In this document: piece after piece, positions 1-64,000 of the stretch
How positions within the stretch are numbered: the stretch's first letter is position 1
How the letters are laid out: every line of letters starts with the position of its first letter
Virus record (IMG/VR): IMGVR_UViG_3300035670_000009
Location: 96,001-160,000 of that record
Length of the DNA: 64,000 nt
Direction: 5' to 3' (one strand)
Source of the DNA: a virus
Taxonomy: Duplodnaviria > Caudoviricetes
The notes under the pieces: generated by a model
Told to the model about the DNA's origin: nothing
The model's database searches: none
Seen by the model: only the letters and a program-made list of their open reading frames with translations
Made by a program: the position numbers and the translations under genes

Positions 1-1
1 C

Positions 2-202
2 GTGTCGTGACGATGTTGTTGAGTACCGGCCGCTGTTCCCGTACCATTGCTTTCCGTAATACAAGTAAAGCGGCCACCTGTCGCTATACGAAAAGACGCC
101 ATATCCGCCATTGTTGAATTTTCGGCCATAGATGTTCGCGCCGCGAAAAGGTTTGCAGTTAAGAACGTATTCTTTGGCCTTGTAGTTAGGCACGCGAGGC
201 AT
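2..202 (-). CDS. Hypothetical phage protein, truncated by window edge (MPRVPNYKAKEYVLNCKPFRGANIYG...SYSDRWPLYLY...)
   Basis: Hand-translated: ATG at 202 just after the stop of 206..550; frame open to the window start; not in the ORF track because it is incomplete. Confidence 0.7.
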   Translation of the reverse strand, partial: MPRVPNYKAKEYVLNCKPFRGANIYGRKFNNGGYGVFSYSDRWPLYLYYGKQWYGNSGRYSTTSSRH

Positions 203-205
203 GGT

Positions 206-550
206 TCAGTTGTACCGCCAGCAATAATTTTCAAGGTAGTTGCGCAGTTCTCGGCGCGCGCCCACGCGACAGGCAACAATCTGCTGCACAACGCCTAGGC
301 AAGCTAGATGCAGCGCGTTAGCCGCCTCGGTGCAGTCCATGCTGCTGGCGTACAGGTCCCAGCCGTTGCCAGACATAGGAATAAGGGCGTCTTTGTCGTT
401 AATGACATCCCAAAGAATTCCTTGGAAAATTCCGTCTGGCTCAGTATCGCGTGCGCCATATTCGCGATATTTGTTTTGCACAGATTCGAAATTTTTAATG
501 GCGGCTTTTACAGCGTCGAGTGTTCCAGCTTCGGGCGTAGTCTCGATCAC
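206..550 (-). CDS. Hypothetical protein (114 aa)
   Basis: GTGA start/stop overlap with upstream gene at 547-550; fits the operon tiling. Confidence 0.7.
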   Translation of the reverse strand: MIETTPEAGTLDAVKAAIKNFESVQNKYREYGARDTEPDGIFQGILWDVINDKDALIPMSGNGWDLYASSMDCTEAANALHLACLGVVQQIVACRVGARRELRNYLENYCWRYN

Positions 551-858
551 GTCGTCACCTCGTCCGCCAGTCGCGCAGCCACGAGGGCGGCATCGTACTG
601 CGCCTTGGCGATGATCTTCGCGCGCACGGCGTTAGCGATGTCGTCGAGGTATTCGGCGTACTGCTTGTCCGTCGTGACCAGCGCCTCGGCCGAGCTGTAT
701 GAGTGCGCCTTGCCGGTGAGCGGATTGTCGCCCGACTTCATGATGCGGTCGATGGCGGCGAGCTTGACAGTATGCCGCCGGTTTTCGAGGGTCATTTCGA
801 TTTTCACGGCGTCTGCCAGTGTGACGCCCCAATCTTTGATTTCTTGCACGTAGTCCAC
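547..858 (-). CDS. Hypothetical protein (103 aa, helical)
   Basis: ORF track 547..918; GTG at 858 preceded by AAGGAG chosen as start. Confidence 0.72.
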   Translation of the reverse strand: MDYVQEIKDWGVTLADAVKIEMTLENRRHTVKLAAIDRIMKSGDNPLTGKAHSYSSAEALVTTDKQYAEYLDDIANAVRAKIIAKAQYDAALVAARLADEVTT

Positions 859-868
859 GGCGTTCTCC

Positions 869-1195
869 TTATTCTTGGTCTTCGGGGATGGGGCCATTGA
901 TTGCAATAAGCAGCTCATGTGCGACGCGCAGTTCGACTAGATTTGCAATCGCCTGCACACCTGCAAATCGTTCCGGATGTTTGGCCGGGTCAAAACGGCC
1001 GTACAACGTGTAAAAAATTTCGCTGATTGCGTCTGCGTCCGCTGCGGCTTGTTCCGCTGTTTCAATTACAGCGACGTAAGACTTTGCGGCGCCGCGCGGC
1101 ATTTCTTCCCGCACAGAACGCAGTTCATAGTGCGAAAAGAGCGACACTGGATTGCTGTTAGGAACAGAAAGAAAGTAAGGTGCTTGATTTTCCAT
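869..1195 (-). CDS. Hypothetical protein (108 aa)
   Basis: ORF track 869..1228; ATG at 1195 preceded by GGAG. Confidence 0.68.
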   Translation of the reverse strand: MENQAPYFLSVPNSNPVSLFSHYELRSVREEMPRGAAKSYVAVIETAEQAAADADAISEIFYTLYGRFDPAKHPERFAGVQAIANLVELRVAHELLIAINGPIPEDQE

Positions 1196-1197
1196 GT

Positions 1198-1908
1198 TTA
1201 CTCCGAAGCCCAGCCGCCGACCAGCCACTGCACGCCGTGATCGACCTGCTCGGTGGCGTAAATTTTAGGCGTGTGTTTGATGTCAAATGCGACGAGTTTG
1301 TCGGCTGCTTTTTTCGCGACGCTGCTGGCTTTGAGTCGCTGTTTGATTGCTTTTTGCAGTTCTCGCAGCTGCGCAGCATTTGGCGGCTCGCTGAACGCAG
1401 GCGTCATTCTGCCAAGCATGTCGCTTACAGCCTGCTGCAGAACTTTGGCTGCGCGCGTTTTAGTTTCGAAATCGCTATAGAGCGCAATTGCGGTAGCTTT
1501 TTGAGCCGCGGTTAACCCGTCAGCAGCTATCGGTACGCTGGCGCCGTTTTGCCAGACGCTGGTAACCGTGCGCAGTACGTGGCCATCAATTGCCGCAAAG
1601 ATTGAATGGTTGCCATTTTTGCCGTTAAATGTTGGCGCTTTGGCAACCTCTGTGCGAATGTCTTTGAACCGAACTGCTAACGCTGCTTCCCATTTGTCCG
1701 TATGAGCTGCAACGTATTCTTCGGCCGCGGCCCGGGTATCGAACACTCGGTCTTCGATTTGAAAACCGCTCGTCGTAGTGAGCGTACCGTTGTAGGCGTT
1801 GCCGCCGTATGTGCTAGTTAGTTCTGAGAGGCGCGCGTCATACTGGCGGCGTAGTTCTGATCTATTGAGATTGCCATCAAATAGTTCTGTCGCGAAGCGC
1901 GCGCCCAT
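1198..1908 (-). CDS. Hypothetical protein (236 aa)
   Basis: ORF track 1198..2007; ATG at 1908 preceded by AAGGAG; tiles with neighbours. Confidence 0.78.
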   Translation of the reverse strand: MGARFATELFDGNLNRSELRRQYDARLSELTSTYGGNAYNGTLTTTSGFQIEDRVFDTRAAAEEYVAAHTDKWEAALAVRFKDIRTEVAKAPTFNGKNGNHSIFAAIDGHVLRTVTSVWQNGASVPIAADGLTAAQKATAIALYSDFETKTRAAKVLQQAVSDMLGRMTPAFSEPPNAAQLRELQKAIKQRLKASSVAKKAADKLVAFDIKHTPKIYATEQVDHGVQWLVGGWASE

Positions 1909-1918
1909 GACTCTCCTT

Positions 1919-2155
1919 CTAGTAGCCGTCTCCCCAGGGTCGTTTTTCTTTGCGCGTGGGGACTCGGCGGGGAAACTTGTTGGGGTGGCAGACTTGGCAA
2001 CGCGCACGCCCGCAACCAGAACAACGGAGCGCTTTCCGGAACCGGCCGGGTTTTGGGGCGCGCCCGTCTTGTTCCGGGCCGAGATAACTGCTCAGCTGCC
2101 TGTACAGCTGCGCGCGATGTTCGATGATGTGCTGCTCTTCATGGTACCGACGCAT
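1919..2155 (-). CDS. Small basic protein with CxxC-x4-CxxCH (possible Zn-binding)
   Basis: CSGCGRARCQVCH motif; fills the gap between flanking genes. Confidence 0.62.
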   Translation of the reverse strand: MRRYHEEQHIIEHRAQLYRQLSSYLGPEQDGRAPKPGRFRKALRCSGCGRARCQVCHPNKFPRRVPTRKEKRPWGDGY

Positions 2156-2185
2156 AAATGTCTCCGACTCGCGCCGCCGAGTGCT

Positions 2186-2626
2186 TTACGGTTCGCAGTA
2201 GATGACCGTTTTGCAGCCGCACTGCTCGGCCATTTTGACTATTTCCGGCGCATAGACCGAAACGATCTTTTTTCGGTCGAGCAGCCCGGCAGAAATTAAC
2301 GCTAATAGCCCAAGCCGAGCAAGCCCGTGACGGCGACATTCTGGATCGGTGAAACACTCGATCGTCTGCGCCATAACGGGCTCGCCCTTGAATTTTTCCG
2401 GCCACAATCTGGTACCGACCCAGCTGACAAACATGCCGTTTTGCCAGACCAGCGCCAGCCACATTGTGGAATACGGCCCAGCCGTGGGTCGGGTATAGCG
2501 CTTTTCCAGCTCTTTTTGCATCGAGCTGTCGCTGCCGGAATCCGGCCACGACATGCGGCTCATAATAGCCGTCACGTCTGTCAGCGTTAACCGATTGATA
2601 TCTTTGATGCGAATTTCGAAGTTCAT
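2186..2626 (-). CDS. GNAT-family acetyltransferase-like protein
   Basis: FTDPECRRHGLA resembles GNAT acetyl-CoA binding motif A (V-x-P-x-x-R-x-x-G-x-A); ATG at 2626 with GGAGG. Confidence 0.62.
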   Translation of the reverse strand: MNFEIRIKDINRLTLTDVTAIMSRMSWPDSGSDSSMQKELEKRYTRPTAGPYSTMWLALVWQNGMFVSWVGTRLWPEKFKGEPVMAQTIECFTDPECRRHGLARLGLLALISAGLLDRKKIVSVYAPEIVKMAEQCGCKTVIYCEP

Positions 2627-2676
2627 AACGCCACCTCCGTGCAGCAATTATTTTATCGCACGGAAGCGCGCGAACT

Positions 2677-2841
2677 TTAATTTTCGCGCCGGTACTCGCG
2701 AAGCTGTTCGTTGGCCACGCTGCGCCGCTGTTGCGTACTGTGCAGTCGGTTGTTCCGACAATAGTCACAGCTACCGTGGCAGCGACAACTGGTGTCAAAT
2801 CGTTTAGACCCCGTGTAGGCGCGCTTGCGAGTTCGGCTCAT
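2677..2841 (-). CDS. Small basic Cys/His protein (54 aa, MSRTRKRAYTGSKRFDTSCRCHGSCDYC...)
   Basis: ATG at 2841 overlaps the TGA of 2838..3161 (ATGA); longer ORF-track start not needed. Confidence 0.68.
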   Translation of the reverse strand: MSRTRKRAYTGSKRFDTSCRCHGSCDYCRNNRLHSTQQRRSVANEQLREYRREN

Positions 2842-3161
2842 CGCCTTTTCTCCCGTTTTTTGCCGATGATCTTGTACGGTCGATTCACGAAGTTTGGCAG
2901 GTCGCAGGTTTTCCAACGCGTCAAAGCAAGCGCGACGAAACCGCCCTCTTTTTCGCTGAACGCTTCGATCCATTTTCGTCGACCGCGCTCGCAATACGCA
3001 ACAAATTTGAACGGCCCTTTGGCCGCCATACTCATTTTGATTCTTTTATTCGCCTCGTCACGGCGAATGTAATAAGGGCCGCCATTAGCGCGAAATACGT
3101 CGCCTTTACGTATGATAACGCGAGCAGAAACGCGATATTCGTCGTGTGTGACGGTCTTCAT
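2838..3161 (-). CDS. Hypothetical basic protein (107 aa)
   Basis: ATG with GGAGG upstream; ATGA coupling to the downstream gene. Confidence 0.7.
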   Translation of the reverse strand: MKTVTHDEYRVSARVIIRKGDVFRANGGPYYIRRDEANKRIKMSMAAKGPFKFVAYCERGRRKWIEAFSEKEGGFVALALTRWKTCDLPNFVNRPYKIIGKKREKRR

Positions 3162-3162
3162 G

Positions 3163-3285
3163 TCAGACCTCCAACGAAATAAACCCGTCTTGAGTCAGCT
3201 TTCCAAAGCCGTGCGAGTCTTTGGACAAAGGCGATAGCGTGTTTTTGCGCGCTACGTGTTTGAGTGTTTTTACGGACAACGTCAT
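3163..3285 (-). CDS. Possible 40-aa peptide (MTLSVKTLKHVARKNTLSPLSKDSHGFGKLTQDGFISLEV)
   Basis: Hand-translated: ATG overlaps the stop of 3282..3800 (ATGA) and ends just before the next start; below ORF-track cutoff. Confidence 0.4.
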   Translation of the reverse strand: MTLSVKTLKHVARKNTLSPLSKDSHGFGKLTQDGFISLEV

Positions 3286-3800
3286 TCAAACCTCGTTTGT
3301 AGGCCCAATTCGCGCATTGACAGCAGCGCCTCCGCATTGCCCTTGGCGTCATGCACTGGATTGTGGTCGTGCTTGGTTTTGCGCAGGTGTTTCCACCGCG
3401 CGTACGTGTTTTTCACCAAGCCGCAGTACAGGTCGCCAATCCGTCGGGCCGAATAGCCGAACGGGTTTTCGCCTAGGTACTTGTGGAAGTAATAGTTAAT
3501 CCACTGCCAATCGAATGCCGGATTGTCCGACACGAAGATCGGGCGGCCCTTAGAACTGGCGCGAATCCATTCGGCAAACCGAGTCATAACGGCCGCCGGA
3601 TCCTCGAACGTCTCGTGCTTGGCCCGGCAAATTCCGCTGATTGCGGCCGCCGCCAGGTTCGTGCGTTCCGAGATCGGCGCGGTCTCGCCGTAGAACGTTT
3701 TGTCCAGGTTCTCGTTCACGACGACCGCGCCGAAGCAGATCATCGAGAACTCCGGCGGAATCGGCCCGTCGGCTTCTACATCAACTACGATCCAGCTCAT
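3282..3800 (-). CDS. DEDDh 3'-5' exoribonuclease-like protein (Rv2179c/RNase AS-like)
   Basis: VVDVEADG (ExoI), DNPAFDW (ExoII), HNPVHDA (ExoIII); ATGA overlap at 3797-3800. Confidence 0.85.
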   Translation of the reverse strand: MSWIVVDVEADGPIPPEFSMICFGAVVVNENLDKTFYGETAPISERTNLAAAAISGICRAKHETFEDPAAVMTRFAEWIRASSKGRPIFVSDNPAFDWQWINYYFHKYLGENPFGYSARRIGDLYCGLVKNTYARWKHLRKTKHDHNPVHDAKGNAEALLSMRELGLQTRFE

Positions 3801-4249
3801 GGTACGGGCCACTTGTAGGAAAGGTCCGGCTTTACCAACCAACCGAACTGAGAGTACCAGTCGGGTTCTTTACGCAGCAGGTTGCTACGGTGGCTGGTCA
3901 TGATACTCCAGTCGCGCATCCACGGCGGATACCGAGCCGGTTCGTTGGGCACGCGCAAGCTTTTGACAACGCCGAGAAATTCCTCGAGCAGCTTGTCTTT
4001 GTAGCCACGGCGGCGGCACTCGTGCGCTATGTGCACCGCGTAGATTGCCAGGGCCAGCTCGTGTCCGCGCCACATGCGGACCGCCGGGTGGTTCTGCCAG
4101 GCCTTGCTGCCCGTTGGCTTATGGGCGCCGACCGATACGCCGAGCGCCAGAAGGATCTGCTTGCATTCGACGGCTTGTTTGAAAAGCCTTTTGTTGTCGA
4201 GCACGTACGCGCATTTGTTAAATCGCGCGTAAGGCAGAAAAGTTTGCAC
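3797..4249 (-). CDS. Pyrimidine-dimer DNA glycosylase/endonuclease V-like protein (MSMEG_6728-like)
   Basis: (M)QTFLPY...LDNKRLFKQAVECKQIL...HPAVRMWRGH...SHRSNLLRKEPDWY are the typical family motifs; GTG at 4249. Confidence 0.85.
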   Translation of the reverse strand: MQTFLPYARFNKCAYVLDNKRLFKQAVECKQILLALGVSVGAHKPTGSKAWQNHPAVRMWRGHELALAIYAVHIAHECRRRGYKDKLLEEFLGVVKSLRVPNEPARYPPWMRDWSIMTSHRSNLLRKEPDWYSQFGWLVKPDLSYKWPVP

Positions 4250-4599
4250 TATTCCTCGTTTAGGTCGTCGTTGTCGTACCAATCGTCGTCGTCTTCGTCG
4301 TCGTCTTCGTCGTAGTCGTCGGTGCCGCTGTCCCAGTCCTGCTCATCATCGTCGTCATCGTCGTAGGTTTCTTCGTCGTCGTTTTCGTCATCATCATCGT
4401 CGTCGAAGTGCCACGTCGTTGACGGCGCGCGCGTAAAATCGTCGTCATCGTCGTCATCGTCCTCTTCGGATTCGTGAACAAACTGCCACTCTTCCTCGAG
4501 AAAGTCGTCGTCCAGCCCGTCGTCAAAGCGCGCATAAAGCTTTGCGAGTGCGTTGAACTGCTCAAAAGAAACGACGTCGTTATCCAAATTCGCGCGCAT
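4249..4599 (-). CDS. Extremely acidic D/E-rich small protein
   Basis: Long poly-Asp/Glu runs interrupted by aromatic residues; ORF track 4249..4629, ATG at 4599 (start uncertain). Confidence 0.65.
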   Translation of the reverse strand: MRANLDNDVVSFEQFNALAKLYARFDDGLDDDFLEEEWQFVHESEEDDDDDDDDFTRAPSTTWHFDDDDDDENDDEETYDDDDDDEQDWDSGTDDYDEDDDEDDDDWYDNDDLNEE

Positions 4600-7219
4600 T
4601 TTGTGTGTAGTCACTCCAGAATTGATCACACCACTTTTTGTTAACTAACAACCCGGGCATGTTATGTACAACCTGTTCCCCGAACGAAAGCCCGTGGCGG
4701 CTCAACATTTCGGTAATTGCCGTCCAGTGCGGTGCAATTCCGCCGACAGCAACACAATAACGTTCTATGGCGCGCTGATTCAACCACCAATGTTGTTTAT
4801 TGCGCAATAAATAATTGCCAGCCTGATCTTTGCGGCGGGGTCTGGGGAGCACGTCCAGCTTTCCAGAGACGATTCCAAGGTTGACCACTTCCATCAGGGC
4901 CTCGTGTGCCCGGTCGGGGGTGAGCAGCCTGTTGGTCGCGCATGCCAGGTTGAAAGTTGCGCCATAGATATCTTTGAGCCACGCGGCAAGGTCCTCCAGC
5001 ACGGCGGTTGTCAGGCTATTCCCGCGCGTAACTAGCGCTACCCGGCGTTCAAGCGTGCTTTGGATGTAGCTTGGCAGAACGTATCGCAGCGCTGAGAAGT
5101 CCGGCATTTGTTCCGGCGGCTTGCCGCGGATCCACTGCCAGCCGTAGCCGGGCGCGAGACCCGCCGTGGGTTCCGGCAGCCGTGCTAATACGTGCCCAGC
5201 TGGAATGCGAACAACAATTCGACAAAGGTTGATATCGCTGAACGTGTGCGCTGCGAAAACCGGCCAATGTGCCTCGTCGACGGCCTGCCGCACAGGAACA
5301 GCTGAGTTGTGTTTGTTTATGGAAGCGGCACGAATTTCCTGGCAGCTAAGACTAGCGCCTAGCATTGCCGCGCTTGCATACTCTGGACCACTAAGCGCCG
5401 TAGCCGTCGGCTCACGGCCTACAACTGGCGCAAGCAGGTCAGCGGCGATGGCGGCAAACACTGTCCAGAGATAAGCGTTTTCGTGCGTAGGCGTAAGCAG
5501 CTGGCGCAGCGTAACAGGCGCGATCGGCGTTGGTTCCGGAAAGTCCGGCACGTCCCGATTAATCTCGGGATGCTGGAAATGGGTTGTGCGTCCGTCGTTT
5601 TCTAGCGCGTATCGTTTCAGGCAAAACTGACTGGTCCGCTCGTTCCAGCCGCTGCGTCCCGAGACGTGCGCGATCTCGGGCTCGTGCAGCCGCAGGGCGA
5701 GCATGCAGCTGCGTGCGTTCCAGGTGCGGTCGTACAAGAGCAAGATGCCCTCGGCCGCTGCATGCTGGGCGGCATACGCTAAAAGCCCGACGCGTTCGAT
5801 GCGCGAGGCCAGTTCAGAGAACGCCAGTTCTTTTTCTGCCGTGCGAATGCGCCCGACGTAAAGACGATCGCCGTTTTCCGCGTGGACAATTGTGTCGATA
5901 CGTATTTGCGCGTTGACAATCTGGTGGTTTGTGTGCGTCCACCAGCAGCCGTTGCGTTCGATAATCAGCGATCGTTTCTGTGTGACCTTGGTTGGCACAT
6001 TCAGTCCGGTCTCGACTTGCGCCAGCAGCCGCCCGCAGAAATCAGGGGACAGGCTGTGTTGCCGCGTACGGAAAAAGTTCTGCAAGCGGTCCAGATCTAC
6101 AGTGAGTTTGGTTACAAACGCCTGCGCCGCAGTTTCGTTGGTGTCAGTCAGCACGTTTTCCAGCGCACATTGCCACGTCTGCGCCTGTCGACGGATCTGC
6201 GCCAGCCGCGGCATCGTTCGCGCCGGAGTTGCTGTTCGCTCGACCTTTTCAGGCGGTAGCACGCAAACGTATCCTTTTGCCGCAGCGGCCTGAGAGATAC
6301 TTTCTGGCGTGTAACTTGCCGCGTGAAAAAAACGCGGCGTGTGACTGAATGATTGCCAGTTTCGTCCGGTGCTTGTCGCTTCTGGCCCGCTGTAACTTGC
6401 GGAAATAGGAAGCAACGAAAGTCCGGCCTTGAGCTGCGCTGTCTGTACTTTAAGCAGCCAAAACGGATCATCGGTCACGAAATAGGCATTGCGCAGCAGC
6501 GCAGGGCTGGGCAGCAAAACAGTGTCGAGCAGGAAATAGCCCGCCTCGGCCTTGCGTTTGATGTGCGAACTGGCCGCCACAAATGCGCGCCGCGACATGA
6601 ACTCGTCGTTGTATTGCACGAGCAGCATGCCGGTGAGGCGCCCGGGCAGGTCATAGTGCGGCAAGATCAGGGTCGGCCCGTGCTCGCGCATTCGAGGCGG
6701 CGTCGCGCGCCCCATGGCGTGGCAGTATTCCGCAACCTGGTCCGGGTGCGCCACGCCGACGAGCCCACAACAGGCATCCACCGTGTTATCCAGCCCCAGC
6801 TCGCGCTGGCGGCAGGCGATTACGTCGTCGTGATGGTTCCATATTTGTTCGCGCGCCGTGGCCCAAAACTCTTCGGCTGCGGCGAGCCGCGCAGCGGCAC
6901 GATGATATTCGCACGAAAGGCGGTCAACCTCGCTCCGTGACGCCATACCCAGGTCAGAAAAGCGCGTTAATGCCTCGGCGGCGCTTATGTTCCAGATTCG
7001 GGCGCCAAAGGTTATGATATCTCCATGCGCGCGGCAGGATTCGCAGTGCGCCCAGACGCCATCGCAAACTACGTCATCGAACAGGTAGAGCGCGGGTTGC
7101 TGGCAGAAAGGACAATCGACGACCGCCGGAAAAGCGGGCTTTTCTGGCAGAATGCCCAGTGCCGACAGGGCGTTGAGATGGTTGTGTCGGCGGACCAAAG
7201 ATGCAGGTAACGACGCCAT
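4580..7219 (-). CDS. Large protein with N-terminal primase-type Zn finger and a DUF927/helicase-like C-terminal half, apparently with a degenerate P-loop
   Basis: 879-aa ORF; CPFC...HCESC...GDIITF resembles a CHC2-type Zn-binding domain; later FAAIAADLLAP...LSGPEYAS sits where GxxxxGKT is expected in DUF927-type proteins. ORF is certain, function is tentative. Confidence 0.55.
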   Translation of the reverse strand: MASLPASLVRRHNHLNALSALGILPEKPAFPAVVDCPFCQQPALYLFDDVVCDGVWAHCESCRAHGDIITFGARIWNISAAEALTRFSDLGMASRSEVDRLSCEYHRAAARLAAAEEFWATAREQIWNHHDDVIACRQRELGLDNTVDACCGLVGVAHPDQVAEYCHAMGRATPPRMREHGPTLILPHYDLPGRLTGMLLVQYNDEFMSRRAFVAASSHIKRKAEAGYFLLDTVLLPSPALLRNAYFVTDDPFWLLKVQTAQLKAGLSLLPISASYSGPEATSTGRNWQSFSHTPRFFHAASYTPESISQAAAAKGYVCVLPPEKVERTATPARTMPRLAQIRRQAQTWQCALENVLTDTNETAAQAFVTKLTVDLDRLQNFFRTRQHSLSPDFCGRLLAQVETGLNVPTKVTQKRSLIIERNGCWWTHTNHQIVNAQIRIDTIVHAENGDRLYVGRIRTAEKELAFSELASRIERVGLLAYAAQHAAAEGILLLYDRTWNARSCMLALRLHEPEIAHVSGRSGWNERTSQFCLKRYALENDGRTTHFQHPEINRDVPDFPEPTPIAPVTLRQLLTPTHENAYLWTVFAAIAADLLAPVVGREPTATALSGPEYASAAMLGASLSCQEIRAASINKHNSAVPVRQAVDEAHWPVFAAHTFSDINLCRIVVRIPAGHVLARLPEPTAGLAPGYGWQWIRGKPPEQMPDFSALRYVLPSYIQSTLERRVALVTRGNSLTTAVLEDLAAWLKDIYGATFNLACATNRLLTPDRAHEALMEVVNLGIVSGKLDVLPRPRRKDQAGNYLLRNKQHWWLNQRAIERYCVAVGGIAPHWTAITEMLSRHGLSFGEQVVHNMPGLLVNKKWCDQFWSDYTQNAREFG

Positions 7220-8390
7220 GGCAAATCCGCTCGACCAGACTCAGGACATCAGTGGCCGCGAAACCCATCGGCTGACGGCGCTTTTTTCACCGCCAGATTT
7301 TGTGAAGACCGCCAGTCAGGACAGGCTCGTTGGCGGCGACAGTCTGCAGCGGCACATGTACGCCGACCCGCACGCCAAACTTTATCCGTGCCACAGCGCT
7401 CCCGCAACGTGGATGTCCGCCCTTTTCTTTGAAGACAAGCGCGCGGCGTTCGAAACAAACCGGGCGCAGAAGATCGAAGAACGGCTTGACGCCGCTGCCA
7501 GTTATTTTGGCATCACCGGTCTTGTAAAGGAACTGCGCGACAAAGCTGCGGCCGCGGCAAAGACCGATCTGGCTAACTTACCTGACAGCGCGTTCGCTAT
7601 TGTCTGGGCCGACGAGGCGGGCAACAAGGACCGCCATTGGCCGCTGCGCAACGCCACCGAGGTGAAGTTTGCGGCCGCCCATTTCAAGACGCACCGAGAC
7701 CAGTTCACTTTCGAGGACCGGCACACGATCGCCACGAAGATTCTCGAAAAGGCAGCCGAGTACGGCGCCGACACGAGCGAGGCCGAGGACACGCTGCACC
7801 TGGCCGCCGGGCAGGGCGCCTGCGCCGCTAAGGTCGCCAGCGACATGCTCCGCAACCGTGCGGCGCTGGTGGCGCGACAGAGCCCCGAAGCCGCGGGCGG
7901 CATGCTCAAGCTGGCCGAGGTGGTAGATAACAACCCGGAGCAAGCGCGGACGCATGAGACGCGTCTCAAGTTGGCTGCTGCAGTCGACGAGTTTGACCGG
8001 GCTAACCGGTTGGACCGGCTTTACGATTCGGGCGGGCTGCCCAGAGCAGAGGAAGTCCTGTTTGCGATCACCGAGAAGGTGGCTGCAGACTTCATGAAGG
8101 CCCATGTAGAAACTACTACGGGCAACGTTTACAACCTCGAAGACCTCGAGAAGCTCGCCGAAAACGACGTCCGATCCTGGATGGGCGACGAGTTCGCGGA
8201 CGCTGTGACGGCCGGAGGCGTGTACCTCGACCGTGACAAGCTTGCGGCCATCGTGCCCACCCTGGACCGGGGCATGGCGGCCACGCTCGACCGTTTGGCG
8301 GCCGAGAAAGGGCTGGCGCCCGCGGTGAAGTCAGCGGCGGCGGACAGCCTTCTTCCGCTTGGGCGGCTTTACGAGCTGGCTAATGGTTGA
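7218..8390 (+). CDS. Hypothetical protein (390 aa), probable virion/head-associated
   Basis: One of only two convincing plus-strand genes; codon usage looks like the structural genes; ATG at 7218 (ORF track 7152); nine K-x-A-[A/S] motifs like the head-module proteins. Confidence 0.8.
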   Translation: MANPLDQTQDISGRETHRLTALFSPPDFVKTASQDRLVGGDSLQRHMYADPHAKLYPCHSAPATWMSALFFEDKRAAFETNRAQKIEERLDAAASYFGITGLVKELRDKAAAAAKTDLANLPDSAFAIVWADEAGNKDRHWPLRNATEVKFAAAHFKTHRDQFTFEDRHTIATKILEKAAEYGADTSEAEDTLHLAAGQGACAAKVASDMLRNRAALVARQSPEAAGGMLKLAEVVDNNPEQARTHETRLKLAAAVDEFDRANRLDRLYDSGGLPRAEEVLFAITEKVAADFMKAHVETTTGNVYNLEDLEKLAENDVRSWMGDEFADAVTAGGVYLDRDKLAAIVPTLDRGMAATLDRLAAEKGLAPAVKSAAADSLLPLGRLYELANG

Positions 8391-8663
8391 CAGCCCGTCG
8401 CCGGACTTGAGCGCGTCCTTGTCCATCAGCTGTTTTAACTCTTGAAGGTCGCCGTCTTGCGCCAGCAGCATGGTCGCTAGCTGCTTGACGCCGGAGATCG
8501 TAGCCTGCCGCACAAAGGGTCGGCGGGGCTTGCGGTTAAAGACGGCGCACAAAAGCACCACCGCGTCAAACAGCCCGCCGTCTGCGAGAACTTTCTCGGG
8601 AGTGATGTGAACGACGAGCTTTTCTTTTTTAGACTTAATTACGGTCTTGGTCTTGGCGCGCAT
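8331..8663 (-). CDS. Hypothetical basic protein (110 aa)
   Basis: ORF track 8331..8849; ATG at 8663; 60-nt convergent overlap with 7218..8390 makes the 3' end less certain. Confidence 0.5.
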   Translation of the reverse strand: MRAKTKTVIKSKKEKLVVHITPEKVLADGGLFDAVVLLCAVFNRKPRRPFVRQATISGVKQLATMLLAQDGDLQELKQLMDKDALKSGDGLSTISQLVKPPKRKKAVRRR

Positions 8664-8919
8664 GCGCGGGCTCCTGGTCGGGTGTGACAGCGCGGCCCGG
8701 TAACGCAAAGATATCTTTGCGCGGGCCAACGCTGTCTGGGTCGATAGTCTGCGAAGAGAGGCCCATCCGCTCAGGGACAGGCGGCGCAGACTGCTGTTCG
8801 ATTTCTGCGTCGAACATCGCGAGATAGTGTTGATATTCTTGCCAGTCAAAATAAGCCTGGCGTTCTTCTTCAGATGGTAGGCACACGTCTACGTCAGGTA
8901 GCCGGTCGTTCCAGCCCAT
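8635..8919 (-). CDS. Hypothetical protein (94 aa)
   Basis: ATG at 8919 inside the csrA 3' end; acidic/aromatic N-terminus looks protein-like. Confidence 0.55.
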   Translation of the reverse strand: MGWNDRLPDVDVCLPSEEERQAYFDWQEYQHYLAMFDAEIEQQSAPPVPERMGLSSQTIDPDSVGPRKDIFALPGRAVTPDQEPAHARQDQDRN

Positions 8920-9103
8920 TGTCGTTGTTGGTTTTCTTCCTCCGGTGATGCCAATCTTTGGCAAGCTCCGCGCGAACAACAGGCACGAAGTCAGGCGCCT
9001 CGATGCCGATGCGCACGCGGTCGCCGAGAATTTCCACAACAGTAATCTTGATGTCGTCTCCTACCAGAATTTTTTCGTTCCGCTTTCGCGACAGAACGAG
9101 CAT
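8894..9103 (-). CDS. csrA: Carbon storage regulator CsrA/RsmA RNA-binding protein
   Basis: MLVLSRKRNEKILVGDDIKITVVEILGDRVRIGIEAPDFVPVVRAEL matches the family pattern MLxLxR..E.I.IG..I.I.V....G..V.IGI.AP..V.V.R.E, including the RNA-binding Arg. Confidence 0.95.
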   Translation of the reverse strand: MLVLSRKRNEKILVGDDIKITVVEILGDRVRIGIEAPDFVPVVRAELAKDWHHRRKKTNNDNGLERPAT

Positions 9104-9118
9104 GGCGATCCTTTCTGC

Positions 9119-9793
9119 CTAACGTTGCACCGAATCGTGCAGCATTTGGGCTACGGACTGTGTGTTTCCATTGGTTAACTGCAGCGCGGCCAGTTGCGCG
9201 GCGAGGATCTTGGTTTTAGTGCGAATAGTCTCGTTAATCTCCTCAGTCTTTCCCTGCTCCACTTCGTAGATCGCCGAAAACATTTCAGGGTCGTCCGAGA
9301 AGTCGTCGATTGACGGGGAGATGCGCGCTTTGCGCAGCGCGATTCGCAGGACGTCCGGCGCGTTAATGATTCCCTCTTGGTCGAGCACCGCGCCGATATA
9401 GGCGCGGATCTCGTTGCTGAAGAATTCCTTGTCCTCGTCGTCCGGCGGGGCGATAAGCAACGATTCGGTGATTCCCCAGGCGACCTCTTCGGCGTCGGCC
9501 GGGTCGAAGGTCTGCGGGGTGTAGGTGTCGCCGCCCAGTACGTTGCAGAATTCCACAAAGTCGGGGAGCGACCTATGGAAGCGGTCGGTGGTCAGAATTT
9601 GTATGGCCACCAAAAGCTTGTCGAGCACTAACTGCGGCAGCTCGACGTCGAACTCCTCTTCGATCTCCAGGGCGATTGTGGCGGCGTCCCATTCGAGGGC
9701 CTCTATGCCGAACCGGTCCAAAAAAAGCGTCAGCAAGACCGACGCGAAGCTTTCACGGCTGGTCCACGCTTCCTGGGTGATGTTCTTCGGCAT
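9119..9793 (-). CDS. Hypothetical acidic helical protein (224 aa)
   Basis: Clean ORF with AAGGA upstream and strong coding bias. Confidence 0.8.
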   Translation of the reverse strand: MPKNITQEAWTSRESFASVLLTLFLDRFGIEALEWDAATIALEIEEEFDVELPQLVLDKLLVAIQILTTDRFHRSLPDFVEFCNVLGGDTYTPQTFDPADAEEVAWGITESLLIAPPDDEDKEFFSNEIRAYIGAVLDQEGIINAPDVLRIALRKARISPSIDDFSDDPEMFSAIYEVEQGKTEEINETIRTKTKILAAQLAALQLTNGNTQSVAQMLHDSVQR

Positions 9794-10229
9794 GGGAGTT
9801 CCTTTTCCTGATCTGCGCCATTGCCCGGGCGTATAGCGTGATCAAATTGTACCCGATGGTCTCTACAGGCACGGCGGGCAGTGCCGCAACGTCGGCTCCG
9901 GTCGTTAGGTCAAGCCAGCCTGTGTGGCCGGTCCAGGTCACCCAGTTGCCGTCAGCGAAGGCCAGGGTTTCCCACTGTGGCATGTTCGAGTCGATTTCAG
10001 TGGCGTAGGCGTCAGTGATCGCTTGGCGTTGGCTGGGCTTGAGGAATGCCAGTCGCTCCAGGAGGTCGGCCAGAAGCAGGTGCAGCACAACGTACCGCGG
10101 CAGCGGCGTCGGCTCGTCGGTGTGACTGTACGAGCGCAGCACGCTTTTTATCTGCAACTTGTCGAGTTTCAAAAGCGGCGCTAAACTTGCCAGCGTTACG
10201 TGGGCATCACTGTTTTCGGAGGTTTCCAT
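9753..10229 (-). CDS. Hypothetical protein (about 158 aa)
   Basis: ORF track 9753..10262; ATG at 10229 or 10238; start uncertain. Confidence 0.7.
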   Translation of the reverse strand: METSENSDAHVTLASLAPLLKLDKLQIKSVLRSYSHTDEPTPLPRYVVLHLLLADLLERLAFLKPSQRQAITDAYATEIDSNMPQWETLAFADGNWVTWTGHTGWLDLTTGADVAALPAVPVETIGYNLITLYARAMAQIRKRNSHAEEHHPGSVDQP

Positions 10230-10503
10230 GGTTTCCATTCTTGATGAACTTTCGCGGGTCACGAACGGCCGGGCCGACTATGTGGTCACCAGCAAGAGCA
10301 TTGAAGCGCTGCTCGCTGCGTCGACCGCGAACATGGTACTCGAGAAGGCCGCGCAGGCGGGGCTAAACCGACCGGGCGTGTCGAACGCCAGTGGCCCGTA
10401 CCCGGTCGATAGCGACGGCAAGACGGACGACGAGCTGCTGCTGGGCAAGCGGGGTCCGGTCGTGGGCTATCGCCGTGACTTCGTGGTCTTGGCCTCGATT
10501 TGA
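10228..10503 (+). CDS. Hypothetical protein (91 aa)
   Basis: GGAGG at 10218-10222 before ATG 10228; fills the gap between two minus-strand genes; ORF track 10159..10503. Confidence 0.68.
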   Translation: MVSILDELSRVTNGRADYVVTSKSIEALLAASTANMVLEKAAQAGLNRPGVSNASGPYPVDSDGKTDDELLLGKRGPVVGYRRDFVVLASI

Positions 10504-10973
10504 GGCTCGTCCTCTTCGTCGTCTTTTTCGTCGCCATGCGCGTCCTCGTAGGCGAGCTTGGCAGCATAAAACTGGGCGACAAGCGGCGCGATTTTGAAGA
10601 ACTGCTCGGCGATATCGACCAGCACGTGCTCTTCAAATTCTTTGACCACAGTATTTTTGAACTTCTCCAGGGCCTCAGGCGTGTAGCCTGCGGCCCTGAC
10701 TTTTTCTGCGCCCTTACGAATCTCGGGGCGCTGGTCGAACATGTACTGCAAATACTTGGGGTTTACGAACTCCAGGTCCACGCCGTACTTGCGCACAGTT
10801 TTAATGTCCGCGGGGACTGTGAACACAGGACGTCCGGCGATGTGCCCATCGGCGGCCAGGTGCCGCAGAGATTGCAGCATCCAACCGTATGCCTCCATGT
10901 TGTCGTTCGGCTCCTTCAGTTTGAAGGGCAAACGCTTTTGCGGCGGCCGTTTGGGGAGCGTGTGTTTTTTCAC
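10467..10973 (-). CDS. Hypothetical protein (168 aa)
   Basis: ORF track 10467..10991; GTG at 10973. Confidence 0.72.
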   Translation of the reverse strand: MKKHTLPKRPPQKRLPFKLKEPNDNMEAYGWMLQSLRHLAADGHIAGRPVFTVPADIKTVRKYGVDLEFVNPKYLQYMFDQRPEIRKGAEKVRAAGYTPEALEKFKNTVVKEFEEHVLVDIAEQFFKIAPLVAQFYAAKLAYEDAHGDEKDDEEDEPQIEAKTTKSRR

Positions 10974-11108
10974 GAAAATCCCTGATAGCAAAGGAAAAAG
11001 GGGGCCGATAGTTACAAACAGGGCTGTGTAGCCGGAGCACGCACCATGGGTGAATTGGTGGTGTCCGGCTACACAGCCGAGACAAGCGCAAGAGACGAGC
11101 TTTTAGAG

Positions 11109-11483
11109 TCAGGCCGCCACGAGTGCCGCGCAGCCGGAGCTATCGATCGTGTAGCTCCGCGGGGCGTTCGCGTTCCGCAGACAGACTCCCATTACCGCGT
11201 CAAAGTACTGGCTGTACGCGTCGCGCTGGCTTGCGTCTTTACGCCTAAGCAGCTCGTCTCGATACATCAAGAGACGCGCGTTACGCTGCCCTGGATCATC
11301 GAGATCCGGGTACTGTTCGGTGACGTCGCCCGCGATGTCGGCGCATGCGTCGTCGATCTCTTCGATGATACTGGCTTGCGTGTTCGCGTCGAGGGACGCA
11401 AACGGCATGCACTCGGGCGCGATCATTCCGTTGATGATGCCCTCAATCGTCTCCAGACCGGCCCAGCTTATGGCGTGCGCCAT
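11109..11483 (-). CDS. Hypothetical acidic protein (124 aa)
   Basis: ATG at 11483 preceded by CACGGAGG; ORF track 11109..11555. Confidence 0.72.
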   Translation of the reverse strand: MAHAISWAGLETIEGIINGMIAPECMPFASLDANTQASIIEEIDDACADIAGDVTEQYPDLDDPGQRNARLLMYRDELLRRKDASQRDAYSQYFDAVMGVCLRNANAPRSYTIDSSGCAALVAA

Positions 11484-11563
11484 GGCAACCTCCGTGGTAA
11501 AGCTCCACCCATAACAACACAGGTGGTGCACTTTATATGCCACGATTTTTGCCAAAATTTAGC

Positions 11564-11866
11564 TCAAAACGTGAGCTGCACGACATCCCCGCCGGGCCGC
11601 TGAAACGTTACACGCACCTTTTGCGCGTTGAGTAACTGTTTAAGAGCGAGTTTCTTTTCGGCGCTGAGTGCGCCTAGACAGCTTTTGATGCGCGCCATTT
11701 CTTCGCGTTGTTTTTGTTGTCTCTTTCGAGCGCACGCGCCACAACCGCCAGCGCCGTTTTTGAACAACTCAGCTTTGTTCATCAGGCAAGGAATCGTATC
11801 AGCAAACCGCGCATCTTGAATCATCGTCAGGATGGTGCTGTCCTCGATAGTCACCAGCGGTGTCAT
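11564..11866 (-). CDS. Hypothetical protein with CxxC (100 aa); possible paralog of 12727..13083
   Basis: TAATG coupling to upstream gene; GGCGACA motif. Confidence 0.72.
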   Translation of the reverse strand: MTPLVTIEDSTILTMIQDARFADTIPCLMNKAELFKNGAGGCGACARKRQQKQREEMARIKSCLGALSAEKKLALKQLLNAQKVRVTFQRPGGDVVQLTF

Positions 11867-12408
11867 TACAGCATCTCCGAAGATGAGCTATCTGGAACGG
11901 GCGCGCCGCCAATCCACACCTCGCCGCCTGGCAGCAACGTGTCCATCAAGTCGAGCGTGTTCTTGAGGCTGTTCACGTCGTCGGTGACGTCTTGAATAAA
12001 CCGCTTCGCCTCAGATCGACTGCGCAGATGCACGTCGACGTAATTCAAGCGAAACCATTCGGGGCGCTGCCCTGCAATCGGCTCGTCTTCGGGATACTCA
12101 GACAGATCAGTCGGCGAACAGACGTGAGAAAACGCGCCCTCGCGTTCACCGGCGGCGGGTTTCATGGGAAGCAGCAAGTAGGCGAACACTTTGTCGGGCA
12201 TCAACTCCGCGTCGGTTGCTTCAATGCGCACGCGGACGCCGTCAGTGTTTTGGTAGTTGTAGCGGCTGACAGACCAACTCAGTTTGACGCGCCTCCCGGA
12301 CTCGGTCGGCGGCGAGACAGGCGTGTCAGGGGCATAAAAATTAATGCCTAGCGCCTCGTTTAACTCAATGACGCCGCCGTATGAGGAAGAAACGTTACAG
12401 TCACTCAT
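11866..12408 (-). CDS. Hypothetical protein (180 aa), possibly virion-associated
   Basis: ATG at 12408 with AGGAGG; continues the fibre/GT operon. Confidence 0.75.
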   Translation of the reverse strand: MSDCNVSSSYGGVIELNEALGINFYAPDTPVSPPTESGRRVKLSWSVSRYNYQNTDGVRVRIEATDAELMPDKVFAYLLLPMKPAAGEREGAFSHVCSPTDLSEYPEDEPIAGQRPEWFRLNYVDVHLRSRSEAKRFIQDVTDDVNSLKNTLDLMDTLLPGGEVWIGGAPVPDSSSSEML

Positions 12409-12433
12409 GCTGCCCTCCTGGCAACGCACACGT

Positions 12434-12730
12434 TTAAAGCGGCTCGGAAGAACCCGAGTCTTCGATGGGCATCACCGCGCCGCTAATTTGAACAGGCCCG
12501 GGCGTGGTGGCCCGCACATAACCGAACGCTAAGCCTTTGACGTCAGTGGGCCCCGGTTGTTCGATATCCACGCCGTTACGGTCTGCCATAAGTTCTACGT
12601 ATCGCCCGGACACCGGACGGCCCCGAGAGTCGCGGAGCCGCACCTTGACCACGACCGCGGCCGAACCATCCGCAACTGCTTGATGTTCGCCGCCAAAAAG
12701 CAGCTTGGACTGCGCAGGGTCTGGCGTCAT
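12434..12730 (-). CDS. Stand-alone bacterial Ig-like (Big-1, invasin/intimin-type) domain protein
   Basis: ADG...V.V.LRD..G.PVSG..V.L...TD.KG.A...V.AT.PG.V.I pattern matches Big-1. Confidence 0.72.
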   Translation of the reverse strand: MTPDPAQSKLLFGGEHQAVADGSAAVVVKVRLRDSRGRPVSGRYVELMADRNGVDIEQPGPTDVKGLAFGYVRATTPGPVQISGAVMPIEDSGSSEPL

Positions 12731-13083
12731 GGAAACTTGACCTTTAGCAGCGGAATCGTCGACGTCTTGCGATAGTATAACGTAATTGCCTTGATTTTTG
12801 GGTCGTTACGTTTTTGGCGTAGATAGTCAATTAACGCCGCGAGCCCGGCAGGATTTTCGGTCCGCATTGTTTCCATCAAGGCAAGCGTGGCGTCAATACA
12901 GTCAAATACAAGGTGCGCACTGCCTCCGCACCGGCAAGTACTTTTGGCGGCGTTTTCCAGATATGCGGCTTTGCATTGCGCGACCTGTTCTTCGACGGGC
13001 GCAAACGCTGAGTTAGCGTTGAAAAACTCAGCGTCGAAAAGCATTTTCACAAAGTCGTCGCGCGTCATGATGACCACGCTCAT
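12727..13083 (-). CDS. Hypothetical protein (118 aa)
   Basis: ATGA overlaps at both ends (13080-13083 and 12727-12730). Confidence 0.75.
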   Translation of the reverse strand: MSVVIMTRDDFVKMLFDAEFFNANSAFAPVEEQVAQCKAAYLENAAKSTCRCGGSAHLVFDCIDATLALMETMRTENPAGLAALIDYLRQKRNDPKIKAITLYYRKTSTIPLLKVKFP

Positions 13084-14987
13084 CGGCCGCCTCCCGTGGC
13101 CGCTTGCCAGGCCGGAGTTCCAAAATGCGGCTGACTCACGCCGCGGCGGACGACGCTCGAGGTGTGAATGTATTGCTTCGAACGATTCCAACCTACGATG
13201 TCGTATCCAGCCTGATAGAGCTGTTCGCCAATTGTGTAGTCGCCGCCATTGTGCGTGAGCGCTGCGTCTGGAATGTCCGCTGCGCGCATTGCCGCTGTTT
13301 TTAGGCAGAAGAACCCGCCCGCTACGAACACCGCGTGATCGCCGTTGGGAGCGGGCTTTTTGTTTTTCATGCGGAACGGTCGCCCCTGGTACCAGGGTCG
13401 CGAACGATAAAGCTGCTGTTGCGCCGTTGACAGACGAATTGTCATGTCGGCGCCAAATAGCCCCGCTTCAGGATTGGCGAGAATGGCCTGCGCCAGGAGC
13501 GTGAGCCATTGCTGGTTCCGGTCTGCAATCGAATCATCGTCGAACCATATTAGGTAGTTCGTTTCAATCGGCAGCGCTGTGTCGTGGAACATTTCCCGCA
13601 TTACCGGATACTTCAGGGCGTTTTCCCTGTGCCGGTAGTGCTTGCTGACAACCCCGTGGTCGACAAGGCGATCGAGTACGGCCGCCGTTTCGTCGCACAG
13701 TTCATTAGAACCGACGCGCAGGTCGATGCGACCAGGCGGGCATGTGGAAACAATCGAGTTCAGGCAACGCATGTGCAGCGAGTGGTATTGCGCGGGCCCG
13801 TAAAACAACACGCAGACCGTGAACTTGCCGCCTATCACCGGATCTCGATAGATATCTTTGTCCGGCGCTGCCGTCGGAATAGCGGTATTTGGCGTTCCCG
13901 GATCAGCGCGCTCGAATCGGGCGGCCGGGGCTAGTACAGGCGCGGCGACCTGCGAAACAGTACTCCCCGCGTCTGATAAACGGTACCGTACGATCTCGTC
14001 GAGCGGCTTAATGGGCGGCAGCGTCCGGTCTTCGTAATAGCTCATCACAGCCTCGACAACGTGCTGGGGGGTGATCATGTCCAGGCATTTTGGAACCGCC
14101 TGGCCCGGCTTCACGATAGGGTACTTGCAAAGCGACGAATCGCCGTTCAGCGGCAATACCTTGTTTTTCCAGCAGCCGTGGGCCTGGCAGCAGTCCAGCA
14201 GCCCGATCGTGTGTAGATAACGGTGCGGCACCGTTAGCCGCTGGGCCGTCTCAGGGCCTCCCAGACCGGCGTTTTCGCGGACATAGGCCTCCCACCACCA
14301 GGCCTCCCTGCCGCCCGCCAGAACGACGCAGGGGCGCTGTAACGCCGCGGCCAGGTGCATCGCTGCCGTGACGCCGCAAATGACCCCGTCAGCGTGGTAA
14401 ATCAGCCGAAGCCAGTCCCGCAGCCCCGTACGGCCGACCAGGTTTAGCGCCCCGGCGATTTCGGGGTGCCAGTGTCCGCGCTCCGTGCCGCCGATCTGGA
14501 CGCACGGGACGCCCAGGGCGCTTAACGCGCTAATCGTCTCCTGCCACGCCGCCTGGCCCCAGACCTTGGCGGTGAAGTCCGACTTACCTCCGGACAGAAA
14601 CACCCAGTAGCGGCCCTCTACGAGCCGCCGGGATCGTTCCTCTTCCGACAGGTGCAGGTCTGGGTAAGGCAAGGTGAGCGGGATTCGCACGCGAGCCTGG
14701 ACCTCGAAATCCCTGTGAAAATAGGCAAGGAAATGCACCGTTTCGTGGTTCTGGTCGCGAAGGCCTTTGCCGTAGGTGAGCTTGATGTGCTCGACCCCCT
14801 TTTGGCCGCGTAGCTCACGCGCGCTGACGATGTAGGGATTGTTCTCCCACAGCGCGGCGGCGTTCGTGTCGACGCCGATTTGAAATGCGCCGGGGTGCGT
14901 CAGCGCAATGTCGCGCACCAAAGCGGTGAGCACTGCCGTATCGCCCGGCGCTCGTTTGTGCACGAGAATGAGGCGGCGAGCCTGCAC
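13080..14987 (-). CDS. Two-domain glycosyltransferase: N-terminal GT9 (heptosyltransferase-like, GT-B) fused to a C-terminal GT2-like (GT-A) domain
   Basis: RAPGDTAVLTALV (GT9 N-terminal xxGD motif), ADGVICGVTAAMHLAAALQRPCVVLAGG (GT9 signature); C-terminal FTVCVLFYG...YLIWFDDDS (DxD motif). Confidence 0.82.
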   Translation of the reverse strand: MQARRLILVHKRAPGDTAVLTALVRDIALTHPGAFQIGVDTNAAALWENNPYIVSARELRGQKGVEHIKLTYGKGLRDQNHETVHFLAYFHRDFEVQARVRIPLTLPYPDLHLSEEERSRRLVEGRYWVFLSGGKSDFTAKVWGQAAWQETISALSALGVPCVQIGGTERGHWHPEIAGALNLVGRTGLRDWLRLIYHADGVICGVTAAMHLAAALQRPCVVLAGGREAWWWEAYVRENAGLGGPETAQRLTVPHRYLHTIGLLDCCQAHGCWKNKVLPLNGDSSLCKYPIVKPGQAVPKCLDMITPQHVVEAVMSYYEDRTLPPIKPLDEIVRYRLSDAGSTVSQVAAPVLAPAARFERADPGTPNTAIPTAAPDKDIYRDPVIGGKFTVCVLFYGPAQYHSLHMRCLNSIVSTCPPGRIDLRVGSNELCDETAAVLDRLVDHGVVSKHYRHRENALKYPVMREMFHDTALPIETNYLIWFDDDSIADRNQQWLTLLAQAILANPEAGLFGADMTIRLSTAQQQLYRSRPWYQGRPFRMKNKKPAPNGDHAVFVAGGFFCLKTAAMRAADIPDAALTHNGGDYTIGEQLYQAGYDIVGWNRSKQYIHTSSVVRRGVSQPHFGTPAWQAATGGGR

Positions 14988-14994
14988 GATCGCC

Positions 14995-15531
14995 TCAAGC
15001 CTGCGCGCTGGAATCTACTGCCGCGTGTAGTGCCACGTCGGCTTTGTCGCGAGCGCGCCGCGCGAGCTTAATGGCGCGCTGTACGAGAATTTTCGTCGGC
15101 AGCGCGAGGAAGGGCAGCTTACGTTTTGCTGCCTCTTCTTTCAACCACCCGACGATTTCCTTGATGTTCTGTTCGCACCATTCGATTCCGCGGTCGTTCA
15201 TGAGCCGCGCTCGCGCATTACACGAACAATTTTCCGTGCTTTTTATCCCGACCTTGGCGAGGAGCTTTTTCAGCTGCGTTCCAGCGCCGGTAGGATCCCA
15301 TACATACGGCGCAGGCTGTGCCGGTTTTACCGGCTCTGGCGGGGGCGCTGCCGCATTTTCTGCGCTCGGCTCGGCAGCGCCGCGCGGACAATCTGGAAAC
15401 GCCTGCACCAATTCTGACAATCTGCTGGCCACAGTTTTGGCGACAGCGATTTGTTTGCCGCACTGTGCGCAATAAAAACACGCCATGTCATTTGATATCG
15501 GACATTTTGTTTCTTTAAATGCGCACCGCAT
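14995..15531 (-). CDS. Cys-rich hypothetical protein (GAGTQLKKLLAKVGI...CSCNARARLMN...GIEWC motif)
   Basis: ATG with GGAG; C-terminal block resembles a protein family I recall from planctomycete-associated phages (not verified). Confidence 0.75.
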   Translation of the reverse strand: MRCAFKETKCPISNDMACFYCAQCGKQIAVAKTVASRLSELVQAFPDCPRGAAEPSAENAAAPPPEPVKPAQPAPYVWDPTGAGTQLKKLLAKVGIKSTENCSCNARARLMNDRGIEWCEQNIKEIVGWLKEEAAKRKLPFLALPTKILVQRAIKLARRARDKADVALHAAVDSSAQA

Positions 15532-15559
15532 AGTTGTCTCCAGTTTTAACCGTTAACAA

Positions 15560-16171
15560 TTAGTTGCTAGTTGAAACGTCTGAACTACCGGCAGATTCGT
15601 TAACACCAGACGCTGCGCTATCAGAAGAAGAACTGCTGTAGCCAAAATCGCTAGCCGCCGAGTTGTCGCTCGAAAGACTAGTTGTTGAACTGGCGGTTGA
15701 ACTACTTGTTACTGAGCTACTGTCTGAAAGACTTGTTGCGGAACTGACACCAGAGCTGCCGATCTGCGAACTAGAGCTTGAACTGCTACTGCTCGGCTCC
15801 TCACAGTAGGTGTCCGACGCAATTTCTTCATAATTCACAACAGCTTCAAGTGCGCTGGCGGCATCTGCGCTTAACTCGATGCTGTGGCCTTCCATCAAGT
15901 AAACCGGCGTTTCTTTGGTGATCAGGACCGCTGTCTTGTTTGCGTCAACCGTTGTTGCGAAAGCTAGTCGAAAGGTTTCGGCGCCTCTGCGCACAGTTGC
16001 CGTGACTTCGCGGCCGGTTGAATCGACGTTGGCCACGTAAAGCGAAATGACCCTGACGGTTTTTGCACTATTTGCCGCGTTGCTGACGATTGGCGCGGCA
16101 GTCACACCTAACGCCAACGCAGCGTTTTTGCCCGCAACACACGACGGAGAGCACAGATTTGGGAGCGCCAT
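15560..16171 (-). CDS. Putative virion structural protein (beta-rich N-terminal domain) with Ser-rich tail
   Basis: MALPNL...NAANSAKTVRVISLYVANVD...YLMEGHSI...VNYEEI resembles a common small phage structural family; C-terminal poly-Ser. Confidence 0.7.
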   Translation of the reverse strand: MALPNLCSPSCVAGKNAALALGVTAAPIVSNAANSAKTVRVISLYVANVDSTGREVTATVRRGAETFRLAFATTVDANKTAVLITKETPVYLMEGHSIELSADAASALEAVVNYEEIASDTYCEEPSSSSSSSSSQIGSSGVSSATSLSDSSSVTSSSTASSTTSLSSDNSAASDFGYSSSSSDSAASGVNESAGSSDVSTSN

Positions 16172-16173
16172 AA

Positions 16174-18666
16174 TTACAGACTCCAGTGGAACACGCTGTC
16201 ACATAGGTCTATCGAAACTGGACAAATTTGTCCACACCCGCATTCGTCAATTGGCTGTACGCCGTCGCTGGCGCTCGGCAAAGAACTGTTAGACGTTTGA
16301 CTGCCAGAGCTAGGCTGCGCGCTGCTGGAGCTGGACTGTTGGTTGCTTGAGTCGGACTGCTCACTGCCAGAGCTAGGCTGCGCGCTGCCAGAGCTAGGCT
16401 GCGCGCTGCTGGAACCGGACTGTTGGTTGCTGGAACTGGGCTGTGTGCTGCTGGAACTGGGCTGCTCGCTGCTGGAACTGAGCTGTGTGCTGCTGGAACC
16501 GGACTGTTGGTTGCTGGAACTGGGCTGTGTGCTGCTGGAACTGGGCTGCTCGCTGCTGGAACTGAGCTGTGTGCTGCTGGAACCGGACTGTTGGTTGCTG
16601 GAACTGGGCTGTGTGCTGCCAGACGACTGACCACTAGAGACAGTGCGACTGCCAGAAGATCCGTTACATAAATTAACAGTAATCTGGCCATTGCATTCTT
16701 CGTCTACGTTGCCCTCGCAATCAACCGCCGTACCGCAAAAATCAAACACGTATTCGCACGCTGGCGCTGTTTCAGTTGTAAGCCCATATAGCGCAAGCAG
16801 CGTTTCGGTGCTAAGCGTAAAAGTCTGTGGATTTGGATCGTTTTCTTTGACGTCAAAATTCAATACAGACAAACCGTTTGCATTGAAATCCCAATTTATG
16901 CGTGATCGTTCCCCGGCCGCATTATCTGCAACAAGTACGGTTAACGTTGCTGTGTCGCCGGGACCAAACGAGTTCAAAAATTGCCCGTTTGAGTTGACGC
17001 CAAATGCGATTTGATTTGGTTCTGCGCTGCAACTACTAGAGCTGCTTGAATCGCTTGACGCACTGGAGTCACTTGATGTGCTTGACGCGCTGGAGTTACT
17101 TGACGTGCTTGAAACGCTAGAGTCGCCACTACTGCTAGCGCACGGCGGACAAGGGTCATTTTCGTTGCGATATTCTGTTACATATGCGGTTTCAAATACT
17201 CCGGTTTCACAATCAAACAATTTTGCTGTGACTGTATTTAGCGTGCCGTCGTCGCAATAATCGCGTATATCGTAAGCGCACAAACGCGACGGCTCGCCGG
17301 GAGAGCCCGCATTAATGAAATTTATCTGACGTATTACTTCTTTGCCGCAAATAGTCTCACAAAGCGTTCCAGCAATGCCGTCAGTGCAATTTGTTGGGTT
17401 ATCTTCTTCAGACCACACCGGGCATTCGCAAGAAGAGCTACTACTGCTTGACGATTCGCGGCTGCTGCTTACAGCGCTTGATTGACTTGAGCTATAGTCA
17501 GAGCTTTTTTCTTCTGAGCTTTTTTCAGTACTCGATTTTTCGCTCGAATCCGAACTGGATTGGTCGCTAGATCCCGAACTGGATTGGTCGCTAGACCCCG
17601 AACTGGATTGGTCGCTAGATCCCGAACTGGATTGATCGCTAGATCCCGAACTGGATTGATTGCTTGAGCCTGAACTTGTGTCGCTTGAACTTTCTGGCGG
17701 ACACGGTACTTCTACTTTTGGTAGTGCTCTAAACGCGCACGCTTGAGAATCGTAATAGAACGGCTGTACGCTTTTTAATGCCGGGCCGTTTGCCGTGCAT
17801 GTTGAGCACCATTCGTAAACTGTGTACGAGGCTACGCAACCAGCTGTAGAGTCGGAAAAACCGCTTCCCCGGCGTAGTGGCACAACAAAGCCGCAAACAA
17901 AACCAAGTTCATCTTGGCTTGCGTCACTAACGGCGCTTGTACAGTCGCAACCGCTGCTACTGCTCGTGCCACTTGACTGGCCGGAGCCGCTGCTTCCGCT
18001 GCCATCAGGACACGACCCAAAAATCAGCTCGATTGGTGTCCACGAGCACGTTGCGGGGTCAAACGTGTAAGACACTAAACCATATTGACTACCATCAGCG
18101 CAAAGCAAAGGTTCGCCAGGCGGTGCGGGCGGGGGTGGAAAACAATTGCAGGCTTGCCCGCACTCTTCTAGTGTTGCGCCCGGCGCTTCTTTTCCGACGC
18201 ACTGGCCGTCTACGCAATCGTAGCCGCCGGGCTCGACGCAATTTCCGTCAACTAAAATTGTCCCTGGCGGGCAATAGCAGTTGCAGTTTTGTGGCGCGCG
18301 TAATTGATTTCCAGGACACGGCTCATCTGGACACACGCAATTGCAATCTTCGTCTAGCGTTTTTCCTTCAGGACATTCGTTCGGACAAACGCAATTGCAT
18401 TCTTCGTCGTGTTCTTTTCCTTCGGGGCACTCGTCCGCGCAAACGCAGTTGCACTCAGCGTCGTGCGATTTGCCGTCAGGGCACGGTTCGCCCGGACAAA
18501 TACACTCGCACTCTGCTGTCAGTGTGCGCGGCTCAGCGCACGCATCTGCGTCTGGGCAGGTGCATTCTGGGCTGTCCGGATCCAGTTCGCCGCAGGCGCA
18601 CTGACACGCGCGCGCCGTTGGCGAACACGCAAAACCGGCACAATCATTGACGAAACGACACGGCAT
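16174..18666 (-). CDS. Cys-rich/Ser-rich repetitive protein (putative fibre/adhesin)
   Basis: 830-aa ORF; N-terminal CxCxxxCxxGxxxDxxC repeats, SSDQSSSG and SSxQPSS repeats. Confidence 0.75.
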   Translation of the reverse strand: MPCRFVNDCAGFACSPTARACQCACGELDPDSPECTCPDADACAEPRTLTAECECICPGEPCPDGKSHDAECNCVCADECPEGKEHDEECNCVCPNECPEGKTLDEDCNCVCPDEPCPGNQLRAPQNCNCYCPPGTILVDGNCVEPGGYDCVDGQCVGKEAPGATLEECGQACNCFPPPPAPPGEPLLCADGSQYGLVSYTFDPATCSWTPIELIFGSCPDGSGSSGSGQSSGTSSSSGCDCTSAVSDASQDELGFVCGFVVPLRRGSGFSDSTAGCVASYTVYEWCSTCTANGPALKSVQPFYYDSQACAFRALPKVEVPCPPESSSDTSSGSSNQSSSGSSDQSSSGSSDQSSSGSSDQSSSGSSDQSSSDSSEKSSTEKSSEEKSSDYSSSQSSAVSSSRESSSSSSSSCECPVWSEEDNPTNCTDGIAGTLCETICGKEVIRQINFINAGSPGEPSRLCAYDIRDYCDDGTLNTVTAKLFDCETGVFETAYVTEYRNENDPCPPCASSSGDSSVSSTSSNSSASSTSSDSSASSDSSSSSSCSAEPNQIAFGVNSNGQFLNSFGPGDTATLTVLVADNAAGERSRINWDFNANGLSVLNFDVKENDPNPQTFTLSTETLLALYGLTTETAPACEYVFDFCGTAVDCEGNVDEECNGQITVNLCNGSSGSRTVSSGQSSGSTQPSSSNQQSGSSSTQLSSSSEQPSSSSTQPSSSNQQSGSSSTQLSSSSEQPSSSSTQPSSSNQQSGSSSAQPSSGSAQPSSGSEQSDSSNQQSSSSSAQPSSGSQTSNSSLPSASDGVQPIDECGCGQICPVSIDLCDSVFHWSL
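16290..16630 (-). repeat. In-frame 21/63-nt tandem repeats encoding SSxQPSSS-type units
   Basis: ctggaaccggactgttggttgctggaactgggctgtgtgctg recurs three times, plus shorter variants. Confidence 0.85.
17550..17669 (-). repeat. Five tandem 24-nt repeats (SSDQSSSG)
   Basis: ccgaactggattggtcgctagatc-like unit, contiguous. Confidence 0.88.
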
Positions 18667-18698
18667 AGTATCACGATCGCGGCAGTGCGTTATTTACG

Positions 18699-20702
18699 TT
18701 AATTGTCACAAATGTAGATCGGCGGCGTTTCGTTAGTTGGCGCGGCGGTCATCGCAAACACGCAACCGCCATTAGAGCAAATTTGACCCGACGGACAACC
18801 AGGTACGGGGCTGGTGCAGTTCGGATCGTTTGCTGTGTCGCAATGGTAGCAGTCGGAACGAATCTGCGGACAGCATCTGCTAGCGCCGACGTCGCCCGCG
18901 CCCGGAAGTGGAATAGTATTGTTTGGGCAACAGTAAAAATCGCCGGTACCGTTACCAACGGCACCGGCATAACCATAACCTGCCGGGCAGCCAGGGCTAG
19001 GCACGCCACTGTTTAGGTCATATGTAACAATAATAGCGCCAGTCGTCGGTATGCATTCTCCGTCAAGACAACACAACGTGTCACAATCAAGACCAGTAAT
19101 GCAACCAGCGCTGCCCGAAGAAGAGCTATCCGAACTGTCTGACGACGACGAAGAAGAGCACGGTTCGCATTCGCCGTTGTTGCAGCATTCTCCGTCTTTA
19201 CAACATGTATCTCCACACACTTGTTCTTCGGGGCAGCACACCCAACCACCCGGCGGTGCGCTGCTCGACGGCGTTGAACTACTCGGCACAGAACTGCTGG
19301 GCGTAGAACTACTTGGCGCAGAGCTGCTAGATGTAGAGCTGTCTGAAGAACTATCAGAGCTGTCTGACGACGAAGAAGAAGAGCACGGCCCGCATTCGCC
19401 GTCATTGCAACATTCACCTTCTTTGCAGCAGGTGTCGCCGCACACTTGTTCTTCGGGGCAGCACACCCAACCGCCCGGCGGCGCGCTGCTCGACGGCGCA
19501 GAACTGCTAGGTACCGAACTGCTAGGTACCGAACTGCTGGGTACCGAACTGCTGGGTGCAGAACTGCTAGGTACCGAACTGCTGGGTGCAGAACTGCTAG
19601 GTACCGAACTGCTAGGTACCGAACTGCTAGGTACCGAACTGCTGGGTACCGAACTGCTGGGTGCAGAACTGCTAGGTACCGAACTGCTGGGTACCGAACT
19701 GCTGGGTGCAGAACTGCTAGGTACCGAACTGCTAGGTACCGAACTGCTGGGTGCAGAGCTACTTGGCGCAGAACTGCTGGGTGCAGAACTGCTGGGTGCA
19801 GAGCTACTTGGCGCAGAGCTACTTGGTGTCGAGCTGCTGGGTGTCGAGCTACTTTGGTCTGAGCTGCTTGCGATCGAGCTGCTGGGTACCGAACTGCTGG
19901 GTGCAGAGCTGCTGGGTGTCGAGCTACTTTGGTCTGAGCTGCTTGCGATCGAGCTGCTGGGTACCGAACTGCTGGGTGCAGAGCTGCTGGGTGTCGAGCT
20001 ACTTTGGTCTGAGCTGCTTGCGATCGAGCTGCTGGGTACCGAACTGCTGGGTGCAGAGCTACTTGGTGTCGAGCTGCTGGGTGTCGAGCTACTTTGGTCT
20101 GAGCTGCTGGGAGTTGAACTGCTTTCGTCTGAACTGCTAACGGAACTGCTAAGTCCTGAACTGCTAACGGAACTGCTAAGTCCTGAACTGCTAGATTCCA
20201 CGCTGCTTGACAAAGAGCTGCTGGAATCCAGGCTGCTAGACAAAGAACTGCTAGATTCCACGCTGCTTGAAATGGAGCTGCTGGAGTCCGAGCTGCTTGA
20301 AATGGAGCTGCTGGAGTCCGAGCTGCTTGAAATGGAGCTGCTGGATTCCGAACTGCTGGATTCTGAACTACTCGAAATAGAGCTGCTGGAGTCCGAGCTG
20401 CTTGAAATGGAGCTGCTGGATTCTGAACTGCTGGAGTCCGAGCTGCTTGAAATGGAGCTGCTGGATTCTGAACTGCTGGATTCTGAACTACTCGAAATAG
20501 AGCTGCTGGATTCTGAACTACTCGAAATAGAGCTGCTGGAGTCCGAGCTGCTTGAAATGGAGCTGCTGGATTCCGAACTGCTGGATTCTGAACTACTCGA
20601 AATAGAGCTGCTGGAAGACGATGACGAACAACAACAGGCTGCGCTGATTGCGAGACTGCCAGCAAACGCTAAAAGCTTATTGTTGTACGTGTAAAGAGGC
20701 AT
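18699..20702 (-). CDS. Mucin-like Ser/Pro-rich protein with duplicated Cys-rich module (putative fibre)
   Basis: 667-aa ORF; SSSxP and SSSES repeats, two GGWVCCPEEQVCGDTCCK.GECCN.GEC modules; non-repetitive N- and C-termini read sensibly only in this frame. Confidence 0.75.
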   Translation of the reverse strand: MPLYTYNNKLLAFAGSLAISAACCCSSSSSSSSISSSSESSSSESSSSISSSSDSSSSISSSSESSSSISSSSESSSSESSSSISSSSDSSSSESSSSISSSSDSSSSISSSSESSSSESSSSISSSSDSSSSISSSSDSSSSISSSVESSSSLSSSLDSSSSLSSSVESSSSGLSSSVSSSGLSSSVSSSDESSSTPSSSDQSSSTPSSSTPSSSAPSSSVPSSSIASSSDQSSSTPSSSAPSSSVPSSSIASSSDQSSSTPSSSAPSSSVPSSSIASSSDQSSSTPSSSTPSSSAPSSSAPSSSAPSSSAPSSSAPSSSVPSSSVPSSSAPSSSVPSSSVPSSSAPSSSVPSSSVPSSSVPSSSVPSSSAPSSSVPSSSAPSSSVPSSSVPSSSVPSSSAPSSSAPPGGWVCCPEEQVCGDTCCKEGECCNDGECGPCSSSSSSDSSDSSSDSSTSSSSAPSSSTPSSSVPSSSTPSSSAPPGGWVCCPEEQVCGDTCCKDGECCNNGECEPCSSSSSSDSSDSSSSGSAGCITGLDCDTLCCLDGECIPTTGAIIVTYDLNSGVPSPGCPAGYGYAGAVGNGTGDFYCCPNNTIPLPGAGDVGASRCCPQIRSDCYHCDTANDPNCTSPVPGCPSGQICSNGGCVFAMTAAPTNETPPIYICDN
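19501..20620 (-). repeat. Nested Ser-rich microsatellite-like arrays: 15-nt (SSSVP/SSSAP), 60-nt and SSSES/SSSIS units
   Basis: gaactgct(a/g)ggtacc and gaactgctgggtgca repeated more than 20 times at 19501-19830; 60-nt units at about 19840-20080. Confidence 0.9.
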
Positions 20703-20738
20703 GGCGATTGCAAACTAATGCTGCGAAACACATTTGGT

Positions 20739-23627
20739 TTAATAGCCGCCACCGCCGCCACCGCCGCCCTCAGTCTCGCACGACGTTGTGTTAAGTGAGA
20801 TGGTCGCAGTAATTTCCTTTTCGCATCCGTCAGTAACAGAAATAGTGCCGGAGCCATATTCGCCAAGATCGATAGCGCCGCCGCTGTATGTGGGCGGTTC
20901 TGGAATGCGAATGTCGATGTTGATGCGCTGCACGCCATTTTCGTCGGGTTCGTCAATCGTGACATCGCACGTGGGACCGCCCGTGCAGATTGTGTACTCG
21001 CACACGATATCGCCAACTTCTAGCGTAGTGCGTTTAGGCACGCCGATATCTAGGTCGATATCGAAAATGCATTGACCACTAGGTCCAGTGGTTGGTGTAA
21101 TTGTGAGCGCGCCGGTCGGCTCTTCAGCTGAGTAGATGCTGAGGTTGCCAGAGATCTCTGGACATAAAGGCGCAGGCACGCCAATGTCGAGATCAATGTC
21201 GAAAATACACTGACCACTAGGTCCAGTGGTTGGTGTAATGGTCAGAACGCCGGTTGGCGTTGGATTTTGATAAACACTCAGGTTGCCAGAAATCTCTGGA
21301 CATAATGGCGCGGGCACACCAATATCTAAGTCGATATCGAAAATACACTGACCACTGGGTCCAGTGGTTGGTGTAATGGTCAGAACGCCGGTTGGCGTTG
21401 GATTCTGATAAACACTCAGGTTGCCAGAAATCTCTGGGCACGGCGGTGCAGGAACGCCAATGTCGAGATCAATGTCGAAAATACACTGACCACTAGGTCC
21501 AGTGGTCGGTGTAATGGTCAGAACGCCGGTTGGTTCAGGCTCAGGCGTGCGATAGACATTGAGCGTGCCAGAGATCTCTGGACATAAAGGCGCAGGCACG
21601 CCAATGTCGAGATCAATGTCGAAAATACACTGACCACTAGGTCCAGTGGTTGGTGTAATGGTCAGAACGCCGGTTGGCGTTGGATTTTGATAAACACTCA
21701 GGTTGCCAGAAATCTCTGGACATAATGGCGCGGGCACACCAATGTCGAGATCAATGTCGAAAATACACTGACCACTAGGTCCAGTGGTTGGTGTAATGGT
21801 CAGAACGCCGGTTGGTTCAGGCTCAGGCGTGCGATAGACATTGAGCGTGCCAGAAATCTCTGGGCACGGCGGTGCAGGAACGCCAATGTCGAGATCGAGT
21901 TCTAGTTCGCACGTTGGCGGATTGTCGCAATCCCCTTCAGTGCTGTTATCGGTAACGATTACGTTTATGTACGGCGGGCCTGTGACCAGTTCAATAACGC
22001 CAGTCGCCGTCAAGGTCGTACAGACTGGCCGCGGAATTGGAATGGGCAGGTCAAGGTCGATTGTGAATTCACACAGTTCTTTGTCGGGATCATCGCAATC
22101 GGCTGGGACAGGCGTTTTCGTAACGCGTAACGCGCCGGTTGCGCCACTGAGGCAATCTTGATATTCCGTTACAATCTCCACCACGCCTGCTTTTATTTCA
22201 GGGCACGGCGGTCGCGGAACCGGAATATCTAACTCCAGATTGATGGCGAAACGACACTCGCCATCTCCGTTGCCGCCATCGCTGTCGCAATCAGGCGGTG
22301 TTTCAGTGGTTGTAATCCAGAGTGAATTTCGCGGTTCGATGCAATCGTCGTAATCGACGTTGACACTGACTACGCCCGCCTCAATCACAGGGCACGGCGG
22401 GCGCGGAATTGGAATGTCTAAATCGAGATTGATGGCGAAACGACATTCGCCATCGCCGTTGCTGCCATCGCTGGCGCAATCGGGCGATGTTTCAGTGGTT
22501 GTAATCCAAAGCGAATTTCGCGGTTCGATGCAATCTTCGTAGTCAGTGGTGACGCTGACTACGCCCGCCTCAATCACGGGACACGGCGGCCGCGGGATCG
22601 GAATATTGAGATCAAGATTGATGGCAAAACGACATTCGCCGTCGCCGGTGCTGCCGTCGCTGTTGCAATCAGGCGGTGTTTCAGTGGTTGTAATCCAGAG
22701 TGAATTTCGCGGTTCGATGCAGTCGTCGTAGCCAGCGTTGACGTTTACTACGCCCGCTTCAATTACAGGGCATGGCGGCCGAGGTATCGGAATATCAAGA
22801 TCGAGATTAATTGCGAAGCGACATTCGCCGTCGCCGTCACTGCCTTCGCAACCCAATGAAGGTTCGGTAGCTGTAATCCAAAGCGAATTTCGCGGCGCGA
22901 TGCAGTCTTCGTAATCCGCGGTAACACTGATAACGCCCGCTTCAATTACAGGGCACGGCGGGCGCGGAATTGGAATGTCTAAATCGAGATTGATGGCGAA
23001 ACGACATTCGCCATCGCCGCCTTCGCAGTTAGGCGGCGGATCGACCGCAGTTACCCAAAGCGAATTTCGCGGCTCAATGCAGTCGGCGTAATCCGCGTTC
23101 ACCGTCAAACTGCCGCCTTCAATTACCGGGCACGGTGGTCGCGGAATAGGAATCGTGAGATCGAGATCGATCTCAAACTTGCAGTTTGTTTCTTCGCCGT
23201 TACTGCAAGACGCGGGAAGTTTGGTGACAAGAATAACGCCTGTTGGTCCGCCCTCGATACAGTCGTCGTAGCCAGTTGTAATAGAGACGTCGCCGCCAAA
23301 AATAGTCGGACAAGGTACTGGCGGCAGCGGCACTTTGATGTCGAGGTCAATAAAGAACCTGCACGGCTCTTCGCTGACTTTGGTGACTACAGCTACGCTC
23401 GGTTCGCTTGATTCAGAGCACGAATTGGGCGGGCGCACGTCTACGACGACGCGTGTTTCAAACTCCGGGCACAGCGGCGGAGGAGGGTCGCGCACTACGA
23501 CCGGCAACGGGCAATCGAAAATCGGCGGCGGCGGTTCTTTGATCGAGCATTCAGAAACAAAATCAAAGTCGAGACTCGGCACAGAGTCGACGTTGCATTT
23601 GTCTGGATCAAAAAGCGGCGTGCTCAT
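20739..23627 (-). CDS. Pro/Cys-rich tandem-repeat protein (putative long fibre)
   Basis: 962-aa ORF with about 15 modules of CP-x-I-x-G...C-x-F-x-I-D-L-D-I-x-V-P-x-P. Confidence 0.8.
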   Translation of the reverse strand: MSTPLFDPDKCNVDSVPSLDFDFVSECSIKEPPPPIFDCPLPVVVRDPPPPLCPEFETRVVVDVRPPNSCSESSEPSVAVVTKVSEEPCRFFIDLDIKVPLPPVPCPTIFGGDVSITTGYDDCIEGGPTGVILVTKLPASCSNGEETNCKFEIDLDLTIPIPRPPCPVIEGGSLTVNADYADCIEPRNSLWVTAVDPPPNCEGGDGECRFAINLDLDIPIPRPPCPVIEAGVISVTADYEDCIAPRNSLWITATEPSLGCEGSDGDGECRFAINLDLDIPIPRPPCPVIEAGVVNVNAGYDDCIEPRNSLWITTTETPPDCNSDGSTGDGECRFAINLDLNIPIPRPPCPVIEAGVVSVTTDYEDCIEPRNSLWITTTETSPDCASDGSNGDGECRFAINLDLDIPIPRPPCPVIEAGVVSVNVDYDDCIEPRNSLWITTTETPPDCDSDGGNGDGECRFAINLELDIPVPRPPCPEIKAGVVEIVTEYQDCLSGATGALRVTKTPVPADCDDPDKELCEFTIDLDLPIPIPRPVCTTLTATGVIELVTGPPYINVIVTDNSTEGDCDNPPTCELELDLDIGVPAPPCPEISGTLNVYRTPEPEPTGVLTITPTTGPSGQCIFDIDLDIGVPAPLCPEISGNLSVYQNPTPTGVLTITPTTGPSGQCIFDIDLDIGVPAPLCPEISGTLNVYRTPEPEPTGVLTITPTTGPSGQCIFDIDLDIGVPAPPCPEISGNLSVYQNPTPTGVLTITPTTGPSGQCIFDIDLDIGVPAPLCPEISGNLSVYQNPTPTGVLTITPTTGPSGQCIFDIDLDIGVPAPLCPEISGNLSIYSAEEPTGALTITPTTGPSGQCIFDIDLDIGVPKRTTLEVGDIVCEYTICTGGPTCDVTIDEPDENGVQRINIDIRIPEPPTYSGGAIDLGEYGSGTISVTDGCEKEITATISLNTTSCETEGGGGGGGGY
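21036..21866 (-). repeat. Six tandem 138-144-nt near-identical repeats (type B module)
   Basis: CPEISG...PTGVLTITPTTGPSGQCIFDIDLDIGVPAP x6. Confidence 0.92.
22206..23132 (-). repeat. Five tandem ~180-nt repeats (type A module)
   Basis: CPVIE(A/G)G...DCI(E/A)PRNSLW...GDGECRFAINLDLDIPIPRPP x5. Confidence 0.9.
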
Positions 23628-23630
23628 GGT

Positions 23631-24569
23631 TTACGTTCCGCAATTGCCGACGAGATTGTTTTGAGCCACCGCTATGGTTACCGTTTTCGTGGCGCCGTCG
23701 GTGGTTACAGTAATGCCTGTACCGCCGACGATATTGACATTAGCGCCACCAATGCCGTTAATGGCGGAAATCGTTTGATTGCACGCCGGGCCGCCGCTGT
23801 AGAACCCAGTTACCTCATCGAACGGCTCTCCGTCGTAGAGCGGCACTTCGCCGCCGTGCTCGCACAGTTCGCTGTTCGTAACGTCTCCCGCGCCTTTTTC
23901 TGCGCCGACGCGAATATCGTTTAGTCGGTCGGTCTGCCTGATGCGGCAGTTCGCGCCCTCTTTGAAACGTAGCGCGCCCTGCATGCACTCGGCGTTCACT
24001 ACGATATCCGTCTCAGCCTCGCCTGGTTCTTGGCACTCTTCGGGTGGCAATGCGTAAACACGCGGGAGGTTTCCCAAATTGATCGATCGCGCGTAGCTTT
24101 TAACCAGACTCTGAACACGGCCGGGCTCGAGCGTCCGTTCTTTTTCTGGATAAGTCAGGGTGTCGCCATTTTCGCTAAGCAGCGCGACCAGCTCGGCAAG
24201 CGGGCCTGGCGTCAAAAATCCGTCCCAAATTGGTTCAGGGTTGCAGGCCGGGTTAACAGTGTCGGCAGCCGCGGATTCACCGAATGCGGTCGACCACTCG
24301 GCGTCGGTTTCAGGACACTCAAAACGCAACGGGACGTTCACAGCACCAGGCGCGTCGGTTGCGAATACAAACTGCACAACGCCGTCTGCGCGGCTAATCT
24401 CTGCAAGCCACACTGCGTGTTGTCCTTGCTCAAAGCCGCTATCTAAACCCATGATAATCCCGCAATCCACGACAGCCGACAGCGGCAATAGCGTGCCGAA
24501 ATAGTCGGATTTGTAGACAAACGGATATGCGCGATATTCGTTATCGTTGTAAAACCCAGGACGCGGCAT
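23631..24569 (-). CDS. Putative baseplate/fibre-attachment protein, paralog family member
   Basis: N-terminal YNDNEYRAYPF and C-terminal ISAINGI motifs shared with neighbours. Confidence 0.7.
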   Translation of the reverse strand: MPRPGFYNDNEYRAYPFVYKSDYFGTLLPLSAVVDCGIIMGLDSGFEQGQHAVWLAEISRADGVVQFVFATDAPGAVNVPLRFECPETDAEWSTAFGESAAADTVNPACNPEPIWDGFLTPGPLAELVALLSENGDTLTYPEKERTLEPGRVQSLVKSYARSINLGNLPRVYALPPEECQEPGEAETDIVVNAECMQGALRFKEGANCRIRQTDRLNDIRVGAEKGAGDVTNSELCEHGGEVPLYDGEPFDEVTGFYSGGPACNQTISAINGIGGANVNIVGGTGITVTTDGATKTVTIAVAQNNLVGNCGT

Positions 24570-24570
24570 T

Positions 24571-25353
24571 TCACACCACCTTTTTACCGACCGTGTCTAT
24601 TTTTATAGCGCCATCCTGCGTGTAAACGCGCAGAACGGTATCTACGGCCCCGTGATTGGCTGCAGTGATATTGAAATTACCGTACTCGTCTGGTCCGCAA
24701 GGCACGCCATCCACTGTAAACGTTTGGAGAAACGTCCGCGGCACAAAGCGGTTCAGCTCGTCGCAGACGTAACGGCTAAAGAGCGGCTCGCCAATGATAT
24801 CTATCCGAATTGTGGTGGCGTCTTCTTTGCGAAGCACCACGCCACGGCCGCCAACCAGCCACACGTCGCCGGTAAGTAACGGCCCGTCGATGGTTTTAAG
24901 CGCCCGCACGCCCGGTTCCTTGGCTGGAATTACAACGCTAGAAACGAACTCTGTCGCTGTTGCTGAAAACGTGTGTGTTTCTGTTGGCCAGCCGGAAAAC
25001 CGGGCCAACCCAAACGGCGCGGCGAGAAGCACGCCCGCCGGACGACCGAATGCGTCAGAAAGCGCTAGAGCGCCGTCAGCGGGCGGCGCGAGCGGGTTGA
25101 AGCTCGCTGTAGCGCGATTGCGATCGGCGGCGTCGCCCACGCTGATTGTGACGAGTTGCGCCGTCACGGAAATGGCCGAAATGTACGCCTGGCGTTCGCC
25201 GCCAATGGTGTAAAGTGTCGCGTCGAAAAAAGTGTCTCGACCAATGTCCAGACGTCGTTCGGCCGACAAGAGAGTCGCCCGATCCGAAAACGGATAACGC
25301 GAATCAGCTTGTTCGTCCCGAAACTGGGGATAAAGGATACGCGCGCCGCTCAT
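24571..25353 (-). CDS. Putative baseplate/fibre-attachment protein, paralog family member
   Basis: N-terminal FRDEQADSRYPF; GPDEYGNFNI motif. Confidence 0.7.
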   Translation of the reverse strand: MSGARILYPQFRDEQADSRYPFSDRATLLSAERRLDIGRDTFFDATLYTIGGERQAYISAISVTAQLVTISVGDAADRNRATASFNPLAPPADGALALSDAFGRPAGVLLAAPFGLARFSGWPTETHTFSATATEFVSSVVIPAKEPGVRALKTIDGPLLTGDVWLVGGRGVVLRKEDATTIRIDIIGEPLFSRYVCDELNRFVPRTFLQTFTVDGVPCGPDEYGNFNITAANHGAVDTVLRVYTQDGAIKIDTVGKKVV

Positions 25354-26996
25354 ATCGTGTTCTCAATTGTGAACTTGTTGAAACGCGTGTACGACGCGGC
25401 GCTGAAGAGCCCGGCCAGCCCTGTTAGGTCGCCGTACTGCGAGATCAGTAACGAGAACGATACTGGCGAGACACTTTCGTCTACCGCTTCTGCCGTAACA
25501 GTTACCAGAACCGCGCCCTCGGACTGCACTGCTACCGGCGTAGCAGAAACGCGATACCACGCGCCTACGACTACTGAAAACGGCGCGCTGTATTCGGTCA
25601 CAAAGTTTGAGCCGTTAAATCGAAGTAACCGCAGCTTTGCAGCGTTGGCGTCAAGTGTAGCTACTAGGTAACGCGTGGGCGCTCCGAGACTGCTGTTTCC
25701 GCGAATGTAGTTAAACAACACGCCGCCATTACGTTGCAGTCCGCCCGCTGTGATTTGCAGTTCTGCAGTTATTCTTTTGTTTAGCGACCAGTCACTGGCG
25801 CAGTTTTTAAAGAGCGCCATGTTGCGCCCGACAATGTTTGCCGCCGCGTACACATAATGACTCGTCAGCTCGTTTTCGGGTGTCGCCGCTAAAGACCCTG
25901 GCGGCGAGCAAATCTCTGGCGCCGACACAGACTCAAAAACAAATAGGCCTTCGCGAACCGCGAAGTCAGGCGCGGTCCCCGCATTGAAATCGCGGCACAG
26001 CGGCATGACGGCGCACTCGGCGAGCACGGCATCCTCGTCTACGCTTTCAGAAGATACGACGTCCGGTTCTTCAACAAATAGCTCGGTGGGCAAGTCGCTC
26101 CAAATAATGTCGTCGACGCTTTCGCTACCGGGAGTGCACTCGTCTTGGCGCGAAGGCCTCCGTCTTTCGTCACCGGCAGCGCAGGCATCCGCAAGGCCTG
26201 TATCGCTTGTAACCGCTACGCCGCCGCAGTTTTCGAAAAGCGCCGCGTCGACTCCCGCAAAAACCAGATTAATGTTGCCGTTGCAGTCCGGACTTATGCC
26301 ATTGATTGTCGCAATAGGGGGTCGCGGACACGTGCCGCTTTCGGGTCTTTGTCCGCAAGCGCCCAGAAAATCTTTAAGCGGGTTGAAGTCCTGCGTCTCG
26401 CCCTCTAATTGAAATAAAATAGAGTCGACCGGTGTGCTTGCTACTGTCAAAGCGTTGGCGGCTGTTTTAGGGATGAAAGTCGCCGTGACTGGGTTTTGCG
26501 CCGAAAGCGTTACGATTCCGGTAAGACTGGTCGCCACGTTAAGCTTGCCAAGTGACGAAATTGGTAACGGGCGATAGGGCCGCGCGCACCGCTGCGCTAC
26601 AAGTGTCTGCAGCGGCGTGCTGTAACGGCCGACGAACTCTTCGTCGAGTCCTGGCCCAAATACAATCCAACCTGCCACGCCATCTGCTAGCGGCACGACA
26701 GCGTGGTTGACGTTTTGTGGTGCGTTGCGCGGCAACGAGACGGCAGCAACGCTAACTGGCGCCGTGTCGTTTAAATCCGTCGCAACGCCGAAAACAACGG
26801 TGACAATGTTGGGACTTACAGTAATTCCCTGAACAAACAGATACTGCCCGAGCGTTGCTGGAAAACGGATATGGCAATCGACGAGAATGTCGTCGTGAAT
26901 GAACTGACCTGAATCGTCCAAGCCAGTGCTGCGCTCATCCAGCGGATAACGGCGTGAGGCTTGCAGGTCGTACCAGTTTTGGTTGCGAATGGGCAT
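25350..26996 (-). CDS. Putative baseplate/fibre protein with C-terminal beta-sandwich (lectin-like) domain, paralog family member
   Basis: WYDLQASRRYPL; IATINGISPDCNGNINL; beta-rich C-terminus (FSVVVGAWYRVSAT...GLAGL). Confidence 0.7.
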   Translation of the reverse strand: MPIRNQNWYDLQASRRYPLDERSTGLDDSGQFIHDDILVDCHIRFPATLGQYLFVQGITVSPNIVTVVFGVATDLNDTAPVSVAAVSLPRNAPQNVNHAVVPLADGVAGWIVFGPGLDEEFVGRYSTPLQTLVAQRCARPYRPLPISSLGKLNVATSLTGIVTLSAQNPVTATFIPKTAANALTVASTPVDSILFQLEGETQDFNPLKDFLGACGQRPESGTCPRPPIATINGISPDCNGNINLVFAGVDAALFENCGGVAVTSDTGLADACAAGDERRRPSRQDECTPGSESVDDIIWSDLPTELFVEEPDVVSSESVDEDAVLAECAVMPLCRDFNAGTAPDFAVREGLFVFESVSAPEICSPPGSLAATPENELTSHYVYAAANIVGRNMALFKNCASDWSLNKRITAELQITAGGLQRNGGVLFNYIRGNSSLGAPTRYLVATLDANAAKLRLLRFNGSNFVTEYSAPFSVVVGAWYRVSATPVAVQSEGAVLVTVTAEAVDESVSPVSFSLLISQYGDLTGLAGLFSAASYTRFNKFTIENTI

Positions 26997-26999
26997 GTG

Positions 27000-28526
27000 T
27001 TAGCAGCTCCGGACCGTGCCGCCGTCAGTGTTACAGTTAAGAGCCGCAGAAGTCGTAACAGGCGCCGCGAGGGCTATGGGTTCGCAACCGGGTAAAAATG
27101 GGCTGGCGTTAGTCGCGCCAGTCAATGTAGCCGTCACCGAGTAAGGATAGTTCGCCGGGTTGAAACGCAGGCGAAATTTGACATACGCAGAGCTGCCAAG
27201 ATCTACCGGCGGTAACGGCGCGTTAAAGGTCGGATATGTCCCCTGTAGCGCATACTCGACGTTGCTGTGGCCTGGGGCGCTCAGAAACGTGTATCCGCAC
27301 TCAATCACTGCCGTCGCGCCCGCCGGAAACGTACTGAAGGTGACCGCTAGCGCGCCATTTTCAGCGCACTGATGGCACTGATTGCAGTACATAATGACTA
27401 CGTCGAGCAACGGGCAGTTTTGCGGCGTCAAAAGCACGCGCAATGGTTTTTGTAAACGGCATTCGCGCTGCTCTATCCAACGATCGATATTGCTCTCGTG
27501 CAACAACTTGATGTCATGCGTGCGCGCGCCGACGCTCGAATACTTTCTCGCGACCTGATTCATATAGAGCGCGGTGTCTACATAATCCGGGCAATCACAA
27601 CAGGGCGGGCAGTTACTGCCGATCGCCAGCGTCGCCGACCCGCCGGTAAACACCGGTACGGCGCGGCCGCTTATGTTAAGCGTGGTTGGTTGTCGAATCC
27701 AAATACAGTCAGGGCCAGCTATTACAAGGTCGCCGTATTCATTGGGCGTGGCGCCATTCAACCGATAAATTGGCTGCGCCGGGTCATCAGGGCAATCTTC
27801 ATACTTGCCTGCGCCTGCGCCAGGTTCGGCTGTCAAGGTGATGTTTGTGTTTTGCCGTCGACCGCGCACAGTTGCGTCAGCGCTTTCGAGAATCATGTTG
27901 TTTCCGGCAACAAACGTCGCGCCTGTGCGGGTCACGGTGCCTATTTCTGCGTCTTCTGACACAACGGTGAGCGACCGCAAGCGGCGCGGCATTTTGTAAA
28001 CCGCGCGTTCGTCGAGCACAGCGTTTATGGGCGCCAGGTGTATCGGCCAATCTTTCGGCGCAATTTCAAAGGCGGGCGGCCAGGTCTTGTGAATGACCAG
28101 CCTGCAAACAGCGTCGTTGCCGATCCACTCGTAAACGTCGTAATCGGCGCCCCAGCTGCGCTTGATAAACCGGCGGTATTCTGGGTCACCACCTACGGGA
28201 ACCGGCTGCGTAGAATCAAACACCGTGTTTTCGTCCGCGTCGACAATCAAGATGTCAGCCGCGTGAATCGGCGCGGGCGCCCAGACTGGTGCTATCGCTG
28301 GCTCACAGCCAACGCCGTAGAGCCATTTGATGCGCAAAGGGTGTTTGCGGATCGACTCGGCTGCGCGATAAAAACCCGGGTCGTCGTAGGCCAGATAAAA
28401 ATCGGCCAATAGATATCTAACGTCGTCCGACGGCGCGACGAGCGGGTAGTCCAAACCGCTTTGGGGTTGAACGACGCCGATACCTCCGCGGCCGCCTGGC
28501 GTGATGGTCGGATCTGCACAGCTCAT
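27000..28526 (-). CDS. Putative baseplate/fibre protein, paralog family member
   Basis: QSGLDYPL; IYRLNGATPNEYGDL; CPPCCDC motif. Confidence 0.7.
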   Translation of the reverse strand: MSCADPTITPGGRGGIGVVQPQSGLDYPLVAPSDDVRYLLADFYLAYDDPGFYRAAESIRKHPLRIKWLYGVGCEPAIAPVWAPAPIHAADILIVDADENTVFDSTQPVPVGGDPEYRRFIKRSWGADYDVYEWIGNDAVCRLVIHKTWPPAFEIAPKDWPIHLAPINAVLDERAVYKMPRRLRSLTVVSEDAEIGTVTRTGATFVAGNNMILESADATVRGRRQNTNITLTAEPGAGAGKYEDCPDDPAQPIYRLNGATPNEYGDLVIAGPDCIWIRQPTTLNISGRAVPVFTGGSATLAIGSNCPPCCDCPDYVDTALYMNQVARKYSSVGARTHDIKLLHESNIDRWIEQRECRLQKPLRVLLTPQNCPLLDVVIMYCNQCHQCAENGALAVTFSTFPAGATAVIECGYTFLSAPGHSNVEYALQGTYPTFNAPLPPVDLGSSAYVKFRLRFNPANYPYSVTATLTGATNASPFLPGCEPIALAAPVTTSAALNCNTDGGTVRSC

Positions 28527-28534
28527 GGCGGCTC

Positions 28535-29494
28535 CTAGCCACAGGTGTTGCAGCCGGAATCACCGAGGCGGCTACCGAGGACAACAAAGGACATTTGCGA
28601 CACCTCGGATCCAAGCCGGGTGACGAAGTTCTGCAGCGTGTTTACGCCATCTCCAAACCGGTCAATCTGTTGCGTCAAGGCGTCCAGTTCTTCGCAACCG
28701 CAACACGGCTGCGCGCAGAAATCGTTAAACAGCAGGCCGCCCGTGGCCGGACTGATTGATATGCATTCGCCGCCGCTGAAAACGTAAGTACCGTCGCCAG
28801 AACACACGCCGTTAATGCACCGAATACATTCGGCGGTATCGGGCGTCTCGCAAACGCAGTCGACGTTTAGGTTCAAGCCAGAGATGGCGTTGAACACGAT
28901 CCGGGGGTCGGCGTCACCGCCACTTTCTAAGACGAGCCGCATGTTAGTCCCAGCAACCAGCGTCACGTCGCCGTACACGTAATCGCTCAATTCGCCGCTG
29001 TTTGATACCCGTAACCGAGTTACACCTCGGATCATGGGCCGTATAGGATCAGTCTCGAGCAGGCCGCCCGCCGGGGTGAAGTAATACAACCCCGGCGGCA
29101 ACGTGTCGATTTCGTCCAGTCGGCCAATGACAACTTCGCCGATTGAATCGGTGAAATTGTCGACTCCCGCTAATGCGAAAGCCCGATTTGGCTGATAAGC
29201 GGTTTTGGCGATGTTCGCCGCCGCTACGTCTGGATTGTTGAGCGTATTGGTTTCGCCGCTGTCGTAACCGATTGTGATGTTGTAACCAGTCGCCGAAATC
29301 AGCAAACTCTTGAGATAAAATTTGGCTGGCTCGATGTTCAGGTCGACATGCACCGGCAAATAGAGCGCGACGAGAAAGCTGTCCGGCAGGCGAATCGTGT
29401 CTGTCGTGTCTGTTTTGGTGGCGCGCTCGGCCAGCGGATAAGATCGCTGCGAGTTGTGGTTAAGCCACTGTAGATTCCACTGGCCTAAAGGCAT
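28535..29494 (-). CDS. Putative baseplate/fibre protein, paralog family member
   Basis: WLNHNSQRSYPL; CIRCINGV; CAQPCCGC followed by a coiled-coil-like segment. Confidence 0.7.
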   Translation of the reverse strand: MPLGQWNLQWLNHNSQRSYPLAERATKTDTTDTIRLPDSFLVALYLPVHVDLNIEPAKFYLKSLLISATGYNITIGYDSGETNTLNNPDVAAANIAKTAYQPNRAFALAGVDNFTDSIGEVVIGRLDEIDTLPPGLYYFTPAGGLLETDPIRPMIRGVTRLRVSNSGELSDYVYGDVTLVAGTNMRLVLESGGDADPRIVFNAISGLNLNVDCVCETPDTAECIRCINGVCSGDGTYVFSGGECISISPATGGLLFNDFCAQPCCGCEELDALTQQIDRFGDGVNTLQNFVTRLGSEVSQMSFVVLGSRLGDSGCNTCG

Positions 29495-29507
29495 TATCCG
29501 GTCCTCC

Positions 29508-31406
29508 TCACTCGGTGGCGGGGACCGTGATTACACCTGACAGTCGCAACAGGCCGACTTCGCCTGCATAGCTGTCCGCACTGCCTGTGCGACTGAGCGT
29601 CACCAGGATCGTATCGCCTTCGGCGATTACGAAGGCCTCGCTAGAAATCTCAATTGGTGTGTCAATCGCCAGCGAACTGGCGGGCACGTCGAAGGCAATC
29701 TCTGTTTCTTCCGCGACACCGGGGAGGGCTGGCATGCCCGACGTAATTGTTCCGGCCGGGCGGGGCAGGCGGCGATAGGACATTGAGAGCACAGGAAGAA
29801 CGGCTGTAGCGCGACCGAAAATCTGCGCGCGTACGCGCATCTCTAGGTTATTACCGAGGTTGGCGCTGGGGACGTTGAGGCGCACGCGCACCAGCGAATC
29901 CTGTCCTTGCGGAAAGCCCAGGTACGGGATGTCGAGATAAAGGCGCTCAACTGTATCGGAGAGCCGAATGATCTGCGGCGCAATTTCCCTTTCCACAAGC
30001 TGGTCGTCGTATGAAACTGTGACCAAGCCCTGGTAGAGTAAAGAGGTGTCGTTTGAAGGCAGGTCGAGCGCAGTTTTTTCAGCGGCCGTAAGCCCTCGAG
30101 TGCGCGTTCCAGCAAGCACGATCGGCCCGGCGCCTACGCGAAGACCCTCGGCAATCCAGCCTTTGCGAAACTTGAAGTCTGAGGTGATTTGCTTGTAAAC
30201 GCGGCTGCCCACAACCTCGGTCGGGTCGTCGACTAGCGCAAGATTAAGCCCCAGTTCCAAGTCGCCCGTAAGCGGCTGCTCGCGCGTGGCCAATGTGCCG
30301 TCGCAGTTCGCAATAGTAATTGGACTGTCGACGGCGGGCTTGAGGCTTGTAACCACAGACCGATCGTTGCCGAAAAGCATCCGCAAATAAACGACGATCA
30401 CCCGCATACGTTCTTCGCGGGGGCAGGCGGCGAGCGACGCAGATGACTCGACTGAAAGCGTGTCGAGATCGGCGGGCCACGGCACGTCGCCGTAGCAGTC
30501 GCTCATCCACCAGATGCCGTTAACGTCGCAGATGCACAGACCGTCGCTGCCCAGTGGAATTTCTGTGGCACCAACGTTGTTTACGCCTTTGTCCCAAAGC
30601 ATGGCCACAGCCTGCAGCGGCATCGGCGGCCATACAAGCGAAAGAGCCGCATGTTGCGAAAAGTTGTAGCCAAACTTCGCGCCGACAGGCGCACGTCCCT
30701 GAAAAACTTCGTGGTCGGCAGGCAGCCAGCCTTCTCGAGTGGCGTCGGCATTGTCGACCGTGTGAACTCCCGCAGTTGCGGCAACGTCGGGATCGTGATC
30801 TCCGGCCGGAAGCGCCACAAGCTCAAAGCGGTAGTGAATGTGGTCTTCAAGAAAGTCCCGCATCTGCGGCATCACGACGACCCAAGGATCGTCGGCGCAG
30901 TTATCTTTGACGCCCTGAACGTAGCAGACGCTGACCGTAACCGGCGGGCGTTGCTTAACGAGTTTTCCTGCCTCCGCCGACGACAAGTAATATCGACCTG
31001 CGGCCACAGGCGCCGATACGGCGTTGGTGATCTCGGGCAGCCGCACGACGCCGTGGAGTACGATGTCGGCGAGCGTCGCGTTTTTCTTTTTGTAGCACAG
31101 GCCCAGCACGTCACTCGACGGCAATGGAACGAGCGTCTGCGTCTCTTGGTCGGTGTCGACAGCTGCGAGCGCCAGCTCGTAGCGCTGCGTCGCGGCGTTC
31201 CAGAAAACGGGCTGGCCGGGCAGCACGTCTGGCGCGATCGTGGCGTCGACGTCGAAGATCGCCTGGCCCAGCGCCGCGGCGTCCAGGCGCTGCTTCAGGT
31301 ACTCAGTCCGGTCGACCAGTGCGCGGTCAGGACGGCTTACGACGCCTGCCTGCACCGGCTCACCGGGTGTGACGTGCTTGATATTGCTTAGCCAGTTATT
31401 GGACAT
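29508..31406 (-). CDS. Putative tail fibre/baseplate protein
   Basis: N-terminal PGEPVQAGVVSRPDRALVDRTEYLKQRL resembles the N/S-R-P...L..RT..LK motif of myovirus fibre N-termini; located next to wedge genes. Confidence 0.62.
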   Translation of the reverse strand: MSNNWLSNIKHVTPGEPVQAGVVSRPDRALVDRTEYLKQRLDAAALGQAIFDVDATIAPDVLPGQPVFWNAATQRYELALAAVDTDQETQTLVPLPSSDVLGLCYKKKNATLADIVLHGVVRLPEITNAVSAPVAAGRYYLSSAEAGKLVKQRPPVTVSVCYVQGVKDNCADDPWVVVMPQMRDFLEDHIHYRFELVALPAGDHDPDVAATAGVHTVDNADATREGWLPADHEVFQGRAPVGAKFGYNFSQHAALSLVWPPMPLQAVAMLWDKGVNNVGATEIPLGSDGLCICDVNGIWWMSDCYGDVPWPADLDTLSVESSASLAACPREERMRVIVVYLRMLFGNDRSVVTSLKPAVDSPITIANCDGTLATREQPLTGDLELGLNLALVDDPTEVVGSRVYKQITSDFKFRKGWIAEGLRVGAGPIVLAGTRTRGLTAAEKTALDLPSNDTSLLYQGLVTVSYDDQLVEREIAPQIIRLSDTVERLYLDIPYLGFPQGQDSLVRVRLNVPSANLGNNLEMRVRAQIFGRATAVLPVLSMSYRRLPRPAGTITSGMPALPGVAEETEIAFDVPASSLAIDTPIEISSEAFVIAEGDTILVTLSRTGSADSYAGEVGLLRLSGVITVPATE

Positions 31407-31449
31407 CCGTGTCCTCCCAGGAGTTCACACATCCGTGTGAATCCAGCTG

Positions 31450-32076
31450 TTATTCAAATGCGATGTCCCAGGTGATGCCAATCTGCGACGAGGCTTCTTT
31501 GGTGACCTGGTTTTCGACGGCGAACGTGGTGCGCGCGAAGATAACGTCCTTCGTACGGTCGCTAAACTCCGGTGCAGCCACCAGGGCGGCGGAGTAGATC
31601 TTGCTGTTCACGCCGCTGCTGAAGTCTTTGCCGTGAACTCCGGATAGGCCCGAGGTCTGCGCGAAGAACGTGAGCTGGTTGCCGCTCTCGTTTGCCACGA
31701 AGTAATCCTCGTAGCCCGGCGAGATACTCAAGGCAGGTTCGACGCGCAGCTCGACCCGCAGGAAGTCCTGGGTGGCGCTCACGGCCAATTCGTTGTAGTA
31801 GTCGACGCCGAGGTCCCGGTCGAACGCTGAGACGCTGACTGGGTCTTCCGGGTCAGCGACGTTTTCGTACTCGATGTACATCCCTGCCACATGAAAACTT
31901 GGGCGCCCGGCCTGGTAGCGGTAACCAATCTGTCGGGCGGCGATATAGCCCCAGGAGAACTGGATCTGGTTGCGTTGCGTGTGGAGCGGCGTTATGAGCC
32001 CGGACGGTTCCACCCGCCAAAGAGTGACCCGGCCGCGCACACCCGAACCGTTAATGCCGATTTTATCGCGGGCCAT
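31450..32076 (-). CDS. Putative baseplate/tail-collar protein
   Basis: Beta-rich 208 aa, ...IFARTTF...KEASSQIGITWDIAF C-terminus; between wedge and fibre genes. Confidence 0.55.
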   Translation of the reverse strand: MARDKIGINGSGVRGRVTLWRVEPSGLITPLHTQRNQIQFSWGYIAARQIGYRYQAGRPSFHVAGMYIEYENVADPEDPVSVSAFDRDLGVDYYNELAVSATQDFLRVELRVEPALSISPGYEDYFVANESGNQLTFFAQTSGLSGVHGKDFSSGVNSKIYSAALVAAPEFSDRTKDVIFARTTFAVENQVTKEASSQIGITWDIAFE

Positions 32077-32085
32077 GATGCTTCC

Positions 32086-33669
32086 TTATTGACACGTCCC
32101 AGAAATGACTCTCAGCGTCGCCCCGCGGTCGTAGACTAGTTCTTCTGACACGCTGTCAAACTGCGGCGCCATTCCGGTAAACGAGGTCGCGGTGTCGGTC
32201 ACGTTTTCCTCGCCGTCTAGGGCGTCCCGGATGCCGCCAATCTCGTAAATAACGATCATGGCGGCCTGGGGCGGCATAAGCTGGCGCAGGTGCCTCATAT
32301 TGTACAGGCCGAGCCGATTTTGCCCCAATGCCGCGCCTTTGATGCGCACGAGAAAAACGTTGTTTCTTAGGACATTTTCAGCAATGAAACGCAACGGATT
32401 GATTGTGGCAGGAAGATTGCTCGCAGTCGGCTCGCCGTCAGGATTTGTGCGCTCGTCGAGCACGTGCGCAAGCGTGCCGCGCCGCTGGCGGCGAGGAACA
32501 CACGGGTCGACTGGGACCAGCGCTTCAGAAATCCCCCGGGCGTGCAGTTCGTCAAAAAAGCGCGCGACATCGGCTGGAAAGCCGCCTAGCGCGAACCGCA
32601 CGCAGGTGTAACCAGACGGATGCGCCGTGTCGACAATTAGCGGCAACTCTTTGTTCTCAAAGACCAAATCGCCGTAGAAGCAGGCAGAAAGAAACCCGCT
32701 GTCCAGGGCAAGCGCGGTAATTGTCTCGGGAACTATCCCGCTCGTTAGCTCTACGATCTCCACAGAATCAACCAGCGCCGCACCCGCGCGCAGCTGCGCG
32801 CCAATCGTCACAACGGGCGTAGCGTCTTCGGGAAACCGGTAAACGTGCTTATCAGTGACAATCAGCGTGCCGTGCGCGTCGCGCTGGAGCACTTCGACAA
32901 CCTCGCCGTCTTCGCGGGCAACGGCTACCCCTGTGATTGCCGCCAAGGCCAGGTCAAGATCGGCGGCCGTGGCGCCGCCGTTAACAAGCCCTGAAAACAC
33001 GGCATTCATGAACTCCTTGGCGCCCGAGCTAGTGCGCAGTTTGATGCCCAGGGAGTACGCGAACTGCGTGTAAACGTATTCGTAATCAAATTGGCCCTGG
33101 AAAGCCCAGAGCGTGATCTCTTCGTCAACAAGCTGCCCATTTTCGTAAATACCCCGCTTGAGCAGCGCGAGTTGTTCGAATGGGTCCTCGACGAACACGA
33201 TTGCGTTGCGCTCTTGATCGATCGCGTAGTCGACGTTTTCAGACAAAGCAAATGTTGGCGCAATGAGCCGATCTAAAATCTGCCCAGCTCCGACGAGTTT
33301 CTCTGGCCGCGGGTAAGCAAAGAAAGGCTGCTCGGCCGCAGTGTCGAAAACCAGCGCGCCGTTAAACAACTCAGTCGTGCGGTCGAAACGCGCAATGCTT
33401 GTTAACACGCTATTGCGTTGACTCTTGCGCAGCACGACGGGCGTCCACAACTCCGTGTGATAAAGTGGCACGTCGAAACGACTGAGCGCCGCTACCGTTT
33501 CCAGAATGTTGCGATGGTTCTGTGCTGCCAACAGCGCAGTGCCCTCGGCATACGAGTTGACTTGATCTGCCCGGCTATACGTACGCGACCAGAAACTGCC
33601 CAGCAGCGCCAGCATGTCGCGGCCGCGGTCGAGGTCCGAGCCGGGATAGACAAAAGACGGTGTTTTCAT
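32086..33669 (-). CDS. Putative baseplate wedge protein
   Basis: Directly downstream of the J-like gene; ...LRQLMPPQAAMIV... resembles the gpI/gp48-type C-terminal motif. Confidence 0.55.
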   Translation of the reverse strand: MKTPSFVYPGSDLDRGRDMLALLGSFWSRTYSRADQVNSYAEGTALLAAQNHRNILETVAALSRFDVPLYHTELWTPVVLRKSQRNSVLTSIARFDRTTELFNGALVFDTAAEQPFFAYPRPEKLVGAGQILDRLIAPTFALSENVDYAIDQERNAIVFVEDPFEQLALLKRGIYENGQLVDEEITLWAFQGQFDYEYVYTQFAYSLGIKLRTSSGAKEFMNAVFSGLVNGGATAADLDLALAAITGVAVAREDGEVVEVLQRDAHGTLIVTDKHVYRFPEDATPVVTIGAQLRAGAALVDSVEIVELTSGIVPETITALALDSGFLSACFYGDLVFENKELPLIVDTAHPSGYTCVRFALGGFPADVARFFDELHARGISEALVPVDPCVPRRQRRGTLAHVLDERTNPDGEPTASNLPATINPLRFIAENVLRNNVFLVRIKGAALGQNRLGLYNMRHLRQLMPPQAAMIVIYEIGGIRDALDGEENVTDTATSFTGMAPQFDSVSEELVYDRGATLRVISGTCQ

Positions 33670-33676
33670 GCGTCAC

Positions 33677-35320
33677 CTAGTCGGCAAAGCCCGCGACTTC
33701 GACAGAAATGGCGATGTCTTCTAGACCGACAAGAAAGACCGTCGTACGACCAGTCACCAGTCGCCCCGGATCATTAGGAATCGTTAACAACGTACTGTCT
33801 CGCAGGTACTGAATCGCCCCGTCCGGACGGCGAATGCGGCCAAACATATCGATGGCGCTCACGGCCTGGCGGCCCGATAGATATCTATGCGCGACGCCGT
33901 TAATGACCGAACTGTGGAGCTGGCCAGAAAATCCGATTTTTTGAATTTCCTCAACCAGGGCGAGCTTGATTGCAGCAGTGTCAATCGTCGCAGTTGTGTT
34001 TTCTTTGCGGATCGTGAAATTGATCTTCGTGAAACAAGGGACGGCCGCTTTGACGAGCACATCTGCCGACCGGCTGCGCACGTCGCGACGGTTGAGAAAA
34101 TCCTGCACGTCGTCGATAAGCGGCAGGCTCGCAGTGGTCACTGTGTAGTACGCGCGACTTTGGTTTACTACTAAGCCAGTCGACACCGTGTCGGTGTCCT
34201 CAAACTGAATGACAGCGGTCTGGTAGCGCGTGTACGCGCTTTCGGCCGTGGTTGTGATATCAGGAACGTGGTCGAGCTGGCTGAGATCTGTGCCGCGAAT
34301 ATCGTTGACAATCTCGTACCCGGTTGCCGTTTTGTCGTTCGGCTTGGTGACGCGGCGGACCTCGTAGAACCCTGGCGCTGTGTCGCGCTCCAAGGTGACC
34401 TGCCAACGTGTGCCGATCGTTCCTTCGCCAATGTAAACGGCCGTCAGCAAATGCTCTTTTTCCTGCGCGGCATAATGGGTTTGGCAATAGATATCTATTC
34501 GCCCGCCGCCCGAGACCGGAAACAAACCGTGCTGGTCACGCTGCTGCTCCGGATCGCCGCAGCCCAAAACGGAAAAATGCGGAATATTGGCGAACGCCGC
34601 TTGATTGCGAATAGCAGCTGCGTAACTTGCCCGCCCGCCAATAGTTTTAGCCGCCAGTCCAGAAGGAAGGCGGGTCAAATAATCTGCATTGCTTTCAGGC
34701 GCGGCGCCGGAAACAAAATCTACCGCCGCAAACGCCTCGCGCATGTTGTTGGGCACAAAATCTGGGACAAGTGTTGCTCCGCGGCGGATGTTCCCGGCCA
34801 CGCCGATTTCTAGCGCCTGCATGAGAATATTTATGGAATAGGTGCCGTCTCCCACAGCAATCATTTCCAATTCATCGGCACTTCTCGCGGCTGTCCCCGG
34901 CGGCACGGCAATCACGGACGCCACGGGCCGAAACTCGACGCCATCTGCCGCAAACGTGATATTGTCCGAAATCGCTGTGCTGACAGGAAGATTGAACACG
35001 ATGGTGGCCTCGCCCTTGGAACGAGTGCCGTTATTGCGTACGAGGTTGAAGTTCGACAGCACCTGGTCAACCAGCTCGGGCTCAGCCAACACCGGGTTGG
35101 CATTGATCTGCAGCAGGCTGTTACTCTGCAACACGCGATCAATGTTCTCCCGTACGGCGGCGTTAAGTGCGGCGTTAAAGTAAAGTACGAGGTCGTGAAA
35201 AACGCCCCGAGTCAGCTCGACGTCAGGGTGCTTTTCTTGCATGTACTGCGTAAACAGCGCGAACATTCGGTCGACTGTCGCGCCGTCGAGCTCGTCAAGT
35301 TTGGCAATTTCCAGGGGCAT
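33677..35320 (-). CDS. Baseplate J-like wedge protein
   Basis: ALEIGVAGNI, FVSGAAPESNADYLTRL...GGRASY typical of the BaseplateJ/gp47 family; follows the gp25-like gene. Confidence 0.82.
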   Translation of the reverse strand: MPLEIAKLDELDGATVDRMFALFTQYMQEKHPDVELTRGVFHDLVLYFNAALNAAVRENIDRVLQSNSLLQINANPVLAEPELVDQVLSNFNLVRNNGTRSKGEATIVFNLPVSTAISDNITFAADGVEFRPVASVIAVPPGTAARSADELEMIAVGDGTYSINILMQALEIGVAGNIRRGATLVPDFVPNNMREAFAAVDFVSGAAPESNADYLTRLPSGLAAKTIGGRASYAAAIRNQAAFANIPHFSVLGCGDPEQQRDQHGLFPVSGGGRIDIYCQTHYAAQEKEHLLTAVYIGEGTIGTRWQVTLERDTAPGFYEVRRVTKPNDKTATGYEIVNDIRGTDLSQLDHVPDITTTAESAYTRYQTAVIQFEDTDTVSTGLVVNQSRAYYTVTTASLPLIDDVQDFLNRRDVRSRSADVLVKAAVPCFTKINFTIRKENTTATIDTAAIKLALVEEIQKIGFSGQLHSSVINGVAHRYLSGRQAVSAIDMFGRIRRPDGAIQYLRDSTLLTIPNDPGRLVTGRTTVFLVGLEDIAISVEVAGFAD

Positions 35321-35796
35321 TACGACACCTGTGGCAATGTTTCAATAGGAAAAACAATAGTTCTGCTTGTGCCTGCGCGACTTACAACCGTGACCCGCAG
35401 GTCGGCATATCCGGGTTGAAGAGTTGCGTTTGTCAAAATCGCCTGGTCAAAACGTTCATCGTCGGGCATTTCCTCATATTCCTCACGGCGAAGGTTACGA
35501 GTAATTTCAAGACTGGCGAGTACAAAATTAGACAACAGATCACTCTGCGTTCGCACACGGCCCTGCCGAACATCCGTCATAAAGTCACAACCCCGGTCGG
35601 GCCTGTATGGCATTGAACCACGTTCAGTCAAGAACTCTAGCGCCCACCGCTGCGCCAACTTTTGCGCACCTGTGCAAATTTTACCGCTACTGCTTTCGGC
35701 ATAAAGCGCCATGTCTTGCAGTCCGTCCGAGCGGTCTGCGACTGGTTGAAAAGCGAGGTAGTCGTATTTGCGGTTGACAAAATCTTTGAGGGACAT
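35320..35796 (-). CDS. gp25/gpW-like baseplate wedge protein
   Basis: KLAQRWALEFLTERGSMPYRPDRGCDF matches the gp25 T..G.....P..G pattern; TAATG coupling to J-like gene. Confidence 0.75.
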   Translation of the reverse strand: MSLKDFVNRKYDYLAFQPVADRSDGLQDMALYAESSSGKICTGAQKLAQRWALEFLTERGSMPYRPDRGCDFMTDVRQGRVRTQSDLLSNFVLASLEITRNLRREEYEEMPDDERFDQAILTNATLQPGYADLRVTVVSRAGTSRTIVFPIETLPQVS

Positions 35797-35799
35797 GAG

Positions 35800-36267
35800 T
35801 TACCCTCCGTGTGCGCTGCCGACGTTAATAGTATTTTCCACAGCTTGCTTAAAAAACGAAAACACGCCTCTGCCGCCTAATCCGTGGCCCTTTAGCCGCC
35901 CGTGCATTAAAGACGCGCAGCGCACAAGAGAGGCGTGCCGCATACGAAAAGCGCGCTCTTCACTGGCCATAAAATCGGCCTGCCACTTCATTGCGATCAG
36001 GTCGCCCGAGTTGCCGCCTTGCTGCCCAGGACCCGCCAAAATGGTTTCAGAGTAAAGCTGATTGATGTTGTTGCGATCCCACGGCGGGTTGTGCAAACTG
36101 GGCACATCGAGCAGGTCTCGGGTTTTAAGCTCCTCGGGTGTGTGCCACAGTCGGAGATCGCTCTGTGTTTTGAACTGCTCAGACATCTTCTGAGCTTTCT
36201 GTTCCAGATCGCTGATCCGCTTTGAGTACTTCGGATCGACCTGTCCGCGGCTGGTACCGTGTCCCAT
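35800..36267 (-). CDS. Hypothetical protein (155 aa)
   Basis: Tightly tiled between the sigma factor and gp25-like gene. Confidence 0.72.
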   Translation of the reverse strand: MGHGTSRGQVDPKYSKRISDLEQKAQKMSEQFKTQSDLRLWHTPEELKTRDLLDVPSLHNPPWDRNNINQLYSETILAGPGQQGGNSGDLIAMKWQADFMASEERAFRMRHASLVRCASLMHGRLKGHGLGGRGVFSFFKQAVENTINVGSAHGG

Positions 36268-36269
36268 TT

Positions 36270-37082
36270 TTAGAACCCTCCTTGGCTGTAACGCTTATCG
36301 AGCATGGCCTGAATCTTGGCGGCGCGCTGGCTCACGGCGCCTGGCGTGATGTTCAATCGCTTGGAGATCTCCTGAGTGCTGGCCGCGCGACGGCCGTTGC
36401 GCCCCAAAGTCATATCCATAATCAGCTTGTCGGTCGGGCCCAGATCTTCGTAGACGAAGTTCGCCCAGGCGTCTGCGCCGCGGTTGGCGCCGGGGACCGT
36501 GCTCGCTACGCCGCCGTCCTGGCTCTCGTCGTCGTTTTCAAGAATCGTTGCGCTCTCGGGAAGCGGCTGGTGAAACGCGCGGATCTTCTTGATTCGCCGG
36601 GCCGAGAGGTTTGTGTGGTCGGACAACTCGTCGTCAGTCGGGTCGCGCCCCAGGCGGTCGCGCAGCTCGTTCTCGCTTTCGGAAAGCCGTTGGAAGTCGA
36701 GGCCCACCTGCTCGGGCACCGAAATGATGTTCTGTTCTTGAGCTGACAGGCGGCGCAGGCTTTGAAGCTGGCTGAGCAGGTGCGTCCGGACGTTGCCTTT
36801 TTTGGGGTCGTAGCTTTCCATAGCCTTTAGTGCCATCAGCCGCGCCCGTGTCTTAATCGTCGGGCTCGGGTTGTTCGCTGCGTAGCTGGAAACGGCCGTA
36901 TCGATGACCGGCTGCACCGTTGAGAGCAGCCGCGTGTTTACTTCCGGCGTGCGCGTAGTCTGCCACTGCTGGTAAACCGAATCGAACTCGTCGCCGACGC
37001 CGGTCGGGTTCTTAGGCTTGGAAAACGGCGGGGCGATGTCGCCCAGAATTGACGGCATACCTTGAAGTTTGTCTTGGGGCAT
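36270..37082 (-). CDS. Phage sigma-70 family RNA polymerase sigma factor (FliA/WhiG-like regions 2-3-4)
   Basis: ALKAMESYDPKKGNVRTH (region 2), LGRDPTDDELS (region 3), STQEISKRLNITPGAVSQ (region 4 HTH). Confidence 0.85.
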   Translation of the reverse strand: MPQDKLQGMPSILGDIAPPFSKPKNPTGVGDEFDSVYQQWQTTRTPEVNTRLLSTVQPVIDTAVSSYAANNPSPTIKTRARLMALKAMESYDPKKGNVRTHLLSQLQSLRRLSAQEQNIISVPEQVGLDFQRLSESENELRDRLGRDPTDDELSDHTNLSARRIKKIRAFHQPLPESATILENDDESQDGGVASTVPGANRGADAWANFVYEDLGPTDKLIMDMTLGRNGRRAASTQEISKRLNITPGAVSQRAAKIQAMLDKRYSQGGF

Positions 37083-37091
37083 TGTTCAACC

Positions 37092-38801
37092 TCAAAATCC
37101 AAATATGCCTAAAATGCCGCCGCCACCTTGTTTTATTGCAAGCGGCGCGCCGGTCCACGGCTGCTCGTACATTGGAGGTCTCTCCGCAGAGCCGCACGTT
37201 TCGCAATTTGTAATCGTGCGCGTGTTATTTTCCTCGTTTGTTCGAATGTGCGCCAGCGCGAAACTGGTTCCAGCAGTGGCCTTTTCAGAGTTGATTACAA
37301 ACGACACCTGCGTCACCGTTGCGTATAACGAGTCGTCAGGCGCGGGCGTAAGCCAGCCGCCCGGTCGTTGGTCGCGCGGCGGGATCTCGATTTTCACGAT
37401 GCTTCCCGGCGCAATGTCAAAACGCAGCTTGCCCGACATTTCGCCATAGCGCTGGCTGAGCAGCTCGGTTTTGTACCAGTGCTCGGCGAATCTGGTGAGC
37501 GCTTTGCTTTCCTGCTGTTCCCGCAAGGCATCGTGCGGCACTAACCAATTAGGCGGCGGGGAGCCCTCACCCGTTTGCGGTTCCATTGTGTCGCCCACCG
37601 GTCGCGCCGTCGTGCCGGTTGTGCGACCGGTAAAAACGGCATCTGGCACAAAGTTCGCCATCCACCCAGGCGCTTCCTTGAGAAGTTTTAATCCCTGCTT
37701 GTCTTGATTGACTTGCAGTGGGTAATAGCCCAACGGCGCTTGCAGGCTGGGCGGCGGCGGAGTTTCACCGCCAATCTGATAGTTCGTAAAGGACGGCTGC
37801 TGGGAGTAAAAGATATCTACTGATTCCAGCAACTGCGACATGTTCGCGTTGAAATTAGCGTAACCGTACTCGTCGGCGTAAATCGTGATGTATTCTTTTT
37901 TCAACCCAGCAAAGAACGGCACAGGCAACGCGAACTCAACGCTGGGAGAAATAGCGAAAAAGAATTGCGACGCGTATTCTCCAATGAGTTTGCTCCAGTA
38001 AGTTGTGTACGCGAACGATTCAAGTGCTTCTTTGCTGATAGCCATTTGGACAGCGTACTGAATGTTGTTTGAATCAAGCCCGTTGATATCTAAAGCCAGT
38101 GGTTTGTAGTATTGTTCGCCTTTGCCGGGCATGCGCTCTAGCGCGGCTAGTGCGGCGGTGTTCGTCTCGCCGCCCGCGTCGGTCTGATAACGCGGCGACG
38201 GAAACCGCGCAATGCTTTCAAACGCGGGGCGAAGTACTTTTTTCCACATGTCTGCGCGGATGTTGGTCGGCGTAATAAGTGTGCCGTCCGGATCAATTGC
38301 AGGAACAGTAGACCACCGACCCCCGCCGGTGCCTGCGTTCGGGTCGACAATGTAATAAGCCGCATTTTGCGCCAGGTCATACGGGGCGCCGGGCTGCCAA
38401 TTGCCGTTGATCATTGACGAGTTATTCAAGTCGTCAAGCCAGTGGATTAAGTTGAGCGTGTAGTTTGACGAATTGAAAGAACGCGAATAGCCAATGCCGA
38501 TGTAAAAACCCTCAAAAATGGTGAACGTCCCGGCAGGCATCTTGTCTTCCTGCCCGTCTGTGGTTTCGATAGTCAGTGTTACTGTGGCTTTATCGCGCGG
38601 CTTCAACTGGCTTTTTACGCGGTGGATTGTTGCTTCTTCGTTCGTGTCGACGCGCCTGCCAGTGGCGACCATCATTGACGCGCAGGGAATTGAGTTCAAC
38701 CCAAACGTCGCCGAGAAAGAAATGACGTCCAGAAACTCGACGCCGCCGATTTTGGCGCTGAGCTTAAATTTTGAAACGACGTAGGGCGTGCTGAATGCCA
38801 T
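37092..38801 (-). CDS. Putative baseplate hub protein (gp27/gp44-like)
   Basis: C-terminal GKLRFDIAPGSIVKI...YATVTQVSFVI...TSFALAHIR resembles hub proteins; ATG at 38801. Confidence 0.6.
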   Translation of the reverse strand: MAFSTPYVVSKFKLSAKIGGVEFLDVISFSATFGLNSIPCASMMVATGRRVDTNEEATIHRVKSQLKPRDKATVTLTIETTDGQEDKMPAGTFTIFEGFYIGIGYSRSFNSSNYTLNLIHWLDDLNNSSMINGNWQPGAPYDLAQNAAYYIVDPNAGTGGGRWSTVPAIDPDGTLITPTNIRADMWKKVLRPAFESIARFPSPRYQTDAGGETNTAALAALERMPGKGEQYYKPLALDINGLDSNNIQYAVQMAISKEALESFAYTTYWSKLIGEYASQFFFAISPSVEFALPVPFFAGLKKEYITIYADEYGYANFNANMSQLLESVDIFYSQQPSFTNYQIGGETPPPPSLQAPLGYYPLQVNQDKQGLKLLKEAPGWMANFVPDAVFTGRTTGTTARPVGDTMEPQTGEGSPPPNWLVPHDALREQQESKALTRFAEHWYKTELLSQRYGEMSGKLRFDIAPGSIVKIEIPPRDQRPGGWLTPAPDDSLYATVTQVSFVINSEKATAGTSFALAHIRTNEENNTRTITNCETCGSAERPPMYEQPWTGAPLAIKQGGGGILGIFGF

Positions 38802-38802
38802 G

Positions 38803-39627
38803 TTATGCCGCAACCTCGATGTGTGTGCCGGACTGCAGTATTTCGTTGGTGCGGTAAATCGTAGCCAAAATCAATCCGCCGAGCCGGTAGATCGGATTAG
38901 GGTGGTCAAACCAGAGCTGCTTGAATGTGGCAAACGGTTCTCGGCCAGTGCCCACGCCAAACAGCTCCAGAAACAACGGCTCGCCCAAAAGCTCTAAGAT
39001 CGGCACGGCAGTGGTGAGAATGTTGCCGGGTTGGACGCGGGTATAAATCGTCCAGTCGACGGTCATCGGGGGGCGCGGCACTTGGAACGACACGCCGGTG
39101 TTGTCGAGCGGCACCGTTTGAGACAGGTCATTTAAAAACACCAGCGGCGTTGTCACGCTGTTGCTCCGCGTACCAAGCGGCGTGAGAATCGCCTCCCAAT
39201 CACCGTCAGCCGCGGTGACGCGCAGCGTAAACTCGCGAACGCTCCGGCCCCGGGCGCTGTCAGCGAACAAGTCGCCGCGCAGGAACGGCGGCTGCGCGGC
39301 GAAGCCGAAGTACTGCGTGATTACTAGTCTTTTTTCTGTTTCGTAAAACGGGCGGGCCGGTTCTGGCCAATAAGTCACGCGCGGATCGAGCGCGTAGACA
39401 AATTCTGCCAACTCGGTTTGATGTAAATGCGCCATCAGCTCACGAACACGGAAATTCAAAAAGTACCGGTCTGGCGCCGTGCCAAACAAGATCCGCCGCA
39501 CGCGCTGCAGGTACGACGGCAGCGAAAGCGGCGCGTAGTTTGCCGGGATGTATTCCTCGCCAAGTTCTTGGCGCTGATTGCTGGCGCCAGAAACGTTCAG
39601 CAGGAGAGTGCGGGCGTGGTTAATCAT
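38803..39627 (-). CDS. Putative baseplate-associated structural protein (274 aa)
   Basis: Position between tape measure and hub; clean ORF. Confidence 0.6.
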   Translation of the reverse strand: MINHARTLLLNVSGASNQRQELGEEYIPANYAPLSLPSYLQRVRRILFGTAPDRYFLNFRVRELMAHLHQTELAEFVYALDPRVTYWPEPARPFYETEKRLVITQYFGFAAQPPFLRGDLFADSARGRSVREFTLRVTAADGDWEAILTPLGTRSNSVTTPLVFLNDLSQTVPLDNTGVSFQVPRPPMTVDWTIYTRVQPGNILTTAVPILELLGEPLFLELFGVGTGREPFATFKQLWFDHPNPIYRLGGLILATIYRTNEILQSGTHIEVAA

Positions 39628-39633
39628 GACAAA

Positions 39634-40119
39634 TCAGTTCTTCGGGATAACGTGAATACGGAGCACGTACTGGCACACAGGGATGTCTGGCCGCGCAATT
39701 TCGGCGCGCATACCAGTGAGAAACCCATAAAAAGCCTGCACGTTGCCAAACGACACTCGAATTGCTTCTCTTTTCGAGCTGATGCGGTTGCGTTCGTAAA
39801 GATCCCAAAGATCGTCGATCGCGTCTTTCTGTTCGGCAAAGAACCCGCCAAAAATACCCGCCGCACATGCCCGTTTGATAAAAGCCATGCCGGTGACATT
39901 CAATTCTCCGACGCGGTCACCAAACGCGTAGAAATAGATGAAATCGCTGACTGTGTGTAAGAACTGATAGTTGCCGCCAACTTCTAGCGCAAAGCCTGTG
40001 ACTGGTAATGTAATTTGACGATTGTCGAGTTTGATACGAAACAACACGCTGTCATCATTGCATTTGGTTGGCAAGCGGGCCACAACTCCATCACATTGTT
40101 TGAACAAAAGATTTGCCAT
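39634..40119 (-). CDS. Putative tube-initiator/baseplate protein (161 aa)
   Basis: Immediately downstream of the tape measure; beta-rich, tube-like size. Confidence 0.5.
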   Translation of the reverse strand: MANLLFKQCDGVVARLPTKCNDDSVLFRIKLDNRQITLPVTGFALEVGGNYQFLHTVSDFIYFYAFGDRVGELNVTGMAFIKRACAAGIFGGFFAEQKDAIDDLWDLYERNRISSKREAIRVSFGNVQAFYGFLTGMRAEIARPDIPVCQYVLRIHVIPKN

Positions 40120-40121
40120 GA

Positions 40122-43100
40122 TTAAGTTCCAAACACGGGCACGCCGCCTTCTGGCGTTTCCATCGGGCGATTGCCCGTGGCGCTGAGCATTGCCTCTTGC
40201 AGGCCGCGAAGTGAAAGCGTGCCGTTGATTGAGATTTCTTTTCCTCCGCCGCCAGGCTCAGCGGCCTGCTGCGGCGGTGGGCGGTCGGCTTGCGAGGTGT
40301 TGACCGTCTGCTGCACCGCTTGCGTAGCGGCAGTCGCGGCGGGGTCTTCTTCCGTGAAAATCTTGTACGCTTCTGCCCCGAGCCCGGCGACGCCGCCAAT
40401 CACGGCACCGGCGGCAGCGCCAATACCCGCACCGACGCCAAAAAAAGGCGTGCCGATCGCGGCGCCAATTGCTGCTCCGGTCATCGCTCCGCCGCCCGCG
40501 GCGCCGAGCATACCCATCGCTTTGTCTTTGTCTGACCCTTTCTCGATGCCAACCAAGTCGCTCATCATGCTGCCGCTGGAGGCGTCGCCCGTGAGCATGC
40601 CCAAAATACCGCCCTCGATCGCGCCGCGTCCGTTTTCTGCGCCTTCAAAAGCACCAGCCACGCCTCCGAGCAAAGGCGAAAGAAACGGCGCGACTTTACT
40701 GACGGGTGCAAGAAACCTGGCGGTAGCGGCAGCCCTGGAGCCAAATGACGCGGCAGCAGAAACACCTGATACGCGGCTGGCCGCGCGGGCCGCCATGCCC
40801 GCGCCCGTAGCTACGTTGTCTGCCGTATCGAGGACGGTCTTGGCAGTAGAGGCGGCGAACTGGCCGTGATTGACGTCCTCGCCGTTAAGGGCGGCCAGGC
40901 CCGTGCTGGCGCTGTCGTATACGCTCGCGGCACTGGCGGCCGTGTTTACGGCGAACATGGCGGTGTCGATGGCGCCGCCTACCCTCGGGCCGCCAGCCTC
41001 TTCATCAGCCATAGCGGTTCGAAAAGCCGCGGCACTTTCAGGGTCGATACGTGCGTCGGCGCGGTGAAATGCTGTAGCCTGATTCACTGCTTCAGCAGTT
41101 TCTCCTTCTGCGCCAATCGTATGAAGTTGGTCGGCAGCGGCGGCTCTATTTATAGATACCGCCGTACGGCTGAAGCGCGCGGGCGAAACAATATCGCGCG
41201 CTGCTGGTTGCTGCTCGGCAGAAACTGCCGTGCGAGCTTGTTGCACAGCCGATGTAGTGTCACTCACCGCCAGTGGTTGCTGCTCGGCAGAAACTGCCGC
41301 GGCGATGTCTTGCGCCGCAGTATTTGAAATACTTGCGCCGCGTTGATTTACAGTTTCATCAGATTCTGCAGCGGCACTTTGTGTTTCGTTTTGTGCGTTA
41401 ACGTTGTTAACGTCCAACGCGCGAAAAGCGTCAAACTCTTGACCGGTCATGCGCCCGACCAATTCGTTTTCGGCTGTCTGGTTCCTGGTCGTGTTCGGCG
41501 CAGTCGTTACAGCTTCGGCAACTTGCTCTGCGGGTGTGCTTCGTGTTGCAATAGCCTCTGCGCGACTAAAACCCGCGCCAGACAAATCTGCGCGCTTGGC
41601 GTTGCGCAGGGCGTCTGCTTGCGCCATCATCTGTTCTCTTTGGCGGCGCGGAAGGCGTCTTGAGAGCTGTTCTGCTGTCACGTCGCTGGCACCGGCGACG
41701 TACTGCCGCAGCATGTCAGCGTCGCGCCCTGTGCCGCGCCCGAAAGCCTGCTCAGCTAGAGCGGTCACGCCTTCGGTCCGGGCGCTGTCGTTGGCGCCCT
41801 CATACATCCCCGTGAGAATACGTTCGGCCCGCGTGCGTTCTGTGTCGTTTCGGGCGCCCTGGTACATGTCGAGCGCAGCCCCGATTCCAGCCGCCATTTC
41901 GGGGGCGTACCGGTTCTGCATCTGGTTGATGTCTTGAACGTTGAGCAGATCTTTCGCCGCCTGTGCGCCAGAGTAATTTGGATCCTTTCCCATCTTCTCG
42001 AGTACTTCGCCACTGCGCTGAAGAAAACTCGACTTCTGGCCCATTGAGACCCGCTTCTCGCGCTCAGCCCGGTCGGCGTATTTAACGCCGTCATCGCGGA
42101 CGCGTTCCTGGCTGCTGTTGATCTGGTCATGCGCTGTAAGTTGCTGCCCGGTACGCGAGGTTACGTAGGCGTTGCTCTGCGCGGCGATGCCCGAGAGGCT
42201 TTCAATGCGCTGCCCTTCGGTCTCGCCAAACATCGCCTGACTGGCCTGCTCGGCGCGTTGCCGGGCTTGCCGCCGGGGCACGCCGCGGGATTCGTAATAT
42301 TGCGCCATCATGTCGACATGGCGCTTTTCCAAATGTTTGGCGCGGTCCTCGCTCGACATGCCGCCCGTCTCTTCAACAATGACCTGCGCGAAACCGCGGC
42401 TGAGCGCTTGCGCCATGTCGTTACGCTCGCGCTCAAAATCTTCTTCACTTTGGGCGCCTATGCCCATGAAGCCACGATTGCGCAAGGCGTCAAACCGATC
42501 ACCGGTCATCCGCCCGATCAGCTCACCCTGGATGACCTGGTTGCCCAGGTGCTTTTGCATTTCCCGCTTCTGAGCCTCTAGCTCCAGGCCCGAGCTGTAC
42601 TTTTCGGCGGTGGCGGGGTCGTAATAGAAAGAGTTAAACGTCTGTGCGTTACCGCCGGAAGCCTGGAGAATCCCCAAGGCACCCCCGCGCCCGGACTGCG
42701 CCACAATCTCAGCCAAGTTGCGCTGCTGGCCGCCAAACTCGTAGGTGCCGCCCGAACTGGGGTCGTTGTAGGCCTTCATTGCGGCCTCCAACTCAGTTCC
42801 TGCGTACATCTCCTTGTTCTGCTGGTACATCCGGTTGAGCGCGGCCATGCTCTTTCCGGCTTCGGATTTTTGCCCGCGGTAGATTCGCTCTTGAGTTTCC
42901 TGGATCGCCTCGCCCTCGGTCATGTCCCCATAGAGCTTGCGGCTGAACATTCCTTCCCGTTGCATGGCGGCCACGTTCTGCATGGTCTGCATGTTGGCCG
43001 CCATCTGCATGTGCGCCGGGGTGCCGTGCATTTGGCCCAGTGCCGTACCATGCGCGCCGATCATCGCGATGGACTCGAGATTCATGCCAGCGTCCTGCGC

Positions 43101-44240
43101 AACAAGCCGCATTTGCCGCATCGAATTCTCGACCTTGTTGGGATCTAGCCGGTCGATCGATCCCGCACTGAACTCGTCCAGCGCCTCGATGAGCGCCGAC
43201 ATGGGAGCGTCGCCAGCGCCGTTGTCGCCGAAGATCTCGCGTACAGCGTCCAGCGCGCCCATGTAATCTTTGGCGACCTTGCCAACGCGCTGGGCGTCAA
43301 CGTTGCGCGCTGACATGCCGTAACCGTCCATCTTTTCAATATCTTGGGGGCTGCGCGCGCGGGCGTCTCCTGCGTTAAACCGGTCGATCTCCTGAAAGGT
43401 GTTGTCAAGGCGCTTACGAAACTCCGGTTTGCGCGCTTCGAGCATCTTGGCCCGCTCTTCTGTCGTAGCGCTGGCGTAGTCCTCCTGTTTCAGCATCTCG
43501 CTGTGACCAAACTGCTCAGCCAGGCGGTTCATTGTTTTGTCGTCGCGCTGCGAAGCGGATATTGCGCGGACTCGTTCGGCGGGATTTAATTCGCCCAGAC
43601 TTTGCGGCAGCTGGCCGCGCTGAAATAAGTTTGTAAGCACCTCGCCAGTCTGCCCGGCCATAAAGCCGTGCATTTGGTCTATATCTGCTTCTTCCCCGTA
43701 CAGCGTCTGATACAGACCGCGAGAAAAGTCCGTCATCGATTCGGCGGTCATTCGAGTACCGCCCATCGTGTCTTTTCGAAAAAAGTTCATCTGGTTGGCC
43801 GCGTTTGCCAACGCTCCCGGGTCGCCCTGGCGCCCAAACATGAGGGCCTCCAGGTTCTCCGGCCCGACAGCCATTGCCGCGAGCGATTTGACGATGGGGT
43901 TGTTCGCGACCTGGGCGAACATGGCCGCCTGCTCGCGATTGAGATCTGTCGCTGGGGAGTCGGTTACCAGCGCCCGCAACCCGAGAAACCGCGAGGCTAC
44001 GGCGGCATTTCCCTGCTCATTGCTCGCTCCGGCCGCGGCGAGCTGGTCGCGCTGGTAGCGACTGGCAAGAAACTGGTCCGAAAGCGCCTGCGACGGGACC
44101 AGATGCGGAATGAAGTTTTGCGGGCCAGCCGCTTGTTGCAAAAGCGGCGACCCAAACATCATAAAGGTCAGCGCCATGGGGTCGTCCATGAGCGCCTGAT
44201 TCATGCCAGGAGAGTAATTGGGCGGCCGGAAACTGTTCAT
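40122..44240 (-). CDS. Tape measure-like protein (1372 aa)
   Basis: Long Ala/Gly/Gln/Met-rich helical protein with C-terminal glycine-zipper hydrophobic segments, after tube and chaperone-like genes. Confidence 0.72.
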   Translation of the reverse strand: MNSFRPPNYSPGMNQALMDDPMALTFMMFGSPLLQQAAGPQNFIPHLVPSQALSDQFLASRYQRDQLAAAGASNEQGNAAVASRFLGLRALVTDSPATDLNREQAAMFAQVANNPIVKSLAAMAVGPENLEALMFGRQGDPGALANAANQMNFFRKDTMGGTRMTAESMTDFSRGLYQTLYGEEADIDQMHGFMAGQTGEVLTNLFQRGQLPQSLGELNPAERVRAISASQRDDKTMNRLAEQFGHSEMLKQEDYASATTEERAKMLEARKPEFRKRLDNTFQEIDRFNAGDARARSPQDIEKMDGYGMSARNVDAQRVGKVAKDYMGALDAVREIFGDNGAGDAPMSALIEALDEFSAGSIDRLDPNKVENSMRQMRLVAQDAGMNLESIAMIGAHGTALGQMHGTPAHMQMAANMQTMQNVAAMQREGMFSRKLYGDMTEGEAIQETQERIYRGQKSEAGKSMAALNRMYQQNKEMYAGTELEAAMKAYNDPSSGGTYEFGGQQRNLAEIVAQSGRGGALGILQASGGNAQTFNSFYYDPATAEKYSSGLELEAQKREMQKHLGNQVIQGELIGRMTGDRFDALRNRGFMGIGAQSEEDFERERNDMAQALSRGFAQVIVEETGGMSSEDRAKHLEKRHVDMMAQYYESRGVPRRQARQRAEQASQAMFGETEGQRIESLSGIAAQSNAYVTSRTGQQLTAHDQINSSQERVRDDGVKYADRAEREKRVSMGQKSSFLQRSGEVLEKMGKDPNYSGAQAAKDLLNVQDINQMQNRYAPEMAAGIGAALDMYQGARNDTERTRAERILTGMYEGANDSARTEGVTALAEQAFGRGTGRDADMLRQYVAGASDVTAEQLSRRLPRRQREQMMAQADALRNAKRADLSGAGFSRAEAIATRSTPAEQVAEAVTTAPNTTRNQTAENELVGRMTGQEFDAFRALDVNNVNAQNETQSAAAESDETVNQRGASISNTAAQDIAAAVSAEQQPLAVSDTTSAVQQARTAVSAEQQPAARDIVSPARFSRTAVSINRAAAADQLHTIGAEGETAEAVNQATAFHRADARIDPESAAAFRTAMADEEAGGPRVGGAIDTAMFAVNTAASAASVYDSASTGLAALNGEDVNHGQFAASTAKTVLDTADNVATGAGMAARAASRVSGVSAAASFGSRAAATARFLAPVSKVAPFLSPLLGGVAGAFEGAENGRGAIEGGILGMLTGDASSGSMMSDLVGIEKGSDKDKAMGMLGAAGGGAMTGAAIGAAIGTPFFGVGAGIGAAAGAVIGGVAGLGAEAYKIFTEEDPAATAATQAVQQTVNTSQADRPPPQQAAEPGGGGKEISINGTLSLRGLQEAMLSATGNRPMETPEGGVPVFGT

Positions 44241-44248
44241 GCGCGTAC

Positions 44249-44656
44249 CTATTTTTCAAGCGTTTCCTGTCGCCACCGTTCTTGTGCGCGCTTATAGCGG
44301 TCAATCAAGTTTCGTATTTCAGGCTTTATTGTATCTTTTTGTCCTTCAGCTTCGGGTCGCGATTGATCAATTGCGACCCACGGGTAAATCACTTTTTGCA
44401 GGTCAATAAGCGCGGTTTCCACGCGTTTTTTGACGTCCTCGTAGCTTTCTTCCGTCAAACGGCCGTGCGCAATAAATGCGAGCCAGTGCCGCTGTACAGC
44501 CTCAAACAGCTCTTCGTCATTCCTCCGCTGCATTTCTTTGATGACAAGGCGGTGGCGAATTCTCCAATAGATATCTTTGGGATCGGCTCGGGAGTAATCG
44601 ATCGCTCCCGATGCGGCGGCCCGCACCATTAAGGCCGCTAGGCGATCCCGTTCCAA
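44249..44656 (-). CDS. Hypothetical protein, possible tail-chaperone extension (gpT-like)
   Basis: Overlaps the end of 44638..45618 in the -1 frame, directly upstream of the tape measure; start uncertain (TTG 44656 or ATG 44629). Confidence 0.62.
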   Translation of the reverse strand: MERDRLAALMVRAAASGAIDYSRADPKDIYWRIRHRLVIKEMQRRNDEELFEAVQRHWLAFIAHGRLTEESYEDVKKRVETALIDLQKVIYPWVAIDQSRPEAEGQKDTIKPEIRNLIDRYKRAQERWRQETLEK

Positions 44657-45618
44657 AAAGACGGTTCGAGCGCCATCGCTTCGAGGGCTTCTACCAGACG
44701 CTGAAACTGTCGGAGGTGCTGTCCGACAAGTCGCCTGGTAACCTCGTGAGCGAGAACTTTGGTGTTCACGTAATTCGTCAAAGTGACTATCGGGCTTTCT
44801 CCGTCAACCGCAGGAAGCTCGCCCAGCGCAGGAACAACCGCCGTCGGTTTACCGTTGGCGTCAACAATTGCCACAAGGCTTAACGCCATGCGGTATTCGA
44901 GCATCTGTACAAACCATTCTGCTTCCGTCACGATGCGCTTGGATTCCTGGTCTAAAACCAGCTGGCGGTGAATCATCTTGTTTTCATCTGCCAAAATGGT
45001 GTTAAACATTACCACCATCTTGCCGCCAAACATCGGATAGTCCCGCTTGAATTTCGTGCCTCCCAGCGCGGCTGCCAAGAAGTCTTCCTTGTCCAAATCG
45101 GTGGGTACGATTTCAAACCGTTGCCGCATGTCCCAGCCGCACCGCGGGCAAAAAGGCAACACTGCCATCGGCGTCGTGCCTGTGGTGTCTGCCGATGTTG
45201 CGGGCACCTCGGGCGGCGTGGCGCGTTCTTCTGGTCGCGGTTCTGTTGCCGCGTCCGTGACTGTGGCGCGATCGTCGATGATCTGCGGGGTCGCGTCGTC
45301 GTCCTTGAGCGTACGCAGTAATTGCTGCGCCGCCGGATTTAAGTGCTCCATCGCGGCGTCAGCCGCCCGCTGTTTTGCGGCAGCAGCGGCGGCGACTCGC
45401 GCAGCCGCCAACATTTGCTTGATTTCTTCGACAGTGGCGGGTGGCAGTGCGGCGACGTCAACTAGCACGTCCGTTCGCGGAGACGGCGGTAACGTCTCGC
45501 GCAACTTAACGAGCATCGGGCCCAGTTCGGCGGGAATTGCGTCGCCGTCTTTCCAGCCGAATTGGCCAAGTGTTTTCTTGGTGAATTCAGATACGTGCGG
45601 TGTATCGACCAGGTCCAT
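44638..45618 (-). CDS. Putative tail assembly chaperone
   Basis: AAGGAG before ATG; C-terminal helical domain ending LEAMALEPSFW; position between spike and tape measure; internal CPRC. Confidence 0.55.
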   Translation of the reverse strand: MDLVDTPHVSEFTKKTLGQFGWKDGDAIPAELGPMLVKLRETLPPSPRTDVLVDVAALPPATVEEIKQMLAAARVAAAAAAKQRAADAAMEHLNPAAQQLLRTLKDDDATPQIIDDRATVTDAATEPRPEERATPPEVPATSADTTGTTPMAVLPFCPRCGWDMRQRFEIVPTDLDKEDFLAAALGGTKFKRDYPMFGGKMVVMFNTILADENKMIHRQLVLDQESKRIVTEAEWFVQMLEYRMALSLVAIVDANGKPTAVVPALGELPAVDGESPIVTLTNYVNTKVLAHEVTRRLVGQHLRQFQRLVEALEAMALEPSFWNGIA

Positions 45619-45630
45619 GGGGCACTCCTT

Positions 45631-48519
45631 TTAAACCACGCCAACAATCGGATACGTACCGTTGATGATCTGTGGTTCGGGTTCTTTGAATTCCGGTTGC
45701 CGGTATTCGCCTGCCAAATCGCCGGAACCGCTGTTGCGCCGTTTATCGCGCAACCCGTCGCCAATTATTTCGACAATTTCGAAATCCTGCTCAGCGAAGG
45801 CTGGCTCTTCGTTCAGCCATTTCCTGCCTGGAAATGGAAACGTCTCTCCGGCAACCTTTGTTTCAACAGACTTTTCTGTCCAACGTTCAGGGATTTTGCC
45901 AGCCAACCGGGCCAACTGCTGCCAACGATCTTCGTAAAGCATGAAATCTGGAACGCGATATTGCTCGTCGTTACGGAAAGAAAATTCCATGATGTCGATC
46001 ACGCGCGCGTTGCCCGGTTGTTTGTCTTCATACCACAACCCTTCGAGGTATGTTTCGTCAACTGCGTCGCCGAGGTTTGGCAGTACGTCTTCAATGTACG
46101 CGCGTATTTTGTCAACGCCCTCGTCGACCTGCGCCTGGCACTTTCCGTCGCACGGCCCCACGAAAATGAAACCGTTGGCTGCTTCTTGCGTGAAAACGTG
46201 CCCTTCGCTGGCGAGCAAGTTGCCGCGCGCCAGTACGTTACCGTCGACCACCAAATCTTTGTTGCAGCCGAGCGGCCCGCAAACCAGCGTGAAATCTTTG
46301 CTGAAATAATTCGCTTTTTGCGTATCGTCGTCGGCGCTGGCGCGGAAAAAATGCGCGATCTGGCCGTTTTGGCCAATGTAATGAAAAAGCTGGTCGCTCT
46401 TCGTGACTAGGTCTGCCTCGCCTTTTCCGGCGTCGATCGTGATGTTGCCCGGTTCAATTGTTGAACCACCGCCGCCGGTGCGCAGATAGATTTGATGCGC
46501 CAGGCTCACCACATTCGAGTCTGGTGCGCGCAGCACTACGCCGCCAAAACGAATATCGTCGCCGACCTCTTCGAAGTCGTAATCCTGCACTTCGGAACGA
46601 CTCTCAATAAGCACGCCGCCCGGGCCGCCTTTATTGCCAGCCAGCACGAGCACGTCTTTCTCGCTTTTGATGCGCACGCTCTTTTCGGTCGTGGAGATGT
46701 CCACAGTGCCGTTCGAGCGAATAATGGCGTCGCCGCCGGACCAGATTTGAGAATGGCGGCCGCTTTTGATCCACACGTCGCCCGGCGCTGAGAGCGTAAG
46801 TATGCCGCCGCTCATTTTGATTTCAGCGCCATAACCGTCGCCGATAACCACGCTGCCGTCTTCCAGGATTGAGAGGAACGCCTCAGTTTCGTAGAAGTCT
46901 TGCGTGTTGTACCGGTGATCGACCTTAATCTTTTTTGGCTCGGGTTGTTCGAGGTACATCGACCCTTTGAGGCTCGTGTAGTCTGGCACCTTGAGGTTGT
47001 ACTCAGCGTACGGCAACTCGTCTTGTTCGTAAGTCTTGTAGTCCTTGTAATGCCAGTGGAACGGATGCAGTCCGGCGTAGTTAAAGAGGTAACCGTGCAG
47101 ATCTAGTACGGCGGTGGCGCGCTGCAAATTCGGGTGGTCGCCGCTGGTTTTGATGTCGCCGGTAATATCGTGGTCTGGCCCTGCGCCGAACTGTGACGCG
47201 GCCTTGTAATTCTTTTCAGCGTCATCGCCGTCGCCCGCCTCGATCCGTTTGAGGCGCACCTGCGTGGGCAACAACATTCTTTTGCTGATCGTGATTCCCT
47301 TAGCGCTGGCGATAAATCGGCGCCCGTCCAGCGCTACATTATCTTCGTGCAAACCAATTGGCGGCTTGCCCTCGATTTCGTACGCGGTGTCTTTATCCGG
47401 GCCGCTGTCGCAATTCGGCGCAGCGCCATCGCGGCTCTGGATATTGGAATCGTAAACGCTGCCCGGGCTGCCCGTAGCGCCCTTTTTGTACATCCACCGC
47501 TGTACGCCCTCCGGCGGCGCTTGCACGACAAATCGGCGGCCTTGCCCCAAATAGCCGTAGAATTCTTGCGCGCGGTGGTATGGCTGCTGATATTCGTGTT
47601 TGTTTTCCCAGTGCGCGTAATACGGTTTGCCGTCATAGCACTGATAACAGTTAGGCGGGTACTCCTGAATCATCTGGCCGCCCGGTTGGATCAGGCCAAA
47701 ATGTTCCCACGGATACGGCGAGTAGCCCTGGTAGTCGTTGTACTCACCCTGGTCCATAAACGCGTCGCGTTCGTGGCCTGCGGTCCACGTTTGAAAGTTG
47801 TAACCGCTGATGCGCAACAACGAGTCGTGGTAAAACCCAAACACGCCCGTGAACTCATTCACGGCCATTTGGACCATAAAGTCGTCAAGCGTGACTTTAA
47901 GGCCCGTGGTTGAAATCGCGCCCCATTCGCTGGCTAGCGTTGCGTCGAATGGGCGCCAGGCGCTCCAGTCAACTACCTGGCCCGAGAGCGGCTGCTTAAT
48001 GTACTTTTTGTGGCAGTCGTCAACGCGCTTGCGCGACGCTTGTGTAATGTAGTCGTGGTAAGCGCGCTTGCCGACATCGAGCACGCCAGGAACAGCGCCA
48101 AGAATGTAGCCGGTAGAAAGTTTGTCGTGGACCATTAGGACCACGGGAGTGCCGGGCGAAAAAGTGTTAAGCTCTGCCGCCCCGAAGCAGACTGCGCTGG
48201 TGTTGGTCACCGAGGCGGCAATAATCGGAGCGCGGCCTTTTTCAACCTGCACCCGATAGCAATTGGCAATCGCCGTGCCGTCGACGATCCAGCCAACACA
48301 AACACGCCCGGTGTCCTGAAACCCGGTCTTGAAGCCGACCAGGTTTATATTTGGATCCGCTACCGGCGTGAGCTGCCCGCCGTAAGCTGCCGTTCCCGTG
48401 CGGCTGCCAAACTGTGTGGCGTTTTGCAGCCGCCGGGCGGCCTGCGTCGGGTCGTACGTGTTGTTCGTGCCAGACTGGGGAGTAACCCCAACCGGCTTTC
48501 CGGGAGGCTGCGCGGTCAT
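45631..48519 (-). CDS. Baseplate central spike, VgrG/gp5-like (962 aa)
   Basis: N-terminal OB-fold-like region (WIVDGTAIANCYRV...VLMV...YILGAV); Gly/Val/Ile beta-helix repeats (GSVVIGDGYGAEIKMSGGILTLSAPGDVWIKSGR...). Confidence 0.72.
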   Translation of the reverse strand: MTAQPPGKPVGVTPQSGTNNTYDPTQAARRLQNATQFGSRTGTAAYGGQLTPVADPNINLVGFKTGFQDTGRVCVGWIVDGTAIANCYRVQVEKGRAPIIAASVTNTSAVCFGAAELNTFSPGTPVVLMVHDKLSTGYILGAVPGVLDVGKRAYHDYITQASRKRVDDCHKKYIKQPLSGQVVDWSAWRPFDATLASEWGAISTTGLKVTLDDFMVQMAVNEFTGVFGFYHDSLLRISGYNFQTWTAGHERDAFMDQGEYNDYQGYSPYPWEHFGLIQPGGQMIQEYPPNCYQCYDGKPYYAHWENKHEYQQPYHRAQEFYGYLGQGRRFVVQAPPEGVQRWMYKKGATGSPGSVYDSNIQSRDGAAPNCDSGPDKDTAYEIEGKPPIGLHEDNVALDGRRFIASAKGITISKRMLLPTQVRLKRIEAGDGDDAEKNYKAASQFGAGPDHDITGDIKTSGDHPNLQRATAVLDLHGYLFNYAGLHPFHWHYKDYKTYEQDELPYAEYNLKVPDYTSLKGSMYLEQPEPKKIKVDHRYNTQDFYETEAFLSILEDGSVVIGDGYGAEIKMSGGILTLSAPGDVWIKSGRHSQIWSGGDAIIRSNGTVDISTTEKSVRIKSEKDVLVLAGNKGGPGGVLIESRSEVQDYDFEEVGDDIRFGGVVLRAPDSNVVSLAHQIYLRTGGGGSTIEPGNITIDAGKGEADLVTKSDQLFHYIGQNGQIAHFFRASADDDTQKANYFSKDFTLVCGPLGCNKDLVVDGNVLARGNLLASEGHVFTQEAANGFIFVGPCDGKCQAQVDEGVDKIRAYIEDVLPNLGDAVDETYLEGLWYEDKQPGNARVIDIMEFSFRNDEQYRVPDFMLYEDRWQQLARLAGKIPERWTEKSVETKVAGETFPFPGRKWLNEEPAFAEQDFEIVEIIGDGLRDKRRNSGSGDLAGEYRQPEFKEPEPQIINGTYPIVGVV

Positions 48520-48577
48520 TGTCCACCAGTCACGGTGAGGTTGCGGGCCGAAGCCCCAGGCTTTCGCCTATTACCGT

Positions 48578-48610
48578 AAACGGCGGCTGCGCTTAGCGCA
48601 ACCGCCGTTT
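48578..48610 (-). terminator. Stem-loop after tail tube gene, probable intrinsic terminator
   Basis: AAACGGCGGYTGCGC / GCGCAACCGCCGTTT inverted repeat; only a short U tract. Confidence 0.6.
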
Positions 48611-48641
48611 ATTCGGCATCAGATTGTCTCGCGCGCGCCGA

Positions 48642-49112
48642 TCACTTGTAGTAGAGATCGATGAACACAAAACTCATGTTTTCACTGATCACAACGCCTT
48701 CAGCGGTGACGGATCCGCCAAGCTCGTTGAGCGTGGCGTCAACGCACGTGTAGTTAACGCCGCCGCCGATGACATTCTGCCCGCACGGCTTCTGGCGGGC
48801 GTCAATCTCCAAGTTACGCGGGTTGCAGATGTTGCCGAAAGCCTGGGCCATATCCTTGAAAGACTCTCTACCGCCCACGACGCGGCGGAACTGGGCCGTG
48901 CCCGAGCGCCGGTTACCGACGTAGTAAACGGCTGGAGAGCCGATTTCGTACAGAATGCTCACCTGACGCGCGCAGCGCCACTGAGCTTCCTGTACCAGAA
49001 GACCCTCAAGGTTTCTATTGCCGGTCCACGAAAGAACCACGTCCTCGGCGCGAAAAGTACCGGCGTGATACTGATCCGCGCCGCCAATGGGCGTGAAAAC
49101 GCTACCTGCCAT
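48642..49112 (-). CDS. Tail tube protein
   Basis: 156 aa, beta-rich, directly after the sheath, AGGAG RBS, strong codon bias. Confidence 0.78.
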   Translation of the reverse strand: MAGSVFTPIGGADQYHAGTFRAEDVVLSWTGNRNLEGLLVQEAQWRCARQVSILYEIGSPAVYYVGNRRSGTAQFRRVVGGRESFKDMAQAFGNICNPRNLEIDARQKPCGQNVIGGGVNYTCVDATLNELGGSVTAEGVVISENMSFVFIDLYYK

Positions 49113-49130
49113 GTGTGATTTCTCCTAAGC

Positions 49131-51965
49131 TCAGACGACCAAATGAAGCTCAATGTTATTGAGCGGGGCCGGAACAACCAGGTCGAGAACGATCTCGATC
49201 CGATCGCGCAGCAGCGGATGAATCCGCAAAATGCGGATCGTGCCGTCGATCAGCTGCGAGCCCAGCTCAATGGTATTACCGTTGGTTTTGAAGAAGTCGA
49301 TGATCTTCGTGACCTCGTAATCCAGCTGGCGCACCATCGACGGAGTCGCATTGGTCCGGCCGATGTACGGACGGAGCCGACGGAGGAACAGGTAGGAAAT
49401 CGAGTCCACGTTGCGGCGGATCATCTCTTCCCGACGATTCAGGTCGAGATTGTCCGTCGTCAACGCGTGCCGCGTGTGCGGCGTGCCGTCACGGTCCTCC
49501 GTCACGATCCACACTCCTGCCTCGGCCATCCGATTCAGCTGCGTTTCGTTGAAGTACTTGTAACTACGCGTGAAATCGTCGAAACCGGCAACCTCGACGT
49601 TCGTGAGTCCCTGCTGCGGGACCACGCCCGACGCAAGACCCGCGAGCGCCGCGGCGAGGTAATAACCCGCCATAAGCGTGCCTGCTTCGCCCACCTGGTC
49701 CGGCCACACTGCGGCGACGCGGCGGTTCGAAAACGCACCGGCCCGCGTTGCGATGTCATCAGCGATCTCGTTGCGGTTGAGATTGTGATGCACCTCGACC
49801 CGCTGCGCGATAGACACAGGAGCGTCGGCGCCCGAGTAAAGCAGCAGCGAATTTTCAGAAAGCACCGCGTCTACAACGAACTCCTGATACTGTTCCTCGC
49901 CGAAACCGTCCACCGTGTACAGGTAACGTACGAGGTCGCCCGGCTGCACTTCGTTCGTAACGAAGTAGCCGCTTCCCTCGGACACCTGCAGCAGCGTGTA
50001 CTGCGTATTGGTGGCGTTCGGATCGTCGCTCAAGGTCGCCAGCACCGGCTCGGGCATTGTGAGTCCGGCCACGCCGGTGATTGCCGCGCCTTCGCCAACC
50101 AGGAGCTTGCTGGTCACCGCCTGCAAGGCGAAGAAACCAGCCTTCCAGTTGTTGGCGTACTCGTTCGACTCACCGTTGATATGCGCGGCGTACAGGTTGT
50201 GAACGCGAACGTCAAACGTCATCGGGACGAGGTTATACATGTCGTCCCGGCCCTTGATGCGCTCAAGAACCTGAACCCAGCTATCAAGATCCGTCGGCTC
50301 AAGAACCGCTGTGTACTTCACCACGGTTCCGTTGCTGTTGGAAAGCGCCTTGTAGACGCCCCACTTCAGCGGGTTGTCCGGGTGAAGCTGACCCGCAATC
50401 TTGTCCAGCTCGGCCACGCTCTGCACGCTGTTGACCTCGTCGGTCAGATCGCTAAGCCACTCGCGGTACTCGACGTAAAGCGTACCGCCACGAACGTCGA
50501 GCGGCTGTTCAACGCCGTTATCGGTCCATTCGGGATGGTAGGCGACGATGCCCTCGTGCACACAGATCTGCGTTGCTTCCTGCGCGTAGTTCTTCAACGG
50601 CGCAAAACCGATGCGGTTCTCAGACACCTGAATGTTGTCTTTGATGAACAGCCGCAGCTCGATGTCAGAAGCCGACGCAATTTCAAGCGGAAGATCGTCG
50701 CGAAGGATCAGCCGCCGAACAGGTCCGGCCTGGCTCGATTCCGCATTGATGTACCACTTGTCGCCCTTACGCAGCCCAGGAACCGGATCACCGGCATCTG
50801 CACCGTGGAAAGTGATCGTCACACCGTGCGAACCGATAGCCACCGCCACGTTGTGATCAACGACTTCGGTCGGGCCCGAATAGTCGAGACCCTTCACAGT
50901 GCGAACGGTGATCTCGGGAAAACCGGTCGGGCTGCTCTCGTCGAACAGGCCGCCCTTGGTGCACTCGACGATGTAGACGTCGTTCTTGTCGCCGTCGTAG
51001 CCGTCGCCGCCCGAGGTCGCTTCGACCTTGGTGAACTCCTGCTCCACGACTACGCGCCACTTCTGGCCGGTCACTAGCGCGTCCGGCGCGACGTTATCGT
51101 CGTCCGCCGCCACTGAGCAAGCGCTCGACGGATCGTAATCGAATGTCACCGTAAGCCCGCGGGTACCGATCGCCGTCGGCGTGCCCCAGTCTTCGGGCGT
51201 AACCTCAGCCACGTCGTCGTTGCCACTCGCCGAGCGGACGCGCAGCCGAGCAGCCGCGCAACCAACGACTGAGCTCTTGATAACCTCGATTGTGTACTCT
51301 TCTTCGATGTCGCCATCGACGAGGCCGTCGTACTCAGAAGCGTCGACCGAGGCCACGATGCAGTTATCGGGCCCCGCGATCTTCGTGAGCGTAGCGCTCG
51401 TCGACCCAACGGCATCCTGATTGTCCTGATCAGCCGCGGCCTCTTCGATCTGCGACGCGACCAGCTCGCTGGCGAAACCGGTGACAGTTGTCCACAGTTC
51501 CTTTTCCTCGCAGCTCTCGCTGTCGACTGCGCGAAGATAAACCACGTCGCCGCGCTGAACATCGCGATCGTTGAAGACCGAGCTGCGCGGATAGGCCACG
51601 CCATTGCTCTTGAACGCCAAGTCGCTCGACTGAATCCAGTTCGTGCGACCGCTGACCGCGGTGATCGTGGTCGACGTGTCGCCGAGCATGTGCTCGTAGA
51701 AGAGCAGCAACGCGTCGTCGATGTACAGCTTGGTGTACGACTCGTCGACGTTCGAACCCGGCAAACGACGCGGCCATGCGTAGCAGGCGTCGTTCAGATA
51801 GTCGTACGCGCCCAGACGGCAATCTCGTTTTTCGTCCGCGTCGTTGTAGCGATGGAGCATCGCGTGCGGGCCGGAGATATGAGCGCGCAGCGGCTCCGTG
51901 ATCTCCGTCGGGATGATCTGGAATTCCTGGAAAACGAGAACTTGTGGTTTAACGTAGCTCGACAT
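49131..51965 (-). CDS. Tail sheath protein (944 aa)
   Basis: C-terminal LNRMAEAGVWIV...RHALTT...REEMIRRNVDSI...YIGRTN...IVLDLVVPAPLNNIELHLVV is the conserved sheath C-domain; strong codon bias. Confidence 0.9.
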   Translation of the reverse strand: MSSYVKPQVLVFQEFQIIPTEITEPLRAHISGPHAMLHRYNDADEKRDCRLGAYDYLNDACYAWPRRLPGSNVDESYTKLYIDDALLLFYEHMLGDTSTTITAVSGRTNWIQSSDLAFKSNGVAYPRSSVFNDRDVQRGDVVYLRAVDSESCEEKELWTTVTGFASELVASQIEEAAADQDNQDAVGSTSATLTKIAGPDNCIVASVDASEYDGLVDGDIEEEYTIEVIKSSVVGCAAARLRVRSASGNDDVAEVTPEDWGTPTAIGTRGLTVTFDYDPSSACSVAADDDNVAPDALVTGQKWRVVVEQEFTKVEATSGGDGYDGDKNDVYIVECTKGGLFDESSPTGFPEITVRTVKGLDYSGPTEVVDHNVAVAIGSHGVTITFHGADAGDPVPGLRKGDKWYINAESSQAGPVRRLILRDDLPLEIASASDIELRLFIKDNIQVSENRIGFAPLKNYAQEATQICVHEGIVAYHPEWTDNGVEQPLDVRGGTLYVEYREWLSDLTDEVNSVQSVAELDKIAGQLHPDNPLKWGVYKALSNSNGTVVKYTAVLEPTDLDSWVQVLERIKGRDDMYNLVPMTFDVRVHNLYAAHINGESNEYANNWKAGFFALQAVTSKLLVGEGAAITGVAGLTMPEPVLATLSDDPNATNTQYTLLQVSEGSGYFVTNEVQPGDLVRYLYTVDGFGEEQYQEFVVDAVLSENSLLLYSGADAPVSIAQRVEVHHNLNRNEIADDIATRAGAFSNRRVAAVWPDQVGEAGTLMAGYYLAAALAGLASGVVPQQGLTNVEVAGFDDFTRSYKYFNETQLNRMAEAGVWIVTEDRDGTPHTRHALTTDNLDLNRREEMIRRNVDSISYLFLRRLRPYIGRTNATPSMVRQLDYEVTKIIDFFKTNGNTIELGSQLIDGTIRILRIHPLLRDRIEIVLDLVVPAPLNNIELHLVV

Positions 51966-51969
51966 GCGT

Positions 51970-51985
51970 CAGGCCTCCATGCCTA
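51970..51985 (-). promoter_or_regulatory. RBS hairpin of sheath gene, UAGGC-AUGGAG-GCCUG; candidate CsrA site
   Basis: Four Watson-Crick pairs plus a U-G pair closing an AUGGAG hexaloop that carries the SD. Confidence 0.65.
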
Positions 51986-52013
51986 AATGTCGTGATGGAC
52001 GTGGCTGCGAGTT

Positions 52014-52019
52014 AGTATA
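52014..52019 (-). promoter_or_regulatory. Candidate -10 element (TATACT) for the sheath-tube operon
   Basis: Intergenic, about 50 nt upstream of the sheath start; no convincing -35. Confidence 0.35.
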
Positions 52020-52071
52020 GCGCACCCCAGCGCAACAAAAAAATCCGTTTCACGACGATGTGAAAAGTCCC

Positions 52072-52785
52072 TTAATACGACAACAGGTCGGTCGCCTTAA
52101 AGACAATCCGCTTGAGGCGCGGCGCATACGGCTGGAGCGTCCAGGCTTCCTCGGCCATGTATGCCACTGTTACAGGTACGGCGTAGCCCTGCAACGCTTC
52201 TTGAACTTCGCCAACCCCGCCAACTTCGCTGACAAAAAACTGGTGAAGGTTCATTTGTTCGCGAATCCAGGGTCCGAAGTTGTGCAAAAATTTAACGGTC
52301 TCCGTTGCGAGAAACTCTGTTTCAGCGCCCGCGGGAGCCAGGCAAAACAGCGTGTGGCTGCCTTCCCAAAAACCCACGTATGAAGTCGCCCCCTCGTATA
52401 CGTTTGTGAACAACTTGTCGCCAATTCCCTGCCGCATCCAGCGCCAACCATTTCTTTTTATCAAAATAGCCGGGCGCTTGTCGGCCGTTGCTGGCTGCCA
52501 GCGTGTGATACTTTCTATCAAAATACCGCCCGCGTTTAAACCGTTGTCGCTCGGCCGCCACATGCCGATTTCTGCAAGCTGCCGCCGGACGCGCGGTTCT
52601 TCAATATTGTTCGGATCGGAGAAATGGGCCAGCAAAAGCTGCCGCAACAGCCCCGTCATAACATGCGGCCGCATGCCATACGAGCAAAGCGAAGAAACCT
52701 TATCGACGCGGTTTTCCGGCTGGCTTCCCGCGGGAAACTGCTCTTCGACCTCCGGCGGATTCGGCGAGTTGTTGCAGTCGCTCAA
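52072..52785 (-). CDS. Putative tail terminator/neck protein (237 aa)
   Basis: TTG start with AAAGGA; position between neck genes and sheath; PAILIKR motif. Confidence 0.55.
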   Translation of the reverse strand: MSDCNNSPNPPEVEEQFPAGSQPENRVDKVSSLCSYGMRPHVMTGLLRQLLLAHFSDPNNIEEPRVRRQLAEIGMWRPSDNGLNAGGILIESITRWQPATADKRPAILIKRNGWRWMRQGIGDKLFTNVYEGATSYVGFWEGSHTLFCLAPAGAETEFLATETVKFLHNFGPWIREQMNLHQFFVSEVGGVGEVQEALQGYAVPVTVAYMAEEAWTLQPYAPRLKRIVFKATDLLSY

Positions 52786-52929
52786 GAAAACCGTCCTTTG
52801 CTGCGTTTTCGCCCGTCATGCGGATTATTGCCAGCATACGCTTTGGCGGGTCGTACAGCCTAATTTTTGGCAGCCCTACCGAAATCTTTTTTGCGTTACT
52901 CATACAATACCTAATTACACAAGAGCACG

Positions 52930-54240
52930 CTAGAAGCGCCAGAAATCGTCCTCTTCTTCCGGCGACGGCGCGGGTAGTCGTTCTTCAGTCTCGGTAATAA
53001 CAGATTCGCTGACCTCGGTTGCCAAGTCGGCTGGCAGGGCGTCGCTTGTTTCAACACCCAGCGCCGCAACAGTCCACACGAATGAGCTTTCAGCGTCTGC
53101 TGGCACGGCGGCAATGTAATCGTAATCAGGCCCCCATTCGCCCGGTTTTTCGTAAAGCACGGCGTAATCACCCGGCTCGACCCGCAGAGATTCTGTCCAG
53201 CGACCGTTTACGCGTGTCGTGGTTCCAGCGACGGCCAAATTGCGGCTAGGCAGCGCCGGGTAAGCGGCGTCAAAAACATCTTTCGGAAAAATGTAAACGT
53301 TTGCGCCCACCACGCTGTAGCCGGTCGCATCCCGGTAGGCCAGGTTGTCGACACCGCCGTAATTGTGATCGACCAGCACGGAACCGCAGCCCAAAATCGG
53401 CAAGGTCGGGCCAGGCCGTTCAGCTGGTTCGCCGCCTATTTCTATCGCATAAATAGCGTTGGTCAGCGGCACGAGGCCCATTTCGACGTCGTAAATCAAC
53501 GGTACGCCCCGGATGGCGGCGGCTACCTTGATGGAGTGAATGATCCAGCGCTCATCGCTTGCGCCATTCACCCAGATGTCATTGGTGTTCAGGGTCGGAA
53601 AACCGATGACGCGCGCGCGGGTCATGTGGTCTTTGCGGGTCGTGCCCAGGGCGTTGGTGTCCTGGTCCTCGGTGATCGTGTACGGCGCCACGTCCCAGCA
53701 CTGCAGCGGCAGGGCCGGGTGGTAGCCCACTTCAAAACCTGTGCCCGAGCAGACCGGGCAGTTGGAGTCTAAAACTTCGCCGGTGAGCTGGTCGCGGCAG
53801 CGGGTGCAGGGCCGTCCAAATCGGAAGGGCTTGATCAGGAAGCCGGAAACAGAGACGTACTTGTGACGAAGCTGCTCCTTGCGGATGATTTCGCGGGCAA
53901 TGTTCCAATCTCGCTCGGCCAGCTCGCCGAAACAAGAAACAGGCTGGCTGACATAGATATCTTTCGGCGTAGTTAGCGTCACGCGGTAATGCGTTACCAG
54001 GTCGCTACCGGCAGCGCGCCAGACGTCGTCGTAGGCGACGTACCCGTCTGTGACCGGGCCGCCGACGTTGCGCCAGTCCGCCGCGTCGTTTAACGGGGTG
54101 TTGCCATACTGGAGCTGAAAGACGTACGGACCGGGGTCGTTAAAGGTCCGCTCTAGCTGCCACCAGACCCGGGTGACGCCGCGGACCATGTGATCCACGG
54201 CCACCTGGCGGAACGGAAATAAGCGTTTAAAACTGGACAT
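52930..54240 (-). CDS. Putative head-closure/neck protein with Zn-ribbon insertion and C-terminal beta-sandwich
   Basis: CTRC...CPVCSGTGFEVGY motif; neck-region position. Confidence 0.58.
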   Translation of the reverse strand: MSSFKRLFPFRQVAVDHMVRGVTRVWWQLERTFNDPGPYVFQLQYGNTPLNDAADWRNVGGPVTDGYVAYDDVWRAAGSDLVTHYRVTLTTPKDIYVSQPVSCFGELAERDWNIAREIIRKEQLRHKYVSVSGFLIKPFRFGRPCTRCRDQLTGEVLDSNCPVCSGTGFEVGYHPALPLQCWDVAPYTITEDQDTNALGTTRKDHMTRARVIGFPTLNTNDIWVNGASDERWIIHSIKVAAAIRGVPLIYDVEMGLVPLTNAIYAIEIGGEPAERPGPTLPILGCGSVLVDHNYGGVDNLAYRDATGYSVVGANVYIFPKDVFDAAYPALPSRNLAVAGTTTRVNGRWTESLRVEPGDYAVLYEKPGEWGPDYDYIAAVPADAESSFVWTVAALGVETSDALPADLATEVSESVITETEERLPAPSPEEEDDFWRF

Positions 54241-54247
54241 AGACGTT

Positions 54248-54253
54248 ATTGTA
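54248..54253 (-). promoter_or_regulatory. Candidate -10 element (TACAAT) 8 nt upstream of the 54240 ATG (possibly leaderless or short-leader mRNA)
   Basis: Located just downstream of a terminator; no SD between it and the start codon. Confidence 0.35.
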
Positions 54254-54275
54254 GCTGGCCGCGCTGATAGCTAAG

Positions 54276-54309
54276 AAAAACGCTGCGCCCGCCCCGAAGG
54301 GCGGCGCGC
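54276..54309 (-). terminator. Rho-independent terminator with UUCG loop
   Basis: Minus strand GCG-CCGCCC-UUCG-GGGCGG-G-CGC followed by UUUUUCUU. Confidence 0.75.
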
Positions 54310-54330
54310 GAACGCTTTTCTGAATCACGA

Positions 54331-54615
54331 TCACTCGTCTTTCGTCTCGGCCAGCCGTTGTCGGACTATTCCGGGCCAGTCGATACTTTGAACGCAGTCC
54401 TTGAACACGTTTTTCAGGAACGTCGGCGCAACCAGCAAGAACGGGGCGTTCAAGCTCATGAACGCCGCGCGGATCGCGACGCCAATTTTCTCAGCGTCGC
54501 CTGCGTCGCCGTGGTTTTCCGTTACCTCGCGGAGCGTTGGGCCCTCTTCTTGGTCCATCTCGCGAATCCAATTAAGAATTATGGTGCTCAGCTCATTCAG
54601 CTCTGCGGTGCTCAT
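54331..54615 (-). CDS. Hypothetical protein (94 aa), tandem paralog of 54615..54899
   Basis: TAATG coupling; aligns with neighbour. Confidence 0.75.
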   Translation of the reverse strand: MSTAELNELSTIILNWIREMDQEEGPTLREVTENHGDAGDAEKIGVAIRAAFMSLNAPFLLVAPTFLKNVFKDCVQSIDWPGIVRQRLAETKDE

Positions 54616-54899
54616 TAGTTCAGCTCCGGACGAACGAGAAGGTTGTCGATGACATAAGTCCAGTCGACTTTAGCCATAAAGTTGTTGAGCAGCGCCACCG
54701 TCGGGGGCGGGGCCAATGCGACAAACGGGACGTAGGCGACACGAATTGCGTTGGCCAGCGCCTCTCCTATGCTCGCCACGTCGTCTTCTTTGGCGCGCGC
54801 CACTGCCTTTTCCACAAGTGCGCCGCCCGTTCGCTTGTCGAGCTCACGCAAGCTCCGCAACGCGAGCAGCGTTTCTTTGTTAGCCACTGCCAGTGGCAT
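54615..54899 (-). CDS. Hypothetical protein (94 aa), tandem paralog of 54331..54615
   Basis: GAGGAGG RBS. Confidence 0.75.
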   Translation of the reverse strand: MPLAVANKETLLALRSLRELDKRTGGALVEKAVARAKEDDVASIGEALANAIRVAYVPFVALAPPPTVALLNNFMAKVDWTYVIDNLLVRPELN

Positions 54900-55086
54900 G
54901 ACGTAGCCTCCTCAGCGGGCTACTGGGTAGCGCCCAGCGCGCAGCGGCTTTCCGATACAGCCGCCAATAGATATCTATTCCGCGCGTTTCACACGGTAGC
55001 GTGATACTACCGCGCCGAAACACCGCAGGGAATGCGCTCCGGTGCAAAACCCTGGGCAATTAATATGCCCGCGTTTCCGGACTTTT

Positions 55087-56100
55087 TTAGTAGCGCATCC
55101 GGGCGCCGCTGGTGTAAGCCGAATACTTGTAAGTGCTAGTAACTTCGCCGTAGCAACTCTCGAGATTAATCGCGGCCTTTGTGACCCGGACCCAATCTCG
55201 ATAGGCCTGCCAGCGGGCCTGTCCGGCCTGGTCATACGCCTGGGACTTGTTTTGATCGTTGATCTGAAGCCCGGCGGCGGCGTACTGGAAATCGTTGCGG
55301 CGGAACTGCTCGGCGACCATGAAAAACAAGTTGGCGCAGATCCCCTCGAGCCAGTGGTATCGAAATGGGAAACTTTGGGTCGTGTACGTATCAATCGGCG
55401 GTGGCGTCTCGTTCCAGTACATAACTGGGCGCGAGACGGCCAGCGCGATTTCGGCGTCGTCAAACATCAGATTATCGAGCAGGTAGCTTTCGCCGGGCGA
55501 GCTGTCGCGAAGATGAAGCCGAATCTCAGAAATTGACGGCGGGCCGCCTTCCTGTCCTTGGGGGCCGAAGGTGCCGCGGTTGATGACCACCGAGAAGGTG
55601 TTTGAGAAAACAACGCAAGGCTGCCCGGCTGCTTCGGCCTGGACGCTCACCAGGGCCATCTCGCCGTAATAGACGCCAGGCAGGTCGGTCATGCCTTTAG
55701 TCAGCTCAGCTCGCACGCGCCCTTCTGACGCGTCGACAACGGCTGCCTCGACCTCCAGCGGCGGCCGTTGGTTGCCCAGGCTAAGTTGCTCCTTGAGGCG
55801 CAGGACGACTCTGAAATCGGCGTCTGCGACGCTCTGAGAACCGTCTGTAAGGCCACAAGGCTCCAGGTTTACCGGATGGCCGTGCTGGTCGTGCAGCTGC
55901 CAGTCGAGAAATCCGCACTGCCCTTGCGTAAAGTTTACGGCGCGCATCCGGCCGTAGACCGGCGCGCCATTTACCGTAGAAACCGGCGCGCTGATGACGT
56001 TCTGTGTGGCGCAAGGTACTGGATTTAACTGGCCGTTAGACAGTTGTGGTTCTGGATACGGAACTTGTGGATACGGATTGGGCGTGGCGACGACAACCAT
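55087..56100 (-). CDS. Putative head-tail adaptor/neck protein with N-terminal Ig-like domain
   Basis: ATG 56100 with GGAG (ORF track 56184); C-terminal LRDSSP...LLDNLMFDDAEI...WNETPP...RRNDFQY...INDQNK resembles adaptor proteins of large phages. Confidence 0.62.
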   Translation of the reverse strand: MVVVATPNPYPQVPYPEPQLSNGQLNPVPCATQNVISAPVSTVNGAPVYGRMRAVNFTQGQCGFLDWQLHDQHGHPVNLEPCGLTDGSQSVADADFRVVLRLKEQLSLGNQRPPLEVEAAVVDASEGRVRAELTKGMTDLPGVYYGEMALVSVQAEAAGQPCVVFSNTFSVVINRGTFGPQGQEGGPPSISEIRLHLRDSSPGESYLLDNLMFDDAEIALAVSRPVMYWNETPPPIDTYTTQSFPFRYHWLEGICANLFFMVAEQFRRNDFQYAAAGLQINDQNKSQAYDQAGQARWQAYRDWVRVTKAAINLESCYGEVTSTYKYSAYTSGARMRY

Positions 56101-56104
56101 TGGT

Positions 56105-56209
56105 TTACTCCATAAAACAGTGGATAACCCACAAACCGGGCGCGCCCAGCGCGACCTCGGGCCATAGGACAAACGCAGTCGCAAGGAGCATTACAAAAAA
56201 ACGACGCAT
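56105..56209 (-). CDS. Possible 34-aa hydrophobic peptide (MRRFFVMLLATAFVLWPEVALGAPGLWVIHCFME)
   Basis: ATG with GAGG upstream; basic N-terminus plus hydrophobic core; its stop lies in the next gene's RBS. Confidence 0.35.
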   Translation of the reverse strand: MRRFFVMLLATAFVLWPEVALGAPGLWVIHCFME

Positions 56210-56228
56210 CGTGCGGTCCTCATAGCGA

Positions 56229-56260
56229 AGAAGGCTGGCCGCATGCGCAGCCAGCCTTCT
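56229..56260 (-). terminator. Stem-loop at the end of the head operon
   Basis: AGAAGGCTGGC / GCCAGCCTTCT 11-bp inverted repeat; weak U tract. Confidence 0.6.
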
Positions 56261-56288
56261 CTTACGCGTGACGATCGGTTTGCGCGAC

Positions 56289-56654
56289 TCAGTCGTCGTT
56301 GTCGACCCAGTCGCTCGTGCCGGTACCGGTCGGATCCCACTGGGGGTCGACCGTGCCGAGCACAAGGCCGTCGAGTGCAAGCTCGCGAGTCACCTCAGCC
56401 TCAGCGCTGTAGAGATACGTAGCTGGCGAGCTGACGATCTTCAGATCGCCCGCCTGCAGCGCGGTCTCGAGCGCCTTGAACTTCCGCTGGCTCCTCTGTC
56501 CGCCCAGCTTGCTGACGAGGTCGCCCGGAACCGTATAGGTCTCGTTCGCCTCGAGTCGCTTGCCGTGCGTACCGAGGAAGCCGAACACCTTGGCGGCGCC
56601 AGAAGTGTTCTCAACCGTCGTATACAGGCCAGTAGTCACAGGGGTGTAGGGCAT
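56289..56654 (-). CDS. Hypothetical head-associated protein (121 aa)
   Basis: In head operon, strong codon bias. Confidence 0.78.
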   Translation of the reverse strand: MPYTPVTTGLYTTVENTSGAAKVFGFLGTHGKRLEANETYTVPGDLVSKLGGQRSQRKFKALETALQAGDLKIVSSPATYLYSAEAEVTRELALDGLVLGTVDPQWDPTGTGTSDWVDNDD

Positions 56655-56672
56655 GATTCACTCTCTTTCTGT

Positions 56673-57071
56673 TCACTCGGCGTTCTGCATCGCCGCGGCG
56701 GCAGCAGCCTGCAGCGTGAGAATCGCGTTGGCGATCTCAGGCTGGCCGACCACCACATCCGCAGCCCCGTTAAACGCCGCCGACTTCTCGGTCGCCGCAG
56801 CGTCCGCACCGCCCATGCCAGCAGCAGCAAGCATGGCATCCAGCTCCTGGTTCACAGCGACCAGGCCCGAAGCGCTCGCCGCGGCGGCCTTCTCCTGCTC
56901 AGCCGTGTAGAGCACATGAAGCTTCTGCGCAGCCGACCACATGTCGGCGGCTTCCTGCTCAGACCGCGGCGCGATGCCGTGAGCAGACAGCTTCTCAAAG
57001 AAATACGGCGCAGCAAGCTCCGACACAATCGTGTTGTAGGCCTGCTCGGCCGCGACTTTTACATCATCCAT
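56673..57071 (-). CDS. Ala-rich hypothetical head-associated protein (132 aa)
   Basis: AAGGAG RBS; KVAA, KAAA and KSAA motifs. Confidence 0.78.
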   Translation of the reverse strand: MDDVKVAAEQAYNTIVSELAAPYFFEKLSAHGIAPRSEQEAADMWSAAQKLHVLYTAEQEKAAAASASGLVAVNQELDAMLAAAGMGGADAAATEKSAAFNGAADVVVGQPEIANAILTLQAAAAAAMQNAE

Positions 57072-57098
57072 GAGTAGTGCTCTCCTTGTTTTGATCCG

Positions 57099-57130
57099 GG
57101 GCAGCGGGCGTTTTTAAGCGCCCGCTGCCC
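57099..57130 (-). other. 12-bp GC-rich stem-loop downstream of the capsid gene, without a U tract on the minus strand
   Basis: GGGCAGCGGGCG / CGCCCGCTGCCC; probably a 3' mRNA-stabilising or attenuating structure. Confidence 0.6.
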
Positions 57131-57151
57131 GAAGATCGCTATATCACGGCA

Positions 57152-58078
57152 TCACTTGAAATCGACGCGAGCGAGACCGTTCGTGTGACCGAACGAGCCG
57201 CCCTGCGTGTTGTAGGCGAAGTACTCGAGCATGTACGCCTCACGACGGATGTACATCGTGGTGGGCTCCAGCTCGTAATTCTTGCCAATGAACTTGGGCG
57301 ACGCGAACATGAACATCGAGTCGTCCGGCACAAGGTCGCGCTTGATCGTGACGATCCAGCGGCAGTTGAGGAAGTTGGTCTCCGCCCAACCGTTCTTGAT
57401 GATGTCCTGCGAGAAATCACCGCCCATCTCGTCGCGGCCGAACTTCAGCAGCTCTTTGATGGTGATGTTGTTCACCAGGCAGGTCTCGACCTCGAAGTGC
57501 GAGGGCGTCCGCGGCATAACCTTCAGCGCGTCGACAATCGTCTCACGCGTGATGCCGCCGTGGATTTCCTCGTACTGCACGACACCGGACGCAACGTTCG
57601 CCACGCCCGGGGTCGGGAGGACGGCGTTGAACGCGGCGATGAACTTGGAATCCTCTTCCGCCAGCATGTCCTTGATCATGTTGTCGGAAAGGACCTGACG
57701 GATGTCGATCACGTAGGTACGCAGCTCGTCGACGTCCTTCACAGCGCGGGGCGACACGATCCGGTCAAACATGACGCGGTATCGCGGGCCACGGATGTAG
57801 AAGTTGATCGGGAGCGTCGCGAACGGGAGCGACACAGCCGCCGGGGAGTCGGGTTCCTTGTCGACCACCTTGACGGGCTTGTCAGTGTCAACCTGACGGT
57901 CAAGCTCGTCGTTGGTGATGGTCAGCGGCGGCATAATCCGCCGGTAGAACCCGTCTTCACGCATCTTGGTGCGCGTGAAGTCGTTAACAGCGTCAACGGC
58001 CTGCTTCTGCATGCCGGGGGTGTCAAGCTGCTCGAAGAGCGTCTCGTTGAGCAGCTGGATTTCTTGCGGAGTGGGCAT
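57152..58078 (-). CDS. Major capsid protein (probable HK97 fold, 308 aa)
   Basis: After protease/scaffold/decoration genes; very strong codon bias (C/G-ending codons); C-terminal GGSFGHTNGLARVDF is typical of capsid C-termini; strong RBS and downstream hairpin. Confidence 0.78.
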   Translation of the reverse strand: MPTPQEIQLLNETLFEQLDTPGMQKQAVDAVNDFTRTKMREDGFYRRIMPPLTITNDELDRQVDTDKPVKVVDKEPDSPAAVSLPFATLPINFYIRGPRYRVMFDRIVSPRAVKDVDELRTYVIDIRQVLSDNMIKDMLAEEDSKFIAAFNAVLPTPGVANVASGVVQYEEIHGGITRETIVDALKVMPRTPSHFEVETCLVNNITIKELLKFGRDEMGGDFSQDIIKNGWAETNFLNCRWIVTIKRDLVPDDSMFMFASPKFIGKNYELEPTTMYIRREAYMLEYFAYNTQGGSFGHTNGLARVDFK

Positions 58079-58082
58079 TTAA

Positions 58083-58098
58083 GGAACCTCCATGTTCC
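58083..58098 (-). promoter_or_regulatory. RBS hairpin of capsid gene, GGAAC-AUGGAG-GUUCC; candidate CsrA site
   Basis: Perfect 5-bp stem, AC-AUGGAG-GU core. Confidence 0.7.
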
Positions 58099-58118
58099 GG
58101 GTGTAACTAGGGATGGAC

Positions 58119-58667
58119 TCAGGCGGCCTCGCCCGGGAGCCACACGGTCCAGAAGGACAGTGCGAAGACCCCGTTGTGGTTTTTGGCCTTACCGGACGAC
58201 ACGACACCGACCACCGGCGTCACAAACTGCTCGACCGACTCGTTGGTGATCCGACCACCGGTCGTGGCGTCGGAATTCGAAGCCACCGCGGTGAGAAGAT
58301 CGCCGGGAGTGTAAGTGCGAGACGAGTCGAACTCCGTCGACGCGATCTCATAACCACCCGTCGCCACAAGGCCGGACATCTTGCCGGTCGGGGCGATGGC
58401 CCGGTGCATGAAATTGCCAGACGCCGTGGTGCCGGGGTTACTGACGTCCGCTTCGGCCGAGCCGTTGAGCAGAAAGACCGCAACGCCGGTGTTGTGCGCA
58501 CCCGGCCGGAAATTGCCGTCCGTATCAACGTGAACCACGCGACCGCGCGGGACGTCGAAAGAAACGACCGAAGCGAGCTTGGCGTCGTAGTCAAGGGCGG
58601 CCATCTGGAACCAGCCCTTTTTGACGTCGAGCCCCTTCTCAGTGATCAGATTGGGAGCAGTTGCCAT
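58119..58667 (-). CDS. Putative capsid decoration/cement protein (182 aa)
   Basis: Immediately upstream of the capsid gene; beta-rich, YTPGDLLTAV...GRIT...VVGVV pattern typical of decoration proteins. Confidence 0.62.
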   Translation of the reverse strand: MATAPNLITEKGLDVKKGWFQMAALDYDAKLASVVSFDVPRGRVVHVDTDGNFRPGAHNTGVAVFLLNGSAEADVSNPGTTASGNFMHRAIAPTGKMSGLVATGGYEIASTEFDSSRTYTPGDLLTAVASNSDATTGGRITNESVEQFVTPVVGVVSSGKAKNHNGVFALSFWTVWLPGEAA

Positions 58668-58670
58668 GTT

Positions 58671-58686
58671 AAGACCTCCATGTCTT
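58671..58686 (-). promoter_or_regulatory. RBS hairpin of decoration gene, AAGAC-AUGGAG-GUCUU; candidate CsrA site
   Basis: Perfect 5-bp stem, AC-AUGGAG-GU core. Confidence 0.7.
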
Positions 58687-58715
58687 TTTGGTGAAAATCA
58701 CAGATCCATGTGAAA

Positions 58716-59141
58716 TCAGGCAGTGGGCGGGTTCAGACCAAGACCCTGGAACAACTTGATGTCCGAGGCCTTGAGCTTGCCGTCACGAGCGCCCACATAC
58801 CCGCTCGTCAGGCTGTTCGACGGGTCGTAACCGGCGGTTTTGGTAGCCACCGGCGTGCCCAGGCGTGCCATCTCGGCAGCGTTTTTGTGCGCTGCGAGCT
58901 TGATCACGAGTTCCATGGCGCGCACCGGATTAGCGAGAGCCGCTGCAAGGGCCTCTTTCTGGTGCGGCTCGACCCGTTCGTTTTCGAGACAGGCCTTCAC
59001 AGCTTCAGGGATCAGGCGCGCCAGCTTCTCGTTCTGCTCTTCGCGCTCCTTGATCACCGCGGCGGCCTTGGTCATCGCCGCATCGGAAAAACCGATGTAG
59101 TCGACGATGTTTTGGACCAGCGGGTTATTGCAGTTGGACAT
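58716..59141 (-). CDS. Hypothetical head-associated helical protein (141 aa)
   Basis: CACGGAGG RBS; head operon. Confidence 0.78.
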   Translation of the reverse strand: MSNCNNPLVQNIVDYIGFSDAAMTKAAAVIKEREEQNEKLARLIPEAVKACLENERVEPHQKEALAAALANPVRAMELVIKLAAHKNAAEMARLGTPVATKTAGYDPSNSLTSGYVGARDGKLKASDIKLFQGLGLNPPTA

Positions 59142-59162
59142 GGTTTCAAACCTCCGTGTGAT

Positions 59163-60452
59163 TTACCGGTTGACGAGTTCCAGAACGTGCTGCTTCATGA
59201 TGTCGCGCAGCTGACGCGACCGCTTGGTGCGTGCTTCCTTGACCTGGAACTTGCCGCTCCGCTTGAAGTTGATCACGGCCGCGCCGATCGCGTTCAGGTC
59301 GTTCACTGAAGCCATCTTGGGCGCCATCTCGGCGCCAGCCTCGGGGCCAGCGGGCGGCATGTCGCCTGCGCCGCCACCGCCCTGCAGGGCACCAATCAGA
59401 GCCTCGGGCGGAATGCCCAGCTCTTCAAGCGCCATGGCCAGCTCCTGAACCGCCTCGTCTTCTGACGGGGCGCCAGCGCCCTCGGCACCCATCGGCATTG
59501 CACCGGCGTCTTCGCCGCCCATCATGCCCTCGAGACCGGCGGATTCAGCGCCCATCTCTCCGGCCGGGCTTGCGCCGGACTCGTCGTCACCGGGAGCCGA
59601 GTGATCCTCGCCTTCCGCAGCCTCATCGCCCATGTCCGCAGCCGCGGCCTTTGAAGCGAGGAAGCCAATGAACAGGTCCGCCATCTCGTCGGCCTCGCGG
59701 AGCGTGTTTGCCGCAACTTCGCGCACGGACGCTTCAGCCGCCTCTTTGCTCATGCCGAGCGCCGCGGCCAGCTCGTAACCAGCTTTGAAAGCGGCTTCCT
59801 TGCCCTCGCGAAGAGCTGCGAGATCAGAACCCTCGATCTTGCCGTCGTTGTCAACGTCAAGTTTGTGCTGATCACCCTTCAGCTCCCCCTTCGGCGCGTC
59901 CTTCTTCTTTTCCTTGAGGAAGGCAGGCATCTCGGCGGACTTCTCTGCGCTGGCGTTGAGCAGCGTCGCGAGAATGTCGTTACCAAGCGCCGCGGCTCGG
60001 GTCATCGCTTCTTTGAAAGAAACCGACGAATACTTTTCGCCGTCGTTTGCCTTCGCGGGGTGCGAGGTGCCCGGGTCGTCCTTGTCGCCCTTGTAGTCGT
60101 GCTCGGCGGCCGGATCTTCGCCAGTGGCGGCAACGTTTGTGCCGATGTTCTGCTGGACTTCGTCCTGACGGCCCTCATAGGGAAGCTCGGGAGTGTTGTC
60201 CACTGCGAGCGCGCCCTGCTGCTTCTTGATGTCGGCTTCGTATTCCGACGCGCGCGAACCAGTCTCCGCCTTCTGCACGTTGTTGTCGACGTGCGCGGTG
60301 GGGTGCGTAGACGCGCCCATGTAAGTGCCGGGGTCCGCCGGGGTGGGGCCGCCCTCCGCCTTTTTCTCGGCGGCTGTTTTCACAGCAGTGTGTGAAATCT
60401 CTTCGGCCAGGGCGTTAAGCTGCGCGAAAAGCGATCGTTGCATCCGTGCCAT
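59163..60452 (-). CDS. Putative scaffold/internal head protein (acidic, Ala/Gly/Glu-rich)
   Basis: ATG 60452 with AAGGAG (ORF track 60476); low complexity; between protease and decoration/capsid genes. Confidence 0.6.
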   Translation of the reverse strand: MARMQRSLFAQLNALAEEISHTAVKTAAEKKAEGGPTPADPGTYMGASTHPTAHVDNNVQKAETGSRASEYEADIKKQQGALAVDNTPELPYEGRQDEVQQNIGTNVAATGEDPAAEHDYKGDKDDPGTSHPAKANDGEKYSSVSFKEAMTRAAALGNDILATLLNASAEKSAEMPAFLKEKKKDAPKGELKGDQHKLDVDNDGKIEGSDLAALREGKEAAFKAGYELAAALGMSKEAAEASVREVAANTLREADEMADLFIGFLASKAAAADMGDEAAEGEDHSAPGDDESGASPAGEMGAESAGLEGMMGGEDAGAMPMGAEGAGAPSEDEAVQELAMALEELGIPPEALIGALQGGGGAGDMPPAGPEAGAEMAPKMASVNDLNAIGAAVINFKRSGKFQVKEARTKRSRQLRDIMKQHVLELVNR

Positions 60453-60497
60453 GTTCTTCTCCTTTAGGCTCCACACGCTCTAACGCGCGGACTCCAT

Positions 60498-61955
60498 TCA
60501 AGTGATGTAATTTTGCAGAACACAATGGTTTGCTGTCAACCAGCAATTTCCATATTTCTCGCTGAGGGTCGCGTAAGCCGCAATCTTATAGAAAGCGTAC
60601 TGCCGCGCAAGTGCCGAAGCCGCGGGTTTATTATCGCCCGCCTCCTTGGCAAGAGCTGCAACCTGCACGTCGCGAAGCGCGCTATGGTAAGCGCGCTTTT
60701 CCACGGCTTGCGGTCGTACACTGTGCGTCATAGCTACCTTTTCAGCCCAGACCTGGACAGGCATTGCCGCGGCCGGAGCCGGAAGAAATGCGTTGTTTTC
60801 AAGCTCGCCCGCGGTGTCCGGGTCGTTTGCAAGTTTACTGAAAATGCTATCTAGCGCGCTAGTCACAGCGCGCACCAGGTTATCGCTCGCGGCTTTTACA
60901 GTAAGCGTTAAGAAATCGCGGACGGGGAGCACCACTCCCGCATCGGCTAGCGCGCGCAGGACCTGCCCGAATTTCACGTTCTCGCAAGGCGCAAAGTCGA
61001 CCGGCGGCTGCGCGTTAGCCGTCGACGCCAGCGCAACTTGTGTCCAGGCGCGGGGGTCGTGGATTACCGCGCGCTCGGCCGCGGCCAGTTTTTCAAGTGC
61101 CGCGAGTTGGCTTTGCAGCTGCAGGCTGGTGGCAACACGATCGAAACCCAGCGGCGCTGTAACGCCCAGCTGTTCGGCCAACTCGGCCCCTGAGAGCACA
61201 CCAGCGCTGGCTGCCTTTTGCAGAGTGCCAGAGATGTAGGCAATGCGATCAGCGGGGCGGAAAACGTGGCTGATGTCGAAGAACGTCGGATCGGGGTTGT
61301 CGGCGTGAAGGATGTGGCCGTCAGCGAGAACCCGCCCCAGGTTGTGTTTCAGCCCGCCCGCCTTGCACATGCCGCCATTCTCGACAGAGTCGCAATACTC
61401 TGCGCGCGTGCGAGCTTTGTTTCCGCAGCCAGAGCAAACGTCGAAAGGAATCTTGCAGGCCATCGAAACACCGATATCGTCGCCGCGAGCCAATTTCTCC
61501 GTTTCTTTGTCGGCGAGCAGGCCGCCGTTGCGCTCGGCAGCCTCCTTGCTGGCATTTAGCGCGCAGATCAGCTCGATCCGGTGCATTGGCTCGTTGTAGG
61601 CAGCGAGCTTCACAACGCCGTAGCTTTTGGCCGGGTTCTTGTTGAGATGGTCGCGGTAGAAACGCGCAAACTTCTCGAACGTGTGGTGGTGCTTGCGGCA
61701 GCAGTCGCGAGTGAAACCGTCGGCATTGCGGTTTGGGCCGTAATCTTCGGTGGCGCCGATCGCGATCATGTGGACCGGGATCTCGTCCGCCGCGAACTTG
61801 ATGCGGCTGAGGCGCTCGGCGAAATCCACGCCCGCGCGTTTCACAAAAGCGTCCTTGTCGGCTCCCAGTAGGCCGCGGCTGGAAATTTTAATTAGCGACG
61901 CTACCGGCTCGCTGAAATCCTGCGAGTTCGGCTGGATGATCTTGATCATGCTCAT
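60498..61955 (-). CDS. Prohead protease-like protein (HK97/assemblin-like fold) with CxxC insertion
   Basis: NRNADGF, YRDHLN (candidate catalytic His), IGVSMAC (candidate Ser), CSGCGN, FFDISHVFRPAD (like the EVSxVxxPA motif of HK97-type proteases). Confidence 0.72.
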   Translation of the reverse strand: MSMIKIIQPNSQDFSEPVASLIKISSRGLLGADKDAFVKRAGVDFAERLSRIKFAADEIPVHMIAIGATEDYGPNRNADGFTRDCCRKHHHTFEKFARFYRDHLNKNPAKSYGVVKLAAYNEPMHRIELICALNASKEAAERNGGLLADKETEKLARGDDIGVSMACKIPFDVCSGCGNKARTRAEYCDSVENGGMCKAGGLKHNLGRVLADGHILHADNPDPTFFDISHVFRPADRIAYISGTLQKAASAGVLSGAELAEQLGVTAPLGFDRVATSLQLQSQLAALEKLAAAERAVIHDPRAWTQVALASTANAQPPVDFAPCENVKFGQVLRALADAGVVLPVRDFLTLTVKAASDNLVRAVTSALDSIFSKLANDPDTAGELENNAFLPAPAAAMPVQVWAEKVAMTHSVRPQAVEKRAYHSALRDVQVAALAKEAGDNKPAASALARQYAFYKIAAYATLSEKYGNCWLTANHCVLQNYIT

Positions 61956-61964
61956 AGGAGTGCC

Positions 61965-62591
61965 CTAGTTGTTGCCGCGGTTCAAGAGCGAATACATCAA
62001 AAGGGCGCCAGCAGCTGGAATGCCGAGCTTTCCCGCTCGCGGAAGTTTGCTGAAATTTTTGGCCAGTTCGCCGCTCCCTCGGAGCGTACTTTTGATGTAG
62101 GGCGCGGCAGCTGGTACTGCCTTGCCAGCCTGCAACGCGCCGCGCACCGCCGCGCGATTAATCTGTTTGGCCGCGATCGGCGCATAGCCTGCAGCGGCAG
62201 CGGCACCAGCAGCGCCCAGGCCGACGCCGACGCCCTTGGCTACTGGGCTGAGTTTGCTTTTTACCGGCGCCTGAAGACTCTTTGGAGGCGGCGCAGTCGC
62301 GTCGCCAAGCATTTTTGCGCCGAGCGTCAAACCACCTGCGCCCAAACCGCCAAGCAGCGCGTAGTGAAGCGCTTTCCGTTTTTTGTCTTCGCCGCCGGTT
62401 GCAAGGCCGAGCAGCCCGCCTGCGCCAGCGCCTAGCAACGCATTACGCAGCGCAGGATTTTCCAGCGCTCCCGAAAGATGCGACTGGATGTCGCCCATAT
62501 TCAGCGCCGCCTTCACCATTGGATCTGGCTCGCCGTACACCGCTTGGTGCGCCAGGTTTTCGGCAAGGGCTTGAAGTGTGGTGTCTTCCAT
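61965..62591 (-). CDS. Gly/Ala/Leu-rich hydrophobic protein (possible internal/ejection protein)
   Basis: Several glycine-zipper segments (LLGAGAGGLLGL, LLGGLGAGGL, GVGVGLGAAG). Confidence 0.68.
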   Translation of the reverse strand: MEDTTLQALAENLAHQAVYGEPDPMVKAALNMGDIQSHLSGALENPALRNALLGAGAGGLLGLATGGEDKKRKALHYALLGGLGAGGLTLGAKMLGDATAPPPKSLQAPVKSKLSPVAKGVGVGLGAAGAAAAAGYAPIAAKQINRAAVRGALQAGKAVPAAAPYIKSTLRGSGELAKNFSKLPRAGKLGIPAAGALLMYSLLNRGNN

Positions 62592-62598
62592 GACTTCC

Positions 62599-64000
62599 TC
62601 AAATCATCTGCCGTTCGAGATTTTTTGTGTCCATCTGAGCTTTTGCAGTTTCGGCCCTGGCCTTCTCCATGTCGATGAGCTGCTTCACATCGAAGTCGGC
62701 CATCTGCCCGGACTCAAGCCGTTTGCGCAGCAGCGCTTGCATAGCGGCCGGGGAGTCAACAAACTGCGGCGCCACGTCTGCCAGCTCGTTGAAAGCCTGC
62801 GCCACCTCGGTTGGATCGTGGCCGGAGATCACCGGGTCGTTAAGCACCATATCGTGGAGCATGCTCTGTGCCCGGATGTTGCGCAGGGCCGTCTCGTGCT
62901 CCGGATCGGTAAGGCTCTGGTAGGCCTTGGTCTTCATCTTTTTCTCGCCTTCAGCCGCGCCCTGCGCCATTCGGCTGGCGATGGCCTTGGCCGCGCTGAG
63001 GAAACCGCTGCGCACCGGAGCAAGGCTAAAGCCGCCGCTTTCGCGCTCGCCGCCGCGGCTACCTTGTCGCCGCTGCCGACCAGAACGTGATGGTTGAGAA
63101 GGGCGGCCACCGCCGCCAGAACCGCCACCGCCAGAACCGCCACCGCCAGGACCGCCACCGCCAGGACCGCCGCCTACTGGCCCCGCGTCTTCAAAGCTGT
63201 CGGGTTCCGCGCCCTCGTCTGAGTAATCGAGTTCGTCGTCTTCTGGAATTAGCGGCGAGCCGGAGTTTCGCTGTTGCTGCTGGCGCGCAGCTCGATTAGC
63301 AGCCTCGTGCGCCAGTTGCTCGGACCGCATCCGGTCGTATTCATCTTCGGGCATTGTTTCGTCCTGATGCACCCAAACAGGGTTGCCGAGCTTATTGTCA
63401 GGCATAACAAGTCGGAAATTGTCGCCCGGCGATGGTCGCCGATTGACAAAGTCTGCATGCGCTGCCGGGTCGACCTCAGTTCCCTTGTTGCCAAGCCGCG
63501 GCGCGCCTTCTTGCCCAGCGCGCGGCGGATCGACTAGGCCCCAGCGATCGCCAGCCGCCATGGCGCCCTTTAACACCAGCGGTTCATCGGCCGGGTTGTG
63601 CAGAATGCTTCCGGTGACGACCGCTGGCTCAGCTTTTTTTGCTGCGGCCTGCTTCGCCGCGGGCACCCGCGCCTGCGCCTCGTTGTAAGCTTCAAGGGCG
63701 CTGAGCACCGCGGCGGCCAGCTTGCAGGGCTGGCAATCGCCGATGATGACGTCCTTTGTGGCGGCCTGCTTGGTCAGGTGCGGGTAAACGGCGGCTAGCT
63801 TGTTAAGCACGGTCACGCCGTCCTCGCCGTAGCGCAATTCGGTCTCGCGCACGGCGTCTTGAAAACTCAAATTGCCCGGACGGCGGAAATACTCGTGAAG
63901 CTCTTCCATCGCCGCCGCGGCTTTGCTGTAAGCCGCCGTGGCCTGACGACGAAGCTCTTCCTGGGCCAACTCTGCAGCCCGCTTCTCAGAGGCAGCCCGT
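62599..64000 (-). CDS. Large head-module protein, 5'-truncated by the window; Gly-rich linker
   Basis: Frame stays open from 63969 to the window edge (...RAASEKRAAELAQ...); GGGGP/GGGGS repeats at about 63100-63180; many KxAA motifs. Confidence 0.75.
   Translation of the reverse strand, partial: RAASEKRAAELAQEELRRQATAAYSKAAAAMEELHEYFRRPGNLSFQDAVRETELRYGEDGVTVLNKLAAVYPHLTKQAATKDVIIGDCQPCKLAAAVLSALEAYNEAQARVPAAKQAAAKKAEPAVVTGSILHNPADEPLVLKGAMAAGDRWGLVDPPRAGQEGAPRLGNKGTEVDPAAHADFVNRRPSPGDNFRLVMPDNKLGNPVWVHQDETMPEDEYDRMRSEQLAHEAANRAARQQQQRNSGSPLIPEDDELDYSDEGAEPDSFEDAGPVGGGPGGGGPGGGGSGGGGSGGGGRPSQPSRSGRQRRQGSRGGERESGGFSLAPVRSGFLSAAKAIASRMAQGAAEGEKKMKTKAYQSLTDPEHETALRNIRAQSMLHDMVLNDPVISGHDPTEVAQAFNELADVAPQFVDSPAAMQALLRKRLESGQMADFDVKQLIDMEKARAETAKAQMDTKNLERQMI

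Follow-up and report, generated by a model that had tools for sequence, protein, structure and literature searches.

The 204-kb genome of an uncultured jumbo phage (203,910 bp in full) encodes its own CsrA, and short GGA-loop hairpins occupy the ribosome-binding site or start codon of the genes for the major capsid protein, a putative capsid decoration protein and the tail sheath and of roughly a dozen others. These hairpins are conserved RNA structures, not chance, and we consider it fairly likely that they serve the phage's own mRNAs as translational operators of the CsrA type. Because the conserved hairpins at its ribosome-binding sites are CsrA-like, the phage probably controls its own protein synthesis with a borrowed bacterial regulator; CsrA binding, its repressive effect and the manner of its release are what we infer from the sequence.

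The phage CsrA and the start-site hairpins

Within the 64,000-nt stretch of DNA that was analysed (hereafter the window), csrA lies where the initial annotation had placed it, and the gene is real: its product scores 79.2 bits against PF02599 (cut-off 27), and a whole-genome scan agrees (Table 1). Residues 1–47 align with the solved RsmE/CsrA chains 2jpp, 1y00 and 1vpz, the segments aligned with RsmE (2jpp) and the CsrA chains reading MLVLSRK... and ...VPVVRAEL. The phage protein preserves the residues that correspond in the alignment to the RNA-binding strands of RsmE, the arginine aligned to RsmE R44 and the N-terminal MLVLSRK, and MLVL(S/T)RK is retained across the clade-wide CsrA alignment. 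GenBank phages gave zero nucleotide matches to this phage, the window contains no tRNA, and Pfam and PHROGs supplied almost no annotation for the hairpin genes or the csrA neighbours. A host search for capsid homologues in bacterial genome assemblies returned only four MAG contigs, from unrelated phyla, which are probably mis-binned phage DNA.

Table 1. Positions in the window of csrA and of GGA-loop hairpins and cores (loops in square brackets; SD, Shine–Dalgarno sequence).
Feature	Gene	Position	Strand	Remarks
csrA	csrA, 69 aa	8894..9103	(-)	Pfam CsrA E=2.3e-22
SD hairpin UGCUGC[ACGGAG]GUGGCG	146 aa (2186-2626), weak GNAT match	2629..2646	(-)	
CACGGAGG core, ribosome-binding site	124 aa (11109-11483)	11489..11496	(-)	closing pair only
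Start-codon hairpin GGAC[ACGGAU]GUCC	632 aa (29508-31406)	31401..31414	(-)	
Second ACACGGAUGU site CAC[ACGGAU]GUG	632-aa leader	31428..31439	(-)	26 nt upstream
CACGGAGG core, ribosome-binding site	158 aa (35320-35796)	35804..35811	(-)	closing pair only
SD hairpin AGCC[AAGGAG]GGUU	155 aa (35800-36267)	36274..36287	(-)	
SD hairpin UUAGGC[AUGGAG]GCCUGA	tail sheath, 944 aa (49131-51965)	51969..51986	(-)	
SD hairpin GGAAC[AUGGAG]GUUCC	major capsid, 308 aa (57152-58078)	58083..58098	(-)	MFE fold recovers hairpin
Capsid hairpin core ACAUGGAGGU	major capsid	58086-58095	(-)	
SD hairpin AAGAC[AUGGAG]GUCUU	182 aa (58119-58667)	58671..58686	(-)	
Second GGA-loop hairpin UCACA[UGGAUC]UGUGA (ACAUGGAU)	182-aa leader	58698..58713	(-)	part of MFE structure
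Core ACACGGAGGU	141 aa (58716-59141)	59150..59159	(-)	stem only 2 bp

The sites that the initial annotation described before the capsid, decoration, sheath and 141-aa genes are all found where it located them, on the minus strand. The sheath stem, given there as UAGGC/GCCUG (51970-51985), really has 6 bp, and the core before the 141-aa gene is present with its minimal stem, orthologues of that gene having 4-bp stems (GAUC/GAUU in G010, GAUC/GAUC in G012). The identities of the capsid, sheath and decoration genes are supported to differing degrees. For the capsid, tblastn matched a Salmonella phage Arash protein annotated as major capsid protein, the phage protein being only ~28% identical to those of Arash and of Vibrio D69-type phages; the sheath matches (Phage_sheath_1 and PHROG tail sheath) are weak; and the 182-aa product is only plausibly a decoration protein, the best PDB matches of its AlphaFold model (pLDDT 87.8) being capsid decoration or cement proteins at E 0.01–0.1. 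The capsid hairpin lies 4 nt before the AUG. The second hairpin of the 48-nt decoration leader, 28 nt upstream of the SD hairpin, was absent from the initial annotation.

At the 632-aa gene, the AUG itself consists of loop positions 5–6 and the first base of the 3' arm, and a separate SD (GGAGG) lies upstream of this hairpin. The stems covary with codon 2 in csrA-positive relatives (GCC/GGC, UGCC/GGCA, GGUC/GGCC, GCUC/GAGU, GCUC/GAGC), and the hairpin is absent from G014 and from the csrA-negative G022–G024. The 632-aa leader folds with z = -2.6, and its second site is kept by the closest relatives, L231 and L232. Hairpins are also found at methyltransferase-like, HD-domain and small genes at 11–36 kb of the genome, so that the restriction to late or structural mRNAs originally proposed is too narrow.

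An enrichment test against controls, as had been suggested, counted, genome-wide, 16 start sites with an NNGGAN hexaloop on a stem of 4 bp or more versus 3.4 expected under arm permutation, and 10 versus 1.2 when 5 bp or more were required (0/3000 permutations). Fourteen of the hairpins with at least 4 bp are at the SD position and two on the AUG, and the excess is confined to the register with GGA at loop positions 3–5. ATGGAG occurs only 10 times on the minus strand of the window, and where ATGGAGG precedes a gene start it is flanked by stems of at least 5 bp in 3/3 cases; ACANGGANGT / ACANGGANGU occurs six times in the window versus 1.06 expected (0/100 shuffles reach 6). The dinucleotide CA stands before GGANG at 40% of start sites versus 8% elsewhere in this genome (p=1e-10) and, as pointed out earlier, a CA preceding NGGA is not explained by anti-SD pairing. 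Hairpin stability is at the level of shuffled sequence (z near 0). A flexible search with loops of 5–8 nt pointed in the same direction and was much noisier, so the hexaloop appears to be the specific form. A second upstream A(N)GGA accompanies only 2/14 hairpin genes here, which is the background rate, and dual sites were rejected as a general rule in this genome; pairs at bridging distance occur in the decoration (28 nt) and 632-aa (26 nt) leaders.

In the SELEX consensus of CsrA, RUACARGGAUGU, the loop of a hairpin holds the GGA, which like ACA is invariant (PMC4347634); the main type of site bound by CsrA is A(N)GGA (PMC4066749). The phage sites read ACA-Y-GGA-G-GU, and their core C-A-N-GGA-N-G agrees with the SELEX consensus and with RsmE A/U-CANGGANG-U/A. 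Their GGA lies in a hairpin loop, with ACA on its 5' side and a C-G closing pair, and overlaps either the SD or the start codon. Strong CsrA targets of the classical type mostly carry at least two sites.

In the proposed mechanism, an A-N-GGA-N hexaloop with a C-G closing pair would present GGA as the SD core or on the start codon, and a dimer of CsrA, most likely that of the phage and perhaps also that of the host, would clamp the loop and keep the 30S subunit off the start site. Translation of about 15–25 phage genes, capsid, decoration and sheath among them, would be lowered or delayed. The initial proposal that phage or host CsrA holds back structural mRNAs is consistent with the conserved hairpins, the consensus match and the co-distribution with csrA, within a gene set that is wider than it envisaged. 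Repression of the most abundantly needed proteins is not an obvious strategy.

The further suggestion of a late-gene timer or carbon-state sensor was not supported; neither a CsrB-like sponge RNA nor FliW was found. No Rfam family reached its gathering threshold in the window, intergenic regions of at least 120 nt across the genome and a sliding A(N)GGA density yielded no CsrB-like sponge, and FliW (PF02623) is absent from the phage. The densest A(N)GGA spot on the plus strand (window about 20140-20560) lies antisense to repetitive coding sequence. Tiny uORFs opened by the loop AUG of capsid and sheath exist as described; a role for them was rejected because this AUG is not conserved and alternates with ACG, relatives having ACGGAG.

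Conservation among relatives and association with csrA

The relatives comprise at least 75 contigs of 43–69% GC (G012 having 69%), and the clade therefore probably spans many different hosts. The capsid hairpin is kept with compensatory changes among 43 distinct relatives, bearing out the stem covariation that the initial annotation had proposed to check: 78% of cells are paired versus 61% when shuffled, and the covariation score is 0.376 versus 0.13, with 0/500 shuffles as high. The closing pair is C-G in 38/43 capsid leaders, and the loop A is conserved in at least 90%. Hairpins are likewise kept with differing stems, in genomes of 43–69% GC, at the capsid, decoration, sheath, 141-aa, 791-aa and 632-aa genes, as seen in orthologues of the 182-aa gene (UUAGAC/GUCUAA, AAAC/GUUU, UGAAC/GUUCA, UUGUC/GACAA) and of the sheath gene (CAGC/GCUG, UGGC/GCCA, GUGC/GCAC, CUCGC/GCGAG). 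No sheath hairpin was found in the csrA-negative genomes, but it is kept in the csrA-lacking G016.

Among near-complete relatives, 16/19 carry csrA; a weak CsrA-like tblastn match in G023 is not CsrA. The core C-A-N-GGA-N-G is 4–8x enriched at the start sites of csrA-positive relatives, and enrichment of CA-GGANG was observed in 7/8 csrA-positive and 0/3 csrA-negative genomes. Nor are hairpins equally frequent in relatives lacking csrA: counts at 5'UTR positions and in gene interiors stand at 163:143 in the pooled csrA-positive genomes versus 6:49 in the three csrA-negative ones, a trio that forms one clade, so that this main contrast may reflect a single evolutionary event. Within a sister pair, most hairpins have been lost from G016: 17 orthologues have the hairpin only in the csrA-positive G015 and four only in G016 (p=0.007), where csrA is missing at the syntenic site and undetectable and some hairpins, including that of the sheath, are retained. 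G014 has a genuine csrA, yet zero hairpin or CA-GGANG enrichment. In G012, a second upstream A(N)GGA accompanies 18/32 (56%) hairpin genes versus 37/210 others (p=9e-6). The unrelated csrA-positive phages F116 and Vibrio phage 219E41.1 lack CsrA-type hairpins at the start sites of their own genes, and generality to any csrA-positive phage was rejected on that basis. We give about even chances to the broader scenario in which this environmental jumbo-phage clade took over CsrA with a co-evolving C[ANGGAN]G regulon that decays upon csrA loss.

Competing readings of the hairpins

A short stem might serve through structure alone, keeping the GGAG of the SD single-stranded and, where mRNAs are GC-rich, shielded from long-range pairing, so that strongly expressed genes are initiated efficiently, a reading that we regard as unlikely. 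GC content bears on it from both sides: enrichment is strongest in relatives of 57–69% GC and absent in the low-GC G014, G019 and G022, whereas the GC-rich, csrA-negative G024 (66% GC) and G023 (57% GC) show little or no enrichment. The position of the strongest hairpins on bulk virion proteins would suit such a role, as would the retention of some hairpins in csrA-lacking G016, their absence from csrA-positive G014 and the lack of anything similar in F116 and 219E41.1. However, structure alone would leave unexplained the conserved C-A before NGGA, which has no anti-SD pairing, the last SD bases (G, GU) locked in the stem, the GGA hairpins on an AUG with the SD elsewhere, and the ACAYGGAU leader hairpins 26–28 nt upstream.

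It is decidedly improbable, in our assessment, that another factor reads the motif, either an endoribonuclease cutting GGAG in the manner of T4 RegB or a phage RNA-binding protein, with CsrA acting only on host mRNAs. Although published phage CsrA proposals all concern host manipulation (PMC8450108, PMC11879866) and most proteins of the clade lack annotation, each position of the motif agrees with the CsrA consensus, hairpin content goes with the presence of csrA, also between the sisters G015 and G016, and zero RegB-like or alternative candidates were identified. A practically negligible probability attaches to chance, to a duplicated intergenic cassette or to SDs with accidental flanking complementarity: short stems and a loop set in part by the SD would suit such origins, but the permutation and register controls contradict these origins, the three sites differ in stems and flanks, and covariation in the 43 relatives is significant.

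Relation to known regulatory systems

The csrA gene occurs on mobile elements, in F116-like Pseudomonas phages, Vibrio crassostreae phages, E. coli phage PTXU04, plasmids and ICEs (PMC7366521, PMC8450108), and knock-down of the PTXU04 CsrA homologue gave smaller plaques (PMC11879866). Phage csrA has been catalogued since 2020, and its life-cycle role was still described as untested in 2025 (PMC7366521, PMC8450108, PMC11879866); the roles proposed for it are all forms of host manipulation, for example lowered CRISPR-Cas expression (PMC8450108, PMC11879866). The CsrA proteins of these mobile elements are thought to act on the host, and our literature search found no published account of CsrA-type hairpins in phages. 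If true, the regulon described here would be the first viral CsrA regulon, and cis-targets on the phage's own mRNAs provide a concrete, testable alternative to host manipulation; operators of 16–18 nt and a 69-aa protein can be synthesised for gel shifts or reporters without culturing the host. It would further mean that viruses can capture a bacterial global RNA-binding regulator along with the grammar of its operators, that operator content decays after loss of the regulator, and that large phages can control translation of their major virion proteins by dedicated post-transcriptional means.

As CsrA-type operators, the phage hairpins would resemble bacterial leaders (RsmE-hcnA, 2jpp; CsrA-glgC, cstA and pgaA) in the C-G-closed A(N)GGA hexaloop over the SD, and the 632-aa gene and 791-aa orthologues have the very loop of hcnA, ACGGAU. 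The phage protein shares with CsrA/RsmE its small size (the known protein being dimeric) and the conserved N-terminal strand, and two phage leaders have two sites 26–28 nt apart. Unlike in those leaders, the virus encodes both regulator and targets, virion genes are targeted along with other phage genes, most of them with a single hairpin, and a CsrB/RsmZ-type sponge was not found in the phage.

Flagellin (Hag) of Bacillus subtilis, a bulk structural protein that polymerises, is translationally repressed by CsrA by way of a GGA hairpin located at the SD. In the manner of CsrA-FliW-Hag, the production of capsid and sheath could be tied to assembly, and a viral CsrA regulon may provide assembly-coupled or titration-based control of virion proteins, although the phage, unlike B. 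subtilis, has no FliW homologue. Phage translational operators are known from MS2/Qbeta, where coat protein acts on the replicase start hairpin, and from T4 RegA and gp32. As in those systems, a phage-encoded protein on start-site RNA is proposed to shut off other phage genes; unlike in them, it would be a recruited bacterial global regulator, with an operator that follows the bacterial consensus and is common to a dozen or more genes.

csrA and hairpin-bearing leaders in the phage genome

The window corresponds to bases 96001-160000 of an IMG/VR phage genome. That genome measures 203,910 bp at 57.7% GC, has direct terminal repeats and carries nearly all its genes on the minus strand. The csrA gene reported by the initial annotation proved genuine, as judged from its Pfam match and from the alignment of residues 1–47 of its product with RsmE (2jpp, RsmE–hcnA complex) and CsrA structures. 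A tblastn match to Salmonella phage Arash assigns the 308-aa protein as the major capsid protein, and the 944-aa protein gives weak but consistent tail-sheath matches. The 182-aa protein yielded a confident structure model (pLDDT 87.8) with capsid decoration or cement proteins as best PDB matches; since these have modest E-values, a decoration role is plausible rather than proven.

All four hairpins initially described at the capsid, decoration, sheath and 141-aa genes were found exactly where they had been placed. The 632-aa gene bears a hairpin on its AUG, with a separate GGAGG Shine–Dalgarno (SD) sequence upstream of it and a second ACACGGAUGU 26 nt farther upstream in the leader, and in the decoration leader a further hairpin, UCACA[UGGAUC]UGUGA, precedes the SD hairpin by 28 nt. 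Hairpins with AAGGAG or AAGGAC loops also occur at a methyltransferase-like gene, an HD-domain gene and several small genes (genome 11–36 kb), and the proposed late-gene timer is therefore too narrow, as nonstructural genes are included. The suggestion that loop AUGs open short upstream ORFs was dropped because the loop AUG is not conserved, ACGGAG being equally common in relatives.

Positions of the features discussed (window coordinates unless marked otherwise; square brackets enclose the hexaloop)
Feature	Position	Sequence or content	Context
csrA	8894-9103	Pfam match E=2.3e-22	
Glycosyltransferase gene	13080-14987 (-)	635-aa protein with glycosyltransferase family 9 (heptosyltransferase) domain	near csrA
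Tandem repeat	20140-20560 (+ view)	period 15, 30 or 45 bp; six ATGGAG on plus strand	long ORFs open in several frames, both strands
AUG hairpin, 632-aa gene	29508-31406 (gene)	GGAC[ACGGAU]GUCC	gene start; loop end plus first stem base form the AUG
Sheath SD hairpin	51970-51985 (UAGGC to GCCUG)	UUAGGC[AUGGAG]GCCUGA	5' of 944-aa gene
Capsid SD hairpin	58083-58098	GGAAC[AUGGAG]GUUCC	4 nt 5' of AUG, 308-aa gene
Decoration SD hairpin	58671-58686	AAGAC[AUGGAG]GUCUU	5' of 182-aa gene
Hairpin, 141-aa gene	59150-59159	ACACGGAGGU	5' of gene; stem 2 bp only
Dispersed palindrome	genome 11825-11860, 26575-26600 (outside window)	AGATATCT	also in window
Long intergenic hairpins	genome ~181640-181680, ~191180-191205, ~84000-84030 (outside window)	14-bp stem, loop AUGGAA; 7-bp stem, ACGGAU; 9-bp stem, ACGGAA	
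csrA of relative G012	11292-11729 (-) of IMGVR_UViG_3300020202_000001 (loci L086/L104)	tandem CsrA-CsrA fusion, one ORF	

Neither a sponge RNA nor FliW was found in the phage, nor any Rfam family in the window. Rather than being a CsrA sponge, the tandem repeat probably lies antisense to a repetitive, possibly Ser-rich, coding region of the minus strand. At the two genome positions listed, the dispersed palindrome stands a few bases 5' of start-site hairpins (...atagatatctattggcaaTGGC[AAGGAC]GCCA and ...ggatagatatcTTTCC[ACGGAG]GGGGA). The long intergenic hairpins with A(N)GGA loops, of which the one with a 7-bp stem lies 30 nt 5' of a gene without an SD, may be leader operators or terminators.

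Excess and covariation of the stems

Only ten ATGGAG are present in the window's minus strand, and the three ATGGAGG located 5' of a gene start all have stems of 5–6 bp. Genes were called genome-wide by a simple caller based on codon usage, and pairing was assessed between the six bases on either side of each NNGGAN hexaloop at ribosome-binding sites (RBSs), with 3' arms permuted among genes as control. Stems of at least 4 bp numbered 16 against 3.4 expected, and those of at least 5 bp numbered 10 against 1.2; none of 3000 permutations attained these counts, and the excess vanished when the loop register was slid by 1–4 nt. Two SD classes are present, the ordinary AAGGAG and C-A-Y-GGAGG(U); start sites hold 12 of the 16 CAYGGAGG in the genome, CA lies 5' of GGANG in 40% of cases at start sites versus 8% elsewhere in this genome (p=1e-10), and ACANGGANGU occurs six times in the window (1.06 expected). 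The free energies of the hairpins are not exceptional; covariation and position, not free energy, provide the evidence for the predicted hairpins.

Among 75 IMG/VR relatives of the capsid protein (99–56% identity), C[A(Y/A)GGAG]G is retained in the leaders down to ~64% protein identity, and the stems vary (5' arm/3' arm: GGAAC/GUUCC, AGAAC/GUUCU, AAGAC/GUCUU, GGAC/GUCC, GCAC/GUGC, GGCAC/GUGCU, CGAUC/GAUCG, GAUC/GAUC, AAAC/GUUU, UAAC/GUUA). Across 43 distinct GGA-anchored 20-mers, 78% of cells were paired versus 61% in shuffles, and the covariation score was 0.376 versus 0.13, a value reached by none of 500 shuffles, all slid registers scoring far lower. The capsid hairpin covaries in these relatives. 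Sheath, decoration, 141-aa and 791-aa orthologues in the eleven fully fetched relatives (43–69% GC) retain hairpins with differing stems, and in csrA-positive genomes the start codon of the 632-aa orthologues still lies in C[A(A/C)GGAU]G, where the 5' arms covary with codon 2 (GCC/GGC, UGCC/GGCA, GGUC/GGCC, GCUC/GAGU, GCUC/GAGC). Capsid relatives at 64–69% identity also lie on L225–L228, MAG contigs labelled Nanopelagicales, Nannocystaceae and Gemmataceae, which cannot serve as host evidence, as they are most likely phage DNA placed in bacterial bins.

Distribution of hairpins and csrA across the clade

Of 33 related records, 23 have csrA, as do 16 of the 19 with at least 90% completeness, and every copy starts MLVL(S/T)RK. 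Hairpins with an ANGGAN loop and a stem of at least 4 bp were counted at 5'UTR positions (SD, AUG, leader) and in gene interiors.

Hairpin counts in the phage (G000) and its relatives
Genome	csrA	5'UTR	Interior
G000	present	19	14
G010	present	12	14
G011	present	16	10
G012	present	53	19
G013	present	25	26
G015	present	29	22
G019	present	8	15
G014	present	1	23
G022	absent	1	17
G023	absent	3	11
G024	absent	2	21

Pooled, 5'UTR and interior counts stood at 163:143 in csrA-positive versus 6:49 in csrA-negative genomes (p=1e-9, phylogeny not corrected for). CA-GGANG start-site enrichment reached significance in seven of the eight csrA-positive genomes; the three negative ones showed none (odds ratio 1 or below), and HMM, tblastn and motif searches confirmed that they lack csrA. 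Because these three form one clade in the capsid-plus-sheath tree, the contrast may reflect a single event. The sister pair G015/G016 provides, by orthologue comparison, a second, independent contrast: G016 has no csrA, neither at the syntenic site nor elsewhere in its 183 kb, which make up ~84% of the genome length expected, and of 122 orthologous pairs 17 have the hairpin in G015 only, four in G016 only and three in both (p=0.007). The pattern has exceptions: G014 carries csrA without the hairpin signature, and G016 retains some hairpins, including that of the sheath gene. No such hairpins occur in F116 or Vibrio 219E41.1, two unrelated phages with a csrA gene, so csrA carriage alone does not predict a self-regulon.

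In the CsrA-like ORFs of G011 (L099) and G025 (L105), an insertion of ~20–30 aa separates beta strands 1 and 2, and the Pfam scores are poor; hairpin enrichment in G011 is nevertheless strong. In G012 (L086), G013 (L078) and G015 (L077), csrA is encoded opposite to nearly all other genes, and its RBS reads (C)GA[AAGGAG]UC(G), which may serve for autoregulation; the csrA leader of G000 has no hairpin of this type.

Predicted CsrA sites and known systems

Such hairpins could act by structure alone, exposing the SD. The CsrA ligand has the SELEX consensus RUACARGGAUGU, in which neither ACA nor GGA varies and the GGA is placed in the loop of a hairpin (PMC4347634); the primary site type is A(N)GGA (PMC4066749). 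The hairpin core matches this ligand in sequence, which argues for a predicted CsrA site over simple SD display, as does the occurrence of GGA-loop hairpins away from the SD, on the 632-aa AUG and in upstream leaders. The same reading is favoured by G012, which encodes the CsrA-CsrA fusion and is by far the richest genome in GGA-loop hairpins (31 at SD, 6 at AUG and 16 at leader positions, often two per leader); a second upstream A(N)GGA is present in 18 of its 32 hairpin genes versus 37 of its remaining 210 genes (p=9e-6).

Literature on phage csrA lists the gene on phages and proposes host manipulation, and a 2025 paper describes the part it plays in the phage life cycle as not tested; no description of CsrA sites on leaders of phage structural genes was found in the searchable literature. 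Binding of CsrA to a GGA hairpin at the SD and the presence of csrA on phages are already known, and what appears new is the arrangement, a putative viral regulon on virion-gene mRNAs that, by sequence comparison, is conserved and co-varies with csrA across a large jumbo-phage clade.

Follow-up and report, generated by a model that had tools for sequence, protein, structure and literature searches.

The short motif Lys-x-Ala, which recurs in the head proteins of an uncultured 204-kb phage, is most likely the cut signal of a head protease of the herpesvirus/T4 type. In the reading that we prefer, to which we give a probability of roughly two in three from sequence and structure models, Lys would be P3 and Ala P1, the chain would be cut after Ala, and cutting would free the protease and shred the core proteins. 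The analysis started from a window of 64,000 nt of the genome, whose features are collected in Table 1, and extended to the rest of the genome and to related loci.

Table 1. Features in the 64,000-nt window bearing on the head protease and its candidate sites.
Feature	Position	Strand	Basis
Candidate core/scaffold protein, 390 aa, 12 K-x-A	7218..8390	+	lies outside the head-gene stretch
Probable core protein, 132 aa, Ala-rich, 3 K-x-A-A	56673..57071	-	family mean 3.1 vs. 0.5
HK97-fold major capsid protein, 308 aa	57152..58078	-	hhalign phage G gp27 96%; Foldseek capsid matches
K25-Q-A-V, sole K-x-A of the capsid protein, candidate propeptide boundary	57995..58006	-	K25 and A27 invariant, 28/28
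Probable cement/decoration protein	58119..58667	-	Atlas neighbours 0.97; PF22758 on 13-24% of members
Probable core protein, 141 aa, 6 K-x-A	58716..59141	-	family mean 5.4 vs. 1.6
Probable scaffold/core protein, 429 aa, acidic, Ala-rich, 10 K-x-A	59163..60452	-	position and composition
Prohead protease, 485 aa	60498..61955	-	clan SH domain ~42-246 and C-terminal half with nine K-x-A
K247-A-A-S, candidate release site, protease-domain end	61206..61217	-	K-x-A in 81/112 homologs
Asp227, predicted third triad residue	61275..61277	-	invariant in 110 homologs; Glu in phage G, actinophages
Cys174/177/188/197 insert, between Ser164 and Asp227	61365..61436	-	four Cys invariant in 110 homologs
Ser164, predicted nucleophile	61464..61466	-	invariant; model strand 162-168
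His103, predicted catalytic His	61647..61649	-	no exception among 110 divergent homologs, nor in Arash, D181, G, actinophages
K39-R-A-G, candidate N-terminal trimming site	61830..61841	-	K-x-A in 103/112 homologs
208-aa Gly/Ala-rich protein, one N-terminal K27-A-A-L, zero K-x-A-[A/S]	61965..62591	-	
C-terminal 466 aa of 618-aa protein	62599..64000	-	related to Arash gp220

Lys-x-Ala in the head genes and their relatives

The earlier note had claimed that K-x-A-[A/S] saturates the head module, and every tetrapeptide that it listed in the head genes of the window was found in the sequence. The head set comprised eight genes of the window, from 56673 through the 62599 open reading frame, counted as they lie there. 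These genes hold 26 K-x-A-[A/S] against 4.8 expected when each protein is shuffled separately (at most 14 in 5000 shuffles), and K-x-A-A is the top one of 8000 gapped words in them (22 vs. 3.8, p 1.4e-10). When the 62599 gene is taken whole (618 aa, start outside the window), 28 motifs stand against 5.4 expected, or against 6.1 and 6.7 when shuffling is confined to blocks of 20 and 10 residues. The control words K-A, K-xxx-A, A-x-K, R-x-A-[A/S] and E-x-A-[A/S] showed no excess over chance in the head genes, no Glu-ending pair (x-x-Glu) was among their top gap-2 pairs, and the portal protein, encoded elsewhere in the genome, contains no K-x-A. The earlier note had judged the motif rare in sheath and baseplate proteins; in these genes together with those of the tail it occurs at chance level (6 vs. 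5.7). The rest of the genome, minus the motif-rich neighbours, carries 45 against 39.5. This confinement to head genes, under controls for composition and spacing, argues for a cut signal. The saturation is not uniform, since 61965-62591 has 21% Ala yet no K-x-A-[A/S], and the KLAS proposed as a site in the decoration protein finds no support, K-x-A being present in only 7 of 40 relatives of a family that is not enriched.

K-x-A ranks first among the gapped pairs in 44 out of 45 related loci, which span a GC content of 32-70%; here, as in all counts over relatives, these are kin sequences that are not phylogenetically independent. The same pair leads in the loci of Arash-like phages, D181 and phage G. 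In its extended form the motif reads hydrophobic-[E/V/T/Q]-K-x-A-[A/S], with small residues enriched after the Ala and with Asp, Gly, Asn and Pro depleted at the middle position. Conservation is 0.72 for motif Lys against 0.63 for other Lys and 0.72 for motif Ala against 0.53 for other Ala, whereas the middle residue is below average (0.48 vs. 0.59), a pattern that also favors the cut reading. In T4, I/L-x-E is the known P3/P1 pair of the prohead protease. The same gapped-pair scan recovered I-x-E and L-x-E for T4, and this match between an enriched pair and a known cleavage pair counts for cutting as well. Against it counts SPN3US, used as a positive control, where the scan of whole proteins did not recover A-x-E, so that enrichment and cleavage are not always linked.

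The protease and its candidate sites

By its modeled fold and conserved residues, the product of 60498-61955 is a clan SH prohead protease, as the earlier note had proposed. The model (pLDDT 90.6) matched the VZV protease with Z 10.0 (rmsd 2.7, 115 aligned), T4 gp21 with Z 9.6 (rmsd 3.4, 140 aligned) and the HCMV protease with Z 7.0, with unrelated entries at <=5.1, and the best Foldseek matches were almost all herpesvirus or T4 proteases, at E >0.05. The His, the Ser and a third residue, which may be His, Asp or Glu in the clan, follow in order, and within the head operon the gene precedes that of the capsid protein. The insert with four Cys likely binds zinc. Searches of Pfam, NCBIfam and PDB sequences gave no match, and PHROGs returned only phrog_2774, of unknown function; the family has >2,700 representatives at 50% identity.

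Candidate sites flank the domain, which, together with the fold and the invariant His, Ser and Asp, again points to cutting. K39-R-A-G, ahead of the domain, has counterparts in Arash, D181 and G, and K247-A-A-S, just behind the final model strand (which stops at 244), corresponds to L-[QE]-K-V-A in Arash, D181 and phage G gp19. Autocleavage of the C-terminal half had been suggested earlier; nine sites are indeed there, with the K-x-A at 247-249 conserved, and the cutting itself we infer. Several conserved K-x-A (residues 95, 137 and 154) lie in helices or strands inside the folded domain, which speaks against the cut reading.

In the mechanism that we propose, the protease would enter the procapsid core alongside several motif-rich proteins and would read Lys at P3, Ala at P1, a hydrophobic residue at P5 and preferably a small P1', cutting behind Ala. 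It would liberate its own catalytic domain between A249 and S250, and probably between A41 and G42 too, and break down its own C-terminal half into short peptides. The products of 59163, 58716, 56673 and 7218-8390, as well as the N-terminal half of the 62599 product, in which all 13 K-x-A fall within residues 7-298, would be reduced to short peptides likewise, and cargo proteins would be trimmed of short leaders; leaders ending with K-x-A are present on unrelated proteins, and the 61965-62591 product may be leader-type cargo. The 59163-60452 protein, a probable scaffold from its position and composition, matches no known family, and its own family averages 10.1 K-x-A against 5.0 expected (40 relatives). 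No homology was found between the 59163, 58716 and 56673 products and the Arash and D181 genes at the same positions. The strongest motif gene of the genome is 7218-8390 (9 vs. 0.84 expected), whose sites are retained in 8-13 of 13 sequences and are evenly spaced (CV 0.23 vs. 0.88; 0 of 20000 random placements as even), so that cutting at all of them would leave a largest fragment of 44 aa. Searches for a cultured homolog, a family or an internal repeat (blastp) of this protein found none, and even spacing was not significant in the other motif-rich genes.

For the capsid protein, which has the HK97 fold and 28% identity to Arash gp226, we put at about even odds that the protease takes off 27 residues by cutting at K25-Q-A. 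The KQAV sits at residues 25-28 counting Met1, not at 24-27 as first read, so the propeptide, if cut, would be 27 aa rather than ~26. Its K25 and A27 are invariant in 26 of 26 distinct segments, Arash-like phages included, with Q, E, T, R or K between them. The site falls outside the [A/S] form of the motif: the residue after A27 is mostly Val or Ile, both depleted there at other K-x-A sites, and the homologous phage G gp27 has an equally long N-terminal segment with no K-x-A, and both points weigh against cutting. The capsid model is weak in its N-terminal half, too weak at residues 14-136 for placing the N-arm.

Known systems and rival readings

T4 gp21 (PDB 5jbl) resembles the new protease in fold, in its His-Ser-Asp order, in a gene beside those of scaffold and capsid, in its many core-protein sites with a P3-x-P1 pattern, and T4 also has a capsid-targeting sequence. 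It differs in reading Ile/Leu-x-Glu rather than Lys-x-Ala and shares 10-12% identity, and the four-Cys insert and long C-terminal half are features of the 60498-61955 product. The phiKZ gp175 (MEROPS S80) and SPN3US gp245 cut after Glu (PMC5694885, PMC10052503, PMC7411985), and gp245 cleaves off its own C-terminus (PMC5694885). Shared with them are the many internal head substrates and the C-terminal self-cleavage that we propose here, a preference for Ser at P1' and a phage-encoded multi-subunit RNA polymerase, whereas the present phage has no enriched x-x-Glu, a site-free portal and a small capsid protein. Herpesvirus assemblins (VZV 1vzv, HCMV, PrV pUL26N) cut at YLQA↓T and VQA↓S (PMC4498786), and K-x-A-[A/S], judged from its letters, is compatible with such Ala↓Ser-type bonds. 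They share the predicted P1 Ala with small P1', a protease joined to a releasable C-terminal part and precedent for sites within the domain; they differ in the third residue (His, against Asp227 here), in an aliphatic P3 instead of Lys, and in two consecutive Arg in the oxyanion loop against a single Arg237 by alignment. These herpesvirus sites and the self-removal of the gp245 C-terminus also support cutting.

Sequence homologs of the protease, at 31-42% identity, are phage G gp19, Rhodococcus E3 gp77, Gordonia Stormageddon gp13, Bxz1-like proteins, Arash gp222 (Salmonella phage) and Vibrio D181 gene 277; some are annotated as prohead or maturation protease, E3 gp77 as "prohead protease". The phage G gp19/E3 gp77 clade was reached with tblastn (E 5e-12 and 2e-8) and HMM (E 4e-24 and 5e-18), in alignments spanning the His, the Ser, the Cys insert and the acid-x-Ser motif. 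Head genes carry K-x-A in Arash, D181 and G (Bacillus), and R/K-x-A in actinophages. Among group 3 jumbo phages, Iyer et al. point to a divergent clade of SH proteases (PMC7824862). Coverage figures and supplement of the Arash virion proteome paper (PMC10585845) contain no peptide termini. Our literature search found nothing on a K-X-A prohead motif or on Bxz1 or E3 processing, no cleavage specificity for the phage G gp19/E3 gp77/Arash gp222 clade, and no description of Lys-x-Ala protease specificity for any phage. The clade of Iyer et al. is presumably that of the phage G gp19-type proteases.

The same motif could be read with the cut behind Lys. The HK97 gp4 and SPO1/Twort-type proteases cut after Lys, K↓S cuts are known in the clan SH-type fold, and Arg, which is favored, and His substitute for Lys in actinophage relatives; we nevertheless judge a P1 Lys improbable, because Ala, the strongest determinant, would fall at P2' with a free P1', and because the T4 and SPN3US enzymes follow P3-x-P1 and the herpesvirus enzymes have P1 Ala with a small P1'. 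Modification or cross-linking of the Lys, or reading by another enzyme (a host protease or the papain-like gene C1:174387-175412, assigned by eye and 14 kb upstream), would fit a Lys that is not swapped for Arg in this clade, where R-x-A in head genes stands at 19 against 18.2 expected; Lys to Arg exchange is not rarer within motif sites (6.0%) than elsewhere (6.9%). Such an explanation is highly unlikely: no cultured phage carries a relative of the papain-like gene, yet the motif persists in Arash, D181 and G, the hosts are very diverse, and actinophage relatives use Arg. That the counts are a side effect of Ala/Lys-rich helical proteins has practically no weight left: the head proteins do contain 16% Ala, but the local shuffles, the control words, the GC range of the related loci and the Ala-rich 61965 gene without the motif rule it out, and the excess beyond composition is borne out.

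A helical docking signal, assembling the core or targeting cargo to the prohead and mostly left uncut, is rather unlikely. The hydrophobic residue at K-2 and the Ala at K+2 share one helix face, and that the consensus also fits one amphipathic-helix turn counts against cutting; the K-x-A within the folded protease domain and the leaders on unrelated proteins would likewise suit docking. Docking does not account for K-x-A at both ends of the protease domain, for a spacing in 7218-8390 that would yield short fragments only, or for the comparable pair of T4 being a cleavage site, and, as the T4 CTS illustrates, targeting does not preclude cutting (PMC5694885).

Significance for the phage lineage

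Recognition of Lys-x-Ala by the protease with a cut after Ala, if true, would bring to the phage members of the clan a specificity resembling that of the herpesvirus enzymes, and those internal head, scaffold or ejection proteins of these phages that lack annotation could be picked out by sequence. To our knowledge, the specificity has been worked out for very few prohead proteases, and the multi-substrate phage enzymes studied to date cut after Glu. Tentatively, a large myovirus lineage comprising this clade, Arash-like phages, phage G and Bxz1-like phages may share a clan SH protease that has a zinc insert and reads Ala at P1, as herpesvirus enzymes do, with a basic residue at P3, the motif doubling as a genome-wide address code. 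In such a code, leaders ending with K-x-A would load cargo and evenly spaced sites, as in 7218-8390, would mark disposable core proteins, and the internal head proteomes of uncultured phages would become readable from sequence.

K-x-A in the head genes and their relatives

The window is bases 96001-160000 of one 203,910-bp contig, in which our gene calling found 234 genes. The phage has a sheath gene and is a myovirus, and its RNA polymerase subunits, portal and capsid have relatives in Salmonella phage Arash and Vibrio phage D181. The K-x-A-[A/S] tetrapeptides listed in the earlier note are all found in the sequence, with the capsid KQAV lying at residues 25-28 rather than 24-27. Head genes as they stand within the window contain 26 such motifs against 4.8 expected from per-protein shuffles, and with the 62599 gene (head genes are named by window start) taken whole they contain 28 against only 6.7 from shuffles inside 10-residue blocks; the excess thus survives the composition control that had been proposed. 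K-x-A-A is the top of 8000 gapped words (p 1.4e-10 uncorrected, ~1e-6 corrected). In the same genes K-A, K-xxx-A, A-x-K, R-x-A and E-x-A-[A/S] occur at chance, and the excess of K-xx-A is marginal. The proposed comparison by module gave no excess in tail and baseplate genes (6 vs 5.7 expected), and the remaining genome, minus motif-rich neighbours, has 45 motifs against 39.5 expected. The motif observation is confirmed, although "saturates" is too strong: the excess across the head genes is real, but gene 61965 is 21% Ala yet has no K-x-A-[A/S], and the decoration protein KLAS, one of the listed motifs, is not conserved among relatives.

Out of 380 residue pairs, K-x-A took first place in 44 of 45 dereplicated loci around protease homologs (GC 32% to 70%); given shared ancestry, these counts are not independent tests. 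It is also the top pair in the head modules of Arash (46 vs 21) and D181 (51 vs 23). The consensus of pooled sites is a hydrophobic residue at K-2 and Glu, Val, Thr or Gln at K-1; Asp, Gly, Asn and Pro are avoided at K+1, and K+3 is Ala, Ser or Glu. Inside families, conservation at the motif's K and A exceeds that at other K and A, and its middle residue is conserved less than average. In actinophage relatives Arg is most frequent at the first position, with Lys and His next, so this position shifts with protease lineage.

The 485-aa protease and the predicted cut

The 485-aa gene has no match in Pfam or NCBIfam. By tblastn its product finds Arash gp222, D181 gene 277, phage G gp19, E3 gp77 (annotated "prohead protease"), Stormageddon gp13 and about 200 Bxz1-like phages, and it belongs to the phage G gp19/E3 gp77 clade. 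The structure model of residues 1-250 (pLDDT 90.6) scores Z 10.0 to VZV protease, 9.6 to T4 gp21 and 7.0 to HCMV protease, against 5.1 or less for unrelated folds. His103, Ser164 and Asp227 are invariant among homologs, as are four Cys between Ser164 and Asp227; from their order and conservation, the three residues presumably form the catalytic triad. Two homologs (P0122, P0186) carry inteins, which on reading by eye sit directly behind His, following Gly73 and two positions past Ser. Active-site motifs are the usual insertion points of inteins. Once the Cys insert is taken out, the Ser-Asp distance is close to that of SPN3US gp245 (H77, S153, D178; PMC5694885).

The protease domain is flanked by conserved K-x-A sites (K39 in 103/112 and K247 in 81/112 homologs) that have equivalents in Arash, D181 and phage G, and the C-terminal half has nine sites. 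Herpes enzymes that share this fold cleave at YLQA|T and VQA|S, freeing a C-terminal scaffold (PMC4498786), and SPN3US gp245, which prefers Ser at P1', cuts off its own C-terminus (PMC5694885). Both are consistent with K-x-A|[A/S] read as P3-P2-P1|P1', and K-x-A would then be the site cut by the head protease, after Ala, with Lys at P3 and Ala at P1. As a positive control, the pair scan recovered the known P3 and P1 residues from the T4 head operon, as I-x-E and L-x-E; with whole SPN3US proteins, A-x-E did not come up. Two points speak against this reading: the consensus is also similar to a single turn of helix, and some conserved sites fall within the folded protease domain; internal sites have precedent in the HCMV and KSHV proteases. 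The best explanation overall is that the 485-aa protease cuts head proteins after the Ala of a K-x-A signal (probability roughly 65%). The earlier interpretation is partly supported: what holds of it is a non-compositional motif, the protease fold and residues, and sites flanking the domain, while cleavage and the bond cut are what we infer from them.

Candidate substrates

Features of the phage (C1, whole contig; other positions, window)
Feature	Position	Strand	Remarks
Motif-rich head module	62599 down to 56673	-	eight genes
Predicted prohead protease	60498-61955		485 aa
Sheath family	49131-51965	-	
Linker of 62599 protein	62934-63180	-	GGGG[P/S] repeats
Orphan protein	7218-8390	+	390 aa; 12 K-x-A, highest enrichment of any gene in genome
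Arash gp218 relative	C1:161789-164164		791 aa; just past window; 11 K-x-A
Two RNA polymerase subunit genes	C1:164248-171471		within head module
Papain-like protein	C1:174387-175412 (L193:16388-17413)		341 aa
Leader proteins	C1:12342-12893, 173057-173401, 196541-197176, 197196-197855		[F/Y]-[E/K]-[F/L]-G start

K-x-A-[A/S] is about four to eight times as frequent as expected in each of the families of 56673, 58716, 59163, 62599 and the 791-aa gene. The neck, sheath and decoration families show no such enrichment, and the portal protein has no K-x-A site. Sheath-family sequences have 1.1 K-x-A each against 2.5 expected, a deficit that may reflect shared ancestry. Sites of the 791-aa protein form two clusters flanking a site-free 291-aa block. 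The Gly-rich linker of the 62599 protein lies in a region without K-x-A sites. The RNA polymerase subunit genes, whose homologs Arash gp206 and gp216 are abundant in Arash virions, show no K-x-A enrichment. The papain-like protein, with Cys, His and Asn-Ser-Trp-Gly motifs seen by eye, has no Pfam match and no homolog in cultured phages.

The orphan protein, one of few encoded on the plus strand, lies outside the head cluster, 48 kb from the head operon. Its sites are conserved and evenly spaced (CV 0.23 vs 0.88), leaving fragments of at most 44 aa, which suits a disposable core protein. The protein is a candidate for the phage's main scaffold or core component, though such spacing could also come from a diverged helical repeat. 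Four small Gly/Ala-rich proteins, unrelated apart from their leader, start with [F/Y]-[E/K]-[F/L]-G-[F/Y/R] (4 vs 0.04 expected) and have a K-x-A within 40 residues. Their N-termini are like the T4 capsid-targeting leader, and leader plus K-x-A are a candidate capsid-targeting sequence.

The 308-aa capsid protein has the HK97 fold and is a relative of phage G gp27. Its K25 and A27 are invariant and residue 26 varies; Arash and D181 capsids have K-E-A-G at the equivalent place. The residue after A27 is mostly Val or Ile, both depleted at other K-x-A sites. The alignment with gp27, which has no K-x-A, starts at residue 29/28, so the two N-terminal segments are of equal length; the structure model could not place that of the capsid. 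Cleavage at K25-Q-A stands at about even odds.

Specificity within the clade

The 485-aa protease would resemble T4 gp21 and phiKZ gp175 in mode of working but departs from their Glu rule, and would resemble herpes assemblins at P1 but departs from their triad. Our literature search, whose scope lay outside phage G structure work, found no published specificity for the clade. As far as that literature goes, a K-x-A specificity would be new for a clade with members already annotated as maturation proteases.
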